DNA from: Chloroflexota bacterium
Lineage (GTDB): Bacteria > Chloroflexota > UBA11872
Direction of reading: 5' to 3'
DNA length: 64,000 bases
NCBI GenBank assembly: GCA_022820025.1
Contig: JAJEGF010000025.1
Location: 145,522-209,521 of the forward strand
This document shows positions 1 through 64,000 of this stretch, one piece after another. The position numbers and the translations under genes are program-made. Within the stretch, counting starts at the first letter, position 1, and every line of letters begins with the position of its first letter. Below the pieces are notes generated by a model. It ran no database searches and was not told where the DNA came from. It saw only the letters and a list, made by a program, of their open reading frames with translations.

Positions 1-285
1 CCAGTCGAAGGCGTTCTTGAGCACGCCGGTGATGGAGTAGTTGTACTCGGGCACGGCGAACAGCAAGCCGTCGGCGGCCCCGATGGCCTGTTGCAAGGCG
101 GTGACCGGCGCGGGGTTGCCCTGCGCTTCGACATCCGCGTTGAAGAGCGGGATGTCGTGCAGGGGGAAGATCGTCATCTCCATGTTCGGCGGGAGCACCG
201 AGGCGGCGGCACGCAGCAGCCCGCTGTTGAACGAGCCTGCGCGCAGGCTGCCTGAGATTCCGAGAACTTTGATCGCGTCGGCCAC
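1..285 (-). CDS. NADPH-dependent FMN reductase (flavodoxin-like), runs off window edge
   Basis: Hand translation of minus strand: GTG start after TAAGGAG RBS; VLGISGSLRAGSFN and DGLLFAVPEYNYSITGVLKNAFDW motifs. Confidence 0.9.
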   Translation of the reverse strand, partial: MADAIKVLGISGSLRAGSFNSGLLRAAASVLPPNMEMTIFPLHDIPLFNADVEAQGNPAPVTALQQAIGAADGLLFAVPEYNYSITGVLKNAFDW

Positions 286-365
286 CGGCGGGTCTCCTTA
301 GGGCATGAAGCGTGGGCGCGCGGAGGCTTTGGGGCCTGGGCGCGATGTGGGAAGCGGTTGGTGGG

Positions 366-1259
366 CTACGACGCCGGCTCCACCGTCACGCCGTGCAAAT
401 CCTCCAGTGGGCGAATAATGGCGGAGGTGTTCTGGCCGCCGTAGCCGCGGGCCTGGGCTTCCTTGTAGAGCTCGTTGACGGTGCTGGTGACCGCCAGGCG
501 CACCCCCGTCAGCTTGCCCAGGTCGGCCGCCAGCTGCTGGTCCTTGGCGTGCAGGTCCAGCGCGAACTTGGCGTCGAAGTCCCGCGCCAGGACGCTGTCC
601 TTGACCATGCGCTCATGCCCGGGACTGGCGGCGGTGGCGCTTTGCAGCGTCTCGTACATGGCGGCCGGGTCGATGCCGTACTTGACGGCGGCCACGTAGG
701 CCTCGGAGATCACGGCGTTGGTGGCGGCGCCGATCAGGTTGTTGCAGAGCTTCACCACGCTGCCGCTGCCTGACGCGCCAAAGTGGCGAATGTTCTCGCC
801 CACGGCGTCGAACACGGGTCCGCCCCGCTCGAAGTCGGCCGCCTCGCCGCCCACCATGATGGCCAAGGTGCCAGCCTCGGCGCCCCAGACGCCGCCGCTG
901 ATCGGCGCGTCCAGGTAGCCGCAGCCCTTGCCGGCGGCCGCGTCGCTGATGCGCTGGGAGGTATCGGGGCCGTTGGTGCTGAAGTCGATCCAAAGCTGGC
1001 CTTCGCCGGCGCCTTCGATGACGCCGTCGTCGCCGAGGAAAACCTCATCGCACACGGGCGGGATGGGCAGGCAGGCGCAGACGAAGTCCACGCGGCTTGC
1101 CAGGTCGGCCGGGGTGCTGGCGGCCTCGCCGCCGGCGGCGACGAAGTCGTCGACCTTGCCCCGGCTGCGGTTGTGGACGACGACGTCAAATCCTGCGGCT
1201 CGCAGGTTGCGGGCCATCGGGAGGCCCATGGCCCCCAGGCCAATGAATCCGACTTTCAT
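366..1259 (-). CDS. NAD(P)-dependent beta-hydroxyacid dehydrogenase (3-hydroxyisobutyrate/tartronate semialdehyde reductase family)
   Basis: MKVGFIGLGAMG Rossmann motif, LDAPISGG, VKLCNN catalytic Lys. Confidence 0.9.
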   Translation of the reverse strand: MKVGFIGLGAMGLPMARNLRAAGFDVVVHNRSRGKVDDFVAAGGEAASTPADLASRVDFVCACLPIPPVCDEVFLGDDGVIEGAGEGQLWIDFSTNGPDTSQRISDAAAGKGCGYLDAPISGGVWGAEAGTLAIMVGGEAADFERGGPVFDAVGENIRHFGASGSGSVVKLCNNLIGAATNAVISEAYVAAVKYGIDPAAMYETLQSATAASPGHERMVKDSVLARDFDAKFALDLHAKDQQLAADLGKLTGVRLAVTSTVNELYKEAQARGYGGQNTSAIIRPLEDLHGVTVEPAS

Positions 1260-1325
1260 GGCGTGTGCCTCGTTGTGGTGGTCAGGTCGCCAGCTTGCCA
1301 CTCTTGACCACGAGCCGCCCGGCGG

Positions 1326-2243
1326 TCAGGGCGTGGGACGGCCGGTGATTTGCCTACCGATGCGGGCCATCTCCTCGCCGCCGCTGACGATGCGCGCGCC
1401 AACGTTGTGCAACAGGTGACGGATTCGCGCGTCGTCGTCCATGTTCGGGTCGGCCCAGCTGCAGAGGAAGGCCAGCCCCTCGGCTTCGCAGGCGGCCTGG
1501 ATGGTGTTGCGGGCGTGATCCATCTCTGGCCCATAGGGCGGGTCGTGCCAGTCGGGGTTGCCGTGGGAGACGCCCATGTCGCCGGGGCCCCACTCGCTGA
1601 AGAACAAGCCGGGAACGGCGGCGATCTCGAAGGCTCGCTCCATCCCGTGGCGGTCCTCGATTTTGAGCCCGAGGATCAGCTCGCCCTCCGGATTCAGCGG
1701 CCAGGGGTCGGCCTTGCGGATGTAGTCCATGGGATCCAGGCCCCAGATTTCGGCGGCGACACCCTGGCCGCCCATGCCGCGGGTGCCTTCGCCCAGGCCC
1801 TCGCCGACGCCGAGCCGGGCGTGGGGATACCGGACGGCTTCCACAAAGGCCCGCACCGCTTCCGGGGTTCGCGCGTGGCAGAGCACCAGGCCATGCACGC
1901 CGGCGGCCAGGATGTGGCGGATCTGCCAGTCGTTGGCCTGTACGACCTCTTCGGAGAGTCCGTTGACGGGCAGCGTGCAGAGGACGGTGGGCGTGAGGTG
2001 GCCGGTGGGGGTGGGACCGGCGTCGCGGAGGCCGCGCATGAAGTCAACGAGACCGCGGGTGTCCAGACCGTGATGCTCGAACTCGACGAGGATGAAGTCG
2101 GCAAACGTGCCGGCCATGTCGCGGCCGCGCTCGTAGGTCAGGCGCTCGGACATGCCGGTGTAGTACAGCGGCTCGCCGGATTCGTAGAGCTCGATGCAGC
2201 GGTTGATGCGGGGGGCGGACTGCTTGTCTGAATGCTTAGTCAT
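1326..2243 (-). CDS. HpcH/HpaI aldolase-family protein
   Basis: FILVEFEH, ILAAGVHG, LKIED, EWGPGDMGVS motifs. Confidence 0.8.
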   Translation of the reverse strand: MTKHSDKQSAPRINRCIELYESGEPLYYTGMSERLTYERGRDMAGTFADFILVEFEHHGLDTRGLVDFMRGLRDAGPTPTGHLTPTVLCTLPVNGLSEEVVQANDWQIRHILAAGVHGLVLCHARTPEAVRAFVEAVRYPHARLGVGEGLGEGTRGMGGQGVAAEIWGLDPMDYIRKADPWPLNPEGELILGLKIEDRHGMERAFEIAAVPGLFFSEWGPGDMGVSHGNPDWHDPPYGPEMDHARNTIQAACEAEGLAFLCSWADPNMDDDARIRHLLHNVGARIVSGGEEMARIGRQITGRPTP

Positions 2244-2513
2244 GGGAGCGATTGAACCCTCATGTGCGCCGGGAGGTCAAACGTGGGCCTGGACAGTTTC
2301 GTTCCTTTCCGAAATGAGAAGCAAATCTGGCTCAGGCTCAGTGCCCTGGAACAGGTCGCCCTGCCGAACGACGACACTGCCATGGGGTAGGAAGGTAGCG
2401 CCATCATCCACAACGAGACTGCCAAGATTGAGGCTGTAACAGGGAGTCCGAGGGGTCAGCCAGTAGTGGGGCAGGCTCGCTTGGTGCAAGTGGCCATTGA
2501 GGTCGTGAGATCA

Positions 2514-4421
2514 TTAGCTTGTTGGGGGCGGAGGACCGCACGGATCAACGACGACATTGAGGAGCAATTTGCCTTCGATTTCCCCGCGAACGGTCACAGG
2601 CTGGTTCGTGGACAGGGTAGAGAGCCATTCACGATCCTGATCGTCGACCAAGCACTGCACGCCTTCCAGACTGGTCGGAGAGCCATCGTTGAGCACAATG
2701 AACAGCTGGCCGAAAATATTATCTATGGATTCGATCACCCCAGATATGTCGAATACCCTGTCCTCGTAGGTGTTCTCGGCGAGAACCGGATTCCTGTTCC
2801 ACGCTCGCGTAAGTTCGCCCGCAGTGACCGCAGGTACGAGGACGGACGCCGACGGTGTTTGGTTTGAGCTTGCCTGCTCCGTTGAATCGCCGGACGCCGG
2901 CGCGTCACCCAATCGCTCCAATGTGAAGTTCCATTCGGCATCATCCGCGACGTCAACACCGACACGAAAGCTTCCGGAGGTGCCTTGAATCAGGATTTCA
3001 GATCCCCATTGATCCGAAGCTCCCCGGCCTCTGCGCTCAAGCAGAATGACATCGCCGACGAGATCTACGACCTCAAGCTGCCAAGTATCTACGGCGAACC
3101 GACGATCGTTGCCTTCTATTGAAAGCGACAGATCATATCGACCCTCCCGAACCTGGAAGATATCGCCACTACTGGCACCCGTTCCGGAAAGCGAGACTGA
3201 GTCTGGGAGCACCGGCGTGGAACTGGCAGTTGAGGTTGGCAGTTGGGCCGCTGGTGAGGACGGGGCGCGCGACGATGAACTCTCGCCATTATCTCGTGTG
3301 ATCGGCTCGGACGTGAGAAGGAAGTACCTCCGATCCTCATCTGGCTGAAGACCAGTGCTAAGCTTCGGGTCGTAGATCACAAGCGGCTGGGTGTCAGCGT
3401 CTACCTCCAGGATTACCCAGCCTTCAGCCGATCCACCTTGGTACAGGGTTACTTCAAGCTTCTCTCCAGGGAGATCGAGCCACTGGTTCGCCGTCTTACT
3501 CTCAGTCACCTCCGAGCCACTAGCCTCACTACCTGATGTCTCAGCGACAAGAGCAGCTATAGCTTCCGTGAATCCATCAGCAGAAAACTGAGTCGATGAA
3601 ATCGAAGCTGGGGAGTTACCGATCGCGGTGTTTGTCACTTTTACCTTGAACAGGAAGTACGTATTTCCTGACCTCGGCTCGGTGTCGGAATACTTGTTGG
3701 CCAAGCTAAAGACCTCCTCGGCTTCTGTTCCAACATAAGACTCGGAGATCTCAATCTCAAAAGCCGACGTAACGGCGGCTTCTCCAATTGGAACCGGGGA
3801 GTTTATGTCTGTTCCCGAACTCGTAGGCCGTCTTGCCTTGGATCGATCGCCTGCAATTCTAGAACCACTCTGCAACTCGAAGTGCATAAAGGCAGCATCA
3901 CGGTATAGAATTGATGCTGCTTCACGAACGGCGAGGACTAAGTCGTTGTCATCTTCCGCGATATCTTCAAACGTCAACCACCCATTCCGTACCTGCTCCT
4001 CTCCATATCCGTCTCCGAATACCGGGGAAGGTCCGTCATCCGAGTATGGGTTTGTGGCATCCAGATAAAGGGTGTGCTTCGACCCGGCGAGACAGAACTT
4101 CAGTTCGCCGACATCACCGGGCTGGTCGTCGTCTGATCCTGTGTACGCAACGTCCAGACGAACATGCACAAGATCAGAAATCTGAGCGAATTCCAAGACG
4201 CGAAGATCCCAGTCGCCGTACGAGCCGACGTTCCCGAGTTCGATTGGATTCTGGCGCGTGGCACCAAGTTCTAACGTGCTTATATTTGAGGAACGGCGAA
4301 TGTGCGGCGGATTCGAGCACGACTGGTCTGGGATGCATGCAGTCAACGCGGCTGCAGACAGGGACAGTATGGCAAGCATCCTAAGGGCTATGAGATTCAA
4401 GGTTCCAATCTCCCTCTTCAC
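2514..4421 (-). CDS. Multidomain lipoprotein: two DUF4352-like beta-sandwich domains, Ser-rich linkers, C-terminal OB-fold (tRNA_anti-like) domain
   Basis: Signal peptide with LTA-C lipobox; FKVKVTNT and GGSAEGWVILEV; C-terminal VTAGELTRAWNRNPVLAENTYEDRVFDISGVIESID; lower GC than flanks. Confidence 0.65.
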   Translation of the reverse strand: MKREIGTLNLIALRMLAILSLSAAALTACIPDQSCSNPPHIRRSSNISTLELGATRQNPIELGNVGSYGDWDLRVLEFAQISDLVHVRLDVAYTGSDDDQPGDVGELKFCLAGSKHTLYLDATNPYSDDGPSPVFGDGYGEEQVRNGWLTFEDIAEDDNDLVLAVREAASILYRDAAFMHFELQSGSRIAGDRSKARRPTSSGTDINSPVPIGEAAVTSAFEIEISESYVGTEAEEVFSLANKYSDTEPRSGNTYFLFKVKVTNTAIGNSPASISSTQFSADGFTEAIAALVAETSGSEASGSEVTESKTANQWLDLPGEKLEVTLYQGGSAEGWVILEVDADTQPLVIYDPKLSTGLQPDEDRRYFLLTSEPITRDNGESSSSRAPSSPAAQLPTSTASSTPVLPDSVSLSGTGASSGDIFQVREGRYDLSLSIEGNDRRFAVDTWQLEVVDLVGDVILLERRGRGASDQWGSEILIQGTSGSFRVGVDVADDAEWNFTLERLGDAPASGDSTEQASSNQTPSASVLVPAVTAGELTRAWNRNPVLAENTYEDRVFDISGVIESIDNIFGQLFIVLNDGSPTSLEGVQCLVDDQDREWLSTLSTNQPVTVRGEIEGKLLLNVVVDPCGPPPPTS

Positions 4422-4587
4422 TGAGTCTTACGACCTAGTCGCGTGTCTGAACCGAAGCTCCGTGTGGCGCACGCACTTCAATTGTGTGAGCGTAATGATG
4501 ACCGCACATCTCAATGTGAGAATATGGCGATGTTCTTACGAGACCGAGTGCGAATATGAAGAATCTATCACACTCGGTATGTGAGCT

Positions 4588-5469
4588 TCAGGGCTGCGGA
4601 GATTCCTTGCGCGCTGCAAGCAGCGCGCGGGCGGCGCCTACCACGATGCCCGCCATGTCGGCGCAGTTTGCCCGGTACTCGTCGGTGCCGAAGATGTTGG
4701 GCCAGTCGCGGCGGTAGACCAGGTCGCTGACGGTGAGAATCAGGCCCAGGTCGGCGCCGCGGAACTCAGTGACGATCATCAGGGCCGAGGCTTCCATGTC
4801 GACGCTGAGGACGCCCTGTTCGCCGTAGTTCCGGACCTTGCCCGTGAACTCGCGGTAGGGGGCGTCGGTGCTCCAGACGCGGCCGGCGTGGGATGCGTGG
4901 TCGCTGTTCCTGGCGGCCTCAATCAGTGCCCGGGAAGCCGGGCCGTCGGCGCGGGCCGGGTGGTCCGGCGGCTGGTAGTGATAGGAGGCGCCTTCTTCGC
5001 GCAGGCCGCTGGTGGCGATGACGTAATCGCCAACGCCGATCCCCGGCTTCAGGGCGCCGGTGGCGCCGGCGATCAGAAACGTTCGGGCTCCGAGCGCCAT
5101 CAACTCTTCCAGGGTCATGACGGAACGCGCGCCGCCGACGGGGATGCGCGCCACGCCGATTGGATGGCCGTCCAGCTCGCCTATGCGCAAGCCGGGGCGC
5201 AGGGAATCGGCTTCTTCGGCGGCGCCTTTGGAGCGATCGATGGTCTTGGGGCCTTGCAGGCCAAGACGAACGTCGGACTCGGCGGCGCCAACGGCCTCGG
5301 CCAGGGGCTCCACCATGAGGTTGATGAACCCGCCGATGACGAGCGCCGGGCAGTTTTCGCTTGGGTCGTGGCCGCGGCGCTCGGCGTACTCGCGGACGTG
5401 CGACTCGGGGTCGATGACCGGCGTGGCGTTGCCGTGCGCGTTGAGCCAGTCGGGTGGTGACGAGGGCAT
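4588..5469 (-). CDS. Nucleoside phosphorylase (PNP/UDP-1 family)
   Basis: ELMALGARTFLIAGATGAL, VWSTDAPYRE, SVDMEASA. Confidence 0.88.
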   Translation of the reverse strand: MPSSPPDWLNAHGNATPVIDPESHVREYAERRGHDPSENCPALVIGGFINLMVEPLAEAVGAAESDVRLGLQGPKTIDRSKGAAEEADSLRPGLRIGELDGHPIGVARIPVGGARSVMTLEELMALGARTFLIAGATGALKPGIGVGDYVIATSGLREEGASYHYQPPDHPARADGPASRALIEAARNSDHASHAGRVWSTDAPYREFTGKVRNYGEQGVLSVDMEASALMIVTEFRGADLGLILTVSDLVYRRDWPNIFGTDEYRANCADMAGIVVGAARALLAARKESPQP

Positions 5470-5530
5470 GGGAGTGTGGCGCGCCGGGGGTCTGGCCTCG
5501 CCAGACCCCCAGAAAGCGTCTACCTGGCGA

Positions 5531-7699
<2,169 letters not shown>

Positions 7700-7846
7700 T
7701 CAAGGTATTTCCGCAGCATTCTAATCGCGGCGAAGCCATCGAGGTCCCACGCGCGTAGGGAGACGGGCTGGAGAGCCGCCGCGTCCACGGCATCAATCTC
7801 CCGCTGACGGGACGGACAGTCGATGCTGCGATGCGATGATGCTGAT

Positions 7847-8104
7847 ATGCGAACGACGGTAACCATTGACGACGACGTTCTGGCGGTGGCGCGGGCGCTG
7901 GCTGAGCGGAATAGCATCAGCCTGGGCAGCGCCTTGTCGGAGTTGGCGCGGCGCGGGTTCAGAAACGCGGCGATCGCCGCTGACGGCGGAGACGGCAGCA
8001 TGTTCGCCGTGCCGCCCGATGCCGAGCCCATCACCAGCGAGGACGTGTATCGGGCCATGCACGACTGCCCTCACCCCCCGGATCGAGTCCGGGGCAGACC
8101 CTAG
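7847..8104 (+). CDS. Ribbon-helix-helix VapB-like antitoxin; no cognate toxin downstream
   Basis: MRTTVTIDDDVLAVARALAERNSISLGSALSELARRG typical of RHH antitoxins; C-terminus reads into a palindromic repeat. Confidence 0.8.
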   Translation: MRTTVTIDDDVLAVARALAERNSISLGSALSELARRGFRNAAIAADGGDGSMFAVPPDAEPITSEDVYRAMHDCPHPPDRVRGRP

Positions 8105-8126
8105 CCGTCTGCCTTCCAGGAGAGGG
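8068..8126. repeat. Palindromic CCCTCACC...GGAGAGGG element with nested CCCGGATCGAGTCCGGGGCAG element
   Basis: Outer motif shared with 50750-50920 and 58151-58183; inner motif shared with 49524-49550. Confidence 0.7.
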
Positions 8127-8396
8127 ATCCGGACCGCCCCAGGGACACGGTAATGACGAACGGGGCAGGCACGATGAACGACGACACAAAGGTCGTCTCT
8201 TACCGACTCCGTGGGTTTACCTACTGAACGGGTCAGCCCACTGATTTACGGTCCGCATGGTGCATGTTGTGTCGACCGCCTGATGAGCGTTGACCCTATA
8301 GGATGGCCGTTTCCGTGCGGAACGGCGCACATGCGCAAGCCGGCCACACGGGCCGCGTCGGTCCTGACCGAGAGTTCGCGGAATAGGAGCATGCAG

Positions 8397-8765
8397 ATGG
8401 CGAATAGCGTGGTGCATTGGGAAATCAACGCCAAGGACGGGCCGGCGATGCAGAAGTTCTACGGCGATCTCTTCGATTGGGAGATCAACGTCGCCAACCC
8501 CATGGGCTACGGGGTGGTCAGCGCGCCCAGCGAGGGTCCGGGCATCGGCGGCGGCATCATGGGCATGGGGGATGTCGAGCCGCCAACCAGGGTCACGTTC
8601 TATGTGGGCGTGGACGACGTGACCGAGTACCTGGAGAAGGCCGCGAGCATGGGCGGCAGCGTGATCATGCCGGAGATGGAAGTGATGGACGACGTGGTCA
8701 TCGGGATCTTCGCCGACCCCGAGGGCCAGGTGATCGGCCTGGTGAAGAACATCCCGATGTCGTAG
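8397..8765 (+). CDS. VOC/glyoxalase family protein
   Basis: AGGAG RBS; VVHWEI, FYGDLFDWE, YVGVDDV, IFADPEGQVIGL. Confidence 0.9.
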   Translation: MANSVVHWEINAKDGPAMQKFYGDLFDWEINVANPMGYGVVSAPSEGPGIGGGIMGMGDVEPPTRVTFYVGVDDVTEYLEKAASMGGSVIMPEMEVMDDVVIGIFADPEGQVIGLVKNIPMS

Positions 8766-8787
8766 GGGCGGTTCGCGAACCGCCCCC
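8762..8787 (+). repeat. GTAG-type REP palindrome
   Basis: GTAGGGGCGGTTCGCGAACCGCCCC perfect hairpin overlapping the VOC stop; weaker inverted GTAG half at 8924-8934. Confidence 0.7.
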
Positions 8788-8971
8788 GCTCGCGGGCCAA
8801 CAGGTTCAGTGGCCGCCGGATACCCGCCTTCGGAGACCTTTGTATGAATTCGAGGGGCGGGGCAGACCATTGGGTGTCGCCAAGCAGTCGGGTGGTCCAA
8901 GCTGCGCGAAGCAAGGGACCGTTGGAGCGCCTACGCTGGTCAGACTCGCCCGCTTGTAGCGAGGACGTGCA

Positions 8972-9817
8972 ATGAGCGCCAAACCTCCAGCCGATCAGCC
9001 TGCCTGCCCCGATCTGAGCACCGGCCAGCGCATCCGCAGCCTCGAGGTCGAGGGTTTCGTCGTTCTGCCAGGTGTGCTGGATGCGGAGACGGTGGGGCGG
9101 CTGAAGGCGCAGGCGGCGGCCTGGGATCCGACGCCGGTGCATTACAGCCAGCATCAACGCACGCAGTCGGACGTGCAGTTTGCTGGCGGCGCGGTGACGG
9201 AGCTGATTGCACATCCGCCGGTGATTGGATTCCTGCGGGCGGCGCTGGGGCCTGACCTGGTGTTCATGCACGCGCACTACGCAATCTCGGCGCCGGGGCA
9301 TCCGGGTATGAACCTGCACACCGACTCGCATCCCTACGGGACCAGCGACTGGGGATACGCCTTCAGCGCGCCGCGGCAGGTGCGGGTGCTCTACTACCTG
9401 GACGACCTGACGACGGACGTTGCGCCGTTGCGGGTGATTCCACGGTCACACCTGTCCATGCATCCGGATGCCAACCCGTACAAGCGCTATCCCTCGCATC
9501 CCGACGAGGTCGTCATCACCGCGCCGGCCGGCACGGCCGTGGTCATCAACCTGGCGCTCTTCCACGCCAACGGCCCGAACACCGGCAACCGGGCGCGCGA
9601 AATGATCGCGCTGTCCTACCGCCCGGCCTGGTGCGGACCGACCGTGCAGGACTTGGAACCGTGGCCGGACGAAGTGCTGGCGAGCTTGCCGCCACAGGTA
9701 CGCGACCTCTGCGGCAACCGCAACCAGCGCGCCACCCACGACCAGCCCGGCATGCCCCCCATCGATCCCCGAACCAACGCCCCCGGCATCAGCCCCCGCC
9801 GCTGGGACAACCCCTAA
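8972..9817 (+). CDS. Phytanoyl-CoA dioxygenase (PhyH) family Fe(II)/2OG dioxygenase
   Basis: EVEGFVVLPGVL, LHTD (HxD), LRVIPRSH, distal FHANG. Confidence 0.85.
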   Translation: MSAKPPADQPACPDLSTGQRIRSLEVEGFVVLPGVLDAETVGRLKAQAAAWDPTPVHYSQHQRTQSDVQFAGGAVTELIAHPPVIGFLRAALGPDLVFMHAHYAISAPGHPGMNLHTDSHPYGTSDWGYAFSAPRQVRVLYYLDDLTTDVAPLRVIPRSHLSMHPDANPYKRYPSHPDEVVITAPAGTAVVINLALFHANGPNTGNRAREMIALSYRPAWCGPTVQDLEPWPDEVLASLPPQVRDLCGNRNQRATHDQPGMPPIDPRTNAPGISPRRWDNP

Positions 9818-10842
9818 AGCCGAACCGTCCGGCCGCTTTCGGCTGACTCGTAGGCGGCATGCACGACACGCAGCGCAGCCAGGGCTTCGGCACCGGTGAT
9901 TGGCGCGGGCTCACCCAGGCAGCCGCGCAGCGTGCGCTCGATCCACGGGGTGTAGTTGGCGAAGTCCGGGCCGCTGTAGGCGATGCGGCGGTCCGGCACG
10001 CCGCCGGGGTCCGGCGACGTGGAGTGCCACTCCAGCAGGTGCCGGTCGGACGCTCCGAAGCGCAGCCAGCCGTTGGAGCCCCAGAGACTCAGGTCCAGTT
10101 GGTAGGGCTTGTCCAGCAGGTAGCCGGACAGCAGCGTGCCGTAGGCGCCGTTCGCGAAACGCAGGTTGACCAGCGCCAGGTCCTCCACGTCAATGGGCGC
10201 GCCGCCCACGACGTCGGTCATGGCCTGGACTTCCACCACCGGCGATTCGGTGATAAAGGTCATCAGGTCGATCCAGTGAATGCCCAGCCAGACCAGGTGC
10301 CCGCCGCCGGCCAGCGAGCGCCTGAAGGTCCAGTCGCGCACCCCGTTCGCGGGCCAGATACGCGCCTGGTCCGCGATCACCGCGCCGCGCAGCGCATAGG
10401 CCCGGCCGAGCGCGCCGCTGGCGAAGATGCGGCGGGCGTCCTGGACCCAGGGACAGAGGCGCCGGGCCAGCGGAACTATCAGGTGCTGGTCGCGCTGCTC
10501 GGCCAATTCAACCAATTCAGCGAACTGATCGGGATGCGTGCAGGCCGGTTTCTCCACCATGACGTGGCAACCGGCTTCCAGGCACCGACGAACCGCCGGC
10601 GGCGCATTGGCGGCGATCAGCGAAACGATAGCCAGGTCCGGCGCGGCGCTCGCCAGCCCGTCCGCCAACTCGTGGTGCGTTCCGCGCAGCTTGGGTCCGA
10701 GCGTCTCTCGCGCCTCGGCGAAGGTGCCGCCGGACTCGTCAACCACCACCACCGAGTCCACCAGGTCCAGGTCGCGCAGCGCCTGCAGAAAGAAGGCCCT
10801 GTGGCCCTGTTCGTCGGCTTCCATCACCAGCGCGACGTGCAT
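9814..10842 (-). CDS. Gfo/Idh/MocA family oxidoreductase
   Basis: HVMVEKP, GGGHLVWLGIHWID, VEDLA. Confidence 0.88.
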   Translation of the reverse strand: MHVALVMEADEQGHRAFFLQALRDLDLVDSVVVVDESGGTFAEARETLGPKLRGTHHELADGLASAAPDLAIVSLIAANAPPAVRRCLEAGCHVMVEKPACTHPDQFAELVELAEQRDQHLIVPLARRLCPWVQDARRIFASGALGRAYALRGAVIADQARIWPANGVRDWTFRRSLAGGGHLVWLGIHWIDLMTFITESPVVEVQAMTDVVGGAPIDVEDLALVNLRFANGAYGTLLSGYLLDKPYQLDLSLWGSNGWLRFGASDRHLLEWHSTSPDPGGVPDRRIAYSGPDFANYTPWIERTLRGCLGEPAPITGAEALAALRVVHAAYESAESGRTVRL

Positions 10843-10910
10843 GCGTTTTCCCGGCTCGGTTCTAGGCGCGACGATCCAGTCTAGGCAGCCGTCGTCACAC
10901 TTACGTGAAT

Positions 10911-10929
10911 GGGCCCGTTGCTAGACTGA
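10911..10929 (+). repeat. 19-bp direct repeat copy 1, contains extended -10 (TGcTAGACT)
   Basis: GGGCCCGTTGCTAGACTGA identical to 12670-12688. Confidence 0.9.
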
Positions 10930-10953
10930 AATTCCAGCCCCCAGAGGTGCCGC

Positions 10954-11979
10954 ATGTCCGCGCGTCCCATCCTGTTGGTCACCGGCGGCGCCGGGTTTAT
11001 CGGCGCCAATTTCGTGCATCACGTGCGTGCCGTGCGTCCCGACTGGGACGTGCGGGTGCTGGACGCCCTGACCTACGCGGGAGATCGGCGCCGGCTCGAG
11101 GGCGCCGGCTGCGACCTGATCGTCGGCGACATTGCGGACACCGAGACCGTGCAGTCGGCGTTGGCCGGGGTGACCTGGCTGGTGAACTTTGCGGCCGAGA
11201 CTCACGTGGACCGCTCGCTGCTGGACGCCGAGCCGTTTCTGCGAACGAACGTCACCGGCACCTACCGGCTGTTCGAGGCGGCGCGGCAGGCCGGGGTGTC
11301 CAAGGCCGTACACGTGAGCACCGACGAGGTCTACGGCGAAACCCGCGGCGCGGCCTTCGTGGAGACCGACCCGCCGGCGCCCCGCAACCCCTACTCGGCC
11401 TCCAAGGCGGCCGGCGATCTGATGGTGCTGGCGGCATGGCAGACGCACCGGTTCCCGGTGTGCATCACCCGCGGCGTCAACACCATCGGTCCCTGGCAGC
11501 ACCCGGAGAAAGCCGTGCCGCTGTTCACCATCAACGCCATGCGCGGCCAACCGCTGCCCCTGTACGGGCGCGGCGAGCAGCAGCGGGACCGGCTGTACGT
11601 GGAGGACCACGCCAGCGCCATCCTGACGGTGCTGGAACGCGGCGAGCCTGGCGAGGTCTACAACGTCGCCGCCGACAACAACCGCGACAACCTGAGCGTG
11701 GCGCGGCGCATCTGCGAACACGTCGGGGCGCCGCCGGACCTGATCCACTTCGTGGAGGACCGGACCGGACACGACTGGAACTACGCGCTGGACAGCGCCA
11801 AGTTGCAGTCGCTGGGCTGGTCGCCTCGTTTCGACTTCGAGGCGGCCATGGACGCCACCGTGGACTGGTACCTGGAGATGCGGGACTGGTGGGGACCGAT
11901 CGTGGACGGCGACTTCCAGGACTACTACGAGCGCCAATACGGCGAACGGCTGGCCGGTGCGGAGGCCTTTCGCGGCTAG
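10954..11979 (+). CDS. rfbB: dTDP-glucose 4,6-dehydratase
   Basis: TGGAGFIG, DALTYAG, NFAAETHVDRS, VSTDEVYG, YSASK, DRLYVEDH. Confidence 0.93.
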   Translation: MSARPILLVTGGAGFIGANFVHHVRAVRPDWDVRVLDALTYAGDRRRLEGAGCDLIVGDIADTETVQSALAGVTWLVNFAAETHVDRSLLDAEPFLRTNVTGTYRLFEAARQAGVSKAVHVSTDEVYGETRGAAFVETDPPAPRNPYSASKAAGDLMVLAAWQTHRFPVCITRGVNTIGPWQHPEKAVPLFTINAMRGQPLPLYGRGEQQRDRLYVEDHASAILTVLERGEPGEVYNVAADNNRDNLSVARRICEHVGAPPDLIHFVEDRTGHDWNYALDSAKLQSLGWSPRFDFEAAMDATVDWYLEMRDWWGPIVDGDFQDYYERQYGERLAGAEAFRG

Positions 11980-12007
11980 CGGGGCCGAATCGGCCTCCCC
12001 CGGAAAG

Positions 12008-12658
12008 GTGCGGCTCCCGCGCTACACCTGGCGGGAGGCTTGGCGCTGGATGCGCTGGGACGTGCCGACCCGCGTCGCCTTCCTGATCGGCGCGCCGTTG
12101 ATCTGGATCGCGGTGGCGGGCATCGACCCGTCGGCCATTGGACTGCAACTGGGGCTGGGGCTGCTGGACTGGGTCCTGATCGGCTTGTGGTCGGTCGGCG
12201 TCATGCTGGTCACGCTCAGCTACCGCCGCTGGCTCTGGCCGGTGCGGGTCGCCGGGGACCGCTCGGCGCTGCTGCTGAACCTGCCGTTTTTCCTGGTGCT
12301 CAATCCGGTCGCCGAAGAACTGTTTTTCCGGGGCGCGGCCATGTTCGGCCTTGCCAACCTGATCGGGATGCCGTGGTCGATCGTCGTGACGTCGCTGGTG
12401 TTCGGCCTGCACCACGGGCTGGACCGGCAGTTCCCGCGCTCGTTCCTTGTGCTGGGCACGCTGGGCGGGCTGCTGTTCGGGATCGCGGCGGCGCACTTCG
12501 AGTCAGTCGCGCCGGCCATCGTGCTGCACATCGCGGCCGACGCCGTGATCTTCGTGGCCGCCGCGCCGATCCTGGAACGCCTGGGCGTGGGCCTGCGACT
12601 TCCGCAGCCGCCGTCGCCGACCCCTGCCGCGCCCGCGCCGGCCGATCAGGCGTCGTAG
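12008..12658 (+). CDS. CPBP/CAAX (Abi-family) intramembrane metalloprotease
   Basis: PVAEELFFRG, FGLHH, AIVLH motifs in multi-TM protein; start approximate. Confidence 0.88.
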   Translation: MRLPRYTWREAWRWMRWDVPTRVAFLIGAPLIWIAVAGIDPSAIGLQLGLGLLDWVLIGLWSVGVMLVTLSYRRWLWPVRVAGDRSALLLNLPFFLVLNPVAEELFFRGAAMFGLANLIGMPWSIVVTSLVFGLHHGLDRQFPRSFLVLGTLGGLLFGIAAAHFESVAPAIVLHIAADAVIFVAAAPILERLGVGLRLPQPPSPTPAAPAPADQAS

Positions 12659-12669
12659 TCCCGCCGCGC

Positions 12670-12688
12670 GGGCCCGTTGCTAGACTGA
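12670..12688 (+). promoter_or_regulatory. 19-bp direct repeat copy 2, likely extended -10 promoter of tRNA-Arg
   Basis: TG-c-TAGACT ends 10 nt before tRNA G1. Confidence 0.75.
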
Positions 12689-12696
12689 TTTTTCCT

Positions 12697-12770
12697 GACC
12701 CCGTAGCTCAGTTGGACAGAGCGTGTGGTTGCGGACCACAAGGCCGGAGGTTCGAGTCCTCTCGGGGTCG
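12697..12770 (+). tRNA. tRNA-Arg(GCG); CCA end not encoded (followed by CCCA)
   Basis: Acceptor GACCCCG/CGGGGTC, D-loop with A20, anticodon stem TGTGG/CCACA with loop TTGCGGA, T-loop TTCGAGT. Confidence 0.93.
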
Positions 12771-12808
12771 CCCAACAATCTTCAGCTTGAAGGCGTCGCC
12801 CGACCCGC

Positions 12809-13795
12809 ATGACTGACGACCGAATCCCGCGTCGTCGCATCGGCGCCTCCGAACTTGAAGCCGGCGCCGTCGGCGTCGGCACCTGGCAGTGGGGCGACCG
12901 GCGCTATTGGGACGACCACGACGGCCAGGAACCCACCGACATCGCCGCCACATACCACGCGACGATCGACCGCGGCGCCGATTTCCTTGATACCGCCGAA
13001 CTCTACGGCTTCGGCGAGTCGGAACGGGTGATCGGCAAACTGCGCGCGGGCGATTCGCGGTCGGCCGTGGTAGCCACCAAGTACATGCCGGCGCCCAACC
13101 GTTGGCGCCTGCGTTCGGTGGACGCGGCCATCGACGGTAGCCTCAGACGCTTGGGCGTGGACCGGCTCGACCACTACCAGGTGCACTGGCCGTACGGCGT
13201 CATCCCGCACCGGCGCCTGCTTGGGCGGCTGGCGCGGGCTGTTCACGACGGACGGATTGCCTATGTCGGCGTCAGCAATTTCACCGAACCGCAGATGCGT
13301 CGGGCGCACGCGGTACTGGCCGATGCCGGGGTGCCGCTAGTCTCGAACCAGGTGTCCTACAGCCTGCTGCGTCGCGCGCCCGAGGTGAACGGAGTGCTGG
13401 ACGCCTGCCACCAATTGGACGTGACCCTGATTGCCTACAGCCCGCTGGCCCAGGGTCTGCTCAGCGGCAAGTACGGACCCGGCGGCCGCCAGCCGCGCTC
13501 GCGGCCGTTGCGGCGCGTGCTCAGGGCCAAGACTCCGGAAACGGTGATGCCGCTGCTGGACACCCTGCGACGAATCGGTGAATCCGTGGGAGCCACGGCC
13601 GGTCAAGTCGCCGTGGCCTGGACGCTGCGAGATTCAGCCGTGCTGCCGATCGTCGGTGCGCGCACAGCCGGCCAGGCGCAGGCGAATGCCGACGCCGCGT
13701 TGATCGAACTCGACGACGAGGCCCTGCGCGAGTTGGACGCTGCATCCCGCGCATACCGCACGGCTAGCCCGTTGGCGCGCCGACTTCGAGGCTGA
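12809..13795 (+). CDS. Aldo/keto reductase
   Basis: GVGTWQWG, DTAELYG, VATK, YQVHWP, VGVSNF, IAYSPLAQGLL. Confidence 0.93.
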   Translation: MTDDRIPRRRIGASELEAGAVGVGTWQWGDRRYWDDHDGQEPTDIAATYHATIDRGADFLDTAELYGFGESERVIGKLRAGDSRSAVVATKYMPAPNRWRLRSVDAAIDGSLRRLGVDRLDHYQVHWPYGVIPHRRLLGRLARAVHDGRIAYVGVSNFTEPQMRRAHAVLADAGVPLVSNQVSYSLLRRAPEVNGVLDACHQLDVTLIAYSPLAQGLLSGKYGPGGRQPRSRPLRRVLRAKTPETVMPLLDTLRRIGESVGATAGQVAVAWTLRDSAVLPIVGARTAGQAQANADAALIELDDEALRELDAASRAYRTASPLARRLRG

Positions 13796-13880
13796 GAGCT
13801 TCCCAAAGCAGGAAAACCCACACACTCACCAGGCGCGGGGAGCGTATCCTGAGTGCGAGGGCTCAAGGGGGAGCGCAAGC

Positions 13881-15455
13881 ATGTACGACGCTCGTAAGGG
13901 TCTAGGCCCAGTGCTCAGGCGCGAGGCGCGACCGGCGCTGGCCGGCCTGATTGCCGCCGGCGTGTCGTTTGGAATCACCGAAATCTTCGCCGGACTCATT
14001 TCCGGCGGTCCGTCGCTCATCATCGCCGTGGGCTCCGGGGTCATCGACCTGTCGCCGAAGTTCGCCAAGGACTTCGCGATTGCCGTGTTCGGCACAAACG
14101 ACAAGCTGGCGCTGCTGATTTCCATCGTTGTGATCGGTCTGGGCGTTGGCGCGGTTGTCGGCGTGGCCGGCACGCGCAAGTTCTGGATCGCCCAGCTTGG
14201 CTTCGTGGCGTTCGGGATCCTGGCGGCCGTCGCCGGCATCGCCGAACCGCAACTGTCGCCGGTGCTGGCGCTGATCGGCGCCCTGCTGGCGGCCTCGGCC
14301 GGCATGTGGACGCTGGCGATGCTGCTGAAGCTCCTCGAAGCGCAAGCAATGCCCCAGCCCGTTCGCGACCCGCGGCTGATGGGACTCGGCCGTCGCTCAT
14401 TCATGCGGATGGCCGGTGCGTTTGCAGTTCTGGCAGTCGGCACCGCGGCCGGCGGGCGGGTGATGCTGGAGCGCGCGCGCACGATCGCCTCCAGCCGCCT
14501 GGACGTGATCTTGCCCAAGCCGCGCGACGCCGCGAGGCCGGTGCCGGAGGGCGCCATGGTCGACGCCGCGGGCATCGAGCCGATCGTCACCCCCAATGAG
14601 GACTTCTACCGCATTGACACGGCCCTCAGCATTCCCCAGGTCGACCTGTCAACCTGGACGCTCAAGATCGAGGGCCTGGTGGACCGGCCCTACCAGCTGA
14701 CCTATGACGAATTGCTGGACCTTTCGCGGGTCGAGCGCCACGTCACGCTCTGCTGCGTCTCGAACGAAGTCGGCGGCGACCTGGTGGATAACGCCAAGTG
14801 GCTGGGCGTGCCGCTGACCGAGTTGCTGGACCGAGCCGGCCTGCAAGCGGAGGCCAGCCAGATCGTCGGCATGTCGGTGGACGGCTTTACCGCCGGGTTC
14901 CCGGTGGACACCGTCTACGACGGGCGCCAGGCCCTGGTGGCCGTGGGCATGAACGACGAGCCGCTGCCGCCGAAGCACGGTTTCCCGGCCCGGCTGGTCG
15001 TGGCGGGTCTCTACGGCTACGTCTCGGCCACGAAATGGCTGGACGCGATCGTGGTGAACCGGTGGGAGGAATTCGACGGCTACTGGATACCACGCGGCTG
15101 GTCCAAGGAAGGACCGATCAAGACGCAATCACGGATTGACGTCCCGCGTCGCGGTCAGACCCTGAACCCAGGCCTGCAGCCCATCGCCGGCGTGGCCTGG
15201 GCGCAGGACCGCGGCATTACCAAGGTCGAAGTCAAGGTAGGCGAGACCGACTGGCAGGAAGCCCAACTGGGCGAGGCGATCTCCAAGGACACCTGGCGCC
15301 AGTGGGTCTTGCCCTGGGACGCCACCCCGGGCAGCCACGTCATCTCAGTGCGCGCGACCGACACCACCGGAGAGCCGCAAACCGCGGTCGTCCAGCGCTC
15401 CGACCCCGACGGCGCGACCGGTCACCACACCATCGTGGTGGACGTCAGCGGGTAA
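13881..15455 (+). CDS. Membrane-anchored molybdopterin oxidoreductase (sulfite oxidase family)
   Basis: N-terminal TM helices; TPNEDFYRIDT, TLCCVSNEVGG, HGFPARLVVAGLYG, KTQSRID. Confidence 0.9.
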   Translation: MYDARKGLGPVLRREARPALAGLIAAGVSFGITEIFAGLISGGPSLIIAVGSGVIDLSPKFAKDFAIAVFGTNDKLALLISIVVIGLGVGAVVGVAGTRKFWIAQLGFVAFGILAAVAGIAEPQLSPVLALIGALLAASAGMWTLAMLLKLLEAQAMPQPVRDPRLMGLGRRSFMRMAGAFAVLAVGTAAGGRVMLERARTIASSRLDVILPKPRDAARPVPEGAMVDAAGIEPIVTPNEDFYRIDTALSIPQVDLSTWTLKIEGLVDRPYQLTYDELLDLSRVERHVTLCCVSNEVGGDLVDNAKWLGVPLTELLDRAGLQAEASQIVGMSVDGFTAGFPVDTVYDGRQALVAVGMNDEPLPPKHGFPARLVVAGLYGYVSATKWLDAIVVNRWEEFDGYWIPRGWSKEGPIKTQSRIDVPRRGQTLNPGLQPIAGVAWAQDRGITKVEVKVGETDWQEAQLGEAISKDTWRQWVLPWDATPGSHVISVRATDTTGEPQTAVVQRSDPDGATGHHTIVVDVSG

Positions 15456-15467
15456 CGGGATCCGCCT

Positions 15468-16337
15468 CTAGGCGTAGTCCCCGTGCGCCCCGGTCCCACT
15501 CGGGTCCGCGAGTTCGTCCGCGCCGCAGAGGTAGCGCCACCAGTCGGCGCGTTCCTGGGCGACGGCCGAGGATTCGCCGGTGAGGTTGTGGGCGTTCTTG
15601 TTCATGCGGAAGTAGCGCCGGATCTCCTCGCTGTCCCAGCCGTCGGTGTTGAAGATGCCGCGCTGCGGGACCCGCGGGTTGTAGCGAATCTTGAACATGA
15701 AGCGCCACTGGTCGATCTCGTTGGTCTGGGCGCAGTGCCACAGCGCCTCGTGCATGAAGACGATGCGTCCGGCCTTGCCGGACAGGCGCTTCTGGCCGGT
15801 GATGTTCTTGTAGCGGGCCACGTCGGGACCGAGCACCGAGCGCATGTGCGAGCCGGGCAGCACCAGCGTGGGACCCATCTCGTGCGGGGTGTCGTGCGCG
15901 AAGTAGGCCGTGAGGATGTCGAACGACCAGGGGTGCACGCCCGGCAGGCGTACCTGGCGCCGACCGCCGGCGTCCACGTGCCACTGCTGCGCCGTCTCCT
16001 GGCGAGGCCCGGTGCAGTGCAGGGCCGAATGGCTGGCCACGTGCCCGGGGCCCAGCAGGCTCTGCAGCACGGCCTTCACGCGCGGCAGGTTGTGCACGGC
16101 CCGCACGGCGGCGGATCGTTCGTAGAACCCGTGCGGGTTATCCGTGATGTGCCAGCGCACCTCGGGAATGGGGCCGTCGGCGTTGACCGATGCCAGTTCG
16201 TCGGCGTTGACCGCTTCGCTCAGTTCGTCGGGAATCAGGTCGTCGAACTCGATGAAGCCATCGATGACGAACCGCGCCATCTGGTGCACGTCCAGGAGTT
16301 CGCTCTGCGCCACGACCTCGGTTTCTGCGATCGCCAT
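15468..16337 (-). CDS. PhyH family dioxygenase
   Basis: FVIDGFI, QWHVD (HxD), GPTLVLPGSH, LWHCA. Confidence 0.85.
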   Translation of the reverse strand: MAIAETEVVAQSELLDVHQMARFVIDGFIEFDDLIPDELSEAVNADELASVNADGPIPEVRWHITDNPHGFYERSAAVRAVHNLPRVKAVLQSLLGPGHVASHSALHCTGPRQETAQQWHVDAGGRRQVRLPGVHPWSFDILTAYFAHDTPHEMGPTLVLPGSHMRSVLGPDVARYKNITGQKRLSGKAGRIVFMHEALWHCAQTNEIDQWRFMFKIRYNPRVPQRGIFNTDGWDSEEIRRYFRMNKNAHNLTGESSAVAQERADWWRYLCGADELADPSGTGAHGDYA

Positions 16338-16381
16338 CGTTCGCCCCTTCCGTTTCGGCGCCCAGGCGGCGCCGGTGACGC

Positions 16382-16666
16382 TTACCCCTCGACTTCGACG
16401 TTGCGCTCCAGCCAGAACTCGTTCGCCAACTGGCCGGTACCCGTGGCCGCGCTGCGCTCGGGCTGCGGGCTGGCCTGGAATACGCGCCAGCCGTCGCGCA
16501 TGGCCGCCAGCACGGAGTCGTACGGCGGTTCGTACTCGCTGCCGGTCTGCATTTGCACGGCGTCCGCCGGCAGCGCGCCGTCGTAGAGCGCCCAGGCGAC
16601 GGTCGGCGACCCCAGGTCGCCCGACTGGAGATGCAGAATCAGGATCTGCTGCCGAACTGGCGACAT
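16382..16666 (-). CDS. Small hypothetical protein directly upstream of the PhyH gene
   Basis: ATG after AGGGGA; globular-looking 94 aa (QQILILHL...EPPYDSVLAAMRDGWRV...NEFWLER). Confidence 0.7.
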   Translation of the reverse strand: MSPVRQQILILHLQSGDLGSPTVAWALYDGALPADAVQMQTGSEYEPPYDSVLAAMRDGWRVFQASPQPERSAATGTGQLANEFWLERNVEVEG

Positions 16667-16769
16667 TCCGTCCCCTTGCGGCGAAGCGCGCGGCTCATGG
16701 TACCGAGGCTGTCGCTGACGCCGCCTCTTTATAATCGAGAAGTGGGGCGAGTGGGGGAGGCGTGCGGCC

Positions 16770-17534
16770 ATGTTCACCCTGACCAACGATCAAGTCGCGT
16801 TCTACAACGAGCGCGGGTACTTGCGGCTGAGGAACGTCTTCTCTCCCGACGAGGTCGAATTCCAGTCCGTCGAACTCGAGCGCCTGATGCTTGAGTGGGC
16901 GCAGCAAACCCCGGGCTGGCGCGGGCCCTGGCGCAAGGCCTACATGACCGCCGAAGAGGACGAGCGCGCCCGCCTGACGGCCATGCACGAGTTGCAAAAC
17001 TACTCAGAGGCGTTCGCGCGGGCGGTCGTCAACGACCGGCTTACCGGTGCCGTGGCCGACCTGATCGGTCCGGATGTGGAACTGCATCACACGACCCTTC
17101 ACGCCAAGGCCCCGGACATGGGCACACCGTTCCCCATGCACCAGGACCACCCGTTCTACGCGCACGAGGGTCCGGCCTACGTGGACGCGATTGTGCATAT
17201 CGATACGGCAAACGAGGAAAACGGCTGCCTACAATTTCTTGAAGGCAGCCACCAACTTGGGCCGCTCCAGCACATCCGCGGCCCCGAATCGAGCCCGCAC
17301 TTGCCAACCGACCACTACCGCCTCGAGGACGCCGTGTCGGTTCCGGCCGACGCCGGCGACGTCGTGTTCTTCAGCTACTACACCATCCATGGTTCGGCGC
17401 CCAACCGGACGGACCAGTGGCGGCGCCTCGTCAGGTTCGGCTACCGCGACCCGGACAACGTGCAAACGGCGGGCCAGGGACTGGGGCGAGACGGGCTGAT
17501 GGTGCGCGGCCAGAAAAGGAACCGAGCGGCCTGA
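16770..17534 (+). CDS. PhyH family dioxygenase
   Basis: FYNERGYL, PMHQD, NGCLQFLEGSH, IHGSAPN. Confidence 0.9.
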   Translation: MFTLTNDQVAFYNERGYLRLRNVFSPDEVEFQSVELERLMLEWAQQTPGWRGPWRKAYMTAEEDERARLTAMHELQNYSEAFARAVVNDRLTGAVADLIGPDVELHHTTLHAKAPDMGTPFPMHQDHPFYAHEGPAYVDAIVHIDTANEENGCLQFLEGSHQLGPLQHIRGPESSPHLPTDHYRLEDAVSVPADAGDVVFFSYYTIHGSAPNRTDQWRRLVRFGYRDPDNVQTAGQGLGRDGLMVRGQKRNRAA

Positions 17535-17598
17535 TCCATGAAATGCCTTGGCACCGTTCGTGCGTCGCGACGCCCGTCGGATTCGCGGGAATGAGCCG

Positions 17599-18951
17599 AT
17601 GACCGGCCGGCAGCGTTATGCGGCGCTGGCTCTAGTGGTCGTCGCGGTGATCGGCGCCATTGCGTTGATCGAGATCGTGGTGTCGCCGCCCGATCCGACG
17701 GTTGGCGTCGGACTCCCCGGCGCCGACGAGGCTCAGACAGCTGCTCCAACCCAGGCCGTCGTGGCGAGCCCACCCGCGGCTCCCGCCGGTACCACTGCAG
17801 TTGCTGCCAGCGCTCCCACGGCGGCACAGACTGCGCCGCTGGCAACCAGCGCGCCTATAGCGGCGACCAGTGCGCCCACCGCGCCGACAAGCGTCCCGGC
17901 TCCTGTCACCAGCGCACCAACGCCGGCGCCCACGCCGCAGGTCGTCGTAGGCCAACTGCCCGAGTTGCCGGTGATTGGCACCGCGCCGGAATTCGCGGGC
18001 GTCACCGCCTGGCTCAACAGCGAAGTGTTGACTATGGAGAGCCTGCGCGGGCGTCCTGTCTTGATCGACTTCTGGACCTTCGGCTGCATCAACTGCGTCC
18101 GCACGCTGCCCCACGTCCGCGCCTGGCACGACGCCTATGCCCCGCACGGGCTGGTGATCGTTGGCGTGCACACGCCCGAGTTCAGGCACGAGTACGAGGA
18201 AGCGAACGTGCGCGAATCGCTCCCCTCGCGCGGCGTCATCTGGCCGGTCGCCATGGATAACGGCTACAAGACGTGGCGCGCCTACAACAACCGCTTCTGG
18301 CCGCACAAGTTCCTGATCGACCAGGAAGGCCAGATCCGCTATCACCACATCGGCGAGGGCGCCTACCAGGAGACCGAGAAGGCCATCCGCGCGCTGCTGG
18401 CCGAAGACGGAACGGACCTTTCGCACATCCCGCTCTCCAGCGCGTCCATCCCGCGCAAGACGACACCCTCGCCGTCCACCGGGCCTCGGTCGCTCTTTGC
18501 GGGCAGCGGGTTCGCGTTCGGTTCCTACCTGGGCAATCCGATTGGGACACCCGAGGATGGGGCGCGCGTGTTTACCGACAATGTCGCGCACGACGCCGAG
18601 CGCCTCTATCTGGACGGACGCTGGGACTGGGTTGCTAACGCCGCGCTGGCGCAGCCGCAAGCCGACGAAACGGCGAGCGTCAGCGTTCCGTTTCACGCCC
18701 AGGCCGTCTCGGTGAGCTTCGGTGTGTCCGGCGCCGAGCCAATTCGCGTGAATGTAACGGTCGATGGCGAGCCGATTCCGGCTGACCGCCGGGGTGGAGA
18801 TGTCCTGACCGGGCCTGGCGGCCAAACGCATCTGCTCGTCGACCAGTTCCGTCTTTACGACATTCTGCGGAACGGCGCGGAGAGCGTCGGCGAGCTGCAA
18901 TTCATGGTTGATCAACCCGGGTTGGCGCTATACACCGTCTCGCTGTCGTAG
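17599..18951 (+). CDS. Membrane-anchored TlpA/DipZ-like thioredoxin with Pro/Ala/Thr linker and DipZ-like C-terminal domain
   Basis: N-terminal TM; IDFWTFGCINC, GVHTPEF, WRAYNNRFWP, GEGAY. Confidence 0.88.
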   Translation: MTGRQRYAALALVVVAVIGAIALIEIVVSPPDPTVGVGLPGADEAQTAAPTQAVVASPPAAPAGTTAVAASAPTAAQTAPLATSAPIAATSAPTAPTSVPAPVTSAPTPAPTPQVVVGQLPELPVIGTAPEFAGVTAWLNSEVLTMESLRGRPVLIDFWTFGCINCVRTLPHVRAWHDAYAPHGLVIVGVHTPEFRHEYEEANVRESLPSRGVIWPVAMDNGYKTWRAYNNRFWPHKFLIDQEGQIRYHHIGEGAYQETEKAIRALLAEDGTDLSHIPLSSASIPRKTTPSPSTGPRSLFAGSGFAFGSYLGNPIGTPEDGARVFTDNVAHDAERLYLDGRWDWVANAALAQPQADETASVSVPFHAQAVSVSFGVSGAEPIRVNVTVDGEPIPADRRGGDVLTGPGGQTHLLVDQFRLYDILRNGAESVGELQFMVDQPGLALYTVSLS

Positions 18952-18981
18952 CGCCCCGCCGGCGGATCCTGGGCACGTAGC

Positions 18982-19710
18982 GTGGATCAGTCGATCAACG
19001 TCGGATTGGCGTTCATCGCCGGTGTGGCGTCCTTCATTGCTCCCTGCACGCTCGCGCTCGTCCCGGCCTATCTCGCGTACCTGGCGGGGTTCACCTTGAG
19101 CGACCCAAGCACGGCCAGCTCAAGGCGATTGCAGACGGCCACCGTGCTCAATGTGGCCCTCTTTGCCCTCGGCTTCACGTCCGTCTTCGTTGTGTTGGGA
19201 TCGTCGCTTGGCGCCATTTCAAGCATCGCCGGGGACCAGGCCGTCTGGCTGAACCGCATTGGTGGCCTCCTGATTGTCGGCTTCGGCCTCATGACCCTCG
19301 GTCTCCTGCGCGTCCCAGTTCTTGAACGCGGCTTCACGGTGGACGACCGATTCGCACGGCGTCTGAGCTATGCGGGTTCGCTGATTGTCGGCGGCACCTT
19401 TGCCGTGGGCTGGATTCCGTGCGTCGGTCCGATCCTCGGCGCAATCCTGGTGCTGGCGGCCACCACGGCGTCCGCCGCCTCAGGCGCCATACTCCTGACC
19501 TCATATTCGCTGGGAATCATGCTGCCCTTCGTGCTGGCGGGTGTGTTCTCCGGCTGGACACGCGTTTTGCTGCGGCGCTACGGCCGGGCGCTTCAGGTTG
19601 CCGGCGCCAGTGGCGGCGTCCTGCTCATCGCGCTGGGCGTCATCGTGTTCACAAATCTCATGCCAGTCATTGCTTCGGCTGTACCCATGGGCGTCCCTCC
19701 GATCAGCTAG
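18982..19710 (+). CDS. ccdA: Cytochrome c biogenesis / thiol-disulfide membrane transporter CcdA
   Basis: SFIAPCTLALVPAYL and WIPCVGPILG Pro-Cys motifs, about 6 TM. Confidence 0.9.
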   Translation: MDQSINVGLAFIAGVASFIAPCTLALVPAYLAYLAGFTLSDPSTASSRRLQTATVLNVALFALGFTSVFVVLGSSLGAISSIAGDQAVWLNRIGGLLIVGFGLMTLGLLRVPVLERGFTVDDRFARRLSYAGSLIVGGTFAVGWIPCVGPILGAILVLAATTASAASGAILLTSYSLGIMLPFVLAGVFSGWTRVLLRRYGRALQVAGASGGVLLIALGVIVFTNLMPVIASAVPMGVPPIS

Positions 19711-19817
19711 ATGCGTAGCCGAATCGATCGCGCCGATGGGTTGAGCGGCCAGTTGTCGTACGATGAAATCAAGAAGCACCGTGCGAGGGCGGTGCGTCGC
19801 TATCTCACCTAACGTTT

Positions 19818-21044
19818 ATGTCACCTGAGAATGACTCGACGGCGGGCGGCGACGCGGGCGCGCGTCGGCGTCGAGTCTTGGCCGCGCACGCCGAGCTGTT
19901 CAACGAAGCGCTGACCGACGAGGCTGACCGCCTGGCCAAGCTGGCCAACGTGGTGGAAGCGCTGGCCATGGCGTCCGATGCCGAACCGCTCGGGCCGCCG
20001 TCGGTGATGGGCGACCACGTGGAAGGCGCCGTGCGCCTGGAACGCGTGCGGCGTCGATTTGCGCTGTGGTTTGACAGCGACGATCACGCGGCCCTGGCCG
20101 AGGCCGCGCGCGAGCGCCAGGTCGACATTCTGATCGTTGTCCAGGGCTTCCCGCTGCAGATGGCCGTGGACGCGGAGTGGGCCAGCGAACTGACGCTGCT
20201 GGACGGCCGCGACCTGACGCTCTTGCTGGAAGGCCGTTGGACGCTCGGGCAGGCCGTGCGGTTCAAGCACAGCGAACAGGCCGCGCACGGACGCTTCATA
20301 TCTCTGCGTGTGGCGCCGCCGGCCGACCTGCCGGACGAGGCCGAATCCGAGTTTCGTCCAGAGGACGGCGAGGTCCTGCGCTCAAACGTCGATGACATGC
20401 CATCACCGCACGACGAAGGCGACGCCGGGCGGGTCGACAATCCCGACATATGGGATGTGAGTTCCGGGCGGCGGCGTGACCCCGAACCGGTCCCTACGAC
20501 GATTCGCTCAAACATCGAGTCCCACGAGCAATCGTTCGCCGAAACGGAGGCCTTTGAGCGGGCCGAGGCGAGGCGCCTGCGTCTGATTCGGACGGGGTTC
20601 ATGTTGGCGGCGCTGTTTGCCGTGCTGATCGCAGTCTTCGTGGTGCGCGGCCGGCAGGATGCCGAGGCGGCCAGCCTGGACCGGGCGACCGATACGGCCG
20701 TGCGGGCCGCGCGGCTTGAGTTCGAGGCCTATCAGTCGCTCGACTCAAGTGCGCTGCGTTCGGTGTATGACGAAGCCGTGGCGCAGGAGATCGAAACACG
20801 GGTCCAGCAACTACGCGCCAGTGGGGTGTACCTGGAAAGCGATGTATCGATTCAGGCTATTGACGCCAGGATTGATGGCGAGAATGCCGCGGTTCTGATT
20901 CGCGAGTCCGGAAACCTGGCAACTCGACGCAGGGCGGACGGTGAGACCATTCAGCGCGGACCTCTGAGTCAGGATGTCGGCTTCTTCCTTGCGCGTACCG
21001 CGGATCAAAGATGGCGCGTCGTGCAGCGCGCCGCGGTCGGCTAG
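19818..21044 (+). CDS. Hypothetical membrane protein: degenerate Mrr-like restriction-endonuclease fold, one TM helix, ARC6/IMS-like C-terminal domain
   Basis: LLDGRDLTLLLEG...FK...AAHG tail; TM GFMLAALFAVLIAVFVV; C-terminal all-helix-then-beta domain. Confidence 0.55.
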   Translation: MSPENDSTAGGDAGARRRRVLAAHAELFNEALTDEADRLAKLANVVEALAMASDAEPLGPPSVMGDHVEGAVRLERVRRRFALWFDSDDHAALAEAARERQVDILIVVQGFPLQMAVDAEWASELTLLDGRDLTLLLEGRWTLGQAVRFKHSEQAAHGRFISLRVAPPADLPDEAESEFRPEDGEVLRSNVDDMPSPHDEGDAGRVDNPDIWDVSSGRRRDPEPVPTTIRSNIESHEQSFAETEAFERAEARRLRLIRTGFMLAALFAVLIAVFVVRGRQDAEAASLDRATDTAVRAARLEFEAYQSLDSSALRSVYDEAVAQEIETRVQQLRASGVYLESDVSIQAIDARIDGENAAVLIRESGNLATRRRADGETIQRGPLSQDVGFFLARTADQRWRVVQRAAVG

Positions 21045-21127
21045 CGGGCTCTTTCGGATCCCGGCCGCCGTGTGTTGGCCGCGGCGCGGTGCGCTGGATA
21101 TCCTTTGACAAGCGCCGAACGCTTCCC

Positions 21128-21201
21128 GGCGACGTAGCCAAGTGGTAAGGCGGGGGTCTGCAAAACCCCTATCCTGGGTTCGATTCCCAGCGTCGCCTCC
21201 A
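21128..21201 (+). tRNA. tRNA-Cys(GCA)
   Basis: GGCGACG acceptor, anticodon loop CTGCAAA, TTCGATT T-loop, U73 then encoded CCA. Confidence 0.95.
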
Positions 21202-21264
21202 ATGCCCATGGGCTAGGCGCGCACGCGGCGGCTATGGCAGGTTTCTGAGCAGAGTTGTGACGCC

Positions 21265-23064
21265 TCAGCCGGCGCTGGCCGCCTGACGCACACGCCGCCA
21301 CACGCGGTCCACGAATGCGCGCGACAGGTCGGGATCCCACGCAATCGCGTCCGGATCATCGGCATGCGTATGCAGCCAGGCGGTCACGATGTGCCGTTCG
21401 TGGTCGCTCGTGTCGGCGCCCGGCGCCTCCGCACGATCAAGGCGTTGCAGAGCGGCGCGCAGCGCAGGCCGGCGCGGGCGGGCGACTGACTCGATCGCGG
21501 CAATAGCGCCGTTCTCTATCCGAACGAGTTCTGCATCTCCCGGCGTGGCGCCCGGTGAAATCGCCAGCACGGGTGCGGCGCCGAGACCACCGCGCAGCGG
21601 GTGCCGTAAGACGCGCGCGCGCCGAATGCGGCGGGCAAACGCTTCGCCCTCAGCGGCCTCGGCGGCATCCACGATTCGCAAAGCCGCCTCGCGGCCCACA
21701 CCCAGGAAGGCAACCGCCGCGTCGCGCCGCCACGCGGGAACTTGCTTGTCGACGCTGCGTCGCGAGGGCAGTTCAAAGATTCGCCGGGCCGCGTCGCTTG
21801 CCAGCCTCGCGTCCCTCGAAGTCGGGAACGGCCCCAGGTAGTCGGCTCCATCGTCCCGTGGAACCGCGGCCGCATGCGTCACCGCGGACTCGGCGGGCCC
21901 GACTCGAACGAACCGCCGACCGATTCGCCAGCGCCGATTCCGGTTATATGTCGGGGATAGCGTGGTGATCAGCTCGGCTTCACGCACCAGGGCGCGCAGT
22001 TCCGAGCCGGTGGGCTCCCACTCGATGGCGTCGATCTGCGCCAGCATCCCGTCACGACGCCGAACGAATCCAGCCGAGTCGGTGAAGTGGCTGCGAACGC
22101 GCCGTTGCAGGGACGTGGATTTGCCGATATACAGCGGCCGGTTTGCCGAGTCGCGAAAGATGTAGACCCCGGGCGATGGCGGCAGATTGCGCGAGGCCCA
22201 GCGAGCCAGTTGCCGAGCCCGTCGCGGGTGGCGGCCTTCGGGCCCGGCTCTCGCCGCGAGTTGTCGCAGGTCGCCGAGGGTTCGGACGTCCCGTTGGGCT
22301 GCGCGGTCCAGCAAATACTCGAGCAACTTCGCGGTGACCCCAGCGTCGTCAAGCGCGCGGTGCGTAGGCGAGTCGGATATCTCGGCCGACTCCAGCACCG
22401 TGGCCAGCCCTGTGCCCGGCAGATCGGTCATCAACGCCGCGCTCAGCTCCATGGTGTCCAGGCCGTCGCCGGGGAATAGCGCGCGTCGCGACCACACGGC
22501 CTCCCGGTTCAGGTAGCCGAGGTCCGTGGGCAGATTGTGTGCCACCAGCACTCCGCCGGTCTGGAACTCACGGAACTCATCCAGCACCGTCTCGATGGGC
22601 GGCGCGCCGACCAGCATCTCGTCTGTGATGCCCGTATAACGCGTCACGAACTTGGAGACCCGTCCGGGCACATGCACCAGCGAGGCATAGCGTGAAATCT
22701 CCTGGCCCGCCCGCAGACGCAACGCCCCGACTTCAAGGATCCGGTGCCGACCGCCGCGCCCGCCGTTGGTTTCGATGTCGAACACGACGAACTCGGTGTC
22801 ATCGATGGCATCGGAGCGCTGCGACCAGGCCGCCAGTCCCCAGTGCCCCGCGGCGACCGTTGCCAGACGATCGTCGGCTTCCAGCAGCGGCGACAGGATG
22901 CGCGAACCAATGTGGGCGCCGCCGGCCTGCACGTGCAGGACCGCACGCACCAGCTGCTGCAAGGACATGGGTCGCCCTGCATCTTCCAGCGTCGATACCG
23001 CCGCCTCAACCAGGACGCTGCGCCGGCCCGGCGCGGCCTCGTCGGCAGCCGTGTCCTCGCTCAC
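21265..23064 (-). CDS. HARE-HTH + DnaQ-like DEDDh exonuclease + UvrC-like GIY-YIG nuclease
   Basis: GHWGLAAW, VFDIET, HNLPTD, HRALDDA, GVYIFRD...LYIGKS...RVRSHF; GTG start overlaps upstream TGA. Confidence 0.85.
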   Translation of the reverse strand: MSEDTAADEAAPGRRSVLVEAAVSTLEDAGRPMSLQQLVRAVLHVQAGGAHIGSRILSPLLEADDRLATVAAGHWGLAAWSQRSDAIDDTEFVVFDIETNGGRGGRHRILEVGALRLRAGQEISRYASLVHVPGRVSKFVTRYTGITDEMLVGAPPIETVLDEFREFQTGGVLVAHNLPTDLGYLNREAVWSRRALFPGDGLDTMELSAALMTDLPGTGLATVLESAEISDSPTHRALDDAGVTAKLLEYLLDRAAQRDVRTLGDLRQLAARAGPEGRHPRRARQLARWASRNLPPSPGVYIFRDSANRPLYIGKSTSLQRRVRSHFTDSAGFVRRRDGMLAQIDAIEWEPTGSELRALVREAELITTLSPTYNRNRRWRIGRRFVRVGPAESAVTHAAAVPRDDGADYLGPFPTSRDARLASDAARRIFELPSRRSVDKQVPAWRRDAAVAFLGVGREAALRIVDAAEAAEGEAFARRIRRARVLRHPLRGGLGAAPVLAISPGATPGDAELVRIENGAIAAIESVARPRRPALRAALQRLDRAEAPGADTSDHERHIVTAWLHTHADDPDAIAWDPDLSRAFVDRVWRRVRQAASAG

Positions 23065-23471
23065 TCGTCGGTGGAGCGGCCGCCGAACACCAGCGACCCG
23101 AAGGCGCCGACCGCCGCCACGATCACGGTCCCAAGCAGGGCGGTGCCCAGGTCCATGATCGTGAAGTCGTCGACCAACATCGTCGCGCCCCAAAACACCA
23201 GCGCGCTAATGACGAAGTGTGAGAGCCCAAACGTCAGCAGCTTCAACAGACAGCTGATCGGTTTGAGAACCAGTTCCAACGCCGGGCGTACATACGAGTT
23301 CAGAATGGCCAGCGCCACGGCGAGTCCGAAGATTGCTAGCCAAAAGCGGTCGCTGCCTCGCTCCGGCAGCACGATGCCGTTCTCCAGCAGTTGCGTCACC
23401 GCCAGGACCGCAAAGAAATTCGTGACAAGCCGGGCCAGCAGGAAGCTGATTTCTCGACTAAGCCAGCCCAT
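23061..23471 (-). CDS. 4-TM membrane protein of the YvlD / so-called phage holin family
   Basis: LNSYVRPALELVLKPISCLLKLLTFGL pattern, 4 TM. Confidence 0.75.
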   Translation of the reverse strand: MGWLSREISFLLARLVTNFFAVLAVTQLLENGIVLPERGSDRFWLAIFGLAVALAILNSYVRPALELVLKPISCLLKLLTFGLSHFVISALVFWGATMLVDDFTIMDLGTALLGTVIVAAVGAFGSLVFGGRSTDE

Positions 23472-23608
23472 GTCCTATAAGCCGATGCCGTCGATGACTT
23501 TGGGCGCCCTGCTGGGAGACGGGTTGTTCAATGAGCGGGTGAGGGGTGGCAGGGCGAGGCTCTTCACCCACAACCTCCCTCGACCAACCGGGCCCGCGAC
23601 AGTTAAGG

Positions 23609-24508
23609 CTAACCCGCGTCCGGCTCCGTCACTTCCACGCCGACGATTGTCTCCAGGCGCTTGAACGTGGCGGCGGCGTCCAGGTCGCCCCAGCCCATCG
23701 ACCGAATCTCCTGGTAGATCGCGTCCGCCTGGGCCGTGGCCACCAATGGCACGCCGCTCTGGCGACCCACGTCCAGCGCCAGGCCCAGGTCTTTCAGCAG
23801 CAGGTCCACGGCAAAGTTGGCGCTGTAGTCCTGCGGAAGAACCAGGTTCGGGATGTCCACTTCCATGCAGCGGCTGGCGGCGAACGCGCCCATCAGCGTT
23901 TCGTAGAGCTGCCGCGGATTCAGTCCGTTCTTGACCGCCAGCACAAAGGCCTCGGCGTTGGCCTGGCGGACGCTGGCGATGATCATCTGGTTGGTCAGCT
24001 TGGCAATGCAGCCGGTGCCCGCGGGACCGAAGTGCTCGATCTTGCCGCCGATGATGTCCAGGATTTCGCTGCCCTGCGCGAACGACTCTTCGGTGCCACC
24101 AACGAACACTGCGAGCGTCCCGGCCTGGGCGCCGCCCGGTCCGCCGCTAACCGGCGCGTCCAGGTAATTCACGCCCTTGGCGGCCGCGGCCTCGGCGCAG
24201 GTTCGGGCGGTGTCCGGGCCGTTGGTGCCGAAGTCGATCCACAACTGCCCCTCGCGGGCGCTTTCAATCGCGCCATCCGCGCCCAGGAGGAGTTCCAGCG
24301 AAATCTCAGGCGTCGGCACGTTCACGCACACCACGTCCGACTGCGCCGCCACCTCGGCCGCCGAACTGGCGGCCACGCCGCCGTCGGCCACGAAGTCGTC
24401 CACCTTGCCGCGGCTGCGGTTGTGCACGATCAGGTCGTGCCCCGCCGCGCGCAGGTTGACCGCCATGGGCATGCCCATTTTTCCGAGCCCGATGTAACCG
24501 ATTCGCAT
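23609..24508 (-). CDS. NAD(P)-dependent beta-hydroxyacid dehydrogenase, paralog of 366-1259
   Basis: IGYIGLGKMG, LDAPVSGG, AKLTNQ. Confidence 0.9.
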   Translation of the reverse strand: MRIGYIGLGKMGMPMAVNLRAAGHDLIVHNRSRGKVDDFVADGGVAASSAAEVAAQSDVVCVNVPTPEISLELLLGADGAIESAREGQLWIDFGTNGPDTARTCAEAAAAKGVNYLDAPVSGGPGGAQAGTLAVFVGGTEESFAQGSEILDIIGGKIEHFGPAGTGCIAKLTNQMIIASVRQANAEAFVLAVKNGLNPRQLYETLMGAFAASRCMEVDIPNLVLPQDYSANFAVDLLLKDLGLALDVGRQSGVPLVATAQADAIYQEIRSMGWGDLDAAATFKRLETIVGVEVTEPDAG

Positions 24509-24540
24509 GTTGGCGTGCTCCCTCGCTGCCCTGCCCGGCG

Positions 24541-25443
24541 CTAGACCTGCGCCCAGGCGAGTTGGAACGTGCGCTTGCAGTTGCCGATTATCGCCGCTGC
24601 CGACTGGTCCGGGGCCGGCTTCATCTCGAACGAGACGAGCGGCATGGGCGTCGGCAGGTCGCGCTCAAAGTACCCAATCTCCATCAGCGTCTTCAGGTAC
24701 GCCGCCAATTCCGGCACATCGTTTTCGCCCGCCGGGTCCCCGAACACCGGATGCTGGTCGCCGTACTGAGGGTGGTTGCGGTCGCGCATGACGCAGTTGC
24801 CGATGTGCGCCTGGATCAGGTGCTCGCCGGCGGCCCGCAACGAGGTCGGCGGATCCTCGTCCAGCAGTGGCAGGTGGCTCAGGTCCAGGCATAGCCCGAA
24901 ATTCGGGGTGGACGCGCGCACCATCTCGCTGACGCGCACGCACAGGTCGATCGGCCCCAGCAACGAGTTCTTCTCAATGGCTCGGTCGAACTGCTCCAGC
25001 GCGATCCAGATGTCTTGCCGCCCCGCGTAGTCGCATAGTTCCGTCAGCGACTCCACGACGCTCGCCACTGCGGCTTCCTCGCCGCCTGGCGCCGGCGCCG
25101 AGTTTGGCCCGTCCAGCAGCGTCACCATCGTGATGCCCAATTCGGCCGCCTGGTCGATGGCGCCCTTGACCTGGGTCACCGCGTCGCCACGGGCGGCCGC
25201 GTCGGTCGAGGCCAGGTTCAGCCCGCCGCTCAGGATCAGCGGATGCGCCCCGTAGCCCAGCGTCAGGTGCGCGGATTCGGCCAGCCGGCGCATGGCGGCA
25301 CGCTCCGACGGATCGTTGATGTGTGCGATCTCCAGCGCATGAAAGAACCCGTCCGCCGCCAACGCCTCGGCGGCTTCCACGGCGGGTCCGTCGCCGCTCT
25401 GAAGGTCGGGGTGCAGCATGAACTGCACGATCCCGATGTGCAT
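24541..25443 (-). CDS. Sugar-phosphate isomerase/epimerase (xylose isomerase-like TIM barrel)
   Basis: IALEQFDR, LCLDLSH, QAHIGN, VSFEMK metal ligands. Confidence 0.85.
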   Translation of the reverse strand: MHIGIVQFMLHPDLQSGDGPAVEAAEALAADGFFHALEIAHINDPSERAAMRRLAESAHLTLGYGAHPLILSGGLNLASTDAAARGDAVTQVKGAIDQAAELGITMVTLLDGPNSAPAPGGEEAAVASVVESLTELCDYAGRQDIWIALEQFDRAIEKNSLLGPIDLCVRVSEMVRASTPNFGLCLDLSHLPLLDEDPPTSLRAAGEHLIQAHIGNCVMRDRNHPQYGDQHPVFGDPAGENDVPELAAYLKTLMEIGYFERDLPTPMPLVSFEMKPAPDQSAAAIIGNCKRTFQLAWAQV

Positions 25444-25561
25444 GTAGGCCTCGGGCGGTCGATTCACGGCGGCAAACCTCACTCAGGCGGACGGGCGCGC
25501 GGCAACCCTATGGTGACGCGAGCCCGCTGGGCGTGTCGAACAAATCCCTTGGCGACGGCGC

Positions 25562-26485
25562 TCAGACGCCAACCGCCGCCGGCTCGTACTCCGGCAGGTA
25601 TTCCTTCACGGCCTCAAACGCTGCGGCAATGGCCGTGTCATCCAGCGAGGTCTTCGGCGGCGCCACCCAGGGCTCCATGATCCCCAGCCGGTTTAATACA
25701 CCCTTGGCCGTGGCCTGCAGGAATGGCGAATGGCCGGACAGTGCTCGCATGAACTCGTTCTGCCGGTTCTGGGCGGCCGCCGCGGCCTCCAGGTCCCCGT
25801 CGCACCAGGCGTTGTAGATGGCGCAGACGAGCTGCGGCGCCACGTTCGGCGCGGGACCGGTGGTGCCGGCGGCGCCCGAGTTGAGCGCGTGCAGCAGCGT
25901 CGCGTCGCCGCCCACGATCACGCGGAAGTCGTCCCCGCGCATCGCGTCCAGGTAATCCAGCAGGTTCTGCGGGCTGCCCGAACTGTCCTTGGTGCCCTGC
26001 ACGCCAACATCCCGCAGGCGCAGCAGCGTGGCCGCGTCCACCGACACCTTGGTCATTCCGGGAATGTTGTACAGCAGCACCGGCACCGGAGATGCCGCCA
26101 CGAGGTCCTCGAAGTAGCGAACCACCTCGTCGTCGCTCATCGGGAAATAGAACGGCGGGTTGACCAGCAAGCCGTCGGCCCCCAAGTCGCCGGCCTGCAC
26201 CGCCTGGCGATGCGTGCGTTCCACGCACGGCTGACCGCAAGCCACGATCACGGGAACCTCGCCGTCGGCTTCCTCCACCCCTGCGCTGATCGCCACCGCG
26301 CGCTCGTCGTCGTCGATGGCCGCGAACTCGCCCGTCGTGCCCAGGATCACGTAGCCGTGACAGCCCGCGTCCAGAACCCGTCGCGCCAGCCGACGCATGG
26401 CGGGACCGTCCACCGCCAGGTCCGCGGTCAACGGCGTGAGCAAAGCTGGAATCACGCCGTGCAGGCGTTCCTGGAATCGAGTCAT
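25562..26485 (-). CDS. DapA/NanA-family class I aldolase
   Basis: LGTTGE, LLYNIP, GTKDSSG. Confidence 0.9.
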   Translation of the reverse strand: MTRFQERLHGVIPALLTPLTADLAVDGPAMRRLARRVLDAGCHGYVILGTTGEFAAIDDDERAVAISAGVEEADGEVPVIVACGQPCVERTHRQAVQAGDLGADGLLVNPPFYFPMSDDEVVRYFEDLVAASPVPVLLYNIPGMTKVSVDAATLLRLRDVGVQGTKDSSGSPQNLLDYLDAMRGDDFRVIVGGDATLLHALNSGAAGTTGPAPNVAPQLVCAIYNAWCDGDLEAAAAAQNRQNEFMRALSGHSPFLQATAKGVLNRLGIMEPWVAPPKTSLDDTAIAAAFEAVKEYLPEYEPAAVGV

Positions 26486-26536
26486 GGTCTGGGCGCCCCA
26501 GTCAGGTCAGCGACTCGAAGTATAGGGGCCGCTGCC

Positions 26537-27310
26537 TCAGACGTTCGCGCGCGTCTGCCCGCCGTCCACATTCAGGCAGGCCCCCGTCACCAGGCTGGCC
26601 TGGTCCGACGCCAGGAACGCCACCACGGCCGCAACTTCCTCGGGGTGCCCGAAGCGTCCCATCGGAAAGTCCTGCCGCAGGAACTCCGCCATTCCCTCCG
26701 GATCCGCCTGCATCCGCTGTTCCCAGCCGCCGCCCGGAAAGATGATCGACCCGGGCGCCACCGCGTTCACCGTGATCCCCTCCGGCGCCAGCTCGCGCGC
26801 CATGGTCTTGGACAGGCTGTTCATGGCCGACTTGGCCGCGTTGTAGGTCGGCGGACCCCCCTGCTCGCGCCCGTAGATCGACGTGATGTGAATAATCCGC
26901 CCGCCGCCCTGCGCCCGCATGTGCGGCAGGGCCGCGCGGCTGGTCCGGATGGCCGGCCACAGGTTCACGTCCATCGTCGCGGCCCAGTCGTCATCGGTCG
27001 CTTCCTGGAAAGTCCCACCACCCGTCGATCCGCCCACGTTGTTCACCAGCACGTCCAGCCGTCCAAACGCTCCAACGGTCTGTTCGACCGCCTGCGCGGA
27101 CGCCGATTCCTGGGCCATGTCCAGCTCGAACCCCGCCCCCCGCACGCCCGCCGCCTCGATCTCTCCCACCGTCTGCTCCAGTCGTTCTCGGCCCCGCGCC
27201 GTAATCGCCACATCGCATCCTTCCGCCGCCAACGCCAACCCAATCGACCGCCCAATCCCGCGGCTCCCCCCGGTCACCAACGCAACCTTCCCGCGCAGTC
27301 CTAGATCCAT
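26537..27310 (-). CDS. Short-chain dehydrogenase/reductase
   Basis: TGGSRGIG, VNNVG, YNAAK, VNAVAPG; AGGAGG RBS. Confidence 0.93.
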   Translation of the reverse strand: MDLGLRGKVALVTGGSRGIGRSIGLALAAEGCDVAITARGRERLEQTVGEIEAAGVRGAGFELDMAQESASAQAVEQTVGAFGRLDVLVNNVGGSTGGGTFQEATDDDWAATMDVNLWPAIRTSRAALPHMRAQGGGRIIHITSIYGREQGGPPTYNAAKSAMNSLSKTMARELAPEGITVNAVAPGSIIFPGGGWEQRMQADPEGMAEFLRQDFPMGRFGHPEEVAAVVAFLASDQASLVTGACLNVDGGQTRANV

Positions 27311-27361
27311 ACGTGCACTCCTCCTATGACGGGCAATCCGTGTCGGACTGCCGGCCCGGTC

Positions 27362-28159
27362 CTATTCCGCGAGCCGCTGTCGATACCTGCCCAAATCCTC
27401 GTCGGTCACCGCATCCGGCGGTACCAGCTGATAGTGCTTCTCGGCAGCGATACGAATGTCGTCGCCGACCTGATCGAATTCGAAGAGGGCAATCACATCG
27501 TCCACCAGGAATTGCGCACCAACTGGCCGACAGATCAGCGAAGGAAGCTTGGATTCACATACAGCAAAGTCCTGCTCAATTTGGACTCTGCTGAGTCTGT
27601 CCGACCCTCCCTTGGCTTGGACAGGGACCGCATAGTGCGCGCCTCGCTTGTCCACCCCGATGTATATCTCATCAGTTTCGACCTGTCCCATCTCAGGCGC
27701 GGTCGTGCGTAAGTGATTCTGAAGCGAATAGCAGGCAACGCCGAGAAACACGTCGACCAACCTGTTATAGCGAACGCGGGCCAGCAAAGCCTGTTCATCA
27801 CTGAACGCGTACTTGGCAATGATCCCTGGCGTGGAGTCGGGAATCTTGGTGACGGCGAGGTTTGGATTCGGTTTCAGGGGAATGTCGCTGACCAGAACGA
27901 AGCGGTACTTTCCCCGACCTGCGGGTCTGATGATCCAGGTTTCCTCGCTCGGCGCGGCATCCAGAATGCTGCGCGGAAGATTCATCCTGTAGCGGAAGCT
28001 GTAGATCAAGTCGCCTAGATTTCTTGGAAGATCAATGCCAAGCCTTGCTGCGACAGCGATGATGTCCTCACGCTCGAAGTCAACCGCACGGTCACCGGCA
28101 ACGTATTTGGAGCCGAAAATCTCCTCAATGATGGCGACATAGCGGTTGCTGGAAGGAAT
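27362..28159 (-). CDS. Putative type II restriction endonuclease (PD-(D/E)XK); start probably ATT at 28159
   Basis: VETDEIY...VQAKGG nuclease motif; frame open 50 codons upstream of the tracked TTG with no ATG/GTG/TTG; adjacent to MTase. Confidence 0.7.
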   Translation of the reverse strand: MPSSNRYVAIIEEIFGSKYVAGDRAVDFEREDIIAVAARLGIDLPRNLGDLIYSFRYRMNLPRSILDAAPSEETWIIRPAGRGKYRFVLVSDIPLKPNPNLAVTKIPDSTPGIIAKYAFSDEQALLARVRYNRLVDVFLGVACYSLQNHLRTTAPEMGQVETDEIYIGVDKRGAHYAVPVQAKGGSDRLSRVQIEQDFAVCESKLPSLICRPVGAQFLVDDVIALFEFDQVGDDIRIAAEKHYQLVPPDAVTDEDLGRYRQRLAE

Positions 28160-28177
28160 GGCTGAGTCCTCTCCCCT

Positions 28178-29509
28178 TTAGCTCCCTGACCATTCCAGCA
28201 GTACGACTTCCTCCCGAAGCTGATCGCCCGTAACGGTCGAAGGCCTTGTTCGGAAGAGGTCGATGCCGGAAACCCGATAGCCCAGCGATTGGGCCAGGTC
28301 CGCAAGGATCTGTCCTGTGCGGATCATGACTCGCAGGTACGACGCCTGATCGCCGACCACATAGGCCAGCCTGGCGCCCGGCCGCAGCACCGGCCGCAGG
28401 CTGGCTAAGTGCCGCGCCATGCCGCCAAAGTAGAGTTGCGTGACTCGCGGATACAGGCGCTCGAAGCCGGACGTCTTGCCCAACTCGATCCGGCGTTGCT
28501 CGATCATCTCGGCGATGTTGCGAATCACCGCGTGGTCGGCCACCGCCTGATCGTCTGTATCGGCCTTGTAAACACCCCGGGTGTTTGACCGAACCAGACT
28601 TTGCTTGAGTTCGCGCAACTCGCGGCGATCACGGATCAGCCCGAGAATCACGGACTCAAGCCGCGTCGTTCGCGTGTAGTCCTTCTCGTTGGGATATGGC
28701 GGCGAGGTAATGACAGCGTCGATCGACTGGAGCTCCAAGACCTCATCGGCCTGCCGAGCGTCCGCCTTGAGTGCTCTGGCCGGAACGCTGGTCTGTCCTT
28801 GAACGGAACGTATGTCATCGGCCATTGCCCGCATGCCCTCAGTCCAGGACTCAATCGCGGGAGCGTCGTCCTTGATCTGGCCGACCCCGACTTCGGGACC
28901 GAACTTCAAGTTGCCGATGCGCCGTACCAGCGCGTTGGCAAGCGTCAGCCGCCCATACCGCTGCAAATGTCGGTTGCCGTGGCTCTCGATGGCCTCCAGC
29001 AGCACCAGCGTCTTGTGCAGCGGTAACGGACTTATCGAGTCTTTCAGCAACAGCCGTGTCTGTTCAGGAGAGAGCGCTCGCAACAGAACCTGTGAATCCT
29101 CGTTTCCGGCCAGGAGCGGTAGCCCCGCCCATTGATCCACGCTCCCGTCCTCGATGGTTTTGCGGGCTATCCCGGCCACTGCTCGCGCGTACACCTCAAG
29201 TTCCGAGGGTTCAACATTCCAGTCGACCTTCACCGCACTCGCGAAATGCGCCATCGGGTTTGGCTCGAGACCCACGCTCGGGATGCCGAGTTTCTTGCAC
29301 TCCACCAGGGTTGTTCCGGTTCCGCAGAACGGATCGAGCACCGTGCTGGATGAATTCAGGCCAAAGCGCTCGACGTAGGTCTGGACCAGGTGTGGCGGGA
29401 ATGACAGGACGAACCGGTACCAGTCATGCACCGCCCGGTCTTCATGCCTAACTCGGTTCTGGGCGATTCCGCCGGCAACTGTGGTGGGCGTCCCGACTGT
29501 CGCGGTCAT
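28178..29509 (-). CDS. Amino (probably N4-cytosine) DNA methyltransferase, alpha order
   Basis: DPFCGTGTT (motif I) precedes TSPPY (motif IV). Confidence 0.9.
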   Translation of the reverse strand: MTATVGTPTTVAGGIAQNRVRHEDRAVHDWYRFVLSFPPHLVQTYVERFGLNSSSTVLDPFCGTGTTLVECKKLGIPSVGLEPNPMAHFASAVKVDWNVEPSELEVYARAVAGIARKTIEDGSVDQWAGLPLLAGNEDSQVLLRALSPEQTRLLLKDSISPLPLHKTLVLLEAIESHGNRHLQRYGRLTLANALVRRIGNLKFGPEVGVGQIKDDAPAIESWTEGMRAMADDIRSVQGQTSVPARALKADARQADEVLELQSIDAVITSPPYPNEKDYTRTTRLESVILGLIRDRRELRELKQSLVRSNTRGVYKADTDDQAVADHAVIRNIAEMIEQRRIELGKTSGFERLYPRVTQLYFGGMARHLASLRPVLRPGARLAYVVGDQASYLRVMIRTGQILADLAQSLGYRVSGIDLFRTRPSTVTGDQLREEVVLLEWSGS

Positions 29510-29515
29510 TGCAAG

Positions 29516-31261
29516 CTAAGCCCCAGGCTTCCAGCGCCGCGGCTTCGGCTGGGCCAGCCAGTCCAGCAGGTCGTCCAGCGACAGCGCGTTGATCACATCC
29601 GCCGCGCGCAGCCAGGCCCGACGCGCCGTCAGCACCCCGTAGCGCATGTAGGCCAGGCTGTCGGGGTGATGGGCGTCGCTGTTGATCGAGATTGGGACGC
29701 CCAGTTCAGCGGCTCGCCGCGCGGTCGTGTCGTCAAGATCCAGCCGTTCCGGCGCCGCGTTGATCTCCAGCGCGGTGCCTGTGGCGGCCGCCGCCTTCAG
29801 CACAGCTTCCACGTCAAACGTATAGCCGTCGCGCAGCCCCAGCATGCGTCCGGTTGGGTGCCCAATGATGTCCACGTGCGGATTCTCGATCGCCGCGATC
29901 AGCCGCTCCGTCATTTGCTCGGGCGGCTGGTTGAAATTGCTGTGAATCGAGGCCACCACCACGTCCAGTGAAGCCAGGATCTCGTCGCTGAAATCCAGGC
30001 TGCCGTCGGTCAGGATTTCCACCTCGCTGCCATGCAGCACGCGCACGTCCTGCGACGCTCCCCGCTCCCGCGCGACTTCGTCGGTCTGCTCCGCCAGCCG
30101 CTCCGGGCTGAGCCCGTTGGCCACCAGCAGGCTGCCCGAGTGGTCAGTCACCGCAAAGTAGGCCAACCCGCGCCGCCTGGCGGCATGCACCATCTGCCTG
30201 ATTGACGCCGCCCCGTCGCTCCACAGCGAGTGCCCGTGCAACTCGCCCTTGATGTCGCCAAGCTCGATCAGGTCCGGCAGCGCCCTCGCCTCGGCCGCCT
30301 CGATCTCGCCCCGGTTCTCGCGCAGCGCCGGGTCGATCCACGGCAGCCCCACCGCCGTGTAAACGTCCTGCTCCGTCGCCGCCGGCCGCCGTTGCCCGGT
30401 TTCCGAGTCCAGGAACCCCCGCTCGTTCAGCGACAGCCCCCGCTGCAGCGCCCGCGCCCGTATCTCGATGTTGTGTTCCTTCGATCCCGTGAAATACGCC
30501 AGCGCCGCCCCGAACTCGTCCGGCGCAACCACCAACAAATCCACCTGGAACCCGCCGTTCACCAGTACGGCCGTCTTGGTCCCGCCGGTTCCTACCACCT
30601 CTTCCACGTCCTCGGCCGCGACGAAGTGCTCCATCACCGGTCCGGGTTCGTCGGCGGCTGCCAGGATGTCCAGGTCGCCGATGGTCTCCCGTCCGCGCCG
30701 CAGGCTGCCCGCGTACTGCACGGTCTGAACCCCCGGCGCCGCCTCCACATGCGCGATCAGCCGCTCCGCGATCGGCAGCACGTCGCCCAGCCGTCGCCGC
30801 GCAATCCGCTCTCGAAACCGGCCCAGTTCGCGCAACAGCCGCGCCTGGCGCTTGGCGCCAATAGTGCGGATACCGGCCAGCCGGCCTGCGCGGGCCGCTT
30901 CCTCCAGCGCGTCCACGCTGTCGATCCCGTGCTTGTTGTACAGCGTCGCGGCCGTCTTGGGACCCAGCCCTGGAATCAGCAGCATCTCGAAGACGCTGTC
31001 CGGAATCTCCGCCCGCATCTCCTCGTACTCGTCCACGCGGCCGTTCGCCACGAACTCGCCCAGCACCCCCGCGATGCCCTTGCCGATCCCCCGCACCTTG
31101 GAAATCTCGCCGCTCTCCACCAGCTCCGCCACGTCCGTGGTCAGCGAGTCCACCCGCCGCGCCGCATTCCGAAACGCCCGCACGCGGAACGTATTGGCCC
31201 CCCGAATCTCCAGCGCATCGGCAAAGCCCTCCAGCAGCTCGGCGGCAGCCTTATTCAGCAT
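29516..31261 (-). CDS. polX: DNA polymerase X with C-terminal PHP domain
   Basis: GSLRRGRETIGDLD, VDL, YFTGSKEHN; PHP motifs HGHS, TDHS, GHPTGR, NSDAH. Confidence 0.95.
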   Translation of the reverse strand: MLNKAAAELLEGFADALEIRGANTFRVRAFRNAARRVDSLTTDVAELVESGEISKVRGIGKGIAGVLGEFVANGRVDEYEEMRAEIPDSVFEMLLIPGLGPKTAATLYNKHGIDSVDALEEAARAGRLAGIRTIGAKRQARLLRELGRFRERIARRRLGDVLPIAERLIAHVEAAPGVQTVQYAGSLRRGRETIGDLDILAAADEPGPVMEHFVAAEDVEEVVGTGGTKTAVLVNGGFQVDLLVVAPDEFGAALAYFTGSKEHNIEIRARALQRGLSLNERGFLDSETGQRRPAATEQDVYTAVGLPWIDPALRENRGEIEAAEARALPDLIELGDIKGELHGHSLWSDGAASIRQMVHAARRRGLAYFAVTDHSGSLLVANGLSPERLAEQTDEVARERGASQDVRVLHGSEVEILTDGSLDFSDEILASLDVVVASIHSNFNQPPEQMTERLIAAIENPHVDIIGHPTGRMLGLRDGYTFDVEAVLKAAAATGTALEINAAPERLDLDDTTARRAAELGVPISINSDAHHPDSLAYMRYGVLTARRAWLRAADVINALSLDDLLDWLAQPKPRRWKPGA

Positions 31262-31397
31262 CGCTTGAGACTCCCAGGGCGTGTGGGCACTCCGCATTGT
31301 GTCCCATTCGGCAGGATTGTCTCGTGCAGTCGTCGGAGCCACTCGTCCGACGAGGTGCGGAAGTCGTGATGCCTCATCGGCATAGCAGCGTTGCGGC

Positions 31398-31426
31398 CTG
31401 ACAAAAAACGAACGCACTGCTAGGAT
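31398..31426 (+). promoter_or_regulatory. Sigma70-type promoter
   Basis: CTGACA (-35), 17-nt spacer, TG-c-TAGGAT (extended -10). Confidence 0.65.
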
Positions 31427-31431
31427 GACGT

Positions 31432-31641
31432 ATGAATACCGAACGAACGTTTACCGTACGGGTGACGGGATACGCGGGGAGGCCGTCGTCGCCGGTGGCG
31501 ACGGCGGCGCGTCCGACGCCACGCTGGCGCGGTGAAGGGCGGGTTCGGGCGATGCAGGCGTGCCCGGATTGCGGGGTTCCGCTGCGGCCGCTGGGCCGCT
31601 GCCTGAGCTGTCCGGCGTGCGGCTGGGGGGCGTGCGGCTAG
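31432..31641 (+). CDS. Small Zn-ribbon protein (69 aa leaderless, or 29 aa from ATG 31552)
   Basis: CPDCG...GRCLSCPACGWGACG ends the ORF; ATG lies at the predicted transcription start. Confidence 0.55.
   Translation: MNTERTFTVRVTGYAGRPSSPVATAARPTPRWRGEGRVRAMQACPDCGVPLRPLGRCLSCPACGWGACG
31440..31453. promoter_or_regulatory. Gram-positive/Chloroflexi-type LexA (SOS) box
   Basis: CGAAC-GAAC-GTTTA vs consensus CGAAC-RNRY-GTTYC; just downstream of the promoter, next to polX. Confidence 0.6.
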
Positions 31642-32522
31642 AAAGGCCGGTACCAGCGACGCGGTTTGTTGGACTGTCGGCGGACGGGTTTGGGGCCGAG
31701 GCGCCGGCGGACGAGGCAGAGGTCATCGCGCAGCAGTTCGTGTGGGGCGGGCGACGCGTCGGGGTCGTGACGCCAGACGTCGCCGACGTGGTAGGGGCTT
31801 TCGAGGATTGCGAAAACGTCGAGTTGGCGTTTGGTTATTTCGTCGAGCAGGTTGGGCCAGTCGGCTACGCCGTCGGTGAGGGCGGCGGGTGTGCACGACC
31901 AGCCGTCGGGCCCGGGTAGGACGGCGGTGTTGGAGATGCCGAGGGCCTGGACGTGGTCGTCGAGCGCGTCGAGGTCCAGGCGCCAGGATTCGGGATCGAT
32001 GGGGCCAAGCCAGCCGGGGGCGAGGCAGATGCCAACGTAGCCGGGGAGGCGGCCGTGCAGCAGGGCGGCGGCGTGGCCGGATTGTTCCTGGAGGGTGCCC
32101 GGAATCTGACGCACGAGGGCGCGCAGGTCGTGGCGCCGGCATAGGGTTTCCAGCCCGCGCAGGCCGGCGCGGGCGGCCTGGAGGGAGTCGAGGTAGGCCG
32201 CGCCGTCGAGCCGGGCCCAGGCACCGTATCGAATGTAGGGGACGCGGGCTTCCTGGCAGCCGCGATGGATGTCTTCGGCGTGGTCGTCGAAGGGCGAGGT
32301 CAGGTCCGTGGTGACCATAACGACCTTCGCGCCGGCGTCGGCGCAGTCGACGGTGACTTCGATGAGGTCGATGGCCTGGGACGGGTCGACCTGCCCGTCG
32401 GGAGCGATGACGAGGTCGATGGCGTCCAGACCCAGGGCGCACGCCTGGGCGACGAGATCGGCGGGTGAGTGCCCCGGAAAGGCGGTGCCGGAGAGTACGT
32501 AGCGGGGGAACTTAAGGGCCAC
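31638..32522 (-). CDS. Divergent xylose-isomerase-like TIM-barrel protein
   Basis: LDAIDLVI, VPYIRYG, GVADWP, ILESPY; some metal ligands appear missing. Confidence 0.65.
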   Translation of the reverse strand: MALKFPRYVLSGTAFPGHSPADLVAQACALGLDAIDLVIAPDGQVDPSQAIDLIEVTVDCADAGAKVVMVTTDLTSPFDDHAEDIHRGCQEARVPYIRYGAWARLDGAAYLDSLQAARAGLRGLETLCRRHDLRALVRQIPGTLQEQSGHAAALLHGRLPGYVGICLAPGWLGPIDPESWRLDLDALDDHVQALGISNTAVLPGPDGWSCTPAALTDGVADWPNLLDEITKRQLDVFAILESPYHVGDVWRHDPDASPAPHELLRDDLCLVRRRLGPKPVRRQSNKPRRWYRPF

Positions 32523-32554
32523 CTGGCGAACGCTGTGTGGGCTGGGACTTGAGC

Positions 32555-35335
32555 CTACCGCCAGTCCGGCAGCGGACGGATGGGCATGTCGAAGACGTAG
32601 GCCTGGCGGAAGGGTTGGGCGGAGCTGAGCGCGCCGTCCTGCAGGCGGTAGTCCATCAGCAGGATCGAGAGGTCGTGGATCAGTCCGCGGGACAGCAGGA
32701 GACGCAAGCGGTAGTCGCCGGAGAGTTGAGTGTCGCGGGCTACCCGCGGCGGGCGGGGCTGGCCGTCAACTGATTCCGTAAGGGTTCGGGTTGCCGGGTC
32801 GTAGCGAACGTCGATCCGCTGCGCGGGCGCGGTGATATGGGCGGCGCTTGGCCAGAAGCCGTGCGAGGGGGGCGCATCGTGGCGCGGGCCTTCGGCGTAG
32901 GCCATGCCGACGCTGCCGCCGGTGCCGGTGGGGTTGGCGGTGATGATGGCGCCGGTGATCGCTCCATCGCGGGCGCTGACATCAACCGAGATGACGTGAC
33001 GCGGGATGTGGGTGGCGGTGGCCGTTTGCACAGCGCTGGCGGGTGTCAGGCGCGCGGCGACGATCTGGGGGGGGATGGCGTTTTCGCCGGAGCTAACCTG
33101 GAGCACTGCCCCGAGCGTGGGCGGGACGGTGATCCACGTGAGGCCGGGATTGACGGGGATTTCGGCCGGGCCCGCCTGGATGACGCCGCGAACCGGGGCG
33201 ACGACGCCGAAGAGTATGGGCTGGTCGGCCGGTTGCAGATTGGACCCGGCGGCCAGCCGCCCGTCACGAAGTCCGAGCTGCAGGCTGCCGTTGGCCGGGA
33301 TGTCGAGGGCGCCGAGGGCATGACCCAGGTCGTTGGCGGTGAGTCGCTGTCCGGGCGCGTCGCGGTAGATCGTCCAGTAGGGGGTGGTGTAGATCGCGTC
33401 GGACTGAAGCAGGGCGTAGGTCCGAGGGTCGTCGGCGGTGTTGAGGACGAAGTAGTCGTAGGCCGGGTCGGCCAGGTCTTCGTAGGGATAGGCGGGGGTT
33501 CTGGCGAGCCCGCCCAGCTGGCGCCCGACCAACGGCCCGGCCCACACGCCGGCGGCGCGCCGGGCCCAGGATTCGGATTGATGCCGCGGATAGTGGAAGG
33601 CCAGCACGTGGTCGCCGATGCGGCGCCGGGCCTCGGGCACGGGGTAGGTGAGCGTGGGCGCGAAGAAGACGCGGCTGCCGTGCGGCACGCGGTCTGCGAC
33701 GGCGCGGGCGTCGTGGGCGATGCGGCGCTCGGCGTTCCAGCCGACGCCCTGCCAGTTCCACCAGACGCTGAGGTAGGTGTTGTAGATGAAGGCGAGGGCG
33801 AGGACGGCCAGGATGGTGACGGCAACGCGGCTGAGGGTGGGCTCGAAGGGTGCGAGGCGGGCCTCCAGGCGGCGAGTGGAGGCCTCGCTCCAGAGCTTGA
33901 ACTCGCCGTGGTAGATGTTGGCAATTCCGGAAGCCAGGAGGACCGCGACCAGAAATGCGACGTAGGAGAGGTTCTTGAGGTGGCCGTAGTGGTAGCCCGC
34001 GCCGACCGCGACCCAGAGCATGAATCCGGCGAATCCGGCGGCCAGGGCGAGGGTTACGCGTTGATCGGCGCGGATGGTCAGCGTGCCGAGCAGGGCCAGG
34101 GCCAGCGCAGGCCAGAAGAGGGCGCCGAGGACTGATTGGAGGACGTCCGTGCCGCCGGCGCCGAGGAGCGATTCCAGGGGGCCGTCGCGGGGGATCAGGC
34201 GGTAGGCCTCCAGCCCGAAGGCCAGTTCGACGTTGGCGAACTGGCGGTCGCCCCAGGCGTTGCCGAACTGGCCGTTGAGGTCGCCGGCGATGTCGACAAG
34301 CTGTGGCAGGGCCCAGACGAGGAGCCAGACGATTCCGGGGGCGCCCAGGACGGCCGTTCCCGCGCCCAAGGCCAGGGCGCGACGCAGGGTGGTGCGTCGC
34401 TGGCCGGCGGTGACCACGAGCACGGCGACCAGCGTGACCGCCACGGCCAGGTAGACGGCGGAGATGGCCCAGAAATAGGACACCAGAAGGGCGGCGCTGA
34501 TGAGCGCCGCCAAGGCCAGCGCGCGCGCGCCGCCGCGCCGAAGAGCCACGATGCCCGTGGCGGCCGCCAGCGGGAAAAGGGCAAAGGCGACGGTGTGGGG
34601 TCCGAAGCCCATGCCGGCGAACCAGAGGGGCAGGCCGTGGAGCGCGTAGAGCGTGGCGGCCAGACCGGATGGGCGTTCGGACATCCGGAGCCCGGTGCGG
34701 GCAAAGATGTAAACGGCGGGCACGCTGGCGGCGAGCAGCAGGTACAGGAGCGGGACGTAGGCGTGGAAGGCGGGGGCGTTGGAGAGGATGGAGCCGATGG
34801 ACAGCAGGTACGGAAAGCCCCAGCCGCGGGAGTGGTTGCGAAGGCTCTGGAACTCTTCCTGGAACGGTCCTTCGCTCAGCCCCTGCATGAAGACGGTGTT
34901 CCACTTGAGGGCCTCGGCCAGGGGGACGTAGAGGTCTTCGTCGATGTTGAGGCCCAGCATCGCGCCGGAGCGACCATGCAGGTGCGGCAGAAAGGCCGTG
35001 GCCAGGAGCAGGGCGCCGGCGACCAGGACGACGGCCTGGGGCTTGGTCGGCCGCGGCAGCCACCAGCCGTCGCGTCGTACTGTCCAGGCGGCCAGCGCGG
35101 CGCCCGCCAACAGGAGCAGGGCGGTGGCAGTCCGCAGATCAAGAAAGAGATTGAGCGCACAGGTCCCAACGATCAGCGCGGCGGCCCCAACCAGCGGCAC
35201 CGGTAGCAGTCCCGTCACTCGCAGTTCGGGCGGTCGGAGCAGACGGGTCAGGCCATAGCCCGCGACTATGCAGGCAGCCGACAAAGTCACAACCACAGCC
35301 GCCGCTTCAAGGCCGACGGCCAGCATCTCAGGCAT
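32555..35335 (-). CDS. Large polytopic membrane protein, probable GT-C fold glycosyltransferase with C-terminal extracytoplasmic domain
   Basis: More than 10 TM; acidic NIDEDLY loop after the first TM bundle; soluble C-terminus. Confidence 0.6.
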   Translation of the reverse strand: MPEMLAVGLEAAAVVVTLSAACIVAGYGLTRLLRPPELRVTGLLPVPLVGAAALIVGTCALNLFLDLRTATALLLLAGAALAAWTVRRDGWWLPRPTKPQAVVLVAGALLLATAFLPHLHGRSGAMLGLNIDEDLYVPLAEALKWNTVFMQGLSEGPFQEEFQSLRNHSRGWGFPYLLSIGSILSNAPAFHAYVPLLYLLLAASVPAVYIFARTGLRMSERPSGLAATLYALHGLPLWFAGMGFGPHTVAFALFPLAAATGIVALRRGGARALALAALISAALLVSYFWAISAVYLAVAVTLVAVLVVTAGQRRTTLRRALALGAGTAVLGAPGIVWLLVWALPQLVDIAGDLNGQFGNAWGDRQFANVELAFGLEAYRLIPRDGPLESLLGAGGTDVLQSVLGALFWPALALALLGTLTIRADQRVTLALAAGFAGFMLWVAVGAGYHYGHLKNLSYVAFLVAVLLASGIANIYHGEFKLWSEASTRRLEARLAPFEPTLSRVAVTILAVLALAFIYNTYLSVWWNWQGVGWNAERRIAHDARAVADRVPHGSRVFFAPTLTYPVPEARRRIGDHVLAFHYPRHQSESWARRAAGVWAGPLVGRQLGGLARTPAYPYEDLADPAYDYFVLNTADDPRTYALLQSDAIYTTPYWTIYRDAPGQRLTANDLGHALGALDIPANGSLQLGLRDGRLAAGSNLQPADQPILFGVVAPVRGVIQAGPAEIPVNPGLTWITVPPTLGAVLQVSSGENAIPPQIVAARLTPASAVQTATATHIPRHVISVDVSARDGAITGAIITANPTGTGGSVGMAYAEGPRHDAPPSHGFWPSAAHITAPAQRIDVRYDPATRTLTESVDGQPRPPRVARDTQLSGDYRLRLLLSRGLIHDLSILLMDYRLQDGALSSAQPFRQAYVFDMPIRPLPDWR

Positions 35336-35373
35336 GGCGTACTACCCGCGGCGGCCTCAGATGCTCCGAGCGC

Positions 35374-36312
35374 CTAGTGCTTTGAATCGGCCGATGCCCG
35401 GAGGAGGCCCGTGCCTCCGGCCACCCCAAAGACGTGGCCGAGGCCAACGGCCGCGCCGATCGCGGCAGCCAGGCCCGTGAAGACCAAGACGACCGCGATA
35501 AAGTCGCCGGCGGAAACAGCAAACGAGCCTTGGACCAGCGGGGCATAGAATCTCAACAGGATCAGTTCAGTCGCACCAGCAAGCTGGGATGCCGAAACCG
35601 CCGCCAGCGCAAGCGCGACCCCTCCCATCCCGACGCCGGTCACCATGCCCGCCACGACCAGCACGCCGGCCATCGAGGTTGCGGTCCAGGCTGGACGATC
35701 CCGGAAGCGAGCCAAGACCTCGTTGTAGGCGGCGCCGGATGTTCGACCGGCCACGATGACCTGAGGAATAACCGTCCAGAGAAAGATATTTGCGCCTGCC
35801 AACACGATCGCATCGACGAGAAAGAAGACGATGAACACCGCGGCAATCAGAGCTACGGGTCGCTCGGTTGTTATGACGATGTCTGGCGGTCGCGTGAACC
35901 CGAAGGCGGCCGTCTGCGCGACGGCCAGGGCGCCGACGACCAGCAGAATCGGCAGCGCGGCCAGCGCCAGTGCCGGTATCTGACGCCATGCGTCCCGCAG
36001 CGCGCGCCGCGCCGAGGTGTCGCGCTCATCGGTGGCGCGGTCGGCAATCAGCGCCGAGGCACCGAGAGCGCACGACCACAGGACGAGAATGAGAAGCGCT
36101 GCCAGCGGGATTGCGGCAAGCGCGGCAGGGGACCGGATGAAAGCAAGCCCCGCCGCCAAACCTCCCAGTGCGCCCGCGGTGGCGCCCAGGCCCAGCCCAA
36201 TCGCCATCGCCCCCGGCTGCGCCACCGTGGATACAGCCGCACCAAGCGGCTCCAGGAGGTGCAGTGGGTCGTTCAGCCTGTGGGCCGGCGGCAGCGGGTC
36301 GGGTCGAGACAT
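35374..36312 (-). CDS. Hypothetical polytopic membrane protein
   Basis: 312-aa ORF, several hydrophobic segments, host-like codon use. Confidence 0.65.
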   Translation of the reverse strand: MSRPDPLPPAHRLNDPLHLLEPLGAAVSTVAQPGAMAIGLGLGATAGALGGLAAGLAFIRSPAALAAIPLAALLILVLWSCALGASALIADRATDERDTSARRALRDAWRQIPALALAALPILLVVGALAVAQTAAFGFTRPPDIVITTERPVALIAAVFIVFFLVDAIVLAGANIFLWTVIPQVIVAGRTSGAAYNEVLARFRDRPAWTATSMAGVLVVAGMVTGVGMGGVALALAAVSASQLAGATELILLRFYAPLVQGSFAVSAGDFIAVVLVFTGLAAAIGAAVGLGHVFGVAGGTGLLRASADSKH

Positions 36313-36385
36313 TACTGAGTTACCGGCAGTATATCGGCGGCGGGTAGGGATACATTAGCGTCGAATTGACAATAGCCGAGATGCA

Positions 36386-37348
36386 ATGGCCGTGACGGAT
36401 GCGGCGTCCAGTGGCGCCCGAGCCGCCGTGATCGGCGCGGGGCGCATGGGGCATGGCATTGCCCTGGAAGCCGTGCGCGGCGGCTTTCAGGTGGCGATCT
36501 ACGACACGCAAGCGGGTCGGGCGGAGGCCGCCGTTGCGGAAGCCAAGGCGGACGCGAACGATCTGGTGGCGGCGGGCGTCATCCAGGCGTCCGACATTCC
36601 GACGATCATTGGACGGCTCACCCCAGCGATCGACCTGGAGAGCGCGGCGGCGGATACGGCGGTCGTCTTCGAAGCCGTGGCGGAGGACCTTGACGTCAAG
36701 CGCCGCGTGTTTGCTCGACTCGACCGCGCGGCTCCGCCCACGGCGCTGCTGCTTTCGAATACCTCCAGCTTGGCCATAAGCGACATCGCCGCGGCCTGCG
36801 AGCGGCCCGAGCGGGTGGCACTGGCGCATTGGATTCTGCCGCCGCACCTGATTCCTGCGGTGGAGGTGGCGCCGGGGCCGCAAACCAGCGAAGCCACCAT
36901 TAAGGCCGTGCGAGGTCTGCTGGCGCGGCTGGGAAAGTGGCCGGTGGTGCTGGAACGCGAGATGCCCGGCTATCTGATCAACCGCTTGCAGTTCGCGCTG
37001 TTGCGCGAGGCGATGGACCTGGTGGGGCAGGGGGTGGCTTCGGCCGAGGAAATCGACCGCGCGGTGCGCGGATCGATCGCGCGCCGGATGCCCGTGACCG
37101 GCCTTTTCGGCCAGGCCGACCTCGCGGGGCTGGACGTGTACCGGCAAATCTTCAGGTACCTGGCGGCTGACCTGAGCAGGTCCACCGGACCTCCGCAAGC
37201 CCTGGATGATGCAGTACGAGCGGGCAACACTGGCGCCGCCGTCGGGCAAGGGTTCTACTCGTGGACCGAGGAGCGGCGCGACGAGGCGCTGCGGCGTCGC
37301 AATGCGGAGTTGATCCGGCTACTTCGAACTGATACCGGTGAGCGATAG
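36386..37348 (+). CDS. 3-hydroxyacyl-CoA dehydrogenase family protein
   Basis: IGAGRMGHGIA, EAVAEDLDVK, SNTSS, HWILPP, GYLINRLQ. Confidence 0.92.
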   Translation: MAVTDAASSGARAAVIGAGRMGHGIALEAVRGGFQVAIYDTQAGRAEAAVAEAKADANDLVAAGVIQASDIPTIIGRLTPAIDLESAAADTAVVFEAVAEDLDVKRRVFARLDRAAPPTALLLSNTSSLAISDIAAACERPERVALAHWILPPHLIPAVEVAPGPQTSEATIKAVRGLLARLGKWPVVLEREMPGYLINRLQFALLREAMDLVGQGVASAEEIDRAVRGSIARRMPVTGLFGQADLAGLDVYRQIFRYLAADLSRSTGPPQALDDAVRAGNTGAAVGQGFYSWTEERRDEALRRRNAELIRLLRTDTGER

Positions 37349-37417
37349 GCGCAGCCCTGCGCGCACCAATCGTGGCTGACCAGCATAAGTTGGCTTCCGG
37401 CGAGCGCGACGCGCTGA

Positions 37418-37612
37418 CTAGGCGCCTCGTCGGCGGTCCAGACGATCGTTGCGCGCGCTGGCGTTCCAGTCAGCCTTCCAATTCGCCTGCCGGTCTGTGC
37501 GCGCATCGTCCAAAGGCCGGCGCTTTTCACCTTTCCAGTTTCTGCCCTCCCGCACGAAGGCCCAGGTGCTCGCCACGAAGTCCGCCAGTCCTTCCATCAC
37601 CTCTGACAACAT
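37418..37612 (-). CDS. Small hypothetical protein
   Basis: ATG with GGGAG upstream; fills an intergenic gap; 64 aa. Confidence 0.4.
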   Translation of the reverse strand: MLSEVMEGLADFVASTWAFVREGRNWKGEKRRPLDDARTDRQANWKADWNASARNDRLDRRRGA

Positions 37613-37678
37613 ATCCCGCTCCCTGAGCCTCGATAGTCGATTCTGTCACGCGCATGGCCATTTATTCTGGACGGGCGG

Positions 37679-39046
37679 TCACTTCGGGCGGACCGGGGTG
37701 TCTGACGCGGACTTGCCGGCGACCGGTCGGGTGGCCGGGTCCATGCCGAAGAAGCGACGGCCGACCAGGTAGGCGGCCCCGGCTTCGGTGCCCATGGCGG
37801 CGATGCGGGCCACGGCGCCCACGCCGGCGCCGGTCCAGCCCGCCAGCGGCGTGATCAGGAACAGGAACGAGGCCATCATCAACAGCCGCGAAAAGGCGGT
37901 GAAGGCGACGCGTCGCGTCCTGCGCTGGTTCATCGTCATTGACTGGTAGAACTGGCGCACTGCCATCAACAGCGGGAAGACCGAGAGAATCTTCAGGGCC
38001 GTAATGGCGTCGGGCACCAGGGCCTCCGGGGCGCCCACCAGTTCGGCGATGACGAAGCGGTTCAACGGGGTGAAGGCGATCAGGGCCATGAAGCCGCCCA
38101 TACCCAGCCCCACGCCGTAGACGAAGCGGCGCGCGCGGCGTTGCTGATCGGCGTCGCGCCCGAGCACCAGGACGACCTGCCGCAGGGCCGCCATGGCGGT
38201 GAGCGGCAACATGCCGAGACTAAACGCCACACGGAAGGCCCCAACCGTTGCCTCGGGATTGGGCAGTCGCAGAAGTCCGGCGTTGACCATCGGATGGCCA
38301 ATCGTCAGCGCGAACTGGGTGATGATGAGTGGGATCAGGAAGCCGGTGAGGTAGCGGAAGTCCAGCGGCGCTTCGCCCGCCGGGTCGGGGGCGTAGGGGG
38401 CGGTGCGGTCCACCTGGCGGACGAGCAACACGGCCAGCACGCCTTCGACGACCGCCACGATGACCCACACGACCGCCGCGCTGTAGATGCCGGGGACCGG
38501 GAGCTGGGGGACGACCCCAAGACCGAGCGCCATCAACACCACCTGGCCCACGGCCGGCGCTACCCAGATCAGGTTGGAGCGCCGCCGGTGCGCCAACTGC
38601 GCCAGATTGAACACGCGCAGCAAGTTGAAGAGTGGGATGGCCAGCGAGATGCGCATCATCGTCATCACCTCGGGCAACAAGGCCTCCGGCGTTCCCATCG
38701 CGAAGCGGAAGAAGGCCTCGCCGATTCCGGGCAGGGCGAAGAGCGTGCTGACCCCAGTAATGACGGCCATGTAGAGCAGCATGTAGCGCTGGATGACGGC
38801 GAAGGACTGACGGCCGCGAACTAACACCAGGTACGCGCTCTGAATGGCCGTGCCGGAGGCGCTGAGGATCTGGACGACGCTGGCCACGATGGCGAACGCC
38901 GCCAGCGAAGTTTCCGGGTCGACCGCGCGCGAGATGCCGGCGTCCAGCACCGGATTGCGCAGCGTCTGGAACACCTGCGCGGCGGCCAGCGGGAGGAAGA
39001 ACACCGCCATTGCGCGGTAGGTCGTCGGAGCTGCGGTGCTCGCCAC
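37679..39046 (-). CDS. MOP-superfamily exporter/flippase (MATE/ANKH-like)
   Basis: About 12 TM in two repeats (FFLPLA...DAGISR / FLIPLI...NAGLLR). Confidence 0.7.
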   Translation of the reverse strand: MASTAAPTTYRAMAVFFLPLAAAQVFQTLRNPVLDAGISRAVDPETSLAAFAIVASVVQILSASGTAIQSAYLVLVRGRQSFAVIQRYMLLYMAVITGVSTLFALPGIGEAFFRFAMGTPEALLPEVMTMMRISLAIPLFNLLRVFNLAQLAHRRRSNLIWVAPAVGQVVLMALGLGVVPQLPVPGIYSAAVVWVIVAVVEGVLAVLLVRQVDRTAPYAPDPAGEAPLDFRYLTGFLIPLIITQFALTIGHPMVNAGLLRLPNPEATVGAFRVAFSLGMLPLTAMAALRQVVLVLGRDADQQRRARRFVYGVGLGMGGFMALIAFTPLNRFVIAELVGAPEALVPDAITALKILSVFPLLMAVRQFYQSMTMNQRRTRRVAFTAFSRLLMMASFLFLITPLAGWTGAGVGAVARIAAMGTEAGAAYLVGRRFFGMDPATRPVAGKSASDTPVRPK

Positions 39047-39146
39047 GCACGAATCCCCTGGAAGCGCCGCCCCGACTATGGCGAAGTAGAGGCCAATCGC
39101 TCAAACGGCGGGCCAGCCGCGTCGCTGCCGGTGGTACGGTTCAGGG

Positions 39147-39905
39147 GTGAGCAGTTGGTATCCGGCGGCCGTGTTTTTCGATGCGTACGGCACGCTGATT
39201 CACTTTCCAGCCGACCCCTCGCCGTTCGACTACATGGCTGACGCGGTGCGGCGGGCGGGGGTTGATCTGCCGCGCAAGCGGCTGGATGCGGCGCTGCACG
39301 CCGAGATGCGGTATTTCAAGGCTCACTTCTCGGCGGTTCGGACGGCGGAGGACTTCCAGCGGCTGAAGTTCGACGACGCGCGGGTCTACGTGGAGGAGCT
39401 TGGAGATACGGGGCCGGTGCGCCTGGACGTTGCCGACATGGCCGCCGAACTGCACGAGGCGTTTGCGACGCGGGTACTCCCGGATGCGTGGCCGGCGATT
39501 GACGTGGTCAAGGCGGCGGGCGTGCGGGTTGGTGTGCTCAGCAACTACAGCTACCTGCTGCCGCTGGTGCTGGACGGGTTGGGACTGGCCGAGCGGCTGG
39601 ACCCGATCGTGTTCTCGGCGGCGGTGGGCGCGGAGAAACCGGATCGGCGGATTTTCGAAACCGCGGCCGATTCGGTGGGCGCGGAGCCGGCGGACTGCGT
39701 GCTGATCGGCGACGACCTGGAGAACGACGTGGCCGGCGGGCGCAATTGCGGGATGCCGGTGGTGTGGATCGCCCGTGACGGTGCGACGGCTCCTCCGGGA
39801 GTGGCCGCGGCTCGCGACCTGGCGGAGGCGGCGCGGATGGCGCTGGCGCCCGGCTGGCGGACGCTCTCGCTGACCGAGCCACACGGCGCCGGGGCGCACG
39901 CCTGA
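39147..39905 (+). CDS. HAD-superfamily hydrolase
   Basis: FDAYGTL, LSN, EKPD, IGDDLENDVAG. Confidence 0.9.
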   Translation: MSSWYPAAVFFDAYGTLIHFPADPSPFDYMADAVRRAGVDLPRKRLDAALHAEMRYFKAHFSAVRTAEDFQRLKFDDARVYVEELGDTGPVRLDVADMAAELHEAFATRVLPDAWPAIDVVKAAGVRVGVLSNYSYLLPLVLDGLGLAERLDPIVFSAAVGAEKPDRRIFETAADSVGAEPADCVLIGDDLENDVAGGRNCGMPVVWIARDGATAPPGVAAARDLAEAARMALAPGWRTLSLTEPHGAGAHA

Positions 39906-39908
39906 TAC

Positions 39909-40328
39909 ATGCTCCTTGCCAGGCTTCGCGTCACCACCACGTCGCGGACGTCCGTGCATCCCATCGGTCGGCAGATCCAGGCGGCGATCGAGGGCAAAGT
40001 TGGGCGCGACGGTTTGCTGCTGATCAGCGTTCCGCACACGACGTGCGCGGTGACGATGAACGAGCCTGAGCCAGGACTGCTGGACGACTTTGCGCAGGCG
40101 TTGGAGCGGCTGGTTCCGTGGGACAGTCGGTACGCGCACAACGTCGGGTCCGAGGACAACGCGGCCGGTCACGTGCGGGCCAACCTGATCGGTCACCAGG
40201 TGCTAGTTCCGGTTGCTGACGGACGGTTGCAGGTCGGCGCGTGGCAAGACGTGCTGCTGATCGAGTGCGACGGGCCACGAAGCCGAACGGTCGACGTTCG
40301 GCTACTGGCCGACACCGCCTCCCGCTAG
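39909..40328 (+). CDS. yjbQ: YjbQ/UPF0047 family protein
   Basis: PHTTCAVTMNE, YAHN, NAAGHVRA, GAWQDVLLIECDGPRSR. Confidence 0.9.
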   Translation: MLLARLRVTTTSRTSVHPIGRQIQAAIEGKVGRDGLLLISVPHTTCAVTMNEPEPGLLDDFAQALERLVPWDSRYAHNVGSEDNAAGHVRANLIGHQVLVPVADGRLQVGAWQDVLLIECDGPRSRTVDVRLLADTASR

Positions 40329-41854
40329 AGTCCGCGTTCCTCCAGATCCGCCAGGAACCAGTTGCCGTACGGGAGCGGCTGGCGGTAGCCGGGACGGTCG
40401 GCGGCGGCCGACCAGCCGCGCAACCGCAACTGCCGGGTGATCAGAGCATCGGCTCGCTCCAGATAGGCGGCCGCGTCCTCGTTACCCCGCCGCACCGGCG
40501 CTATCGCGTCGCCGGTCAATGCGTGCCAGGCCTTGGCGCCTGGGTGCGCCGGGCTGAGCATGGCCCGGGTCGTCGCCTGGATCAGCGGGGTGCGGTTGTA
40601 CGGCCGCCGGTTGGGGTTCAGAAAGGCGGGATCGTCCAGCGTCTCAGGCCTCGCGGGCGTCACCAGGCTGGTTCGGGCCAGGGCGCGCTGGGCGGGCGCG
40701 CTCAGCAGAAAGCGCGCGAAAACCCAGGCCGCGTCGGGTTCGGAACTGGCCGCAGGCACGGCCACGCAGAGTTCCTCGGCCTCGGTCAGGACGTCGCGGT
40801 CGTCCCAGGCCGGCAGTGGCGCCACGGCCCAGGGCACGCTGGCGCGGATCCAGCGTCCGACGTCGGTGCGATCGATGTGCATGGACGCCAGGCCTCCACT
40901 GAACGGCGCCACGAAACGAAACGAGATTGGTAATTCAATGGCCAGCGTGGTCTGCCAGCCAGTCAGACGCTGCAGGCGGGCCTGGCGTTGCGGAGTAGCC
41001 ATCGTGGAGGCGCGTTGCGCGGCGTCCAGGAAACTGCCGTCGCCTGCCTCGGCCAAGACGGGGCGCGCGTAGGCTGGAATGGCGGTGAGACCGAATCGTT
41101 CAACCCGATCGCCGTCCGCGACCACGAGCCGACGGGCCGCTTCCTCGAACTCCGCCACTGACCAGGCTCGGTTCCAGGTGACGGGCGCCTCGACGCCAGC
41201 ATCTTCGAGGTGATCCTCGTTGTAGAGCACGCACTGATGCGCGGCGCCGAGGCTGAGCGCGGATCGCTCACCGCCGGCCCCGGTCCGAGACGCGGCGGCA
41301 GCCGGCGCCGCGCCCCGCAACTCGGCGTCGGCATCGATCCGCGCGCCCAGACCGTGCAGAAAGCCGGCGGCCGTAAAGTCAAAGACGTCCTCCGGGGCGA
41401 GGCGCGAGACGTCGGGACCTTCGCCTATCCGGAGACGCGTGCGCAGTCCATCGGAGTTCAGCGCGTTGTCAAGGCGAGCCTGGACGTCAATCCACGGGGC
41501 TTGCCGCCGGAACTCCCGCTCGATTCCGGGAAAGGCCTCCAACAGCACGCGTGGCCCCCAGGCTTCGAAGTGGATCGTGGCCGCGGCGGCTCGCGGTACG
41601 CCGACCGCCGCCGGCATCGCCGCCGCGAAGGTCTCCGGTGTGGGCGTCGGTAGCGGCGGCGGCTGAACCACGGCTGCCGGAGGCTGCGTGACCGGCGGAA
41701 GCTCGCGGTCCATACGATCCAAGGTGCAGGCCGCCAGGAGCCCGCCCGCCGCGGCAAGCGCGCCGCGCAGCAGGTCTCGTCGTGAGCGTGCTTCCGACCT
41801 GGCTGCAAGACGGTGCCGGCGACCTTCGCGCGCGGCCGGACGACGCCGGCTCAC
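40325..41854 (-). CDS. Extracellular solute-binding lipoprotein (Tat signal)
   Basis: SRRDLL twin-arginine motif plus LAAC lipobox; LYNEDHL, TWN, AWVFARFLLS. Confidence 0.8.
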   Translation of the reverse strand: MSRRRPAAREGRRHRLAARSEARSRRDLLRGALAAAGGLLAACTLDRMDRELPPVTQPPAAVVQPPPLPTPTPETFAAAMPAAVGVPRAAAATIHFEAWGPRVLLEAFPGIEREFRRQAPWIDVQARLDNALNSDGLRTRLRIGEGPDVSRLAPEDVFDFTAAGFLHGLGARIDADAELRGAAPAAAASRTGAGGERSALSLGAAHQCVLYNEDHLEDAGVEAPVTWNRAWSVAEFEEAARRLVVADGDRVERFGLTAIPAYARPVLAEAGDGSFLDAAQRASTMATPQRQARLQRLTGWQTTLAIELPISFRFVAPFSGGLASMHIDRTDVGRWIRASVPWAVAPLPAWDDRDVLTEAEELCVAVPAASSEPDAAWVFARFLLSAPAQRALARTSLVTPARPETLDDPAFLNPNRRPYNRTPLIQATTRAMLSPAHPGAKAWHALTGDAIAPVRRGNEDAAAYLERADALITRQLRLRGWSAAADRPGYRQPLPYGNWFLADLEERGL

Positions 41855-41889
41855 GCCCGCGCCGCGCCGGGCCTTGGTCTCACAGATGA

Positions 41890-44160
41890 TTGGCAAACCC
41901 TGGTCGAATGCTGCTCACTGGCTATTCTGACCACAATCCTGTTACGACTCGCGAATTCGAAAGGCGTCGCGCCATCGACCTGTTGCTCTGGGCAGGCGCC
42001 TTGGCGGTGTTGTCCATTCTCGGGGTGCCGTGGGCGTTTGTGCTGTGTCGCAGTTTGCCCTCGCGTGGTGTGCTGCTGGCTGCGCCGGTTGGGCTGTTCC
42101 TTGCCCATTATCTCGCCTGGCTTGGGCTTTTCACCGGGCTGTTTCCCAATGGGCGAGGTTATGCGGTAGGCGCCCTGCTGACGTTTGCCGCCCTCAGCGC
42201 CGCCCTGGCCTGGAAACTGCGTCCACGACTGCCTGACCTCCGTGGCCGGCAGCGGCTGTGGCTGGCGGGCTGCATCGCGTTGCTCGGGCTCTTCGCGGTG
42301 GGCGCCGGACTGCGCTGGCTCAATCCCGAGATCAGCGGAACCGAAAAGCCGATGGACCTGGCGTTGCTCAATGCTGCTGCTCGCGCTACATCCTTCCCTC
42401 CGCCCGATCCATGGTTTGCCGGGGAGACTGTCAACTATTACTACCTCGGCTATTCAATGGCCGCCTTTGGGGTCCATCTCAGCGGCGCCGAGGCGGGCGT
42501 TGGCTACAACCTGGCCCTGGCTGCGCTTTTCGCGCTCGGCGCAGTGGCCGCCGCTTCGGCCGGTTACGACCTGGCCATGCTCACCGGTGCCGGAAAGCGC
42601 GCCCGGAGAGCGGCGGCGGGGCTGGCGCTGGGACTGACCATGCTGGCCGGCAACCTGGCCGTGCTGCGCGACATCTTCTCCGACAGCGCGGACACGCCCA
42701 CCGATTTCTGGCGCGGCATCGGGTGGAATGCCTCGCGGACGATTCAACGCGAGGAGGCCGGCCAGGTGATCGACTACACGATCAACGAGTTTCCCGCCTT
42801 CTCCTTCATCCTGGGCGACCTGCACCCGCACGTGATGGCGCTGCCGGTCACGCTGGTGGCCGTCTCGCTGGCGGTGCAGTGGATTGTTGCGGCGTTGCCG
42901 CCTGCGCACGATTCACTGGCTGGGCGTCTCTCGCGCGGCGCGCTGACCGGGCTGGTGCTGGGCGGTCTGTATGCGCTGAATGCGTGGGACGCGCCCACGT
43001 TTGCGGGCCTGGTGCTGGCGGGAGGCGTGGTCATAGCCTGGCGCAAGCGATCACGGCTGCTGGCCCTCTTGCCGCCAACCGCCACGGCGCTGATCGTGGG
43101 CGTCGTCGCCTGGTTGCCTTATACGCTGGACTATTCACCCGGTAGTCGTGGGATCGGCGTGGTGGCGGTACGAAGCGAGGCGGTGGATTACGTCCAGGTC
43201 TTCGGGCTTCTGCTGGCCGCGGCTGTCGTGACGCTGGCTGTCTTGCTCTGGGATGTGCGACCGGATGGCCGCTGGATTCTGGTCGTGCTGTTTGTCGCCG
43301 GAATCGGGGCTACGCTGATAGCCCGTGGAGAGATTGTTGCGGCGCTGGCCGCTCTCTTCGTCCTCAGCCTCTACGCGCTCTGGTCGCACCGCGGAGATCC
43401 CGGTCTGGCGGCGCTGCTATGGCTGCTGGTTGCGGGACTGGGACTACTGACGGTTGTCGAGGCTCTTTATGTTGACGACTTCTTTGGGGCGCCCAACGAA
43501 CGCATGAACACCGTGTTCAAGCTGCATTATCAGGCTTGGAGCTTGCTGGCCATTGCCGCCGGACCGGGCCTGGTTCTGGCCTGGCGACGTCTCGCCCAAC
43601 CCGGCGGTCTACGCCTGAGGTTGGCGCGCACGGCGGCGGTTTCGGCTTTCGTTCTGCTCGCGGTCCCGGCGCTGGCCTACCCGATTGTCGCTACCAAGGC
43701 CAAGACGGAGGCCAGCTTGGTTTCCGGATCGCTGGACGGGCTGGCCGCCGCACGGCTCAGTCGCCCGTCAGAGGTCGCGGCGGCCGAGTGGTTGCGGACG
43801 CACGCTCGGGGCGACACCGTGTTGCTAGAAGCGCCCGGTCGCCCGTATTCCAGCGACTCGCGTATGTCCACGTGGACCGGGATACCCACCGTAATCGGCT
43901 GGACGCAGCACGAAGAACTCTGGCGAGAGTCTGATCCCCGAATCGACGCTCGAACGGCCGACATCAACACCGCGTACCAGACCGAAGACTCCGAGTTGCG
44001 GCGTGCCGTGTTGGACCGCTATGGCGTCACGCATGTGGTGGCCGGCGATAGCGAGCGAAACCGATATGGGCCCGAGGTATTCGAGCGCTTACGCCAGGAC
44101 TTCACCGTGGCCTACAGCAACGGTGGGACCACTGTTTTCCAGGTTGACGCATCTCCGTGA
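41890..44160 (+). CDS. DUF2298 / Chlor_Arch_YYY membrane protein (GT-C-like)
   Basis: GTEKPMD, PPPDPWFAGETVNYYYLG, INEFPAFSFILGDLHPH, RMNTVFKLHYQ; start uncertain. Confidence 0.88.
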   Translation: MANPGRMLLTGYSDHNPVTTREFERRRAIDLLLWAGALAVLSILGVPWAFVLCRSLPSRGVLLAAPVGLFLAHYLAWLGLFTGLFPNGRGYAVGALLTFAALSAALAWKLRPRLPDLRGRQRLWLAGCIALLGLFAVGAGLRWLNPEISGTEKPMDLALLNAAARATSFPPPDPWFAGETVNYYYLGYSMAAFGVHLSGAEAGVGYNLALAALFALGAVAAASAGYDLAMLTGAGKRARRAAAGLALGLTMLAGNLAVLRDIFSDSADTPTDFWRGIGWNASRTIQREEAGQVIDYTINEFPAFSFILGDLHPHVMALPVTLVAVSLAVQWIVAALPPAHDSLAGRLSRGALTGLVLGGLYALNAWDAPTFAGLVLAGGVVIAWRKRSRLLALLPPTATALIVGVVAWLPYTLDYSPGSRGIGVVAVRSEAVDYVQVFGLLLAAAVVTLAVLLWDVRPDGRWILVVLFVAGIGATLIARGEIVAALAALFVLSLYALWSHRGDPGLAALLWLLVAGLGLLTVVEALYVDDFFGAPNERMNTVFKLHYQAWSLLAIAAGPGLVLAWRRLAQPGGLRLRLARTAAVSAFVLLAVPALAYPIVATKAKTEASLVSGSLDGLAAARLSRPSEVAAAEWLRTHARGDTVLLEAPGRPYSSDSRMSTWTGIPTVIGWTQHEELWRESDPRIDARTADINTAYQTEDSELRRAVLDRYGVTHVVAGDSERNRYGPEVFERLRQDFTVAYSNGGTTVFQVDASP

Positions 44161-45860
44161 GCGCCGGCACGGCACCGATCCAGAGCTGGCTGGCGCGTCC
44201 GGCATGGTTTGGCTGGACGCGCGGCGAGTGGCTGCTCTACGCCGTCATCCTGGCGCTGGCCGCGAGCCTGCGTTTTTTTGACCTTGGCGAGCGGGTCTAT
44301 CACCACGACGAAGCAATTCACGCCAAAGAGTCCAACGACATGATCAATGGCAAACAGTTCCGCTATGACCCCGCGTATCACGGTCCCCTGCTCTATTTCG
44401 GCAATGTGCTCGTGTTCCTGGCGGCCGGGGTCACCGATGCCATGGGGCGGGTGATCCCGGCGCTGTTCGGTGTAGCTTCGGTGGGTGCGCTGCTGATCTT
44501 CCGCCCGGACCTTGGGCGCACCGGCACGCCGCTGGCCATGGCGGCCATGACCCTCTCCACGTCGTTTCTTTACTACTCCCGATTCCTGCGCATGGACATT
44601 TACGTGGCGCTCTTCACCCTTCTGCTTGTCGGCTCGGTCATGCGCTATCTGGAGGCACCGCGGCGGCGCTGGATTTACCTGGCCTGGGCGGCGCTGGGAC
44701 TCTCGCTGGCGACGAAGGAGAACACCTTCATCCACGGCTTTGCGCTGCTGGTGGTTCTGATTGCCGTGGGTGGGCTGGCCGACCGCGCCAGACGCCGCGG
44801 CGCCAGCGCGTCTCCCTTGGGCGAACAGGCGCTCAACGCCTTTCGGTCGTTGGGCTACGACGTGGAGCACGTGGTCTACGGCGCCTTGACGTTCGTGCTG
44901 ATCGTCTTCGCGTTCTATACGTCGTTCCTCACGCACCTACCGGGCTTTCGCGCCGCGTTTACCAGTTCCATCGAGTACTGGACCAGCGTTCATGAGTCCG
45001 AACGGGTCAATCAGCCGTGGTTCTACTACGCGATGTTCCTGGGTCTGTATGAGCCCTTTGCGGTGGTCTTTGGCGTGGTCGCGTTGATCCGCGCGCGCCA
45101 AGCTCGTCACCTGCTGCCGCTGGTGCTGGGCGTGTGGATCGTGGTGACCTGGATCGTTTACTCCGGCGCTGGCGAAAAGGCGCCGTGGCTGGTTCTGCAC
45201 CTGCTATGGCCGCCGCTGCTGCTGGCGTGTTGGTGGGTGGGCCGCTGGTTTGACGAACCCCGGCCTCGTGTTCCTCGACTCATGGTGGGGCTGCTGAGCG
45301 CAGGGCTCCTGTGCTGGACGGTGTGGTACGCGATTCCGATCACGTACGAGCGCGGCAGCGTCCCCAACGATCTGGTCGTGTATGTGCAGACCACGGACGA
45401 CGTAAAGGAGGTTGCCGCAATCGTTGATGAGGCCGCGAGGCGGACCGGATTGGGCGACAAGCTGCCGCTGCTGATCGACAACAACTATGCGTGGCCGACC
45501 GTCTGGTACCTGCGCGACTACGCGGACGCGCTCTATACCAAGGACATGAACCTCGAAGACGCCCAACAAGCGCAGATAGTGCTGATGTCCCCTTCGAGCG
45601 CCAACATCCTCGGCATTCAGCTTCCCGAGTACGTGGGCCGCGAAATGAAGCTGCGCTGGTGGTTCCCGGAACACACCTATAAGAGTTGGGGCCTGGGATT
45701 CCTGGGCGAGTTCCTGGCGGATCCGGAGGCGCGGCGTACGTTCCTACACTGGTTGGTGACGCGCGAAGAGCCGCCAGTACCCAAGGGCTCGTATGACTTC
45801 ATGCTGTATGTGCGGACGGACTTGCTGAAGGACGGGCCGCTGGGACCGTTCCGGCTGTGA
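44157..45860 (+). CDS. TIGR03663/Agl23-like PMT-family (GT-C) membrane protein
   Basis: YHHDEAIHA, YDPAYHGP, SRFLRMD, ATKEN, EKAPWL; GTGA overlap with upstream gene. Confidence 0.85.
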   Translation: MSAGTAPIQSWLARPAWFGWTRGEWLLYAVILALAASLRFFDLGERVYHHDEAIHAKESNDMINGKQFRYDPAYHGPLLYFGNVLVFLAAGVTDAMGRVIPALFGVASVGALLIFRPDLGRTGTPLAMAAMTLSTSFLYYSRFLRMDIYVALFTLLLVGSVMRYLEAPRRRWIYLAWAALGLSLATKENTFIHGFALLVVLIAVGGLADRARRRGASASPLGEQALNAFRSLGYDVEHVVYGALTFVLIVFAFYTSFLTHLPGFRAAFTSSIEYWTSVHESERVNQPWFYYAMFLGLYEPFAVVFGVVALIRARQARHLLPLVLGVWIVVTWIVYSGAGEKAPWLVLHLLWPPLLLACWWVGRWFDEPRPRVPRLMVGLLSAGLLCWTVWYAIPITYERGSVPNDLVVYVQTTDDVKEVAAIVDEAARRTGLGDKLPLLIDNNYAWPTVWYLRDYADALYTKDMNLEDAQQAQIVLMSPSSANILGIQLPEYVGREMKLRWWFPEHTYKSWGLGFLGEFLADPEARRTFLHWLVTREEPPVPKGSYDFMLYVRTDLLKDGPLGPFRL

Positions 45861-47191
45861 AGGTTGTGATTGTTGGCGCCGGGATTACCGGGCTGGCGCT
45901 GGCGCATGAGCTGCTGAAGCGCAGGCACCAGGTGACGCTGGTGGAGGCGGCGCCGCGGCCGGGCGGAGAGCTGGCCACGGTGGAGGTGGGCGGGGAGCCG
46001 GTGGAGCGGTTCTATCACCACCTGTTCACGCATGACAGCTTCATGATCGGCCTGGCGGAGGAGCTGGGGGTTGGCGACCGGCTGGAGTGGCCGGAGCCGG
46101 AGATGGGGTACTTCCTGGGTGGACGGCTGTATCCGTTCACCTCGCCGCTGGATCTGCTGCGATTCGGAGCGTTGAGTCCGTGGGCGCGGCTGCGGCTGGG
46201 GTTGGGGTCGCTGCTGCTGCAGCGGCGGTCGGACTACGGGCCATTTGAGGACCTGACGGCGGCGGAGGTGTTGCCGCGATATATGGGGCGTGAGGCGTTT
46301 GAGGCGATATTCGCGTCGATGCTGCGGGCCAAGTTCGCGGGGCACTGGGAGTCGGTGTCGATGGCGTGGATGTGGGCGCGGCTGATGGCTCGGGCGCGCA
46401 CGCGAACGCCGGACAAGCGACGGGAGCGGCTGGGGTATTTCCGCGGGAGCTTCAGAGTGATCGTGGACGCGCTGGCGGACTCGGTGCGAGAGCGCGGGGC
46501 GGAGTTGCGGCTGGCGTCGCCGGTGCAGGAGATCACCATCGGGGAGCCGGGTGCGCCGGCGCTGCGGGTTAAGGACGAGCCGTTGGAGGCCGACGCGGTG
46601 GTGGCGACGGTAGGGTTGCCGATCATCCGGCGGTTGTTGCCGGCGTCGCGGCGGGGGTTCACCGAGTCGCTGGCGGCTACGGCGTATGTGGGGGCGTGCG
46701 TGGCGCTGATCCAGATTCGGGAGCAGCTGTCGCGCTACTACTGGACGAACATCGGCGACCGGGACCTGCCGTTTGCCGGGCTGATCGAGCACACGAACTA
46801 CGTGGACCGCGAGCGCTATGGCGGGAAGCGGCTGCTGTATGTGAGCAATTACCTGCCGCCGGAGCATGAGTTCTTCCAGCTGGATGACGATGTGCTGATC
46901 GAGCGGTTCGTGGATCCGATCGCGAAGGTGTTTCCGACGTTTCGGCGGGAGCACATCGAGCAGGCGTGGGTGTCGCGGGATCCGGTGGCGCAGCCGGTGA
47001 TCGAGGCGGGATACCAGCGGCGAAAGCCGCCGTACGCGTCGCCGATTCCGGGCTTCTATATCTGCAACACGGCCCAGATCTACCCGGAGGACCGGGGGAC
47101 GAATTACAACGTGCGAATTGCGAAGGAGTGCGCGGGGCAGCTGGAAGCGGATGCGCCGAAGCTGGTGGCGCGGCGGAGTGGGGAGTCCTAG
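45857..47191 (+). CDS. FAD-dependent oxidoreductase (amine oxidase/protoporphyrinogen oxidase-like)
   Basis: VGAGITGL, ERFYHHLF, IEHTNY, YPEDRGTN; GTGA overlap. Confidence 0.85.
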   Translation: MKVVIVGAGITGLALAHELLKRRHQVTLVEAAPRPGGELATVEVGGEPVERFYHHLFTHDSFMIGLAEELGVGDRLEWPEPEMGYFLGGRLYPFTSPLDLLRFGALSPWARLRLGLGSLLLQRRSDYGPFEDLTAAEVLPRYMGREAFEAIFASMLRAKFAGHWESVSMAWMWARLMARARTRTPDKRRERLGYFRGSFRVIVDALADSVRERGAELRLASPVQEITIGEPGAPALRVKDEPLEADAVVATVGLPIIRRLLPASRRGFTESLAATAYVGACVALIQIREQLSRYYWTNIGDRDLPFAGLIEHTNYVDRERYGGKRLLYVSNYLPPEHEFFQLDDDVLIERFVDPIAKVFPTFRREHIEQAWVSRDPVAQPVIEAGYQRRKPPYASPIPGFYICNTAQIYPEDRGTNYNVRIAKECAGQLEADAPKLVARRSGES

Positions 47192-47916
47192 GCGCCGCGC
47201 CAGACCCGGATGCGGCCGTGGTGGCCGACTTCGGGAACTGCTTGCGACACGTCGATTTGAGCGCAGAAGGTCACGTCGTCCCAGAGGCCGACGGGTTCGA
47301 GGAGATGAGCGCTGGTAGACGCGGCGAGGGCGGCGTCGGCGGAGGGGTAGGCGTTGGTGACGTGGAGGGCGGTGACGGCGGATTCGTCGAGGTTGAGGTC
47401 GGGTGACTTTGCCAGCAGGCGCTGGACGATGAGGCCGGCGGTGTAGAGGTCGTCGAGGGCGAGGGCGCCCGAGCGGCCGGCGCAGGCGATGGTGATGGTT
47501 GGGGTGTCGGGGTCCTCGAGGAGGTGGTCGGCGACGGCGGTGGCGTTGCGGAGGGCGGCGATGAAGGTGCGGCGGGCGTGGCCCCAGCGTTCGATGGCGT
47601 AGGCGCCGTTGGTGGTGGAGAGGACGGCGCGGCGGCCGGTGAGGTCGATGTGCCGGAACTCGCGGGGGGAGTTGCCGTGGTCGAATCCTTCAGGCGGGAG
47701 GCCGCCGCGTTCGCCGCAGAGGAGCGTGTTGGGGCCGAGTTGCTCGGCGGCCTGGCGGGCGGAGGCGACGTCGCCCGCGATCCAGACTTCGGGGTCGCCC
47801 GCTTCCGCCATGGCGATCAGGGTGGTGGTGGCGCGGATGACGTCGACGACTGCGCAGACGCCGCGGGGATCGGGTTCGAGGGTTCCCGGTAGTAGTTCGA
47901 CGCGGACGAGGGTCAC
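47188..47916 (-). CDS. comB: 2-phosphosulfolactate phosphatase family
   Basis: VVDVIRATTT, GERGG, GNSP, STTNG, LDD. Confidence 0.88.
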   Translation of the reverse strand: MTLVRVELLPGTLEPDPRGVCAVVDVIRATTTLIAMAEAGDPEVWIAGDVASARQAAEQLGPNTLLCGERGGLPPEGFDHGNSPREFRHIDLTGRRAVLSTTNGAYAIERWGHARRTFIAALRNATAVADHLLEDPDTPTITIACAGRSGALALDDLYTAGLIVQRLLAKSPDLNLDESAVTALHVTNAYPSADAALAASTSAHLLEPVGLWDDVTFCAQIDVSQAVPEVGHHGRIRVWRGA

Positions 47917-49277
47917 AGGCGAATGGTCTTCCAGCGGCCGGAGGTGAAGCGGACGAGGGAGGCGATGGCGATGGTGACGTAGTTGACGCCGGCGCCGATC
48001 CACATGCCGGTCAGGCCGAAGCCAAACACGAGGCCCAGGCTCAGGGCCAGGGGTACGCGGATGATCCAGAGGGCCAGCAGGGAGATCAGCAGCATGGCGC
48101 GGGTGTCCCCGGCGCCGCGGAGGGCGCCGGGCATGGTGGTGGCGACGCCCACGAGCGGCATGAAAAGGGCGACGGTGCGCACGGGGAGTTCAGCGGCGTC
48201 GAGGACGGCGGGGTCGGTGGTGAAGGTGGATAGGAGGGCGCGCGGAAACAGGAACATGAGCACGCCGACGGCGGTGGAGACCAGGGTGGCGCCGATGGCG
48301 GCCTCGCGGCCGTAGCGGTGGGCCAGCTCCGGATCGCGGGCGCCGAGGCTCTGGCCGACCGCCGTTGAGGCGGCGATGCCGAGGCCCAGGGACGGCATGT
48401 AGGCGAGCGAAATGATGGGGCCGACGACGTTCTGGGCGGCGAAGGAAACGGTGCCCAGCTGCAGGCCGATGATGCTGAAGGCCATGATGCCGCCGACGGA
48501 GATGAACATCTCGCCGACGGCGGGGCCGGAGACCTTCATCAGGCGGCGTTGCATGATCCAGTCGGGGCGATAGGAACCGAAGGCCCCGGCGCGGTGGGGT
48601 GAGCGGTAGATGGTGGCGAGCATGAAGATGGCGGTGGCAACCCGCGCGACGCCCATGGCTACGGCGATGCCGAGCAGGCCGAAGCCGGCGTTCACCAGGA
48701 GCAGGCCGATTACCAGGTCGACGGCGGCCATCAGCACCGAGCCGAGCATGGGGGTGCGGGTGTCGCCGACGCCGCGCTGGACGGCGCCGACCATGACCAC
48801 CACGGTCTGCAAGGGGGCGCTGAGGGCGCTGATGGCCAGGTATGGGGCGGCCATGGCGACGATGTCCTCGGAGCCGCCGACCAGGCGCAGGATCGGATCC
48901 GCCAGGAAGACGAGGACGAAGACGGAGATGAAGGAGGCGGCGACGGCGGTGAGCATGCCCTGGCGGCCGGCGGTGTGGGCGGTGGCGAGGTCGCGGGCGC
49001 CGTAGGAGCGGGCGACGAGGGCCAGGGCGCCGATGCTCATGCCGAAGAACAACGAGAAGGTGAAGAACATCAGGAAGTTGGAGATGCCGGCGGCGGCCAG
49101 GGCCTCGGCGCCCAGGCGGCCGGCGAGCGCGGTGTTGATCATGAACAGCGCGCTCTGCATCAGGTTCTCGAGCATGGCGGGCCAGCCGAGCGTGAAGAGG
49201 CGGCGGCGGATCTGGGGGAGGGTCAACTCGGGCTGGCCCGTGACGGGGGACGATGCGACCGCGCGTGCGGACGGCAA
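47913..49277 (-). CDS. MATE family efflux transporter
   Basis: LGWPAMLE, RGVGDTRTPM, RGAGDTR; TTG start after GGGAG. Confidence 0.9.
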   Translation of the reverse strand: MPSARAVASSPVTGQPELTLPQIRRRLFTLGWPAMLENLMQSALFMINTALAGRLGAEALAAAGISNFLMFFTFSLFFGMSIGALALVARSYGARDLATAHTAGRQGMLTAVAASFISVFVLVFLADPILRLVGGSEDIVAMAAPYLAISALSAPLQTVVVMVGAVQRGVGDTRTPMLGSVLMAAVDLVIGLLLVNAGFGLLGIAVAMGVARVATAIFMLATIYRSPHRAGAFGSYRPDWIMQRRLMKVSGPAVGEMFISVGGIMAFSIIGLQLGTVSFAAQNVVGPIISLAYMPSLGLGIAASTAVGQSLGARDPELAHRYGREAAIGATLVSTAVGVLMFLFPRALLSTFTTDPAVLDAAELPVRTVALFMPLVGVATTMPGALRGAGDTRAMLLISLLALWIIRVPLALSLGLVFGFGLTGMWIGAGVNYVTIAIASLVRFTSGRWKTIRL

Positions 49278-49444
49278 CCGGCTGCTCCCGTGCTTTGAGG
49301 TGGTGAAGGCGACCCATGCGGATTCTACGGCGGGGGGAGGAATGGGGCGGGGAAATGGGGGGCTCGCGCGCAATAAGAGTTTCTTCCAAGAAACTCTTGA
49401 GGCGGCGCGGGGTGTGTTGGGGAAGGAGCGAGGGGGGAGCAGGA

Positions 49445-49570
49445 GGTTGGGAGCATTTGGTCTGGCTGGGTAGCCAGGGGTGGCCTGGGTGAGGTCTGGT
49501 GGGTGGTTGCTGGTGGGTCCCCGCCCCGGATCGCGTCCGGGGCAGGCTCTCCGCGGCGATGACGGGGTGG
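49445..49570. repeat. Repeat unit A, copy 1 (carries nested CCCCGGATCGCGTCCGGGGCAGGCTCT)
   Basis: Exact blocks GGTTGGGAGCATTTGGT, AGCCAGGGGTGGCCTGGGTG, GATGACGGGGTGG shared with 50061-50213. Confidence 0.8.
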
Positions 49571-50010
49571 TTGCTGCTGCTTTGGCGAGGGAAAGCGCGG
49601 CGGGCAGGGGGAGCGGATGGGGCTGCGGGCGGGCGCCTGGCGGCGGACTTTGGTCTGGGGGTGAAGGGGGGAACTGTCTCCGGCTGGCCGGAGACAGTTT
49701 GGGCGGATTTTTTTGGCGGGTGGGAGGGCGGAAGGGGGAGGCGAGGAGTGCGCGTAGCGAAGTGAGAAGCGAGAAGCGGAGGGGACGGGAAAGCGAGAGC
49801 TGCGAACCGTGAGACGGGCAGGAAGGGGCGAGGGCAGGGACGTGGGATCGGAAGGGGACGGGCAGCGATGGGGAAAGGTTCAGGAGGAAGGCGAGCAGGG
49901 TGGCGAGGCGTGGGGGGAGCGGGAACGCGGCGGAGGCGAGGGGCATTCGGGGTGGGGCGGTATGTCTTACTCAGATAGAGTACGGCGTGGTACCGTGGAA
50001 GTCAAGGGGA

Positions 50011-50045
50011 AGAAGGGGAGAGGGTAGAGGGCAGAGGAGTGAGAC
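50011..50045 (+). repeat. Purine heptamer array ending AGAGGAGTGAGA (solo copy)
   Basis: agaaggg gagaggg tagaggg cagagga gtgagac. Confidence 0.75.
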
Positions 50046-50060
50046 GGAGGGGGAGTAGGT

Positions 50061-50213
50061 GGTTGGGAGCATTTGGTTGAGGCGGGTTGCCAGGGATGCG
50101 GGGATTCGGATGCATCAAGGGCTTGCGGTGATGGGAGCCAGGGGTGGCCTGGGTGCGCTGGGGTAGCGGGTTGCTGCTGGGTCCCGGCCGGGGACGCCGG
50201 GATGACGGGGTGG
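50061..50213. repeat. Repeat unit A, copy 2
   Basis: Same three exact blocks as copy 1. Confidence 0.8.
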
Positions 50214-50281
50214 GGGCCTAGGGAAGGAGTGAGCTGAGAGAAGTGAGCGTTGAGCGAAGAGCGGGAAGAGCTGGATGGCGC

Positions 50282-50377
50282 GGGAGGATTGGGCGGGTTC
50301 GGAACGGGCGATGGACGCGGACGGTCAGGCGATCAAGGGGTTGGGGTGCTGGGTGTGGGAGCGGTTTTGGGGGCGGT
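50282..50377 (+). repeat. Repeat unit B, copy 1 (about 95 bp)
   Basis: 35-bp core CGATGGACGCGGACGGTCAGGCGATCAAGGGGTTG identical at 51016-51050. Confidence 0.85.
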
Positions 50378-50497
50378 TAGGGCGCCGGAGACGGAGTCGC
50401 AGCGGGGTGGGCTGGGTATGATCGTTGACAGGATTCTTTGGGCGGCACTGGGATCCTTCAACGGGCGCGATGGGAGCGTCGCGAGAGGGGACATGGG

Positions 50498-50695
50498 ATG
50501 ACGACCGTACCGGTCCAAGAGCCGCCGTTGACCAGATCGGACCTCCGGGACGAACTGGATCGGACACTGAAGCACTACGCCACGAAGGCTGACGTCGCCA
50601 ACCTCAAGGTCTGGATCGTCGGTCTGTTGCTGGTCGTGGTGCTGAATGTGGTTGGTACCGCCGGGGCCATTGTGGCGGCTTTTCTCGCAGGCTAG
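50498..50695 (+). CDS. Small coiled-coil + C-terminal TM protein (DUF1640/CCDC90-like)
   Basis: GAGGGG RBS; YATKADVANLKVWIVG followed by a hydrophobic tail. Confidence 0.7.
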   Translation: MTTVPVQEPPLTRSDLRDELDRTLKHYATKADVANLKVWIVGLLLVVVLNVVGTAGAIVAAFLAG

Positions 50696-50707
50696 GTCGC
50701 GGGGGCA

Positions 50708-50920
50708 CCCTCGGGAGAGGGTGAAGAGGGGGCTGGCGGAGGGGAGAAGACCCCTCACCGAATGCCGCAGACGGCTTCTGCCTCTCCCCCAGGAGAGGGT
50801 GAAGAGCGGGCGGCACTCCCGGGGATTCTGGTGCCTCTGGAGTTGGGTGCCCGGGGGACCCCTCACCGAATTCGGCGGGTACGCCGAGTCTGCCTCTCCC
50901 CTCGGAGAGGGTGAAGAGCG
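50708..50920 (+). repeat. Three palindromic units CCCCTCACCGAAT-hairpin-CCTCTCCCC-GGAGAGGGTGAAGAG (first is partial)
   Basis: GGAGAGGGTGAAGAG occurs three times; CCCCTCACCGAAT twice. Confidence 0.8.
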
Positions 50921-50988
50921 ACCTGCTGCTGTGACTTTGGTGGCCGCGGTTGCTGCGGGGCTTCGCGGGTGGCGGTGGCGGGGGCCGC

Positions 50989-51082
50989 GGGAGGATTGGG
51001 CGGGTTCGGAAGAGCCGATGGACGCGGACGGTCAGGCGATCAAGGGGTTGTGGTGCTGGCTGTATGAGCGGTTTGGGGCGGT
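50989..51082 (+). repeat. Repeat unit B, copy 2
   Basis: Direct repeat of 50282-50377. Confidence 0.85.
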
Positions 51083-51424
51083 GCGGGCGATAGATCAGTT
51101 GGAGGAGCGCCACATTCGCGCTGCGCAGCTCGTGGGTTAGAATTCCACTCGGTCGACCGGGCTTCGGCCGTGTGTGCCGTTGATCACGGCTTCACACAGC
51201 GTCCACCGAAACTGACATCCTTAATAGGGCGGGTTGTCGATGCCACAGTCGATCAACTTAATATCTATCTACATTTTTTTATCTAGATTTGCCGAATCAA
51301 GCACACGCCGAACCTCGTCTAATCCCTGGTCCGACTTCTCCGGGTCTGCTTTCCACCGCGTTTCTTGGCGTTTGCAGGACTTAGAGCTAGGCGACGGTAA
51401 GTTCCGGTCGGCCTGGAGCGCTCG

Positions 51425-54400
51425 GTGAACGACGCCTCAGCCGGTCGCGAACTGTTCATCGTTGACAATAGCGTAGCCGGATGGACCGGACTCCGTTACC
51501 TCGAAGAATGGTCGAGTATCGCCCGATCCTTTGATATAGCAACTGGATTCTTCGAGATCGGCTCGCTTCTTGCTCTAGATGGAAAGTGGCAAGAGCTTGA
51601 GAAGATTCGCATTTTGATGGGTTCAGAAACAACCCAGCGCACGCGCAAGGCGTTTTTCGACGCCGTCCAGGACCAAGCTGTCAATGCACTCGACCGGAGT
51701 ATTGAATCTGACAAGCAGCGTAATCCCTTCCTACATGGTGTAAAAGATGTTGTGGAGGGACTGCGCAGCGGTCAGATCGAGTGCCGCGTGTACGACAAGG
51801 CAAAGTTCCACGCGAAGACTTACATCACACATTCCAAATTGGAAATTGTTGGGTCGCAGGCCCTGGTAGGTTCGAGCAATTTCACGAAACCAGGCCTCAC
51901 CGAGAACATCGAACTCAACGTACAGATTCAGAGCGCTCGCGAAGTGGCACAGCTACAGGATTGGTTCGAGGCCCATTGGAGTGAAGGAAGGGAAGCAACC
52001 GATGCGGTAATTGAGACGATCGAGCGGCACGTTCGCCTTTTCACACCATTCGAAGTCTATGCGAAGGCACTCCAGGAGTTTTTTCGGGGTCACGAACTGA
52101 CGGCCACCGAATGGGATGAGACCAGATCAAGGGTTTTCCCACAGCTTGACCTTTATCAGAAAGAAGCTTACTGGGCCCTTATGAAGATTGCCCGCCAGCA
52201 CCGGGGGGCATTCCTCTGTGATGGTGTTGGACTTGGAAAGACTTTTGTTGGTCTGATGCTCATCGAGCGGCTAGTTCTCCACGAAGGAAAGCGAGTTGTG
52301 CTTTTTGCGCCAAAGGCTGCGAGAGAGGGCGTGTGGGAGCCACACTTGCGGGAATGGCTCCCTCACATTGGGGGCGGAGCAGCCGACTTCAGCAATTTGG
52401 CTGTGTTTAGCCATACTGATCTCAGCAGGAAAGGCGACTTCCCAGAGCGGTTCAGCCGAGTGGCCGAGTTAGCTGATGTAGTCATCATCGACGAAGCACA
52501 CCATTTCAGAAACCCAGGCACGAGGGGAAGTGAGAGCGGGAAACAGCCGTCTCGCTACTACCGACTCTACGATCTTCTAGACAACGCGGATCGTTCGAAA
52601 ACGTTATTCATGCTTACGGCAACGCCGATCAACAATCGGCTAAGTGACTTTCGTCACATGGCTGAGTTGTTTACGCGTCGCGACGAATCGTACTTTGCCC
52701 GGACTTTGGGTGTGAACAATCTGAGAGCGCACGTGAATCAGATGGAGCGGGCATTTCGCGAAAGCGTAGGTCGTGAAGTGGTGGATGTGGCTGATCAGAT
52801 CACTGAGGCGCAGAGCATCCTTTCGGCCGACGCCATTTTCCGTCAACTAGTAGTTCAACGAAGTCGCGCATACGCTCGGGAGAGCCAGATTCGCGAGACC
52901 GGAAATGCGGCAGCGTTCCCAACGCGACAGCCGCCACAGGTCGCTGCATATTCTATACGACAGTCCTATGGTCAATTGCTGGAACTGTTTGAGAAGGCTT
53001 TCACAAAGGAGAATCCGCTGTTCACGCTTCCCATGTACTATCCTCTCTACTGGTACAAGGGTCCAGACAAGGACGTTGATCCCTTCGAGCAAAACCGTCA
53101 GTTGCAGGTGGTCGGTCTTATCCGGACGAACTTCCTGAAGCGCTTCGAGAGTTCAGTAACAGCCTTTGAGCTATCGTGTAGTCGACTCCTAATGAAACTC
53201 TTAGCCTTCATTGAGGTCCACAGTGAGACTGAGGGTGAAAGAAGGCGTCTTGATCGATGGCAAGCGCAGAATGAAGAGATACTCGACTATATAGCACAAC
53301 GCCAGCGGGACATCTGGGACGATGATGAGGACGAAGCCGAGGACGATGACATTGTTCCCGCAGAGATGATCGATGCTGTTGAGCGTCTTGACCGCAAGGA
53401 ATACGAGGTCGGAGAGATGATCTCCGAGACGTTCCTGGACCTCGATCAGATCGTGCAGTTTCTAAACGAGGCCCGGAAGTTTGAGCCAGGTCACGACGAC
53501 AAGCTCCTCAAGCTGATCCAACTCTTGAAGTCCACAGACCTCGCTGGTCAGAAAGTCCTTGTGTTTTCGGAGTTTGCAGACACGGCTCGGTACCTAAAGC
53601 GCCAGCTCGATGCGGAGAACATCGACGGGGTAGCCCAATTGGATAGCGCGTCCACCGCCAATCGGGCTCAGGTGATCAGGCGCTTTTCGCCGTACTACAA
53701 CGGGAGTTCGCCGGCTGAGCTTAGCAACGCTGGTCTCTCGGAAATCAGGGTCCTCGTATCCACTGACGTGCTGTCAGAAGGACTCAACTTGCAAGATGCC
53801 ACTCGGATGATCAACTACGACATCCACTGGAATCCTGTTCGACTGATGCAGAGGATCGGACGCGTTGACCGCCGAATGAATCCAGAGATTGAGCAGCAGA
53901 TCGCATCCTATCAACCTAATGCCGCAGAGTCGCGTGGAGAGGTCAGCTACTGGAACTTCTTACCTCCCGATGAGCTCAACAACATCCTGACGCTATACAC
54001 AAGGGTTACCCAAAAGACCCTGCTTATTTCTAAGACGCTTGGAATTGAAGGCAAGAAGCTCTTGACGCCCGAAGATAACTTCGAAGCCCTCAGAGAATTC
54101 AACCACGCTTACGAAGGCACACGTACCGCAATAGAAGAGATGCATCTCGAGTACCAGGACATGCTACAGGGTGACCCGACACTGGAAGAGCATCTGAGGC
54201 GCTTACCCGGTTCCACGTTCAGTGGACGGGAGCGGGTGAAGGATGGAGTGCGGGGAGTCTTCTTTTGCTATGCACTTCCTGCCCTTGATGCGGAGATCGG
54301 TGATTTTACCGATGAGGCAGGGTCAACGAGATGGTACCTCTTCGACTTTGACCGAGATGAGACTCTAGAAGAACCTGGCGAGATCGCCAATAGCATTAGG

Positions 54401-54565
54401 TCGGATCGCACGAGCCTTCGCCGATGTTCTACGAGTGAAAAGATGCTTGTCAAAGTCCGAGAGAAAGTCGAGAGGCACATAAGGAACACCTACCTCAAGC
54501 GGGTCGATGCTCCGATAGGAGTGAGTCCGTCGCTCAAGTGCTGGATGGAGCTCAACGAAAGCTAA
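51425..54565 (+). CDS. PLD-family nuclease fused to SNF2-type SF2 helicase
   Basis: FHAK...GSSN PLD motif; CDGVGLGKT, DEAHHFRN, LTATP, SEGLNLQ, QRIGRVDR. Confidence 0.9.
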   Translation: MNDASAGRELFIVDNSVAGWTGLRYLEEWSSIARSFDIATGFFEIGSLLALDGKWQELEKIRILMGSETTQRTRKAFFDAVQDQAVNALDRSIESDKQRNPFLHGVKDVVEGLRSGQIECRVYDKAKFHAKTYITHSKLEIVGSQALVGSSNFTKPGLTENIELNVQIQSAREVAQLQDWFEAHWSEGREATDAVIETIERHVRLFTPFEVYAKALQEFFRGHELTATEWDETRSRVFPQLDLYQKEAYWALMKIARQHRGAFLCDGVGLGKTFVGLMLIERLVLHEGKRVVLFAPKAAREGVWEPHLREWLPHIGGGAADFSNLAVFSHTDLSRKGDFPERFSRVAELADVVIIDEAHHFRNPGTRGSESGKQPSRYYRLYDLLDNADRSKTLFMLTATPINNRLSDFRHMAELFTRRDESYFARTLGVNNLRAHVNQMERAFRESVGREVVDVADQITEAQSILSADAIFRQLVVQRSRAYARESQIRETGNAAAFPTRQPPQVAAYSIRQSYGQLLELFEKAFTKENPLFTLPMYYPLYWYKGPDKDVDPFEQNRQLQVVGLIRTNFLKRFESSVTAFELSCSRLLMKLLAFIEVHSETEGERRRLDRWQAQNEEILDYIAQRQRDIWDDDEDEAEDDDIVPAEMIDAVERLDRKEYEVGEMISETFLDLDQIVQFLNEARKFEPGHDDKLLKLIQLLKSTDLAGQKVLVFSEFADTARYLKRQLDAENIDGVAQLDSASTANRAQVIRRFSPYYNGSSPAELSNAGLSEIRVLVSTDVLSEGLNLQDATRMINYDIHWNPVRLMQRIGRVDRRMNPEIEQQIASYQPNAAESRGEVSYWNFLPPDELNNILTLYTRVTQKTLLISKTLGIEGKKLLTPEDNFEALREFNHAYEGTRTAIEEMHLEYQDMLQGDPTLEEHLRRLPGSTFSGRERVKDGVRGVFFCYALPALDAEIGDFTDEAGSTRWYLFDFDRDETLEEPGEIANSIRSDRTSLRRCSTSEKMLVKVREKVERHIRNTYLKRVDAPIGVSPSLKCWMELNES

Positions 54566-54569
54566 GGCA

Positions 54570-57500
54570 ATGTCGATTGAATACCGAACTAAGCTCGCCA
54601 CCATTCGACGCTTTGATCAGTTGATCGAGTTTCTACGCGACGAGATGGGCTGGCCGATCGTCAGCGACGACTTTGAGGAGATGACCTTCGAATACAGCGC
54701 AGAGGAGCTTGGGATTGACGCTGTGAATGCAGCGAAGATTCAAGAGATCAGACGCCTACGTCCGTTGGCCGTGAATCAGCCCTGGGGAGTATTCTTAGTC
54801 AGATTTGAGCCGAAGCGGCTTCCGGTCGTGGCCTTACGCAGCATCCTCGGTCGTGTTGCGCAAAAGAGACGCGCCTCGTCGGTCACAGCAGATCAGCCCA
54901 CCTGGGCGATGGACGACTTACTCTTCATTTCGAATTACGGTGTGGGAGAAAGTAGGCAAATCAGCTTTGCCCACTTCTCTGCATCACCCAGCAACAAGCT
55001 TCCGACTCTCAAAGTGATCACATGGGATGAGATGGATACAGCGCTGCATCTTGATCAGGTGGCTCGCGAACTCACCGAAGGCCTCGCGTGGCCAGTCGAC
55101 GAGGACAACATCAACGCTTGGCGCGATAAGTGGCGCACTGCATTCACGTTGGTACATCGAGAGACAATTACAACCGCCCAAAAGCTCTCCGTTCGTCTCG
55201 CTGAGCTCGCCAGTGTGACCCGCGACCGAATCAACGGAGCACTTGCAATTGAGAGCGATAGCGGCCACGTAACTCGCCTCATGCACGCATTTGCTGAGAC
55301 TCTGGTACAAGACCTTGATCCTGACAGCTTCGCCGACATGGTTGCTCAGACCATTGCTTACGGTCTCCTCTCAGCGCGCGTTACGGATCCTCAGAGGTCC
55401 TCTGGAGACGTTTTGGTCCGTCATATGCGAACCAATCCGCTCCTACGCGAGTTGATGACAGCTTTCTTGGATTCTTCTGGCCAACAGGGTGCCATGGGCA
55501 TCGACTTCGATGAACTGGGCATTGCAGAAGTCATCGAACTCCTAGACAACGCAAATATGGATGCAGTAGTCCGTGACTTCGGCGATAAGAACCCACGCGA
55601 AGATCCAGTTATCCACTTCTATGAGAGTTTCCTCACGGAGTATGACAAGGAAAAGAAGGTCGCGAGGGGCGTCTTTTATACACCGCGCCCTGTCGTTTCA
55701 TACATTGTGCGTTCAATTGATAAACTGCTGCGAACCAAGTTCGGCCTGACCGACGGTCTAGCTGACGTAGCTACTTGGAAACAAATGACGGAAAGACACA
55801 CTGGGATGGTGATTCCCGAAGGGATCTCGCCGGACCAGGCTTTTGTACAAGTACTAGATCCGGCTACAGGCACCGGAACTTTTCTGGTCGAAGTCATAGA
55901 TTTGATCCATAGCACCCTTGTCGGTAAGTGGAAGGCGCAGGGCTACCGGCGTCATGACATTGACACGCTTTGGAACGAGTATGTCACTAACCATCTCCTC
56001 ACACGGCTCCATGGATATGAAATTCTGATGGCACCATACGCCATTGCACACGTGAAATTTGGACTAAAGCTGTACGAGACAGGATACAGGTTCGAATCCC
56101 AAGAACGGGCAAAGATTTACCTCACTGACGCGCTAGAACCTGCACAGAGCTTTTCCGACTTGATGGACTTCGCTATACCGGCACTTGCGCACGAGGCGAG
56201 AGCGGTCAATCAAATAAAGAGCGAAAGTAGATTTACAGTGATATTTGGAAACCCACCGTATCGAGGCGAGTCGGCTAACAAAGGAGGCTGGATATCGGAT
56301 TTATTACGGGGAACACGGGGCAAACAGCGCACCGAGAACTACTTTGAGGTCGACGGTGCCCCACTCAAGGAGCGCAATCTAAAGTGGTTGAACGATGACT
56401 ACGTTAAGTTCCTTCGCCTAGCTCAATCGGAGATCGAGAGATCTAGATTTGGAGTTATCGGCTTCATTACAAATCACAGTTATCTGGACAATCCGACATA
56501 TCGCGGTATGCGCGAGAGTCTTCAAGCGGCCTTTGGCAGTTGTAGCTTCCTGGATCTACACGGAAATTCCAACAAGGGAGAACGGACGCCCGAAGGAAGG
56601 AGCGACAAGAACGTATTTGACATTCGGCAAGGCGTCGCAATTAGTCTGTATGTCAGTACGCCGAGCTCTCGTCGTGACCGCGCTGAAGTGTCCCACGCAG
56701 ATCTATGGGGTGAACGGGAATCAGGTGAAGGAGGCGGGAAATACGGATGGTTGTCAACCAATGACATTAATAGCACTGATTGGACAGTGTTGAATCCGGA
56801 GTCGCCGCGATACCTGTTTATTCCCCGCGACGAAACACTTGCGAAGGAGTATGGTAGAGGGTGGAGCATTGTCGATGTGTTCCCCATTAATGCAACGGGC
56901 ATCGTTAGTAAGAGGGATCACATTGCCTACCACTTCGACAAAGACAACCTCTATCGAACACTCAATGACTTTTCCACTATGCCCGTAGACGAGATTCGTC
57001 AGAGATATAGATTTCGAGAGAGCCGGGACGGAAAGCTTGAGTTTGTTAAGGATCATGTAGTGAGTTATGGTATCAAAGAAGGATATGTACATCAATGCCT
57101 ATATCGTCCGTTCGACCACAGGTGGACATACCATACGGACAGGTCTCGTGGATTCCTTGGGTGGCCTGTATACGACGTTATGCGTCACATGACGGCGGGT
57201 CCGAATCTTGGGTTGGTAACCACCCGCCAATGCCAGCGGAATTGGAGTGCATTGGTTTCCAGTACGATAATAGCTCACAAGGCATTGGCTACGTATGATA
57301 TAAACTCACTGTTTCCCTTGTACACCTTTCCAACCGAAGGCGAAGAGCAGCTTGGCTTAGATCGTCAACCGAATCTTAGCATCGAATTCGTCTCAGCACT
57401 TGGATCAGCCCTTGGACTTGGCTTCGTGTCCGACGGCACTGGTGACCTGATGTCATCCTTCGGGCCAGACGACGTGTTCAACTATATCTATGCGGTGTTT

Positions 57501-57974
57501 CACAGTCCGCAGTATCGTAGTCGCTATGCGGACTTCCTAAAGGCCGACTTCCCGCGGGTACCGCTTGTGACAGACCGCTGTCGGTTCGCGGCTCTCAGCG
57601 ATCTCGGCAAGCGCCTGACGTCTGTTCACCTGTTAGAGACTGAGAGGTCCGGTGCTCCTACTTTTCCTCAAATTGGTGATAATCTCATTAGAAGAGTTCA
57701 GTATGCGCCGCCCACGGGCACTACACCAGGTCGGGTCGAAATCAGCCGAGATCAGTACTTTGAGGGCATAGCTCCGGAGATTTGGGAATTTGCAATAGGC
57801 GGCTACCGGCCTGCGGAGAAATGGCTGAAGGATCGGAAAGGCCGAGTCCTCGCCGACCATGAAGCTGATCAATACCGAAAGATCGTAGCGGCCCTTGTGG
57901 ACACTCATTACCTAATGAACGAAATCGACAATCTGATCGACCAGCATGGTGGCTGGCCCCACGCGTTCCTGTAG
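54570..57974 (+). CDS. N6-adenine DNA methyltransferase (gamma) with Type ISP-like C-terminal target-recognition domain
   Basis: GVFYTP, DPATGTGTFL, GNPPY; YRPFD, FLKADFPRVP, IGGY...KWLKDRKGR. Confidence 0.88.
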   Translation: MSIEYRTKLATIRRFDQLIEFLRDEMGWPIVSDDFEEMTFEYSAEELGIDAVNAAKIQEIRRLRPLAVNQPWGVFLVRFEPKRLPVVALRSILGRVAQKRRASSVTADQPTWAMDDLLFISNYGVGESRQISFAHFSASPSNKLPTLKVITWDEMDTALHLDQVARELTEGLAWPVDEDNINAWRDKWRTAFTLVHRETITTAQKLSVRLAELASVTRDRINGALAIESDSGHVTRLMHAFAETLVQDLDPDSFADMVAQTIAYGLLSARVTDPQRSSGDVLVRHMRTNPLLRELMTAFLDSSGQQGAMGIDFDELGIAEVIELLDNANMDAVVRDFGDKNPREDPVIHFYESFLTEYDKEKKVARGVFYTPRPVVSYIVRSIDKLLRTKFGLTDGLADVATWKQMTERHTGMVIPEGISPDQAFVQVLDPATGTGTFLVEVIDLIHSTLVGKWKAQGYRRHDIDTLWNEYVTNHLLTRLHGYEILMAPYAIAHVKFGLKLYETGYRFESQERAKIYLTDALEPAQSFSDLMDFAIPALAHEARAVNQIKSESRFTVIFGNPPYRGESANKGGWISDLLRGTRGKQRTENYFEVDGAPLKERNLKWLNDDYVKFLRLAQSEIERSRFGVIGFITNHSYLDNPTYRGMRESLQAAFGSCSFLDLHGNSNKGERTPEGRSDKNVFDIRQGVAISLYVSTPSSRRDRAEVSHADLWGERESGEGGGKYGWLSTNDINSTDWTVLNPESPRYLFIPRDETLAKEYGRGWSIVDVFPINATGIVSKRDHIAYHFDKDNLYRTLNDFSTMPVDEIRQRYRFRESRDGKLEFVKDHVVSYGIKEGYVHQCLYRPFDHRWTYHTDRSRGFLGWPVYDVMRHMTAGPNLGLVTTRQCQRNWSALVSSTIIAHKALATYDINSLFPLYTFPTEGEEQLGLDRQPNLSIEFVSALGSALGLGFVSDGTGDLMSSFGPDDVFNYIYAVFHSPQYRSRYADFLKADFPRVPLVTDRCRFAALSDLGKRLTSVHLLETERSGAPTFPQIGDNLIRRVQYAPPTGTTPGRVEISRDQYFEGIAPEIWEFAIGGYRPAEKWLKDRKGRVLADHEADQYRKIVAALVDTHYLMNEIDNLIDQHGGWPHAFL

Positions 57975-58150
57975 CGGCTAAGTGAAGTGAAATACGGACC
58001 GTCCTAGCTCCAGAGGCCTCTTGGTGCATGTCGCGACATGGTGGAGAGAGCGATCGTGGGATCATTGGGCGAAGTCGGTGGTGATTGGTCGATGGCTGTG
58101 CAGGAGAGGATCGGGAACGTGAGATGTCTTGAGAGACCTCGGCCCGAAAA

Positions 58151-58183
58151 CCCCTCACCCTGACCCTCTCTCCCAGGAGGGGG
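58151..58183 (+). repeat. CCCCTCACCCTGACCCTCTCTCCCAGGAGGGGG palindromic element
   Basis: Same family as 8068 and 50750; sits at the right edge of the low-GC island. Confidence 0.7.
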
Positions 58184-58253
58184 ATTGAGGTCGGCTCGCC
58201 TGGGGTGGCACGGACTACCATGACGTAATCCCGATTGGCGAGAGGTCCCCCCT

Positions 58254-59426
58254 ATGTCAGTGCGCCGTGTCGTGGTTTGGGTTGGGGTGGCGGCGTTGGC
58301 GGCGGTGGGTGGTGTGGCGGTGGCGAGGCGGGGGGTGCCGGAGGGGTTGGTTGATTGGGGGTTGGCGGGGCGGACGGCAAGGCGGTTGGCGGGGGAGCCG
58401 GAGGGGTGGCGGCCGGATTCGGAGCTGATTGCGCATTACGACGGGATTGTCCGCAGGAGCTTTGAGGCGGTTTCGGCGTATACGGGTGTGCCGATGGAGC
58501 TGGGGTCGGACGAGGTTCGGGTGCTGGGTCGGGCGGATTGGATCGATGCGAACCTGGTGAATTTTGAGCGGTTGCTGGCGCCGCTGGCGGTGGCGTACCA
58601 ACACACGCGCACGGGTTCGGGGGCGCTGGGGCGGGTGGCGGCGCACGGGACGCGGTTTACGGTGACGGGGCAGATTGCGTTGCTGCTGGGGTACCTGGGG
58701 CGGCGGGTGCTGGGTCAGTACGACATCCCGATCCTGGACGCGGAGGCGGAGTCGGCGGGGATCTATTTCGTTGAACCGAATCTCGAGCGGGTGGCGGCGA
58801 AGGCCGGCGTTGACCTGGAGGCGCTGCGGTTGTGGGTGGCGTTGCATGAGTCGACGCATGCGTACCAGTTCCGCGTAGGCGATCCGCCGTGGTTGCGGGG
58901 GTATACGGCGGGGCTGATCCAGGATTACCTGGCGGAGGCGATCCGGGCGCTGGAATCCGGGGAACGGCTGGGGCAGCGGCTGCGGGATATGTGGCGGCGG
59001 TTCGACCGGGACGATCCGGCGGGCACGGGCCTGATGCGGCTGGCGCTGACGGACGCGCAAGCTGAATCGCTGGGGCGGATCCAGGCGCTGATGACGGTGA
59101 TGGAGGGGTATAGCAATCACGTGATGCGGGCGACGGGTCGCGAGGTGATTCCGGGGTATGAGGTGCTGGAAGCGCGGATGAAGGCGCGGGAACGGGCGCA
59201 GGGGGCGTCGTCGCGGGTGCTGAACCGGTTGCTAGGGCTGGATTTGAAGCTGGAGCAGTACAAGGTTGGGGAGGCGTTTGTGGAAGAGGTGGTTGGGTTG
59301 CGGGGGTTGGGGTTTATGAATGGGGTGTGGGAGGGGCCGGAGATGTTGCCGACGTTGGAGGAGACGAGGGATGCGGAGGGGTGGATAGAGAGAATCGAGG
59401 GGAGAGGGGAGAGGGAAGAGGAGTGA
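58254..59426 (+). CDS. Zinc-dependent metalloprotease (zincin-like, DUF2342 type)
   Basis: RADWIDAN, WVALHESTH (HExxH), MEGYSNHVM, KLEQY. Confidence 0.88.
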   Translation: MSVRRVVVWVGVAALAAVGGVAVARRGVPEGLVDWGLAGRTARRLAGEPEGWRPDSELIAHYDGIVRRSFEAVSAYTGVPMELGSDEVRVLGRADWIDANLVNFERLLAPLAVAYQHTRTGSGALGRVAAHGTRFTVTGQIALLLGYLGRRVLGQYDIPILDAEAESAGIYFVEPNLERVAAKAGVDLEALRLWVALHESTHAYQFRVGDPPWLRGYTAGLIQDYLAEAIRALESGERLGQRLRDMWRRFDRDDPAGTGLMRLALTDAQAESLGRIQALMTVMEGYSNHVMRATGREVIPGYEVLEARMKARERAQGASSRVLNRLLGLDLKLEQYKVGEAFVEEVVGLRGLGFMNGVWEGPEMLPTLEETRDAEGWIERIEGRGEREEE

Positions 59427-59428
59427 GA
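59388..59428 (+). repeat. Purine heptamer array, left of four-helix-bundle gene
   Basis: gagaggg gagaggg aagagga gtgaga. Confidence 0.75.
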
Positions 59429-59529
59429 GGGGAAGGGGAGGAAGATGGGGAGGAAGATGGGATGGGAATGGGGGAGGATGGGCGTGAGGTTGGGGCGGTT
59501 TCTGGGCGGGGAGCTGAGGGAAATGGCGG

Positions 59530-59904
59530 GTGCATTACCGTGAGACGATTCTGTGGCAAAAGGCGATGCGGATCGCGCGCGAGGTCTATGGGCTGACGCC
59601 GCGGCTTCCGCGCGAAGAAACGTATGGGATGCGCGCCCAGATCACCCGGGCGGCGGTGTCGATTCCAAGCAATGTTGCGGAAGGGTGGACGCGCGACACG
59701 GCGAGAGACAAGGCGCGATTCCTGGCAATTGCGCAAGGGTCACTGGCTGAAACTGAGACCCTGCTGACGCTCTGTGAAGACCTCGGATGGTTCCCTACGC
59801 CTGAGACGCAGAACCTGCGCGGCCTGCTGGACGAAGTGAGCCGGATTTTGACGGTGATGAGGCGGAGGAGAAGGGAAGAGGGGTTGAAGAAGGGAAGAGG
59901 GTAG
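59530..59904 (+). CDS. Four-helix-bundle protein (23S rRNA IVP / Avd-like family)
   Basis: WQKAM, PREETYG, RAAVSIPSNVAEG, AQGSLAETET. Confidence 0.92.
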   Translation: MHYRETILWQKAMRIAREVYGLTPRLPREETYGMRAQITRAAVSIPSNVAEGWTRDTARDKARFLAIAQGSLAETETLLTLCEDLGWFPTPETQNLRGLLDEVSRILTVMRRRRREEGLKKGRG

Positions 59905-59954
59905 AGGGAACGAGGAAGGTGAGAGGGGAGAAGGGAGAGGGGAGAGGAGTGAGA
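59888..59954 (+). repeat. Purine heptamer array, right of four-helix-bundle gene
   Basis: aagaggg tagaggg ... gagaggg gagaagg gagaggg gagagga gtgaga. Confidence 0.75.
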
Positions 59955-61403
59955 AGGAAGAAGAGACGGGGTGGGGTGTCGCGGCGGGGGGTGTTGGGAT
60001 TGGGGCTGGCGGCTGGGGCGGGGGTGGTGTTGGGGGCTTGTGGGGAGGCGGAGGTGGTGAAGGTGGAGCGGCCGGTGTTGCCGAGTGCGGGGCGGGCGAC
60101 GACGGTGTCGATGGAGGTAACTGAGCGGGCGCCGAGTGGGGACGGTGGGTTGCCGGCGGCGGGGGCGGAGTATCCGATCTCGCTGGCGCTGCCGACGTTT
60201 GGCGGGTCGAACGTGGGGGTGGAGCAGATTCTGGTCTCGGCACGGTCGGGCGTGCGCGCAGAAACGCAGGGCCGGTACCGGTATTCGGACGTTCCGCTGC
60301 AGTCGATCCTCGGATACCGCTGGAATTACACGGAGTTCCTGGACGACGGCGCGGGCGCGGCGCGGGCGGACCTGGTGGTGCTGGAGGGCTGGGACCTGGA
60401 GAACCTCGTGTCCAACGCGCTGCTGGAACCGCTGGACGATCACCTGACGAGCGACGCGCGGTTCGATCCGGACGATTACTGGCCGGGGATCCTGGCGGCG
60501 GGCCAGATCGACGGGGTTCAGTATGCGCTGCCGGTGGCGGCGGCGCCGTGGGTGACGGTGGTGAACCTGGATCTGGCGAAGGCGGCGGGATTTGCCGTAC
60601 CGCCGCGCGAGGCCTGGGATGCGGATGCGTTTGTGCGCGGCGCGGCGGCGATGCATCAAACGCCGAACGTGGAAGGACCGAGGCCGACGGTTGGGGTGGG
60701 TATTGACGTTGAACCGTTGTGGATGGCGCCGGATCAGCTTTGGAACGACGCGCCGAGCTTTGTGTTCTTGCAGTCGACGCTGGGGGCACTGCCGGATGGG
60801 CAGGGGTCGTTTGCCGGGCTGCGCTCGGCGGAGGCGCGGGCGACGCTGGAGACGTTCCGGGAACTGGCGACACGGTACGGCATCTCACCGGACCAGCGGA
60901 GACGGAACGTGGACGCGTCTGACCTGATCGACGACGGGCTGCTGGGCATGGCGGTGTTCGGGCTGTCGGGCCGGTGGTTTGGGAATCTGATCGGCAGTTT
61001 TCTGCCCAGCAACAACGTGCTGTATCCGTTTCCGAATTTTGGGGACGGGCGGACGCCGGCGTTTCTCTGGCTGATGTTGGGAATCGGCGCGGGCAGGGCC
61101 AATCCACGGATTGCCTACGACGCGCTGCGAGCGCTGGAACGGCACGCGGCGGCGGGGGCCAATGTGCCGGGGTGGCGAACCTCGGCGGAGGATCTGCAGC
61201 GGCGGTTCCCGTCGTATCGGGACGACGAAGCGCAGATGGTGGTGGACCTGATGCAGAACGCCTCGTACGTGAGGCTGAGCCGGGCGGCATGGGGGGCGTT
61301 TATCGCGGAGGTGGACGCCGGGATCATCCTTGAGGGTGTGAGCGCGCAGGAGGCGCTGGACGGGGTGGCGCGGCGGCTGGAGGAGCTGGGCGCGCGGGTG
61401 TAG
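59949..61403 (+). CDS. Extracellular solute-binding lipoprotein (Tat signal)
   Basis: SRRGVL twin-arginine motif plus LGAC lipobox; LLEPLD, GVQYALP; start approximate. Confidence 0.82.
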   Translation: MRRKKRRGGVSRRGVLGLGLAAGAGVVLGACGEAEVVKVERPVLPSAGRATTVSMEVTERAPSGDGGLPAAGAEYPISLALPTFGGSNVGVEQILVSARSGVRAETQGRYRYSDVPLQSILGYRWNYTEFLDDGAGAARADLVVLEGWDLENLVSNALLEPLDDHLTSDARFDPDDYWPGILAAGQIDGVQYALPVAAAPWVTVVNLDLAKAAGFAVPPREAWDADAFVRGAAAMHQTPNVEGPRPTVGVGIDVEPLWMAPDQLWNDAPSFVFLQSTLGALPDGQGSFAGLRSAEARATLETFRELATRYGISPDQRRRNVDASDLIDDGLLGMAVFGLSGRWFGNLIGSFLPSNNVLYPFPNFGDGRTPAFLWLMLGIGAGRANPRIAYDALRALERHAAAGANVPGWRTSAEDLQRRFPSYRDDEAQMVVDLMQNASYVRLSRAAWGAFIAEVDAGIILEGVSAQEALDGVARRLEELGARV

Positions 61404-61410
61404 GGGCCGA

Positions 61411-62523
61411 TCAGACGGCGGTGAGGCGTTGGGGGCTGAAGGGGTGGATGGGGTAGGCGGGGTCTTGACCCGTGAGAAGGCGGGCGACGATCTGCCCGGT
61501 GTGCCAGCTCATGGTGATGCCGTGGGTGTGGTGGCCGGTGGCGAGGTAGAGGCCGCTGCGGGGGTCGCGGCCGATGAGGGGGAGGCCGTCGGTGGGTTCG
61601 GGGCGGAAGCCGGTCCAGATTGAGGCGAGAGGGCAGTCCGCCAGGGCCGGCAGCGTGGCCAGGGCACCGTTGAGCATTTGCTGGACGGCGCCGGCGCGCA
61701 GGCGTCGATCGAAGCCGACGCGCTCCTTGGTTGCGCCGAAGACGACGCGGCCGTCGGACCGCTGGGCGAGGCTGCCACCAGGGACGTGGAGGACGTGGCG
61801 GAGGCGGAGGTGGGGCGCGTCGAAGGCGAGCATGTGGCCCTTGGAGGGCACGACGGGGACGCCGGGCAGGAGGTCGGGCAGCCAGGCGCCGGTGGCGAGG
61901 ACGACCTGGTCGGCGTGGAGGTCGCCCTGGACGGTCTGGACGGTGGGATTGGGGCCAGTGCGGACGGCGGTGACGTCGGTTCCCTGGTGGACGTGGATGC
62001 CGGCGGCGAGCAGGGCGCGGTGGACGATGGGCGGCCAGCGCTGGGTATCGACCTGGCCGTCGGGGTAGACGGCGGCGCCGGTGATGTCGGGCGGCAGCAA
62101 GGGTTCGCGGCGGCGGGCTTCGTCGGGTTCGAGGAATTCGACATCGAGGGCGGCTTCCCGTTGCCAGGCGACGTGGTTGCGCAGCTGTTGGCGTTGTTCG
62201 TCGGTTCGGGCGAGGCCCATGGTGGGGCCCCTGGAAAAACCGACGTTGAGTCCGGTGAGTTCTTCGAGGAGCTGGGCGAATTCGGGGAAGGCGTCGCGAC
62301 CGTCAAGCCGGAGGCGGAACAAGGGGGTGTCGTGGTCGGCGTCGTACTGGGCGCAGATGAGGCCGCCGGCGGCGGACGAGGCTTCGCCGCAGATGCGTCC
62401 GCGTTCGAGGACGGCCACGCCGAGGCCACACCGCCGCGCGGCCAATGCCACGGCGCAGCCGACGATGCCACCGCCGACGACCGCGACATCGACGTTCTTC
62501 AGATCATCGTTCATGGGGGACAT
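61411..62523 (-). CDS. thiO: Glycine oxidase ThiO / DAO-family FAD oxidoreductase
   Basis: VVGGGIVG, ASSAAGGL, KGHML, WTGFRP, TGHHTHGI. Confidence 0.78.
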   Translation of the reverse strand: MSPMNDDLKNVDVAVVGGGIVGCAVALAARRCGLGVAVLERGRICGEASSAAGGLICAQYDADHDTPLFRLRLDGRDAFPEFAQLLEELTGLNVGFSRGPTMGLARTDEQRQQLRNHVAWQREAALDVEFLEPDEARRREPLLPPDITGAAVYPDGQVDTQRWPPIVHRALLAAGIHVHQGTDVTAVRTGPNPTVQTVQGDLHADQVVLATGAWLPDLLPGVPVVPSKGHMLAFDAPHLRLRHVLHVPGGSLAQRSDGRVVFGATKERVGFDRRLRAGAVQQMLNGALATLPALADCPLASIWTGFRPEPTDGLPLIGRDPRSGLYLATGHHTHGITMSWHTGQIVARLLTGQDPAYPIHPFSPQRLTAV

Positions 62524-62875
62524 TCAGCAACGATCAGCAAGTTCCCGAGGATTTTGGCCCAAGTCATTGTGGCGAACCGTACGGGTTCAGCGTCGTGAGG
62601 GCCAGGTGTCACGAACGAGCGGGGCCGCGGCGGCCGGCTAGCGCCTGGATGGCGGCAGCTTCCGGGGGAATTTATGATGGCGGCGAGGTTGGTTTGGTGC
62701 ATAATGGCCGCATACCGGACAACGGCGTTGGGCCGTGTATTCCGAAACGCTGAGGGGGTGATACATATGGGTGATGCTAGTCGTGGCTTTTCGAGCGCTG
62801 CCGTATGTGAGGTGAGCGCCGGGTAACGTCGCGTGACACCCGGGTACGGATTTAGCCGCGCCCGAAAACGCTACG

Positions 62876-62909
62876 AAAAACGAGCGGTCCATTTGGTGGG
62901 CCGCTCGTT
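62876..62909 (-). terminator. Intrinsic terminator-like hairpin
   Basis: 13-bp stem AACGAGCGGTCCA / TGGGCCGCTCGTT with a T5 tract on the minus strand. Confidence 0.6.
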
Positions 62910-63029
62910 GAACTTAAGGGGCCGGGTCGTCTTTCCCGGTTGTATGCCTGGCCGGCAGCGGGCGGTGAAATGAGATTCGCGTCATGCGTCACAATGCGGG
63001 CAATGTTGCTGACCTGAGCGAACCCGACG

Positions 63030-64000
63030 ATGACCACCGCCGCACCGCCAATCGAGATTGACTTCGACCGCCTCCTCGACACCTTCGTCGCCCTCCTTTC
63101 CGTGGACAGCTACTACGGCGACGAGGAACGCGTCGTCGCCGTCATCAAGCCGCGGATGGAAGGGCTGGGGATTGCGTGGCGGTCGGATCCGCACGGGAAC
63201 CTGATCGGGGAGTGGCCGGCGCGGGGGAGAGACGGCGAGCCGATCATCCTGAACGCGCACATGGACACGGTGCGGCCGACGCCGGAGATGACGCCGGTGG
63301 TGAAGGACGACGGGGTGTATTCGGACGGCTCGTCGGTGTTGGGGGCGGACGACAAGGCGGGGGTGGCCGCCATCATGGAGGCGGTGTGGGCTTACCACGA
63401 GTCTGGGGAGCCGCACGGGCCGGTGGAACTGCTGTTTACGACCGGGGAGGACGTGGGGCACATCGGCTCGAAGGCGTTTGACGCCAATGACGTAGTTGGA
63501 CGCCGCTGTTATGTGCTGGATGCGGGCGGGCCGGTGGGCAACGTGGTGATGCGGGCGCCGGGACAACGCCGCTTCAACTTCACCTTTCGGGGCAAGGCGG
63601 CGCACGCGGGGGTGGAGCCGGAGCTTGGGGTGAGCGCGATCGGCATGGCGGCAAGGGCGATCGACCGGATGCCGCTGGGGCGGGTGGACGAGATTACGAC
63701 GGCGAACGTGGGGATCATCTCCGGCGGCGAGGCGTACAACATCGTCGCGCCGGAGGCGGAGGTGACGGTGGAAACCCGCAGCCTTTCCGAGGAGCGGCTG
63801 GAGTCGCAGGTGGCGGACATCGTGGGCGCGGCGGAGCAGGCGGCCTCTGACTTTGGCGGCGACGTGGATATCGAGACGCACACGTTCTATACGGCCTACC
63901 AACTGGACGAAGGGGATCCCGCGGTGGCACTGGCGGACGCCGCGATTGCGGCCGCCGGGATTGAGCCGCAACACGTGAGCACGGGCGGCGGCAGCGACGC
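63030..64000 (+). CDS. M20/M25/M40 metallopeptidase (peptidase T-like), runs off window edge
   Basis: Hand translation: LNAHMDTV, LGADDKAG, GEDVG, GKAAHAG, STGGGSD. Confidence 0.9.
   Translation, partial: MTTAAPPIEIDFDRLLDTFVALLSVDSYYGDEERVVAVIKPRMEGLGIAWRSDPHGNLIGEWPARGRDGEPIILNAHMDTVRPTPEMTPVVKDDGVYSDGSSVLGADDKAGVAAIMEAVWAYHESGEPHGPVELLFTTGEDVGHIGSKAFDANDVVGRRCYVLDAGGPVGNVVMRAPGQRRFNFTFRGKAAHAGVEPELGVSAIGMAARAIDRMPLGRVDEITTANVGIISGGEAYNIVAPEAEVTVETRSLSEERLESQVADIVGAAEQAASDFGGDVDIETHTFYTAYQLDEGDPAVALADAAIAAAGIEPQHVSTGGGSD

Follow-up and report, generated by a model that had tools for sequence, protein, structure and literature searches.

Two identical 19-nt sequences bracket a pair of genes next to a tRNA-Arg(GCG) gene in an uncultured, sponge-associated lineage of Chloroflexota. 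We read them, with a probability of roughly 85%, as two separate, vertically inherited extended -10 promoters of the sigma-70 type (TGnTAnnnT) that have no recognisable -35 element. The first would drive a two-gene operon encoding a dehydratase-like protein and a CPBP protease, and transcription from it probably reads through into the tRNA gene. The second, an internal promoter between the CPBP and tRNA genes, which lie 37 nt apart, would secure expression of the tRNA and probably that of the aldo-keto reductase (AKR) gene behind it. Selection would hold a 12-nt core, TTGCTAGACTGA, invariant at both sites.

Sigma-70-type promoters with an extended -10 element (TGn) are familiar from galP1 of E. 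coli and from many Gram-positive and high-GC bacteria. Operons that mix tRNA and mRNA and carry internal promoters are likewise known, among them tyrU-tufB of E. coli and the tRNA genes that lie inside rRNA operons. The locus described here is an ordinary promoter pair in a mixed tRNA/mRNA gene string and is, in kind, already known.

In this report, we describe the repeat pair in a contiguous 64-kb stretch of DNA, referred to as the window, together with the corresponding loci of related genomes. The assignment to the sponge-associated lineage comes from homologues of the CPBP protein and from records of genomes and sequencing runs. The contexts of CPBP homologues were taken from 95% down to ~63% identity. 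An independent set consisted of species-representative genomes with a close orthologue of the AKR, a search that does not presuppose the presence of the gene pair. The frequency of the motif was judged within the window and ~40 related loci.

Results

Genes of the locus

The features of the locus are collected in Table 1.

Table 1. Genes and predicted regulatory features around the two copies of the 19-mer (coordinates of the window)
Feature	Coordinates	Strand	Details
PNP_UDP_1 orthologue	4639-5469		5.5 kb further left in the window
Gfo/Idh/MocA oxidoreductase gene, left neighbour	9814-10842	-
Third TAGACT, probable -10 of a divergent Gfo/Idh/MocA promoter	10878-10883	-	GCCTAGACTGG on the minus strand, without TG extension
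Conserved GTCGTCAC box	10891-10898	+	~23 nt ahead of the -10; conservation of at least 90% across 23 genomes
Repeat copy 1, predicted promoter of the dehydratase-CPBP operon	10911-10929	+	TGcTAGACT 10919-10927 (TG 10919-10920, -10 TAGACT 10922-10927), GA 10928-10929
SDR dehydratase gene, dTDP-glucose 4,6-dehydratase-like ('rfbB')	10954-11979	+	341 aa; Pfam Epimerase 6e-57
CPBP/CAAX-type intramembrane protease gene	12008-12658	+	Pfam Rce1-like 1.5e-15
Repeat copy 2, predicted tRNA-Arg(GCG) promoter	12670-12688	+	TGcTAGACT 12678-12686 (TG 12678-12679, TAGACT 12681-12686)
tRNA-Arg, anticodon GCG	12697-12770	+	ARAGORN; Rfam tRNA 67.3 bits
Aldo-keto reductase (AKR) gene	12809-13795	+	Pfam 1.4e-58; 34 nt past the tRNA
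Molybdopterin oxidoreductase gene	13881-15455	+

The dehydratase passes the NCBIfam equivalog model TIGR01181 marginally, scoring 370 bits where the cut-off is 365.1, and falls far under the cut-offs of the enterobacterial RfbB models NF007582 and NF007490. A preceding sequence-only reading of the window had pointed out that this 'rfbB' lacks its usual partners; indeed, no gene of the rfbA, rfbC or rfbD type lies within ~5 kb, and linkage of the dehydratase to these genes of the rhamnose pathway was found neither at the window locus nor at any related locus. The CPBP protein has 52 homologues, all of Chloroflexota type where named, and its gene has an alternative GTG start, at 11957, that overlaps the dehydratase stop. 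The tRNA was the sole match in an Rfam scan. No terminator was found between the CPBP gene and the tRNA, nor between the tRNA and the AKR gene, and the interval between the latter two contains no conserved promoter belonging to the AKR gene itself, the consensus upstream of it being poorly conserved. Because neither a conserved promoter nor a terminator separates them, the AKR gene is probably co-transcribed with tRNA-Arg(GCG).

The 19-mer occurs twice in the window

The 19-mer GGGCCCGTTGCTAGACTGA is present as two exact copies on the plus strand, both of them intergenic. The first falls within the 111 nt that separate the Gfo/Idh/MocA gene from the divergently oriented dehydratase-like gene, and the second lies in the gap between the CPBP stop and the tRNA. 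The claim that identical intergenic repeats of 19 bp bound the two genes is therefore borne out to the base. A search for the 19-mer elsewhere, which the same reading had advised, was run within the 64-kb window and returned no third copy even with three mismatches allowed; none of 100 shuffled controls gave two matches. Three of the four TAGACT hexamers in the 64 kb occupy promoter positions inside a single 1.8-kb stretch.

The window also contains two further exact repeats, each isolated, 20-21 nt long and situated in GC-rich DNA, at 21462/32157 and 39553/45109. Since these exist, the naive expectation of 0.007 overstates the rarity of a 19-nt repeat, and the significance of the pair comes from its conservation in relatives and less from its exactness.

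Both copies have the anatomy of an extended -10 promoter

The 12-nt core places TG at -15/-14 and TAGACT as the -10 hexamer, followed by GA, and occupies positions -16 to -5. Biochemical work on E. coli promoters assigns approximately these positions to contacts with sigma regions 3.0, 2.4/2.3 and 1.2, and by this comparison the conserved block would match the footprint of a housekeeping sigma factor on an extended -10 promoter. Both sites combine TG with a TAnnnT hexamer, both lie at a workable distance from the gene to be transcribed, and both are conserved at orthologous positions with their key bases spared.

At the first site, 26 nt that include the sequence GAGG (10945-10948) separate the -10 hexamer from the dehydratase ATG, and transcription of the operon would be expected to start near 10934-10936, leaving a leader of ~20 nt. 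At the second, 36 loci agree in a distance of 8-10 nt between the end of the hexamer and the base at which the tRNA acceptor stem begins, which implies a very short 5' leader. A consensus scan found no match to a -35 element at either site. The hexamer GTCACA (10894-10899) was considered as a -35 and rejected, as its distance of 22 nt from the -10 is too great. The GTCGTCAC box remains on the dehydratase side wherever the spacer has gained inserted DNA and is possibly the site of a regulator. The one metatranscriptome with related fragments (X21) contributed only four short contigs of relatives, of 85-93% likeness, none of which covers the promoters.

A 12-nt core is invariant in close relatives and its flanks drift

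In all 23 distinct close genomes, TTGCTAGACTGA is found exactly twice per locus, at the same two sites. Outside the core, nearly all promoter-region sequences differ, with 23 distinct sequences at one site and 22 at the other. The exact run common to both sites measures 12 nt in 8 genomes and 15-16 nt in 14, and it reaches 19 nt in the window only, no relative having the full 19-mer at both sites. The extended -10 element that the sequence-only reading had recognised in each copy is thus supported, being fixed in position, with a core that is invariant in 23 genomes and flanks that drift.

The same reading had taken the identity of the two copies for the product of a duplication upon integration. 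The outer heptamers, however, are inherited site by site. The GGGCCCG of the window's tRNA site is common to a separate clade (L012), that of its dehydratase site is common to L027, L028 and L029, and the window itself is basal within its subclade in a tree of the dehydratase gene. The same 7-nt extension was encountered in 27 cross-genome pairings. The outer seven nucleotides, which are GC-rich, drift independently at each site, and their states coincide by chance in this genome, with the result that the match grows from 12 to 19 nt.

Permutation tests over the 23 genomes support independent descent of the flanks. Upstream, mean identity was 5.61 of 12 positions within genomes and 5.37 of 12 between them (p=0.10); downstream, the values were 4.17 and 4.29 of 10 (p=0.85). 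Gene conversion between the two copies was rejected on this test, and the alignments carry no sign of a recent shared origin or of concerted evolution.

The dehydratase promoter changes stepwise in distant relatives

At the tRNA, every distant relative retains the form GTTG[C/A]TA[G/C]ACT, as TTGATAGACT, TTGCTACACT or CTGATAGACT, and with it the TGnTAnnnT shape. At the dehydratase gene, the -10 of distant relatives reads TAGGAT or TAGAAT, and TA...T is always spared. Taken over both sites, the distant substitutions spare T-12, A-11 and T-7, as well as TG wherever the extension exists, which again accords with the extended -10 assignment.

In the most distant group, the dehydratase ATG is preceded at only 5 nt by CGCCG[C/T]TAGAAT, without TG. 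This is the same geometry as that of the TANNNT signal described for high-GC bacteria and leaderless genes (PMC3160421). In L047 and L004 the dehydratase promoter has TAGAAT together with a leader; in L003 it reads TTGCTAGGAT, and in the close clade TTGCTAGACT. The dehydratase sites can be set out as the stepwise series CGCCGTTAGAAT, CTGATAGAAT, TTGCTAGGAT and TTGCTAGACT, with a common gccgcATG end. In L004 both promoters read CCGCTGATAGA, with two parallel differences from the other genomes. The pattern of substitution fits a promoter that evolves in place rather than a target-site duplication in decay.

These comparisons bear on the alternative that survives best, namely that an ancestor of the close clade, and possibly also of L003 and L004, rebuilt its dehydratase promoter by copying the one at the neighbouring tRNA, without any mobile element, both having been kept since. 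The route could have been a local duplication of small size, or conversion over a short tract, in the course of an upstream rearrangement. Such copying would account for an identity of 12-15 nt that exceeds the similarity among the other promoters of the locus, for a resemblance confined to lineages whose upstream neighbour has changed from PNP_UDP_1, and for the lineage-specific sequence that L004 carries at both of its sites. The flanks, however, show no excess similarity within genomes, ordinary homologous conversion would need longer tracts, and a single orthologous promoter that underwent point changes and small indels accommodates the stepwise series; on balance, we regard copying as improbable.

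It is likewise doubtful that, in one sponge-associated Chloroflexota lineage, the operon promoter was reshaped until it matched the neighbouring tRNA-Arg promoter at every base from -19 to -5 and has stayed invariant over at least 23 species. If it was, an operon for an envelope-sugar dehydratase and a CPBP protease would be tied to promoter control of the stable-RNA type, linked to growth rate, and L004 would represent a second instance of this coupling.

Other promoter-like sites share part of the motif

The reading as two independently inherited extended -10 promoters leaves the length of the shared sequence to be considered. Elsewhere in the window, a promoter-like site, TGCTAGGATGA, lies at 31418 directly ahead of a leaderless ATG, and TGCTAAGCT is another; these sites have TGCTAG..TGA in common, and this local consensus explains part of the likeness between the two promoters. 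The strongly conserved promoter region of the molybdopterin oxidoreductase gene reads GCGTATCCTGAG, the tRNA-Cys gene is preceded by TATCCT, and the Gfo promoter, which lacks the TG, has the consensus GCcTAgACTGga across 21 genomes, TAAACT variants included. Because the promoters of these three genes differ from the pair, the identity of 12-15 nt is somewhat more than generic, and a motif of the TTGCTAGACTGA type is not universal. Convergence on a generic consensus alone may fall short of explaining it. A metagenome scan with CCGTTGCTAGACTGAWWTY gave 12 matches, every one of them in an organism unrelated to the clade (GC 0.33-0.64), in a JGI collection that evidently does not include these sponge symbionts.

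One way to account for the additional identity would be for the shared 12-19 nt to serve as the operator of a single DNA-binding regulator that controls the operon and the tRNA together, and not merely as contacts for sigma. Conservation does run a few bases past the canonical TGnTAnnnT on either side, and CAGTCTAG faces CTAGACTG across the divergent spacer as its inverted counterpart. The conserved positions are nevertheless those of the sigma footprint (-16 to -5), the variation of the inverted partner (10877-10884), with TAAACT variants, is that of a -10 element, and no regulator gene is linked to the locus in the window or in related loci. An operator is, on these grounds, very unlikely.

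The gene pair is an old resident of the locus

In the independent set, the dehydratase, CPBP, tRNA-Arg(GCG) and AKR genes follow one another in the same order in all 19 Chloroflexota species found by way of the AKR (86-94% identity). Among the related loci that reach the tRNA side, the order dehydratase, CPBP, tRNA-Arg(GCG) is kept in 37 of 37, representing ~30 distinct genomes and extending down to ~64% CPBP identity. None of the 37 is an empty site.

The left flank, on the other hand, is variable. It consists of Gfo and PhyH genes in the close clade and of a GH172, FliD or NDH-2-type gene in other genomes, and the most distant group lacks Gfo and has PNP_UDP_1 immediately beside the dehydratase gene. 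Because PNP_UDP_1 adjoins the dehydratase gene in distant relatives and lies 5.5 kb away in the window, the PhyH/Gfo block is the later insertion and the dehydratase-CPBP pair the older resident. The allele that the sequence-only reading had proposed to look for, with Gfo next to the tRNA, was found at none of the related loci; Gfo arrived after the pair.

Base composition does not shift between the genes and their flanks (GC 0.665-0.707 between 9000 and 16000). No recombinase, integrase or transposase adjoins the pair, whose neighbourhood is made up of SDR, CPBP, Gfo, PhyH, AKR and molybdopterin oxidoreductase genes, and none was found at the related loci. The junction that excision would leave (10930/12689) is absent from the assembled Logan contigs of four runs, the source sample among them, although contigs cannot exclude rare variants; the joints listed in the contigs have short sides, of 23-38 nt.

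The sequence-only reading had interpreted the pair as a cassette that integrated into the tRNA promoter and could be excised again by recombination between the repeats. Neither part of that interpretation is supported: every one of the 37 loci is occupied by a pair older than its left neighbour, and there is neither a recombinase nor a deletion junction in the contigs to speak for excision. That reading had named the persistence of both genes in relatives without the repeat as an outcome that would refute it, and this is what the related loci show: the pair is retained, no relative has the 19-mer twice, and the two sites share only a selected core of 12-16 nt. That the dehydratase-CPBP pair is a mobile, excisable element inserted in the tRNA-Arg promoter, with 19 bp duplicated as a target-site-type repeat, is hardly credible, even though an exact direct repeat precisely flanks two genes of which the first lacks rfbA/C/D neighbours, when no related locus is empty, the outer 7 nt have descended separately at each site, the dehydratase gene of distant relatives has another promoter sequence (TAGAAT, no TG), and integrase, transposase, compositional shift and excision junction are all missing.

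Discussion

The locus resembles islands at tRNA genes with attL/attR repeats in that a direct repeat flanks a small set of genes beside a tRNA. It differs in that the repeat lies upstream of the tRNA with no overlap, and in that integrase, variable presence and a shift in composition are missing, the flanked genes being older than their outer neighbour. None of the features of a tRNA-associated island for which the locus was tested (a recombinase, variable presence, repeats derived from the target, deviant composition) was found. A false lead, namely a novel way of integrating into a tRNA promoter, is thereby removed.

Measured against known extended -10 promoters, both sites agree in TG at -15/-14 followed by one base and TAnnnT, in the lack of a usable -35, and in correct spacing, and T-12, A-11 and T-7 are invariant across the relatives. 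Nothing about them differs in kind. What is unusual is that two neighbouring promoters have 12 invariant bases in common (up to 19), beyond the generic motif.

As in mixed tRNA-mRNA operons, the tRNA lies co-directionally between protein genes, with gaps of 34-37 nt, no terminator, and a predicted promoter of its own directly upstream. Its partners here, by contrast, are a dehydratase, a CPBP protease and an AKR, which are not translation genes, and their co-transcription with the tRNA is predicted from this arrangement.

Beyond correct annotation, the finding is of little importance. It supplies a well-supported example of promoter architecture in uncultured, sponge-associated Chloroflexota, with an extended -10, no -35, and TAGACT or TAGAAT hexamers, in which one orthologous gene displays a change from leaderless to leadered. 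The invariant 12-mer could also seed promoter prediction in these genomes.

Insertions upstream of the dehydratase gene and its promoter

The spacer between the Gfo/Idh/MocA and dehydratase genes is 110-111 nt long in 15 genomes and 703-2754 nt long in six. In three of the long spacers (L024, L026 and L009) the insert is a small gene encoding some 150 aa, with the motifs YGSYHWVPCS...GDDKYFFGIPYRM; in the other three (L017, L020 and L023) it is non-coding, repetitive DNA. In every case it lies upstream of a conserved 60-70-nt promoter segment of the dehydratase gene, and the insertions leave a GTCGTCAC box attached to the promoter. Across 23 genomes, conservation of this box, which lies about 23 nt upstream of the -10 element, reaches 90% or more, and the box is a candidate site for a regulator.

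The dehydratase gene of the distant clade, in which TAGAAT precedes the gene, is leaderless, with the ATG 5 nt after this element, whereas the orthologue in the clade of the window has a leader of about 20 nt with a Shine-Dalgarno sequence. The two states amount to a leaderless-to-leadered switch in a single gene lineage.

The promoter 15-mer CCGTTGCTAGACTGA also occurs in unrelated high-GC metagenome contigs (L039, L040, L042 and L046), in each of which it follows a TTGCAC -35-like hexamer by 17 nt, the standard spacing. This arrangement argues that CCGTTGCTAGACTGA is well suited as a generic sigma-70 promoter element beyond the clade of the window too.

Locations of features (window positions, or positions in L-numbered related loci of other genomes)
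Feature	Location
Gfo-dehydratase spacer	10843-10953
Long Gfo-dehydratase spacers	L017:1244-3997, L020:2868-4158, L023:2989-4160, L024:3461-4163, L026:3425-4163, L009:3208-3928
GTCGTCAC box	10891-10898
Dehydratase start, leadered	10911-10956
Dehydratase start, leaderless	L007:3860-3882, L048:2364-2386, L050:2348-2370
tRNA-Arg	12697-12770
Segment upstream of Mo-oxidoreductase gene	13796-13880
Glyoxalase-family gene	L005:5802-6984, L006:5802-6984
PhdYeFM-antitoxin-like ORF	L048:4225-4596
DDE transposase	L006:2422-3399
Exact direct repeats	21462-21481 / 32157-32176, 39553-39573 / 45109-45129
Longer repeats	49445-51090

The tRNA-Arg gene and its surroundings

The anticodon of the tRNA-Arg is GCG (loop UUGCGGA), and it is kept in all related loci. 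In bacteria, CGU and CGC are usually decoded by tRNA-Arg(ACG), edited to ICG.

In L005 and L006 a glyoxalase-family gene has been inserted 3' of the tRNA, and in L048 and L049 a PhdYeFM-antitoxin-like ORF. A DDE transposase is present as well in L006, upstream of the dehydratase gene. Such insertions in relatives indicate plasticity near the tRNA, yet none lies at the two repeats that hold the dehydratase and tRNA-Arg promoters.

Other conserved and repeated sequences

The 85 nt upstream of the Mo-oxidoreductase gene (GGGCGCGTATCCTGAG...GCTCAAGGGGGAGCGCAAGCATG) are near-invariant in 23 genomes. Since this exceeds what a promoter and a ribosome-binding site need, the segment is possibly a regulatory leader.

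Elsewhere in the window, two further exact direct repeats of 20-21 nt are of GC-rich sequence. Longer repeats, of 101 nt at 86% identity, are clustered at 49.4-51.1 kb.

What the first reader, a model, noticed from the sequence alone, without database searches (positions are those of the whole stretch)
51425..57974. Candidate split Type ISP-like defence system: PLD-nuclease/SNF2 motor plus MTase-TRD subunit
Seen: two genes 4 nt apart on a lower-GC island with palindromic repeats on both sides. Gene 1 has one PLD motif and a complete SNF2 motif set. Gene 2 has a roughly 250-aa N-terminal region, a gamma N6-MTase and a Type ISP-like TRD, with no helicase motifs and no nuclease motif I can see. 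Known: Type ISP enzymes (LlaGI, LlaBIII) carry an Mrr-type nuclease, SF2 motor, MTase and TRD in one chain; DISARM has separate PLD, SNF2 and MTase genes plus DrmA/B; CglI/NgoAVII use a PLD nuclease with a helicase and an m5C MTase. This arrangement matches none exactly. Inference: an ATP-dependent two-subunit R-M in which the ISP recognition module recruits a different nuclease-motor.
Basis: partly seen in the sequence, partly recalled or inferred. Interest (0 to 1): 0.75.

Follow-up and report, generated by a model that had tools for sequence, protein, structure and literature searches.

The report
Two-gene PLD-SNF2 restriction-modification system
A horizontally acquired two-gene island encodes an adenine methyltransferase with a DNA-recognition domain but no nuclease of its own, always paired with a motor protein that carries a phospholipase-D-type nuclease. 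It is most likely a widespread, unnamed, ATP-driven restriction-modification system that annotation pipelines currently file as a one-gene enzyme.

Summary
Gene 1 (51425-54565, 1046 aa) is a single-HKD PLD domain fused to an SNF2-like ATPase, with all catalytic motifs invariant in 198 homologues. Gene 2 (54570-57974, 1134 aa) is a gamma-class N6-adenine MTase with a Type_ISP_C recognition domain. They lie 4 nt apart on a 52.5% GC island in a 67% GC chromosome.

The pairing is obligate. Of 80 species-level loci found with gene 1, 77 have gene 2 directly downstream. Of 24 metagenome loci found with gene 2's N-terminal domain, 23 have gene 1 directly upstream.

That 200-aa domain gives a confident model (pLDDT 88) with no structural or profile match and no conserved PD-(D/E)XK triad. 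Stand-alone relatives of gene 2, including Borrelia lp56, carry a canonical PD…EAK nuclease there and have no PLD-SNF2 neighbour in the flanks examined.

So the nuclease has been moved to a separate motor subunit. The recognition domain is hypervariable (33% pairwise identity) while the rest is conserved.

The best reading is a two-subunit ATP-dependent R-M system. Its closest known effector is MANTIS MtsD (Gao_RL, Type-2 BR). It is not a member of Type ISP, IIG, MANTIS or DISARM. I found no paper describing the pair. The mechanism is inferred and untested.

The parts
50699..50920 (.). Three REP-like palindromic units (…ACCCCTCACC…CTCTCCCC..GGAGAGGGTGAAGAG) just left of the island. They are probably genomic repeat elements marking an insertion-prone intergenic region, not part of the system.
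   Evidence: 5 matches against 0.05 expected
51141..51424 (+). Non-coding leader of the island. It contains an AT-rich stretch (about 51220-51300) that presumably holds the promoter, and a GGAG 8 nt upstream of the GTG start.
   Evidence: No consensus sigma-70 site was found here, so the promoter assignment is inference.
51425..54565 (+). Gene 1: PLD(HKD)-SNF2 motor-nuclease, 1046 aa.
   Evidence: Pfam PLDc_2, ResIII, SNF2-rel_dom, Helicase_C. More than 5900 homologous 90% clusters, the closest 120 at 75-86% identity. Motifs invariant in 198 sequences.
51806..51886 (+). The single HKD catalytic motif of the PLD domain (FHAKTYI … GSSNFT; H129, K131, N152).
   Evidence: One HKD per chain means an active site needs two chains (established for Nuc, BfiI and MtsD).
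52220..52636 (+). SNF2 ATPase lobe 1: Walker A DGVGLGKT, DEAHHF, TATPINN.
53501..53872 (+). SNF2 ATPase lobe 2 (Helicase_C; motifs V-VI STDVLSEGLNLQ, HWNPVRLMQRIGRVDR). Best PDB sequence matches are RapA and the Sulfolobus SNF2 protein.
53915..54562 (+). C-terminal 216 aa of gene 1. No family match, but conserved (median 68% identity across 80 loci).
54570..57974 (+). Gene 2: N-terminal domain, helical linker, gamma N6-adenine MTase and Type_ISP_C recognition domain, 1134 aa.
54570..55169 (+). Gene 2 N-terminal domain (NTD, aa 1-200). An alpha/beta domain of unmatched fold that occupies the place of the PD-(D/E)XK nuclease of stand-alone relatives. Proposed adaptor to gene 1.
   Evidence: AF2 pLDDT 88. 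No Foldseek or profile match. Found only at the N-terminus of gene-2-type proteins, in 756 representative clusters. Its history tracks gene 1 (r 0.63) better than its own TRD (r 0.17).
55170..55604 (+). Helical segment (aa 201-345). The part from aa 275 aligns with LlaGI from residue 602, upstream of its MTase.
55605..56873 (+). Gamma-class N6-adenine MTase core (motif I LDPATGTGTF at 55854-55883; motif IV NPPY at 56250-56261).
56874..57974 (+). Type_ISP_C target-recognition domain and C-terminal end. The TRD part is hypervariable between homologues.
   Evidence: Pfam E 3e-76. Median 35% identity to loci, 33% mean pairwise.
58146..58190 (.). REP-like palindromic unit right of the island (AAAACCCCTCACCCTGACCCTCTCTCCCAGGAGGGGG).

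Best explanation
The island is a two-subunit, ATP-dependent restriction-modification system.

Gene 2 is the recognition and modification subunit. Its TRD and MTase read a short asymmetric sequence and methylate one adenine (m6A) on one strand, marking host DNA as self. Gene 2 has no nuclease. In the position where stand-alone relatives carry a PD-(D/E)XK nuclease, it has a conserved 200-aa domain of unmatched fold. I propose this domain, together with the adjacent helical segment, couples gene 2 to gene 1.

Gene 1 is the restriction subunit. It is an SNF2-type dsDNA translocase fused to a single-HKD PLD nuclease. At an unmethylated site the complex would switch on the ATPase. The motor then tracks along DNA and cuts when two PLD half-sites come together, either as a standing dimer or when two complexes converge from inverted sites.

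Status of each step:
- Shown here: the domain content, the intact catalytic motifs, the obligate gene pairing, the absence of a recognisable nuclease in gene 2, the nuclease-for-NTD exchange relative to stand-alone relatives, the TRD hypervariability, and horizontal spread.
- Inferred: physical contact through the NTD, hemimethylation, translocation, site-orientation dependence, and cleavage itself.
For: 1. Domain content and intact motifs.
2. Operon structure with a 4-nt gap.
3. Gene 2 lies directly downstream of gene 1 in 77 of 80 species-representative loci across many phyla. Gene 1 lies directly upstream in 23 of 24 metagenome loci found with the NTD alone; the 24th has only 208 nt of upstream sequence.
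4. The NTD has no PD-(D/E)XK triad. Conserved positions include W28, W112, F136, W152, W188, Q70/P71 and D116, whereas E80 and K82 are substituted in some members. The pLDDT-88 model has no PDB or BFVD match and there is no profile hit in PDB.
5. Relatives that share 31-40% identity from residue ~192 onward have GAPDF/Y...GH(L/V)EAKD at the N-terminus in the two read, with no PLD-SNF2 gene within 6 kb. The Borrelia lp56 relative likewise has none within 3 kb. Borrelia BBE02 and BBQ67 are reported as bifunctional enzymes that methylate one strand of asymmetric motifs.
6. Mean pairwise identity over 58 complete pairs: gene 1 0.72, NTD 0.69, MTase 0.58, TRD 0.33. The NTD's identity matrix correlates with gene 1 (r 0.63) more than with its own TRD (r 0.17).
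7. Low-GC island between housekeeping genes. Homologous loci sit among TA, PIN, Vsr/Dcm, GmrSD, RT and MORC-like genes.
8. A precedent exists for an HKD-SNF2 effector acting downstream of a separate MTase: MANTIS MtsD and Type-2 BR systems.
Against: - There is no experimental datum for any member of this family.
- No fusion protein joining gene 1 and gene 2 was seen, so no 'Rosetta stone' supports contact.
- The NTD's role is deduced only from position, conservation and co-occurrence. It could instead be a dimerisation, DNA-binding or regulatory domain.
- Foldseek can miss very divergent PD-(D/E)XK folds, and E80/K82 are fairly conserved (E/D in 62 of 71 sequences, K in 57 of 71).
- MtsD itself has not yet been shown to cut DNA in vitro.
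- Two of the 80 loci have gene 1 followed by other genes, a kinase-TPR protein and a NYN-domain protein.
Confidence: 0.7

Rival explanations
1. Gene 2 is an ordinary self-contained Type IIG/IIL enzyme that both cuts and methylates. Gene 1 is an independent or merely accessory defence protein that happens to be adjacent.
For: PADLOC's best model for gene 2 is REase_MTase_IIG (PDLC03610, 690 bits). PGAP names relatives 'type ISP restriction/modification enzyme'. E80-x-K82 at the end of a beta-strand resembles half of a PD-(D/E)XK motif.
Against: The PADLOC alignment covers only residues 192-1122, so the model's N-terminal 150 positions do not match. There is no conserved acidic partner for E80/K82, and those two residues vary. 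There is no fold or profile match to any nuclease, although DrdV and LlaGI are in the PDB copy searched. True stand-alone relatives have a clear PD...EAK motif and no gene 1 nearby. Adjacency of 77/80 and 23/24 across phyla is not chance.
Confidence: 0.07
2. A BREX- or DISARM-like exclusion system. Methylation marks self, but the SNF2 motor blocks or remodels incoming DNA without the PLD domain making double-strand breaks, for example by nicking, by acting on another substrate, or by serving as a scaffold.
For: Gene 1 gives partial hits to DrmD, BrxHII and DpdE models. MtsD cleavage could not be reconstituted in vitro. Restriction mechanisms in BREX-type systems remain unclear.
Against: H129, K131 and the GSSN motif are invariant in 198 sequences, so catalysis is under selection. 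The PLD domain also matches the NgoFVII restriction-endonuclease PLD family. None of the extra BREX, DISARM or MANTIS genes is present.
Confidence: 0.12
3. Gene 1 is a modification-dependent (Type IV, SauUSI-like) PLD-helicase nuclease and gene 2 is an unrelated orphan or regulatory methyltransferase.
For: SauUSI has a PLD-SF2 architecture and targets modified DNA.
Against: Gene 1 has no recognisable modification-reader or TRD domain, and no sequence hit to SauUSI in PDB. A modification-dependent nuclease strictly co-inherited with an active MTase would risk self-attack. The strict NTD-gene 1 association argues for joint function.
Confidence: 0.03
4. Not a defence system: an epigenetic regulator or a chromosome-maintenance or repair module.
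For: SNF2 proteins such as RapA have housekeeping roles, and RapA is the best PDB sequence match. R-M methyltransferases can affect transcription.
Against: The island is anomalously low in GC. The pair shows 62-82% identity across unrelated phyla, a patchy distribution, a hypervariable TRD, and defence-island neighbours.
Confidence: 0.05

Closest known systems
MANTIS (Gao_RL; Type-2 BREX-related 'BR' system): MtsA-D
   Same: The restriction effector is a separate protein with an N-terminal single-HKD PLD nuclease fused to a Swi2/Snf2-type ATPase, acting downstream of a separate adenine MTase that determines specificity. MANTIS hemimethylates short asymmetric sites. Gene 1 gives partial hits to the PLD-helicase anti-phage models (NF042964 148 bits; PADLOC PLD_Helicase 81 bits).
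   Different: MANTIS needs four genes: a DUF499 AAA+ ATPase (MtsA), DUF3780 (MtsB), an MTase with a nested TRD (MtsC), and MtsD. Here there are two genes, no AAA+ loader and no DUF3780. The MTase is of the Type ISP/IIG kind with a C-terminal TRD. Gene 1 scores far below the family cut-off (148 against 1100 bits).
Type ISP R-M enzymes (LlaGI, LlaBIII)
   Same: Gamma N6-adenine MTase followed by a Type_ISP_C TRD (Pfam E 3e-76; PDB 5FFJ E 5e-29). A helical segment before the MTase aligns with LlaGI from residue 602. The overall logic is ATP-dependent motor plus nuclease plus MTase plus TRD.
   Different: Type ISP enzymes are one polypeptide, with an Mrr-type PD-(D/Q)XK nuclease and a different SF2 motor. 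Here there are two polypeptides, a PLD nuclease and an SNF2/RapA-like motor. The NTD has no counterpart.
Stand-alone Type IIG/IIL-like enzymes with a Type_ISP_C domain (PADLOC REase_MTase_IIG PDLC03610; Borrelia BBE02/BBQ67; P. aeruginosa pTROUS1 WP_003137453; DrdV 7LO5)
   Same: They are the closest sequence relatives of gene 2 from residue ~192 to the end: 31-40% identity in plasmid records, and 690 bits to PDLC03610. They have the same helical-MTase-TRD layout. BBE02 and BBQ67 methylate one strand of asymmetric motifs.
   Different: They carry a canonical N-terminal PD...EAK nuclease, act as single chains without ATP, and have no PLD-SNF2 neighbour in the flanks examined. Gene 2 has the NTD instead and always has gene 1.
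DISARM class 1 (DrmA, DrmB, DrmC-PLD, DrmD-SNF2, DrmMI)
   Same: It combines an SNF2 helicase, a PLD protein and an N6-adenine MTase. Gene 1 partially matches DrmD and DrmC models.
   Different: DrmA and DrmB are absent. PLD and SNF2 are fused here. DrmD scores 135 bits against a 610-bit cut-off, and gene 2 gave no DrmMI hit.
Type III R-M (Mod + Res) and CglI/NgoAVII
   Same: Type III also has two gene products, with an MTase subunit that recognises an asymmetric site and a separate SF2 ATPase-nuclease subunit. CglI/NgoAVII use a PLD nuclease with a separate ATP-driven motor (titles; own knowledge).
   Different: Type III Mod is a beta-class dimeric MTase and Res has a PD-(D/E)XK nuclease. In CglI the PLD sits on the recognition subunit, the motor is DEAD-Z1, and the MTase is m5C.

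Membership tests
Type ISP R-M | All activities in a single polypeptide | tested here: not met
   Two ORFs separated by a stop codon and 4 nt. No fused homologue appears among the listed hits.
Type ISP R-M | N-terminal Mrr-type PD-(D/Q)XK nuclease | tested here: not met
   The nuclease is a PLD/HKD domain (PLDc_2, RE_NgoFVII). No Mrr hit was found.
Type ISP R-M | Gamma N6-adenine MTase followed by a Type_ISP_C TRD | tested here: met
   PF18135 E 3e-76; DPATGTGTF and NPPY motifs; LlaGI 5FFJ E 5e-29.
Type ISP R-M | Translocation-collision cleavage between head-to-head sites | not testable with these tools
   Requires biochemistry. The mechanism is described for LlaBIII/LlaGI.
Type IIG/IIL (MmeI, DrdV, BBE02/BBQ67 type) | PD-(D/E)XK nuclease in the same chain as the MTase and TRD | tested here: not met
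   The NTD has no conserved triad, no Pfam, PDB-profile or Foldseek match. The PADLOC IIG model aligns only from residue 192. Relatives do have PD...EAK.
Type IIG/IIL (MmeI, DrdV, BBE02/BBQ67 type) | Helical, gamma-MTase and TRD module homologous to the family | tested here: met
   PDLC03610 690 bits; DrdV 7LO5 E 1.7e-28; 31-40% identity to plasmid-borne members.
MANTIS / Gao_RL / Type-2 BR | HKD-Swi2/Snf2 helicase-nuclease effector | tested here: inconclusive
   The architecture is the same (described). Sequence membership fails: NF042964 scores 148 bits against a 1100-bit cut-off.
MANTIS / Gao_RL / Type-2 BR | DUF499 AAA+ ATPase, DUF3780 protein and an MTase with a nested TRD | tested here: not met
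   The island holds only two genes. Gene 2 has a C-terminal Type_ISP_C TRD.
DISARM | DrmA (helicase) and DrmB (DUF1998) core genes | tested here: not met
   Absent from the island and its flanks. DrmD and DrmC models score below cut-off.
BREX | PglZ, BrxC and PglX core | tested here: not met
   No such genes are present. PglX models give only E 5e-5 or weaker.
Restriction-modification systems in general | A sequence-specific MTase genetically linked to a nuclease, with variable specificity and horizontal spread | tested here: met
   Actual restriction and methylation activity is not testable here.

The most novel reading that the evidence does not exclude
This is the first recognised member of an unnamed, very widespread class of two-component ATP-dependent R-M systems. 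Gene 1 relatives occur in at least 380 species-level genomes and in thousands of protein clusters. In this class a IIG/ISP-type MTase-TRD has exchanged its PD-(D/E)XK nuclease for an adaptor domain of unmatched fold, which recruits and licenses a PLD-SNF2 translocase-nuclease. The class would be a minimal, tractable counterpart of MANTIS and BREX-related systems, and an evolutionary bridge between single-chain R-M enzymes and multi-gene methylation-based defences.
Probability: 0.5. Interest if true: 0.72.

Novelty: new variant of a known kind. Interest (0 to 1): 0.62.

Why it matters
- **Annotation.** Current pipelines would call this locus a one-gene 'Type IIG' or 'type ISP' enzyme plus a 'helicase-related protein'. 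That misses that the MTase chain has no nuclease and that restriction probably resides in the neighbour. Thousands of loci across many phyla would be re-annotated.
- **Mechanism.** It would be the simplest known system in which an HKD-SNF2 motor-nuclease is directed by a separate MTase-TRD. The same effector logic in four-gene MANTIS has resisted in-vitro reconstitution, so a two-protein version could make the coupling of site recognition, ATP-driven translocation and PLD cleavage directly testable.
- **Evolution.** The nuclease-for-adaptor exchange is a clear example of modular evolution in R-M enzymes.

Tried and rejected
- **NTD as a degenerate MmeI-like PD-(D/E)XK nuclease.** I recalled a D70-X9-E80-X-K82 motif for MmeI, and gene 2 has Q70-X9-E80-P-K82. 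Tests gave no support. There is no MmeI_N or other Pfam hit at E<=10. E80 and K82 vary in the wider family. Neither model matches any nuclease structure. The NTD profile finds nothing in PDB. I treat it as unsupported, not excluded.
- **First AF2 model of residues 1-345.** It was too weak (pLDDT 66) for fold search. I replaced it with a 1-200 model built on a deeper alignment.
- **Fused gene1-gene2 proteins.** None appear among the best 120 gene 1 hits or the 150 best NTD representatives.
- **A conserved third gene.** None is universal. RT, MORC-like ATPase, DUF932 and others occur only in subsets of loci.
- **Nostoc plasmid relative (L085).** Its third kind of N-terminus shows no significant similarity to the NTD.
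- **Similarity of the 93-nt repeat to the downstream Zincin_2 gene.** Not convincing; the sequence is G-rich and low in complexity.
- **Literature.** Six searches for the pair found nothing. REBASE, DefenseFinder and newer PADLOC releases could not be consulted.
- **SauUSI as closest structure for gene 1.** There is no sequence hit. RapA and SNF2 proteins are the best matches.

Full report
**1. What is in the window**

Two long ORFs lie on the + strand: 51425-54565 (GTG start, 1046 aa) and 54570-57974 (ATG start, 1134 aa). They are separated by TAA-ggca-ATG, a 4-nt gap. The segment 51141-58000 has 52.5% GC, against 67% on both flanks. It contains no other credible ORF.

The flanking genes are housekeeping: a MatE transporter, an amine oxidase, DUF2298 and PMT_2 membrane proteins on the left, and a Zincin_2 peptidase and a DAO oxidoreductase on the right. 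REP-like palindromic units lie on both sides, three at 50699-50920 and one at 58146-58190. The pattern gives 5 matches against 0.05 expected by chance.

**2. Gene 1**

Pfam finds PLDc_2 (residues 54-185) and the NgoFVII restriction-enzyme PLD domain, followed by ResIII/SNF2-rel_dom and Helicase_C. There is one HKD motif (FHAKTYI 128-134, GSSNFT 149-154). The SNF2-type ATPase motif set is complete: DGVGLGKT, DEAHHF, TATPINN, STDVLSEGLNLQ and HWNPVRLMQRIGRVDR. All of these are invariant or nearly so in an alignment of 198 homologues.

By sequence, the best solved-structure matches are RapA and the Sulfolobus SNF2 protein, not SauUSI. No NCBIfam model reaches its cut-off: the PLD anti-phage protein model scores 148 of 1100 bits and DrmD 135 of 610. 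The best PADLOC model is C3a139 'HKD+Snf2', a family first listed as a neighbour of type III CRISPR loci.

The public gene call is 64 aa too short. Residues 8-60 are conserved across homologues, so the GTG at 51425 is the better start.

**3. Gene 2**

Residues 769-1117 are a Type_ISP_C domain (E 3e-76). Residues 346-768 are a gamma-class N6-adenine MTase, with DPATGTGTF and NPPY both conserved.

By sequence it matches LlaGI (5FFJ, from residue 275), DrdV (7LO5, a Type IIL enzyme) and LlaBIII. PADLOC's REase_MTase_IIG model PDLC03610 scores 690 bits, but it aligns only residues 192-1122 to model positions 150-1075. The N-terminal part of that family does not match.

**4. The N-terminal domain (NTD) of gene 2**

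This was the key question, because an active PD-(D/E)XK domain there would make gene 2 an ordinary Type IIG enzyme.

- Residues 1-200 have no Pfam match even at E<=10.
- A search of 1.84 billion representative proteins finds the domain in 756 clusters. In the hits listed that span it, it sits at or near the N-terminus, and the full-length ones are 1060-1560 aa. It is never fused to a PLD-SNF2 protein.
- Across 70 diverse members the invariant positions are mostly aromatic (W28, W112, F136, W152, W188), plus Q70/P71, D116 and R90. E80 and K82 are replaced by S, N, A or R in some members, and there is no conserved acidic partner.
- A first AlphaFold model of residues 1-345 was weak (pLDDT 66). 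A second model of residues 1-200, built on a 78-sequence alignment, is confident (pLDDT 88, pTM 0.86).
- That model has no significant Foldseek match in the PDB (best E 0.02, TM below 0.25) or in BFVD. The PDB sequence set includes DrdV and LlaGI.
- A profile of the domain finds nothing in the PDB sequences.

**5. What the closest relatives look like**

In the plasmid collection, 105 records encode relatives of gene 2. They share 31-40% identity only from about residue 190 onward, and PGAP calls them 'type ISP restriction/modification enzyme'. I read three N-termini.

- The P. aeruginosa pTROUS1 protein reads ...CGAPDFIIKNGNLVIGHLEAKDLG..., a textbook PD-X13-EAK motif.
- A relative in a phage contig, next to terminase and portal genes, reads ...VGAPDYIVRLGNAPIGHVEAKDID....
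- A Nostoc plasmid relative has a third kind of N-terminus, with no obvious PD...EXK motif and no significant similarity to the NTD.

None of the plasmid or viral loci examined has a PLD-SNF2 gene within the flanks read, which were 6 kb for most and 3 kb for Borrelia.

The Borrelia hits include the gene on lp56 of strain B31. The lp25 and lp56 enzymes BBE02 and BBQ67 are reported as bifunctional PD...(D/E)xK enzymes. They restrict transformation and methylate one strand of asymmetric motifs.

The contrast is sharp. Relatives with their own nuclease stand alone. The NTD form has no nuclease.

**6. The pairing is obligate**

- Starting from gene 1, a scan of one genome per GTDB species found at least 380 relatives. 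In the best 80 loci (62-82% identity), gene 2 lies directly downstream on the same strand in 77. These loci come from Chloroflexota, Acidobacteriota, Pseudomonadota, Planctomycetota, Spirochaetota, Actinomycetota, Gemmatimonadota and others.
- The three exceptions are a contig that ends 200 nt after gene 1, a gene 1 with a divergent C-terminus followed by a kinase-TPR protein, and a locus where a NYN-domain gene follows before the contig ends.
- A few further loci have one or two genes inserted between the pair.
- Starting from the NTD alone, 23 of 24 metagenome loci have gene 1 directly upstream. The 24th has only 208 nt of upstream sequence.
- All three gene 2 homologues whose contigs I looked up, four loci in all, also have gene 1 upstream.

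**7. Evolutionary pattern**

The closest 120 gene 1 homologues are 75-86% identical, against 56-69% for gene 2. Mean pairwise identities over 58 complete pairs are:

| Segment | Mean pairwise identity |
|---|---|
| Gene 1 | 0.72 |
| NTD | 0.69 |
| Helical segment | 0.72 |
| MTase | 0.58 |
| TRD | 0.33 |
| C-terminal end | 0.55 |

The NTD's pairwise-identity matrix correlates with that of gene 1 (Spearman 0.63). That is better than its correlation with the MTase (0.41) or the TRD (0.17) of its own polypeptide.

The picture is a constant frame (gene 1, NTD, helical segment) into which variable MTase-TRD modules are exchanged. This is the usual signature of diversifying specificity in R-M systems. 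It also shows that the NTD belongs functionally with gene 1. Related sequences inflate such correlations, so this is supporting evidence, not proof of contact.

**8. Most likely mechanism**

Gene 2 recognises an asymmetric site and methylates one adenine. This is inferred by homology to Type ISP, IIL and Borrelia enzymes.

Gene 1 supplies both the ATP-driven dsDNA translocase and the nuclease. A single HKD motif cannot form a PLD active site alone, so two gene 1 chains must meet. They could do so as a standing dimer, like MtsD, or when complexes converge from inverted sites, as in Type ISP enzymes.

The NTD and the helical segment are the obvious candidates for the coupling element between the subunits. 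In LlaGI the aligned region precedes the MTase, and a coupler domain joins motor and MTase. Whether methylation itself needs the motor, as it needs the ATPase in MANTIS, is open. All of this paragraph is inference.

**9. Comparison with known systems**

- **Type ISP:** not a member. The system has two chains, a PLD rather than an Mrr nuclease, and an SNF2-like motor.
- **Type IIG/IIL:** not a member, because the MTase chain has no nuclease.
- **MANTIS / Gao_RL / Type-2 BR:** not a member. The AAA+ ATPase and DUF3780 are absent, the MTase is of a different type, and gene 1 scores far below the family cut-off.
- **DISARM and BREX:** not a member, because the core genes are absent.

It works most like MANTIS on the restriction side and like Type ISP/IIL enzymes on the recognition side. 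Distant gene 1 homologues on plasmids (25-29% identity) sit in loci with other kinds of MTase. The HKD-SNF2 effector therefore appears to be a module that has been combined with different modification modules.

**10. Novelty**

Six full-text searches found no description of this pair. PADLOC 2.0 and NCBIfam have no dedicated models. Public names for members are 'hypothetical protein', 'helicase-related protein' and 'superfamily II DNA or RNA helicase'.

I could not consult REBASE, DefenseFinder or subscription literature. I rate the finding a new variant of a known kind: methylation-based defence with an HKD-SNF2 effector. It is common, with more than 5900 clusters at 90% identity passing E<=1e-20 for each gene.

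**11. Limits**

No experiment supports any step. The NTD's role is deduced from position, conservation and co-occurrence only. A very divergent nuclease fold could escape Foldseek.

Noticed in passing
homologues of gene 2, e.g. L004:8001-11942 (P0067); P0052, P0069, P0071, P0083 and others: 16 of the 120 closest gene 2 homologues carry an extra C-terminal Peptidase_S24 (LexA-like self-cleaving) domain, giving proteins of 1300-1390 aa. This hints at a link between this R-M system and the SOS response or RecA. The window's gene 2 lacks the domain.
   Followed up: partly
L020, L021, L022, L028, L043, L082 (for example L022:11956-15690): A reverse-transcriptase (RVT_1) protein lies just downstream of gene 2 in six homologous loci. 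It is 1245 aa where complete (L022) and is cut by the locus end in most of the others. It may be a co-localised defence-associated RT.
   Followed up: partly
L004:11935-14079, L042, L045, L112:3912-5876: A MORC-like GHKL ATPase gene (HATPase_c_3; 714 aa in L004, 655 aa in L112) follows gene 2 directly in L004 and L112. Homologues of the L004 protein follow it in L042 and L045. It may be a recurrent third component or a neighbouring system.
   Followed up: partly
window 50279-50371 and 50986-51078: A 93-nt direct repeat (91% identity, 707 nt apart) lies just left of the island, within G-rich sequence that has only doubtful ORFs. Its origin is unexplained.
   Followed up: partly
window 51425-51616: The public gene call for gene 1 (982 aa) starts 64 codons downstream of the GTG at 51425. 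The omitted residues are conserved in homologues, so the call is probably truncated.
   Followed up: yes
L115:5413-8790: A stand-alone relative of gene 2 with a PD...EAK nuclease motif is encoded in a viral contig that also carries terminase and portal genes. Phages or prophages therefore carry the single-chain form.
   Followed up: partly
window 44000-64000: There is a strong excess of G over C on the + strand in the flanks (GC skew up to 0.50 in 1-kb windows, for example 49500-50500 and 58500-60000), but not inside the island (about 0-0.09).
   Followed up: no
L090 (Lactiplantibacillus plantarum plasmid NZ_CP048925.1): A distant PLD-SNF2 homologue of gene 1 heads an operon with a DUF4391 protein, a 'site-specific DNA-methyltransferase' and a DEAD/DEAH helicase. 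This is another combination of this effector type with a different modification module.
   Followed up: no
L085:5608-8910 (Nostoc cf. commune plasmid pANSO36D): A gene-2-like protein (39.6% identity from residue 147) has a third kind of N-terminus, neither the NTD nor an obvious PD...EXK motif. It has no PLD-SNF2 neighbour, and an HTH regulator lies upstream.
   Followed up: partly

Follow-up and report, generated by a model that had tools for sequence, protein, structure and literature searches.

A PF05635 Four-Helix-Bundle Gene Between Purine-Rich Repeat Arms at a Stop/Start Junction: a Probable Host-Sparing Cassette in a Chloroflexota Bacterium

Introduction

Intervening sequences (IVS) of rRNA brought the PF05635 or "S23p" family to notice in the 1990s, and many copies of it are scattered through many genomes. 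To our knowledge, neither the function of the family nor its way of spreading has ever been explained. In the 64,000-nucleotide stretch of Chloroflexota DNA analyzed here (the window), a member of this family sits between two protein-coding genes, outside a 23S rRNA helix, and is flanked by purine-rich repeats in which one neighbor ends and the other begins. How did a gene come to lie at such a point, apparently leaving both neighbors whole? An initial annotation of the locus had proposed a minimal mobile element of harmless insertion, defined by purine heptamer ends, and this interpretation is partly supported by the analysis reported here. In our reading, the region at about 59375–59978 is probably a copy of a promoterless, host-sparing, horizontally spreading PF05635 cassette that is exchanged by recombination between its arm repeats.

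The Window Locus

All features described here lie on the + strand. The upstream neighbor in the list of open reading frames (58254–59426) encodes a Zincin_2/DUF2342 F420-associated metallopeptidase (Pfam PF10103, E 2.8e-70; NCBIfam TIGR03883), and its final ~30 nt and TGA stop (59424–59426) fall inside a left purine-rich arm (59375–59478). This arm comprises a heptamer array (59397–59440) and a 12-nt tandem repeat (59435–59461), and it carries a first copy of the 12-mer AGAGGAGTGAGA (59417–59428), which contains the zincin stop. A ~60-nt 5′ leader (59470–59529), conserved in alignment with the two closest cassettes (L028 and L029), places GAGGGA about 9 nt ahead of the GTG start of the four-helix-bundle (4HB) gene (59530–59904, 124 aa, PF05635/TIGR02436). 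The right purine-rich arm (59856–59978, with arrays of period 7 and 14 at 59872–59961) overlaps two genes, the 4HB gene at its 3′ tail, which is rich in Arg, Glu, and Lys, and the downstream neighbor at its 5′ end. That neighbor encodes an extracellular solute-binding protein (59949–61403; Pfam SBP_bac_8, E 1.4e-8; public gene call). A second copy of the 12-mer (59943–59954) contains the GTG at 59949–59951, which is the called start of that gene. The solute-binding protein has an N-terminus with RR and a lipobox-type signal (..SRRGVLGLGLAAGAGVVLGAC); an alternative GTG start is visible in the sequence at 59975.

The initial annotation had reported the exact 12-mer pair, with the zincin stop in the left copy and the solute-binding start in the right, and each of these points was borne out. 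A third exact copy (50033–50044) lies in an orphan arm unit without a 4HB gene (50004–50055), after GAAGAAGGGGAGAGGGTAGAGGG, which agrees with the right arm at 59886–59908 at 22 of 23 positions. Two more arm-like tracts occur at ~49738–49800 and ~50215–50270. Other candidate GTGA or ATGA stop/start overlaps are present in the window (e.g., at 44157 and 45857), as had been claimed.

Searches for further parts of an element returned little. A tblastn search of the 64 kb with all 120 homologs yielded no second 4HB gene or pseudogene beyond chance, and no transposase, integrase, or reverse transcriptase was among the called genes within ~10 kb on either side of the 4HB gene, in agreement with the initial annotation. 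A consensus scan of 58100–60100 gave neither a promoter (none of the sigma-70-like type) nor a terminator belonging to the cassette. Rfam models detected two tRNAs only, and no rRNA, in the window; at E-values up to 1 no known RNA family, introns and riboswitches included, matched 59200–60100, and in six cassette loci no Rfam family, group I and group II introns among them, reached the gathering score.

The Four-Helix-Bundle Protein

The protein scores 116.1 bits to PF05635 (cutoff 33.8; Pfam E 1e-33) and 112.4 bits to TIGR02436, the "23S rRNA intervening-sequence protein" (cutoff 24; E 1.1e-32), and its 124 aa fall within the ~110–125 aa typical of the family. An AF2 model (pLDDT 91.6) has four helices, and Foldseek matched it best to 2GSC and 2RLD (TM-scores 0.77–0.89), followed by Avd (4DWL). 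The crystal entries 2GSC and 2RLD each contain chains A–E, and the 4HB protein is probably a pentamer. The gene is intact and under purifying selection (dN/dS 0.07–0.16 in the three pairs compared), protein identity across phyla is 73–91%, and the window copy has five stops in its -1 frame. No PADLOC defense model matched the protein. Two candidate vehicles, phage and plasmid, were considered and rejected: IMG/VR viral contigs contained no relatives, and PLSDB plasmids contained only homologs below 60% identity, mostly cyanobacterial.

The Junction in Sister Genomes

The initial annotation had predicted an empty site at which the two repeats collapse into one GTGA overlap, and exactly this is found in sister genome L004, where a single AGAGGAGTGAGA carries the TGA and the GTG overlapping as GTGA. 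Two other sisters (L011 and L014) likewise have no 4HB gene at the orthologous junction, and altogether none of 14 relatives has the gene. In four more (L005, L006, L016, and L017) the junction is occupied by a DUF559 cassette, which also keeps a GTGA overlap with the downstream gene, and in L009/L010 by hairpin repeats; the junction is thus an insertion hotspot. A neighbor-joining tree of the zincin places the window together with L005 and L016, both of which carry DUF559, and the empty L004 and L014 come next in closeness. These observations support an insertion or indel polymorphism of the 4HB gene; at this orthologous junction, presence and absence can be cleanly compared.

Whether the indel was a gain or a loss is ambiguous. 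No insertion need have happened here if the cassette or its arm was ancestral at the junction, the sisters losing the gene by recombination between direct repeats or by slippage and some of them later gaining DUF559 or hairpin elements. Direct repeats favor deletion, every junction variant is purine-rich, the L004 junction AGAGGAGTGAGAGGGGG is identical to an arm unit of L028, and the L014 spacer holds a degenerate GGCGAG..GTGAGAGGGGGA unit. The bare junctions of L004 and L014 look like arm units that are solo or degenerate, so the gene may have been lost by deletion between direct repeats, and what appear to be "empty" sites may be the solo arms that remained. Against such a history, at least three independent losses or replacements would be needed on the zincin tree, the gene is absent from all 14 relatives, and its closest homologs sit at unrelated loci. 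We consider ancestral presence followed by loss unlikely, while giving it more weight than any of the other alternatives discussed below. L014 is informative in another respect: the 5′ part of the left arm (..CGAGGGGAGAGGGAA) is present there without a cassette, so the left arm is partly native zincin tail, and the left heptamer array, which had been taken for a cassette end, belongs in part to the zincin.

Repeat Arms in the Window and at Unrelated Loci

Tandem heptamers had been described ahead of each 12-mer. Tandem Repeats Finder detects a period-7 array at 59397–59440 (6.1 copies, 80% matches) and another at 59886–59947 (9.0 copies, 74% matches), and by these percentages the heptamers are real but imperfect. 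Purine-rich tracts, defined as at least 90% A+G in 40 nt, number only three in the 64 kb (49997–50055, 59375–59478, and 59856–59978), and two of them bracket the 4HB gene. Within such tracts a repeated word carries limited information: Markov-simulated tract pairs of the same composition have an exact word of at least 12 nt in common in 24–32% of trials, and the longest word common to both arms, the 15-mer GGGAGAGGGGAGAGG, has a P of about 0.03–0.04. The 12-mer match at the window locus is weak evidence by itself. In the window it occurs at both cassette ends, in L004 it occurs once, and at other loci it belongs to the arm consensus. Given the composition-matched simulation and the presence of the 12-mer within the arms of other cassettes, it was not accepted as a target-site duplication that would prove transposition.

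The arms recur elsewhere. The 4HB gene of L028, 91% identical at an unrelated locus, is accompanied by three copies of the 12-mer and by a 25-nt repeat on both sides; 4HB homologs at four further unrelated loci (L029, L110, L113, and L116) have similar purine arms; and the exact 12-mer, in both orientations elsewhere, adjoins 4HB genes at about 17 distinct places, the window's own included. A period of 7, 14, or 21 was present in nearly all loci examined, and arm lengths and repeat units vary between loci. The 7-nt periodicity is a trait of the family, and the 12-mer is common to other 4HB flanks, two points on which the initial annotation had suggested a check. Close 4HB homologs thus share both the arms and the 12-mer although their loci are unrelated, which supports the view that the purine flanks belong to the cassette.

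The same recurrence bears on coincidence, by which the purine tracts would be zincin tail, solute-binding head, and ribosome-binding sequences around an ordinary horizontally acquired gene without defined ends. Such an explanation could draw on the purine-rich tails and spacers of the gene-less L011 and L014 and on the local insignificance of the 12-mer. The presence of the same arms and 12-mer around 4HB homologs in many unrelated contexts largely refutes it, the scarcity of such tracts in the 64 kb adds to the case against it, and we regard it as scarcely credible.

The orientation of the cassettes is also regular. The 4HB gene is sense to the upstream gene in all six intergenic cases and in all cases inside ORFs, and in the window, L028, and L110 the stop of the upstream gene lies inside the arm. 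The strictly sense orientation to host transcription, together with tandem arms whose variable length is compatible with slippage, and a fold and weak HMM relationship that link the 4HB protein to Avd, the partner of the reverse transcriptase of diversity-generating retroelements (DGR), could suggest an RNA-mediated spread in which a reverse transcriptase acting in trans, with a cofactor in the form of the Avd-fold protein, copies the transcript, and the copy is integrated by target priming at purine-rich sites. Neither a reverse transcriptase nor a template or variable repeat lies nearby (~10 kb), the match to the Avd model reaches only 24.5 bits against a cutoff of 80, and an A-tract or other retroelement hallmark is missing. 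This route appears distinctly improbable.

Relatives Inside Hma Defense Genes

Of the relatives at 60% identity or more, most are located inside Hma anti-phage defense genes, between a purine arm and the reverse complement of that arm. The usual arms of the family are inverted, purine at the 5′ end and pyrimidine at the 3′ end; the window copy, which is intergenic and has direct arms, is a variant. The proposal that purine heptamer ends define the element stands insofar as arms travel with the cassette, and has to be amended insofar as inverted arms are the family norm. Terminal inverted repeats are present in many relatives and absent from the window copy, which has no stem or other inverted repeat (fold z-score +0.45; flank duplex z-score -1.8). 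At L031, in comparison, 73-nt arms that are 85% complementary form a terminal stem, and the RNA fold z-score is -8.4.

The hosts were identified as HmaB (1615 bits) and HmaA (1264 bits). Among loci at 60% identity or more, the -1 frame of the 4HB gene is free of stops in 26 of 35, against 4.9 expected from synonymous shuffles, a count to be read with the qualification that these metagenome loci are not phylogenetically independent, many being of the same HmaB lineage. Among loci below 50% identity the count is 1 of 17, against 1.1 expected. The stop-free -1 frame is continuous with long host ORFs, so that the host ORF runs through the insert, and a "spliced" HmaB aligns as a single piece to uninterrupted plasmid genes. 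Conservation is 76% in the 4HB frame versus 44% in the -1 frame, whose translation in the host frame is of low complexity and rich in G, S, D, and R. From the lack of stops alone, we infer that host translation would continue through the insert. The "harmless insertion" logic proposed for the window holds there, as well as in relatives within ORFs, where the host frame is open; judged from the frames, this sparing of the host appears even more striking in the in-ORF relatives than in the window.

HmaB also hosts arm hairpins without an ORF, again with an unbroken reading frame, and at L037 and L077 an IS200-like Y1 transposase lies in frame in the Hma host genes. At the HmaB insertion boundaries no common target motif or duplication could be cleanly defined, with ..R.EW.. 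on the left and ..R.WKG on the right being suggestive. The Y1 transposases and the ORF-less hairpins, which could be MITE-like derivatives, are compatible with a non-autonomous element moved by cut-or-copy transposition, its transposase being encoded elsewhere and AGAGGAGTGAGA being a 12-bp target-site duplication; the exact 12-mers at both ends in the window and the single copy at the bare site of L004 are what such an event would leave. However, the 12-mer lies within the arm repeat itself (it occurs three times around L028, in either orientation at other places, and as the orphan at 50033), its sharing is expected by chance at the frequency given above, the window copy is without terminal inverted repeats, arm lengths and units vary by locus, and no transposase is called within ~10 kb. 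Transposition of this kind is improbable in our assessment.

Proposed Mechanism and Significance

The favored reading, a PF05635 cassette exchanged through its arms, would work as follows. The cassette ends are arrays in which a repeat of 7-nt periodicity has the core GGAGTGAG, and the cassette occupies the zincin/solute-binding stop-start overlap, which in sisters is bare or taken by different small cassettes. Within the arm motif are a GTG start, a TGA stop, and a GGAG that is Shine–Dalgarno-like, so that the upstream gene ends in the left arm and the downstream gene starts in the right arm; neither neighbor is damaged. With no promoter detected and an orientation always sense to the host, expression would presumably depend on read-through transcription. 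Gain, loss, and exchange may proceed by recombination of arm repeats with purine-rich stop/start sequences that match them: a solo arm would be the place of integration for a circle or for incoming DNA, and would also be what remains after deletion between direct arms. Such recombination is proposed in place of a target duplication made by a transposase. The Avd-fold 4HB protein may serve to maintain or spread the element itself through an action on nucleic acid.

Together, the window cassette and its in-ORF relatives point to an apparently undescribed kind of "do-no-harm" gene cassette. A full-text literature search found no description of heptamer-repeat arms travelling with a cassette, nor of frame-preserving nesting of close relatives in HmaA/HmaB. 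A broader reading, which we put forward only tentatively and hold to be possible rather than probable, is that PF05635 cassettes form a distinct class of mobile elements without a recognizable nuclease or recombinase. Their arms, with a core resembling Shine–Dalgarno, start, and stop signals, would let them settle in ORFs, above all those of the Hma anti-phage genes, with the -1 frame as a translated linker, or in stop/start junctions, leaving the host intact; the Avd-fold protein would bind the arms and promote spread or retention, and the ORF-less hairpins would be non-autonomous derivatives. If this broader reading is true, the origin of the 23S rRNA intervening sequences would also be explained. 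If the cassettes behave as proposed, they would represent a new strategy of genetic parasitism, or of regulation, of defense genes, as well as a systematic source of mis-annotation, because gene callers split the host gene, and the old IVS question would become experimentally tractable.

Comparison With Known Systems

The nearest comparison is with the IVS of 23S rRNA (Leptospira, Coxiella), which share the S23p/PF05635 protein family. As in the IVS, the ORF of most cassette relatives lies within complementary termini that form a long stem (28 bp in the Coxiella IVS; PMC4990558), the distribution is sporadic, suggesting horizontal transfer, and mobility is unexplained; "remnant of transposition" and "mobile element whose ORF encodes a mobility factor" are open hypotheses on the IVS (PMC4990558). 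The 4HB cassettes differ in lying between or inside protein-coding genes instead of in rRNA, the purine arms of the window copy are direct and form no stem, and the open host frame of in-ORF cassettes has no rRNA counterpart. With the Avd protein of DGR, the 4HB protein shares the four-helix-bundle fold (Foldseek TM-score 0.76–0.87 to 4DWL and DGR ribonucleoprotein structures) and weak matches to the DivGenRetAVD and bAvd models. These matches are below the cutoffs (NF033474, 24.5 versus 80 bits; PF22296, 23.8 versus 40 bits), sequence identity is ~15%, and within ~10 kb there is neither a reverse transcriptase nor a template or variable repeat.

Other likenesses concern the manner of insertion. 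Rickettsia palindromic elements, reportedly described by Ogata et al. in 2000, are palindromic repeats inserted in ORFs with the reading frame unbroken. The ORF-less arm hairpins in HmaB resemble these elements and in-frame MITEs, as do the relatives' inserts that preserve the host frame (the 26 of 35 loci above). The 4HB cassettes, however, carry a gene of their own in an overlapping frame, their arm motif is unrelated, and the window copy is intergenic, with stops in its -1 frame. Like promoterless cassettes of the integron type, the 4HB cassette consists of one small ORF that runs in the sense direction of the host operon and for which no promoter was detected, and the junction studied here has alternative cassettes in sisters (4HB, DUF559, hairpins); in contrast to integron cassettes, the 4HB cassette has no integrase nearby, and its arms are tandem heptamer arrays. 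A parallel in position is offered by the DUF559 endonuclease-like genes, which are small and scattered and are accompanied by REP-like hairpin repeats. They belong to another protein family and are flanked by another repeat family, yet occupy the same junction and also preserve a GTGA overlap with the downstream gene.

Genes and arms of the locus

The middle gene of the locus (59530-59904, + strand) encodes a four-helix-bundle (4HB) protein of the 23S rRNA intervening-sequence family (PF05635, E 1e-33; TIGR02436, E 1.1e-32), and lies on a metagenome-assembled Chloroflexota scaffold between a gene for a Zincin_2/DUF2342 protein (PF10103, E 2.8e-70; TIGR03883) and one for a solute-binding protein (SBP_bac_8; 59949-61403). 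Its AlphaFold model (pLDDT 91.6) has four helices, and the best structural matches are 2GSC and 2RLD ("S23 ribosomal protein family"), followed by the Bordetella phage Avd (TM-score 0.76-0.87, 15% identity). The relation to DGR Avd stated in the initial annotation holds for the predicted fold; the Avd sequence models scored under their cutoffs. Also as first noted, no reverse transcriptase, integrase or transposase was found among gene calls within ~10 kb on either side. Compared with homologues at the loci L028, L029 and L110, the gene has dN/dS values of 0.16, 0.16 and 0.07, respectively, so the protein is functional.

Purine tracts of at least 90% A+G over 40 nt occur only three times in the window, at 49997-50055, 59375-59478 and 59856-59978; the last two form the left and right arms of the 4HB gene. 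Arm motifs are GGCGAGGAGTGAG and AGAGGAGTGAGA, and Tandem Repeats Finder reports period-7 arrays of 6.1 copies (80% matches) at 59397-59440 and of 9 copies (74% matches) at 59886-59947. The 12-bp direct repeats described at both gene ends are exact copies of AGAGGAGTGAGA, at 59417-59428 and 59943-59954. An ORF and a public gene call agree with the roles proposed for them: the TGA at 59424-59426 in the left copy is the stop of the 390-aa zincin ORF (58254-59426), and the GTG at 59949-59951 in the right copy is the start of the 484-aa solute-binding gene. Transposition with a true 12-bp duplication would leave two such copies. However, when pairs of tracts were simulated with this Markov composition, they had a 12-mer or longer in common in 24-32% of trials, so the 12-mer match taken alone is weak evidence, and we regard this origin as improbable. 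The longest word common to the real arms is a 15-mer (P ~0.03-0.04, Markov simulation). The orphan tract at 49997-50055 holds a third exact 12-mer (50033-50044) and matches GAAGAAGGGAAGAGGGTAGAGGG of the right arm at 22 of 23 bases.

This orphan tract falls in a large non-coding, repeat-rich stretch (49300-51400), where a 93-nt direct repeat (50279 and 50986, 91%) and a 62-nt repeat (49469 and 50133) occur together with CCTCTCCCC..GGAGAGGG hairpin repeats (50699-50920). Three orphan tracts in this stretch are similar to purine arms (49738-49800, 50004-50055 and 50215-50270), and a small ORF (50438-50695) codes for a membrane-anchored protein without a match in Pfam. Beyond the stretch is a low-GC island (51425-57974; GC 0.50-0.55 vs. 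~0.67) with genes for an HKD+Snf2 protein (PADLOC C3a139) and a restriction-methyltransferase of Type IIG/ISP. Relatives have a repeat region homologous to window ~50080-50210 immediately before the zincin gene, so the island seems to have been acquired in the window lineage. Outside the island, + strand GC skew across 45000-64000 is strongly positive (0.13-0.47 per kb), even over minus-strand genes such as MATE and ComB at 47188-49290.

The junction in sister genomes

A scan of species-representative genomes for zincin homologues yielded 14 loci, all from Chloroflexota MAGs and 74-94% identical to the window zincin (13 of them at 83-94%); none of the 14 has a 4HB gene at this locus. The initial annotation had predicted an empty site with a GTGA stop/start overlap, and one relative (L004) has exactly that: its bare junction reads ..GTCGAAGG AGAGGAGTGAGA GGGGGG..., with the zincin ORF stopping at the TGA within a single 12-mer and the GTG of the solute-binding frame one base upstream. 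Two others (L011 and L014) are also without insert, but with a purine-rich spacer of 29-70 nt. Since ..CGAGGGGAGAGGGAA is common to L014 and the window left array, part of that array is native zincin tail. Of the heptamer arrays first described, the 7-nt period at both ends stands, in imperfect form, while the left array is partly zincin sequence.

Four loci (L005, L006, L016 and L017) have an insert of 0.9-1.1 kb at the same point, which includes a hairpin repeat of another type along with a DUF559 gene (PF04480, E 1.4e-33). The endonuclease-like gene (7162-8013 in L005) lies between CCCTCACCC..CCCTCTCCCTCAAGGGCGAGGG hairpin repeats and ends in a TGA that overlaps with the GTG of the solute-binding gene (L005 8010-8013); a small cassette of a second kind, it likewise keeps the stop/start overlap. 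The L009 and L010 junctions hold ~850 bp of hairpin repeats. These two loci are at 3.77 Mb and 3.28 Mb of one chromosome (OZ253587.1), where the zincin locus and an identical insert occur twice, either by a large recent duplication or as an assembly artefact.

A zincin neighbour-joining tree groups the window with L005 and L016 (DUF559), then with L004 and L014 (bare). Together with the junction variants, this marks the junction as a fast-turnover hotspot and makes gain of the 4HB gene in the window lineage the more parsimonious, if not certain, reading. Ancestral presence at the junction followed by repeated loss would account for solo-arm-like units in L004 (AGAGGAGTGAGAGGGGG) and, in degenerate form, in L014 (GGCGAG..GTGAGAGGGGGA), which look like remnants of deletion between direct repeats; even so, we consider it unlikely.

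Arms accompanying close homologues

More than 100 homologues of the 4HB protein, at 72-91% identity, come from Acidobacteriota, Chloroflexota, Myxococcota, Gammaproteobacteria and Cyanobacteria; Chloracidobacterium validum and Halochromatium roseum are among the organisms with a homologue. The closest (L028, 91%) has a different context, between acetyltransferase and ParE-like genes, and purine arms on both sides with three exact 12-mers and a 25-nt word common to both flanks; the ~60-nt leader of the window gene recurs there. L029 (84%) is similar, and the copies in L110, L113 and L116 are intergenic as well, the last within an ABC-transporter operon. Checking the flanks for 7-nt periodicity, as had been suggested, gave a positive result. 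The exact 12-mer adjoins 4HB genes at ~17 distinct places, window included, mostly in + orientation upstream and - orientation downstream, and arms have a period of 7, 14 or 21 at nearly every locus examined, GAGGAGT and CTCACTC being examples of their units. The stop codon of the upstream gene falls in the arm in the window, L028 and L110, and the 4HB gene is sense to the upstream gene in all six intergenic cases. Comparison of these flanks shows that the arms belong to the cassette and travel with the gene; a coincidental association we judge highly improbable.

Closest to each other are the window copy, L028 and L029, at 84-100% identity. All three are intergenic, with purine arms on both sides and 5-6 stops in the -1 frame of the gene. 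No pyrimidine arm was found anywhere in the window, and no stem around the 4HB gene in this direct-arm group. Within the family, the window element is therefore a variant that is intergenic and has direct arms.

Relatives nested in Hma genes

A family survey retrieved 80 metagenome loci with the 4HB protein. In most copies of ≥60% identity, a purine arm upstream of the gene is matched by its reverse complement on the downstream side. In L031 the 73-nt arms are 85% complementary and the element folds at -248 kcal/mol (z-score -8.4); for duplexes between the two flanks, z-scores of -2 to -8, against mononucleotide shuffles only, are common even in homologues of 40-50% identity. In the arms of every cassette locus (e.g., L031 2394-2501 and 2858-2929), the purine core GAGGAGTGA is similar to an extended Shine-Dalgarno sequence, and the pyrimidine arm CTCACTCCTC to the 16S anti-Shine-Dalgarno.

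The -1 frame is stop-free over the whole 4HB gene at 26 of 35 loci of ≥60% identity, vs. 4.9 expected from synonymous-codon shuffles, these metagenome loci being non-independent lineages, many from one HmaB clade. Among homologues below 50% identity the figure is 1 of 17 (1.1 expected). Stops were present in every +1 frame, 2-8 of them. The open -1 frame extends hundreds to thousands of bases beyond the gene on both sides. Its hosts are HmaB, a DUF1156 adenine methylase (PADLOC 1615 bits, ~20 loci), HmaA, an SNF2/DUF3883 helicase (1264 bits, three loci), and another N6_N4 methylase (two loci); Hma is a candidate defence system found in 26 phyla (PMC8565338). When the insert is taken out, HmaB and the uninterrupted DUF1156 genes of Thermus, Meiothermus and Burkholderia plasmids give a single continuous alignment (77% identity); the plasmid genes have a short loop ..NPEARTKEALMEREWKG.. 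at the place of the 190-230-aa insert. The 4HB frame is the one under selection, with a mean identity of 76% vs. 44% for the -1 frame, where nucleotide identity is 72.5%. In-ORF arm units are often 21 nt, keeping frame, and ORF-less arm hairpins occur in frame at other positions in the same host genes. We infer read-through translation across the insert from the absence of stops.

Other features of these hosts were also seen. An IS200-like Y1 transposase domain (PF01797, RAYT-like) lies in the HmaB ORF of L037 (~3850-4100) and L077, in the host reading frame and bounded by proline/glycine-rich repeat translations; it is another selfish gene nested in frame within the same defence gene. A lone in-frame stop (L031 3316-3318) breaks the HmaB frame between two long open segments, and the HmaA frame shifts within a purine arm in L078 (2446-2456), where the homologue L043 keeps one frame; sequencing errors, decay or recoding could explain these breaks.

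A possible route of gain and loss

Sequence comparison shows that the site is polymorphic, that the neighbours' stop and start codons lie within the arms, and that the cassette is sense-oriented, with a conserved protein and no promoter detected; in relatives, the host frame is preserved. This bears out the harmless-insertion logic of the initial annotation. The core GGAGTGA would combine GGAG, GTG and TGA, so that insertion at a GTGA overlap would be harmless. Arm repeats may recombine with matching purine-rich sequence at the junction, or with solo arms, and so bring about gain and loss; the Avd-fold protein perhaps acts on nucleic acid for the element. As a whole, a cassette that carries its own arms and spares its host is in our view the probable reading; recombination specifically is clearly less so, and is offered tentatively. 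RNA-mediated spread, in which the element would move as RNA, we think quite improbable.

Comparison with known systems

The element is not a DGR, with the Avd model under cutoff and no reverse transcriptase within ~10 kb, and the window copy does not qualify as an IS or MITE. The ORF-less arm hairpins resemble the in-frame palindromic elements of Rickettsia. Full texts outside subscription journals gave no account of ORF-nested 4HB genes or of such arms, so an earlier description is possible. Among known systems, the 23S rRNA intervening sequence that carries an S23p ORF comes closest; it has terminal inverted repeats and is excised by RNase III (PMC4990558). Unlike it, the cassettes occur within or between genes for proteins, and the window copy has no stem, but they share its protein family and, in relatives of the window copy, the stem.
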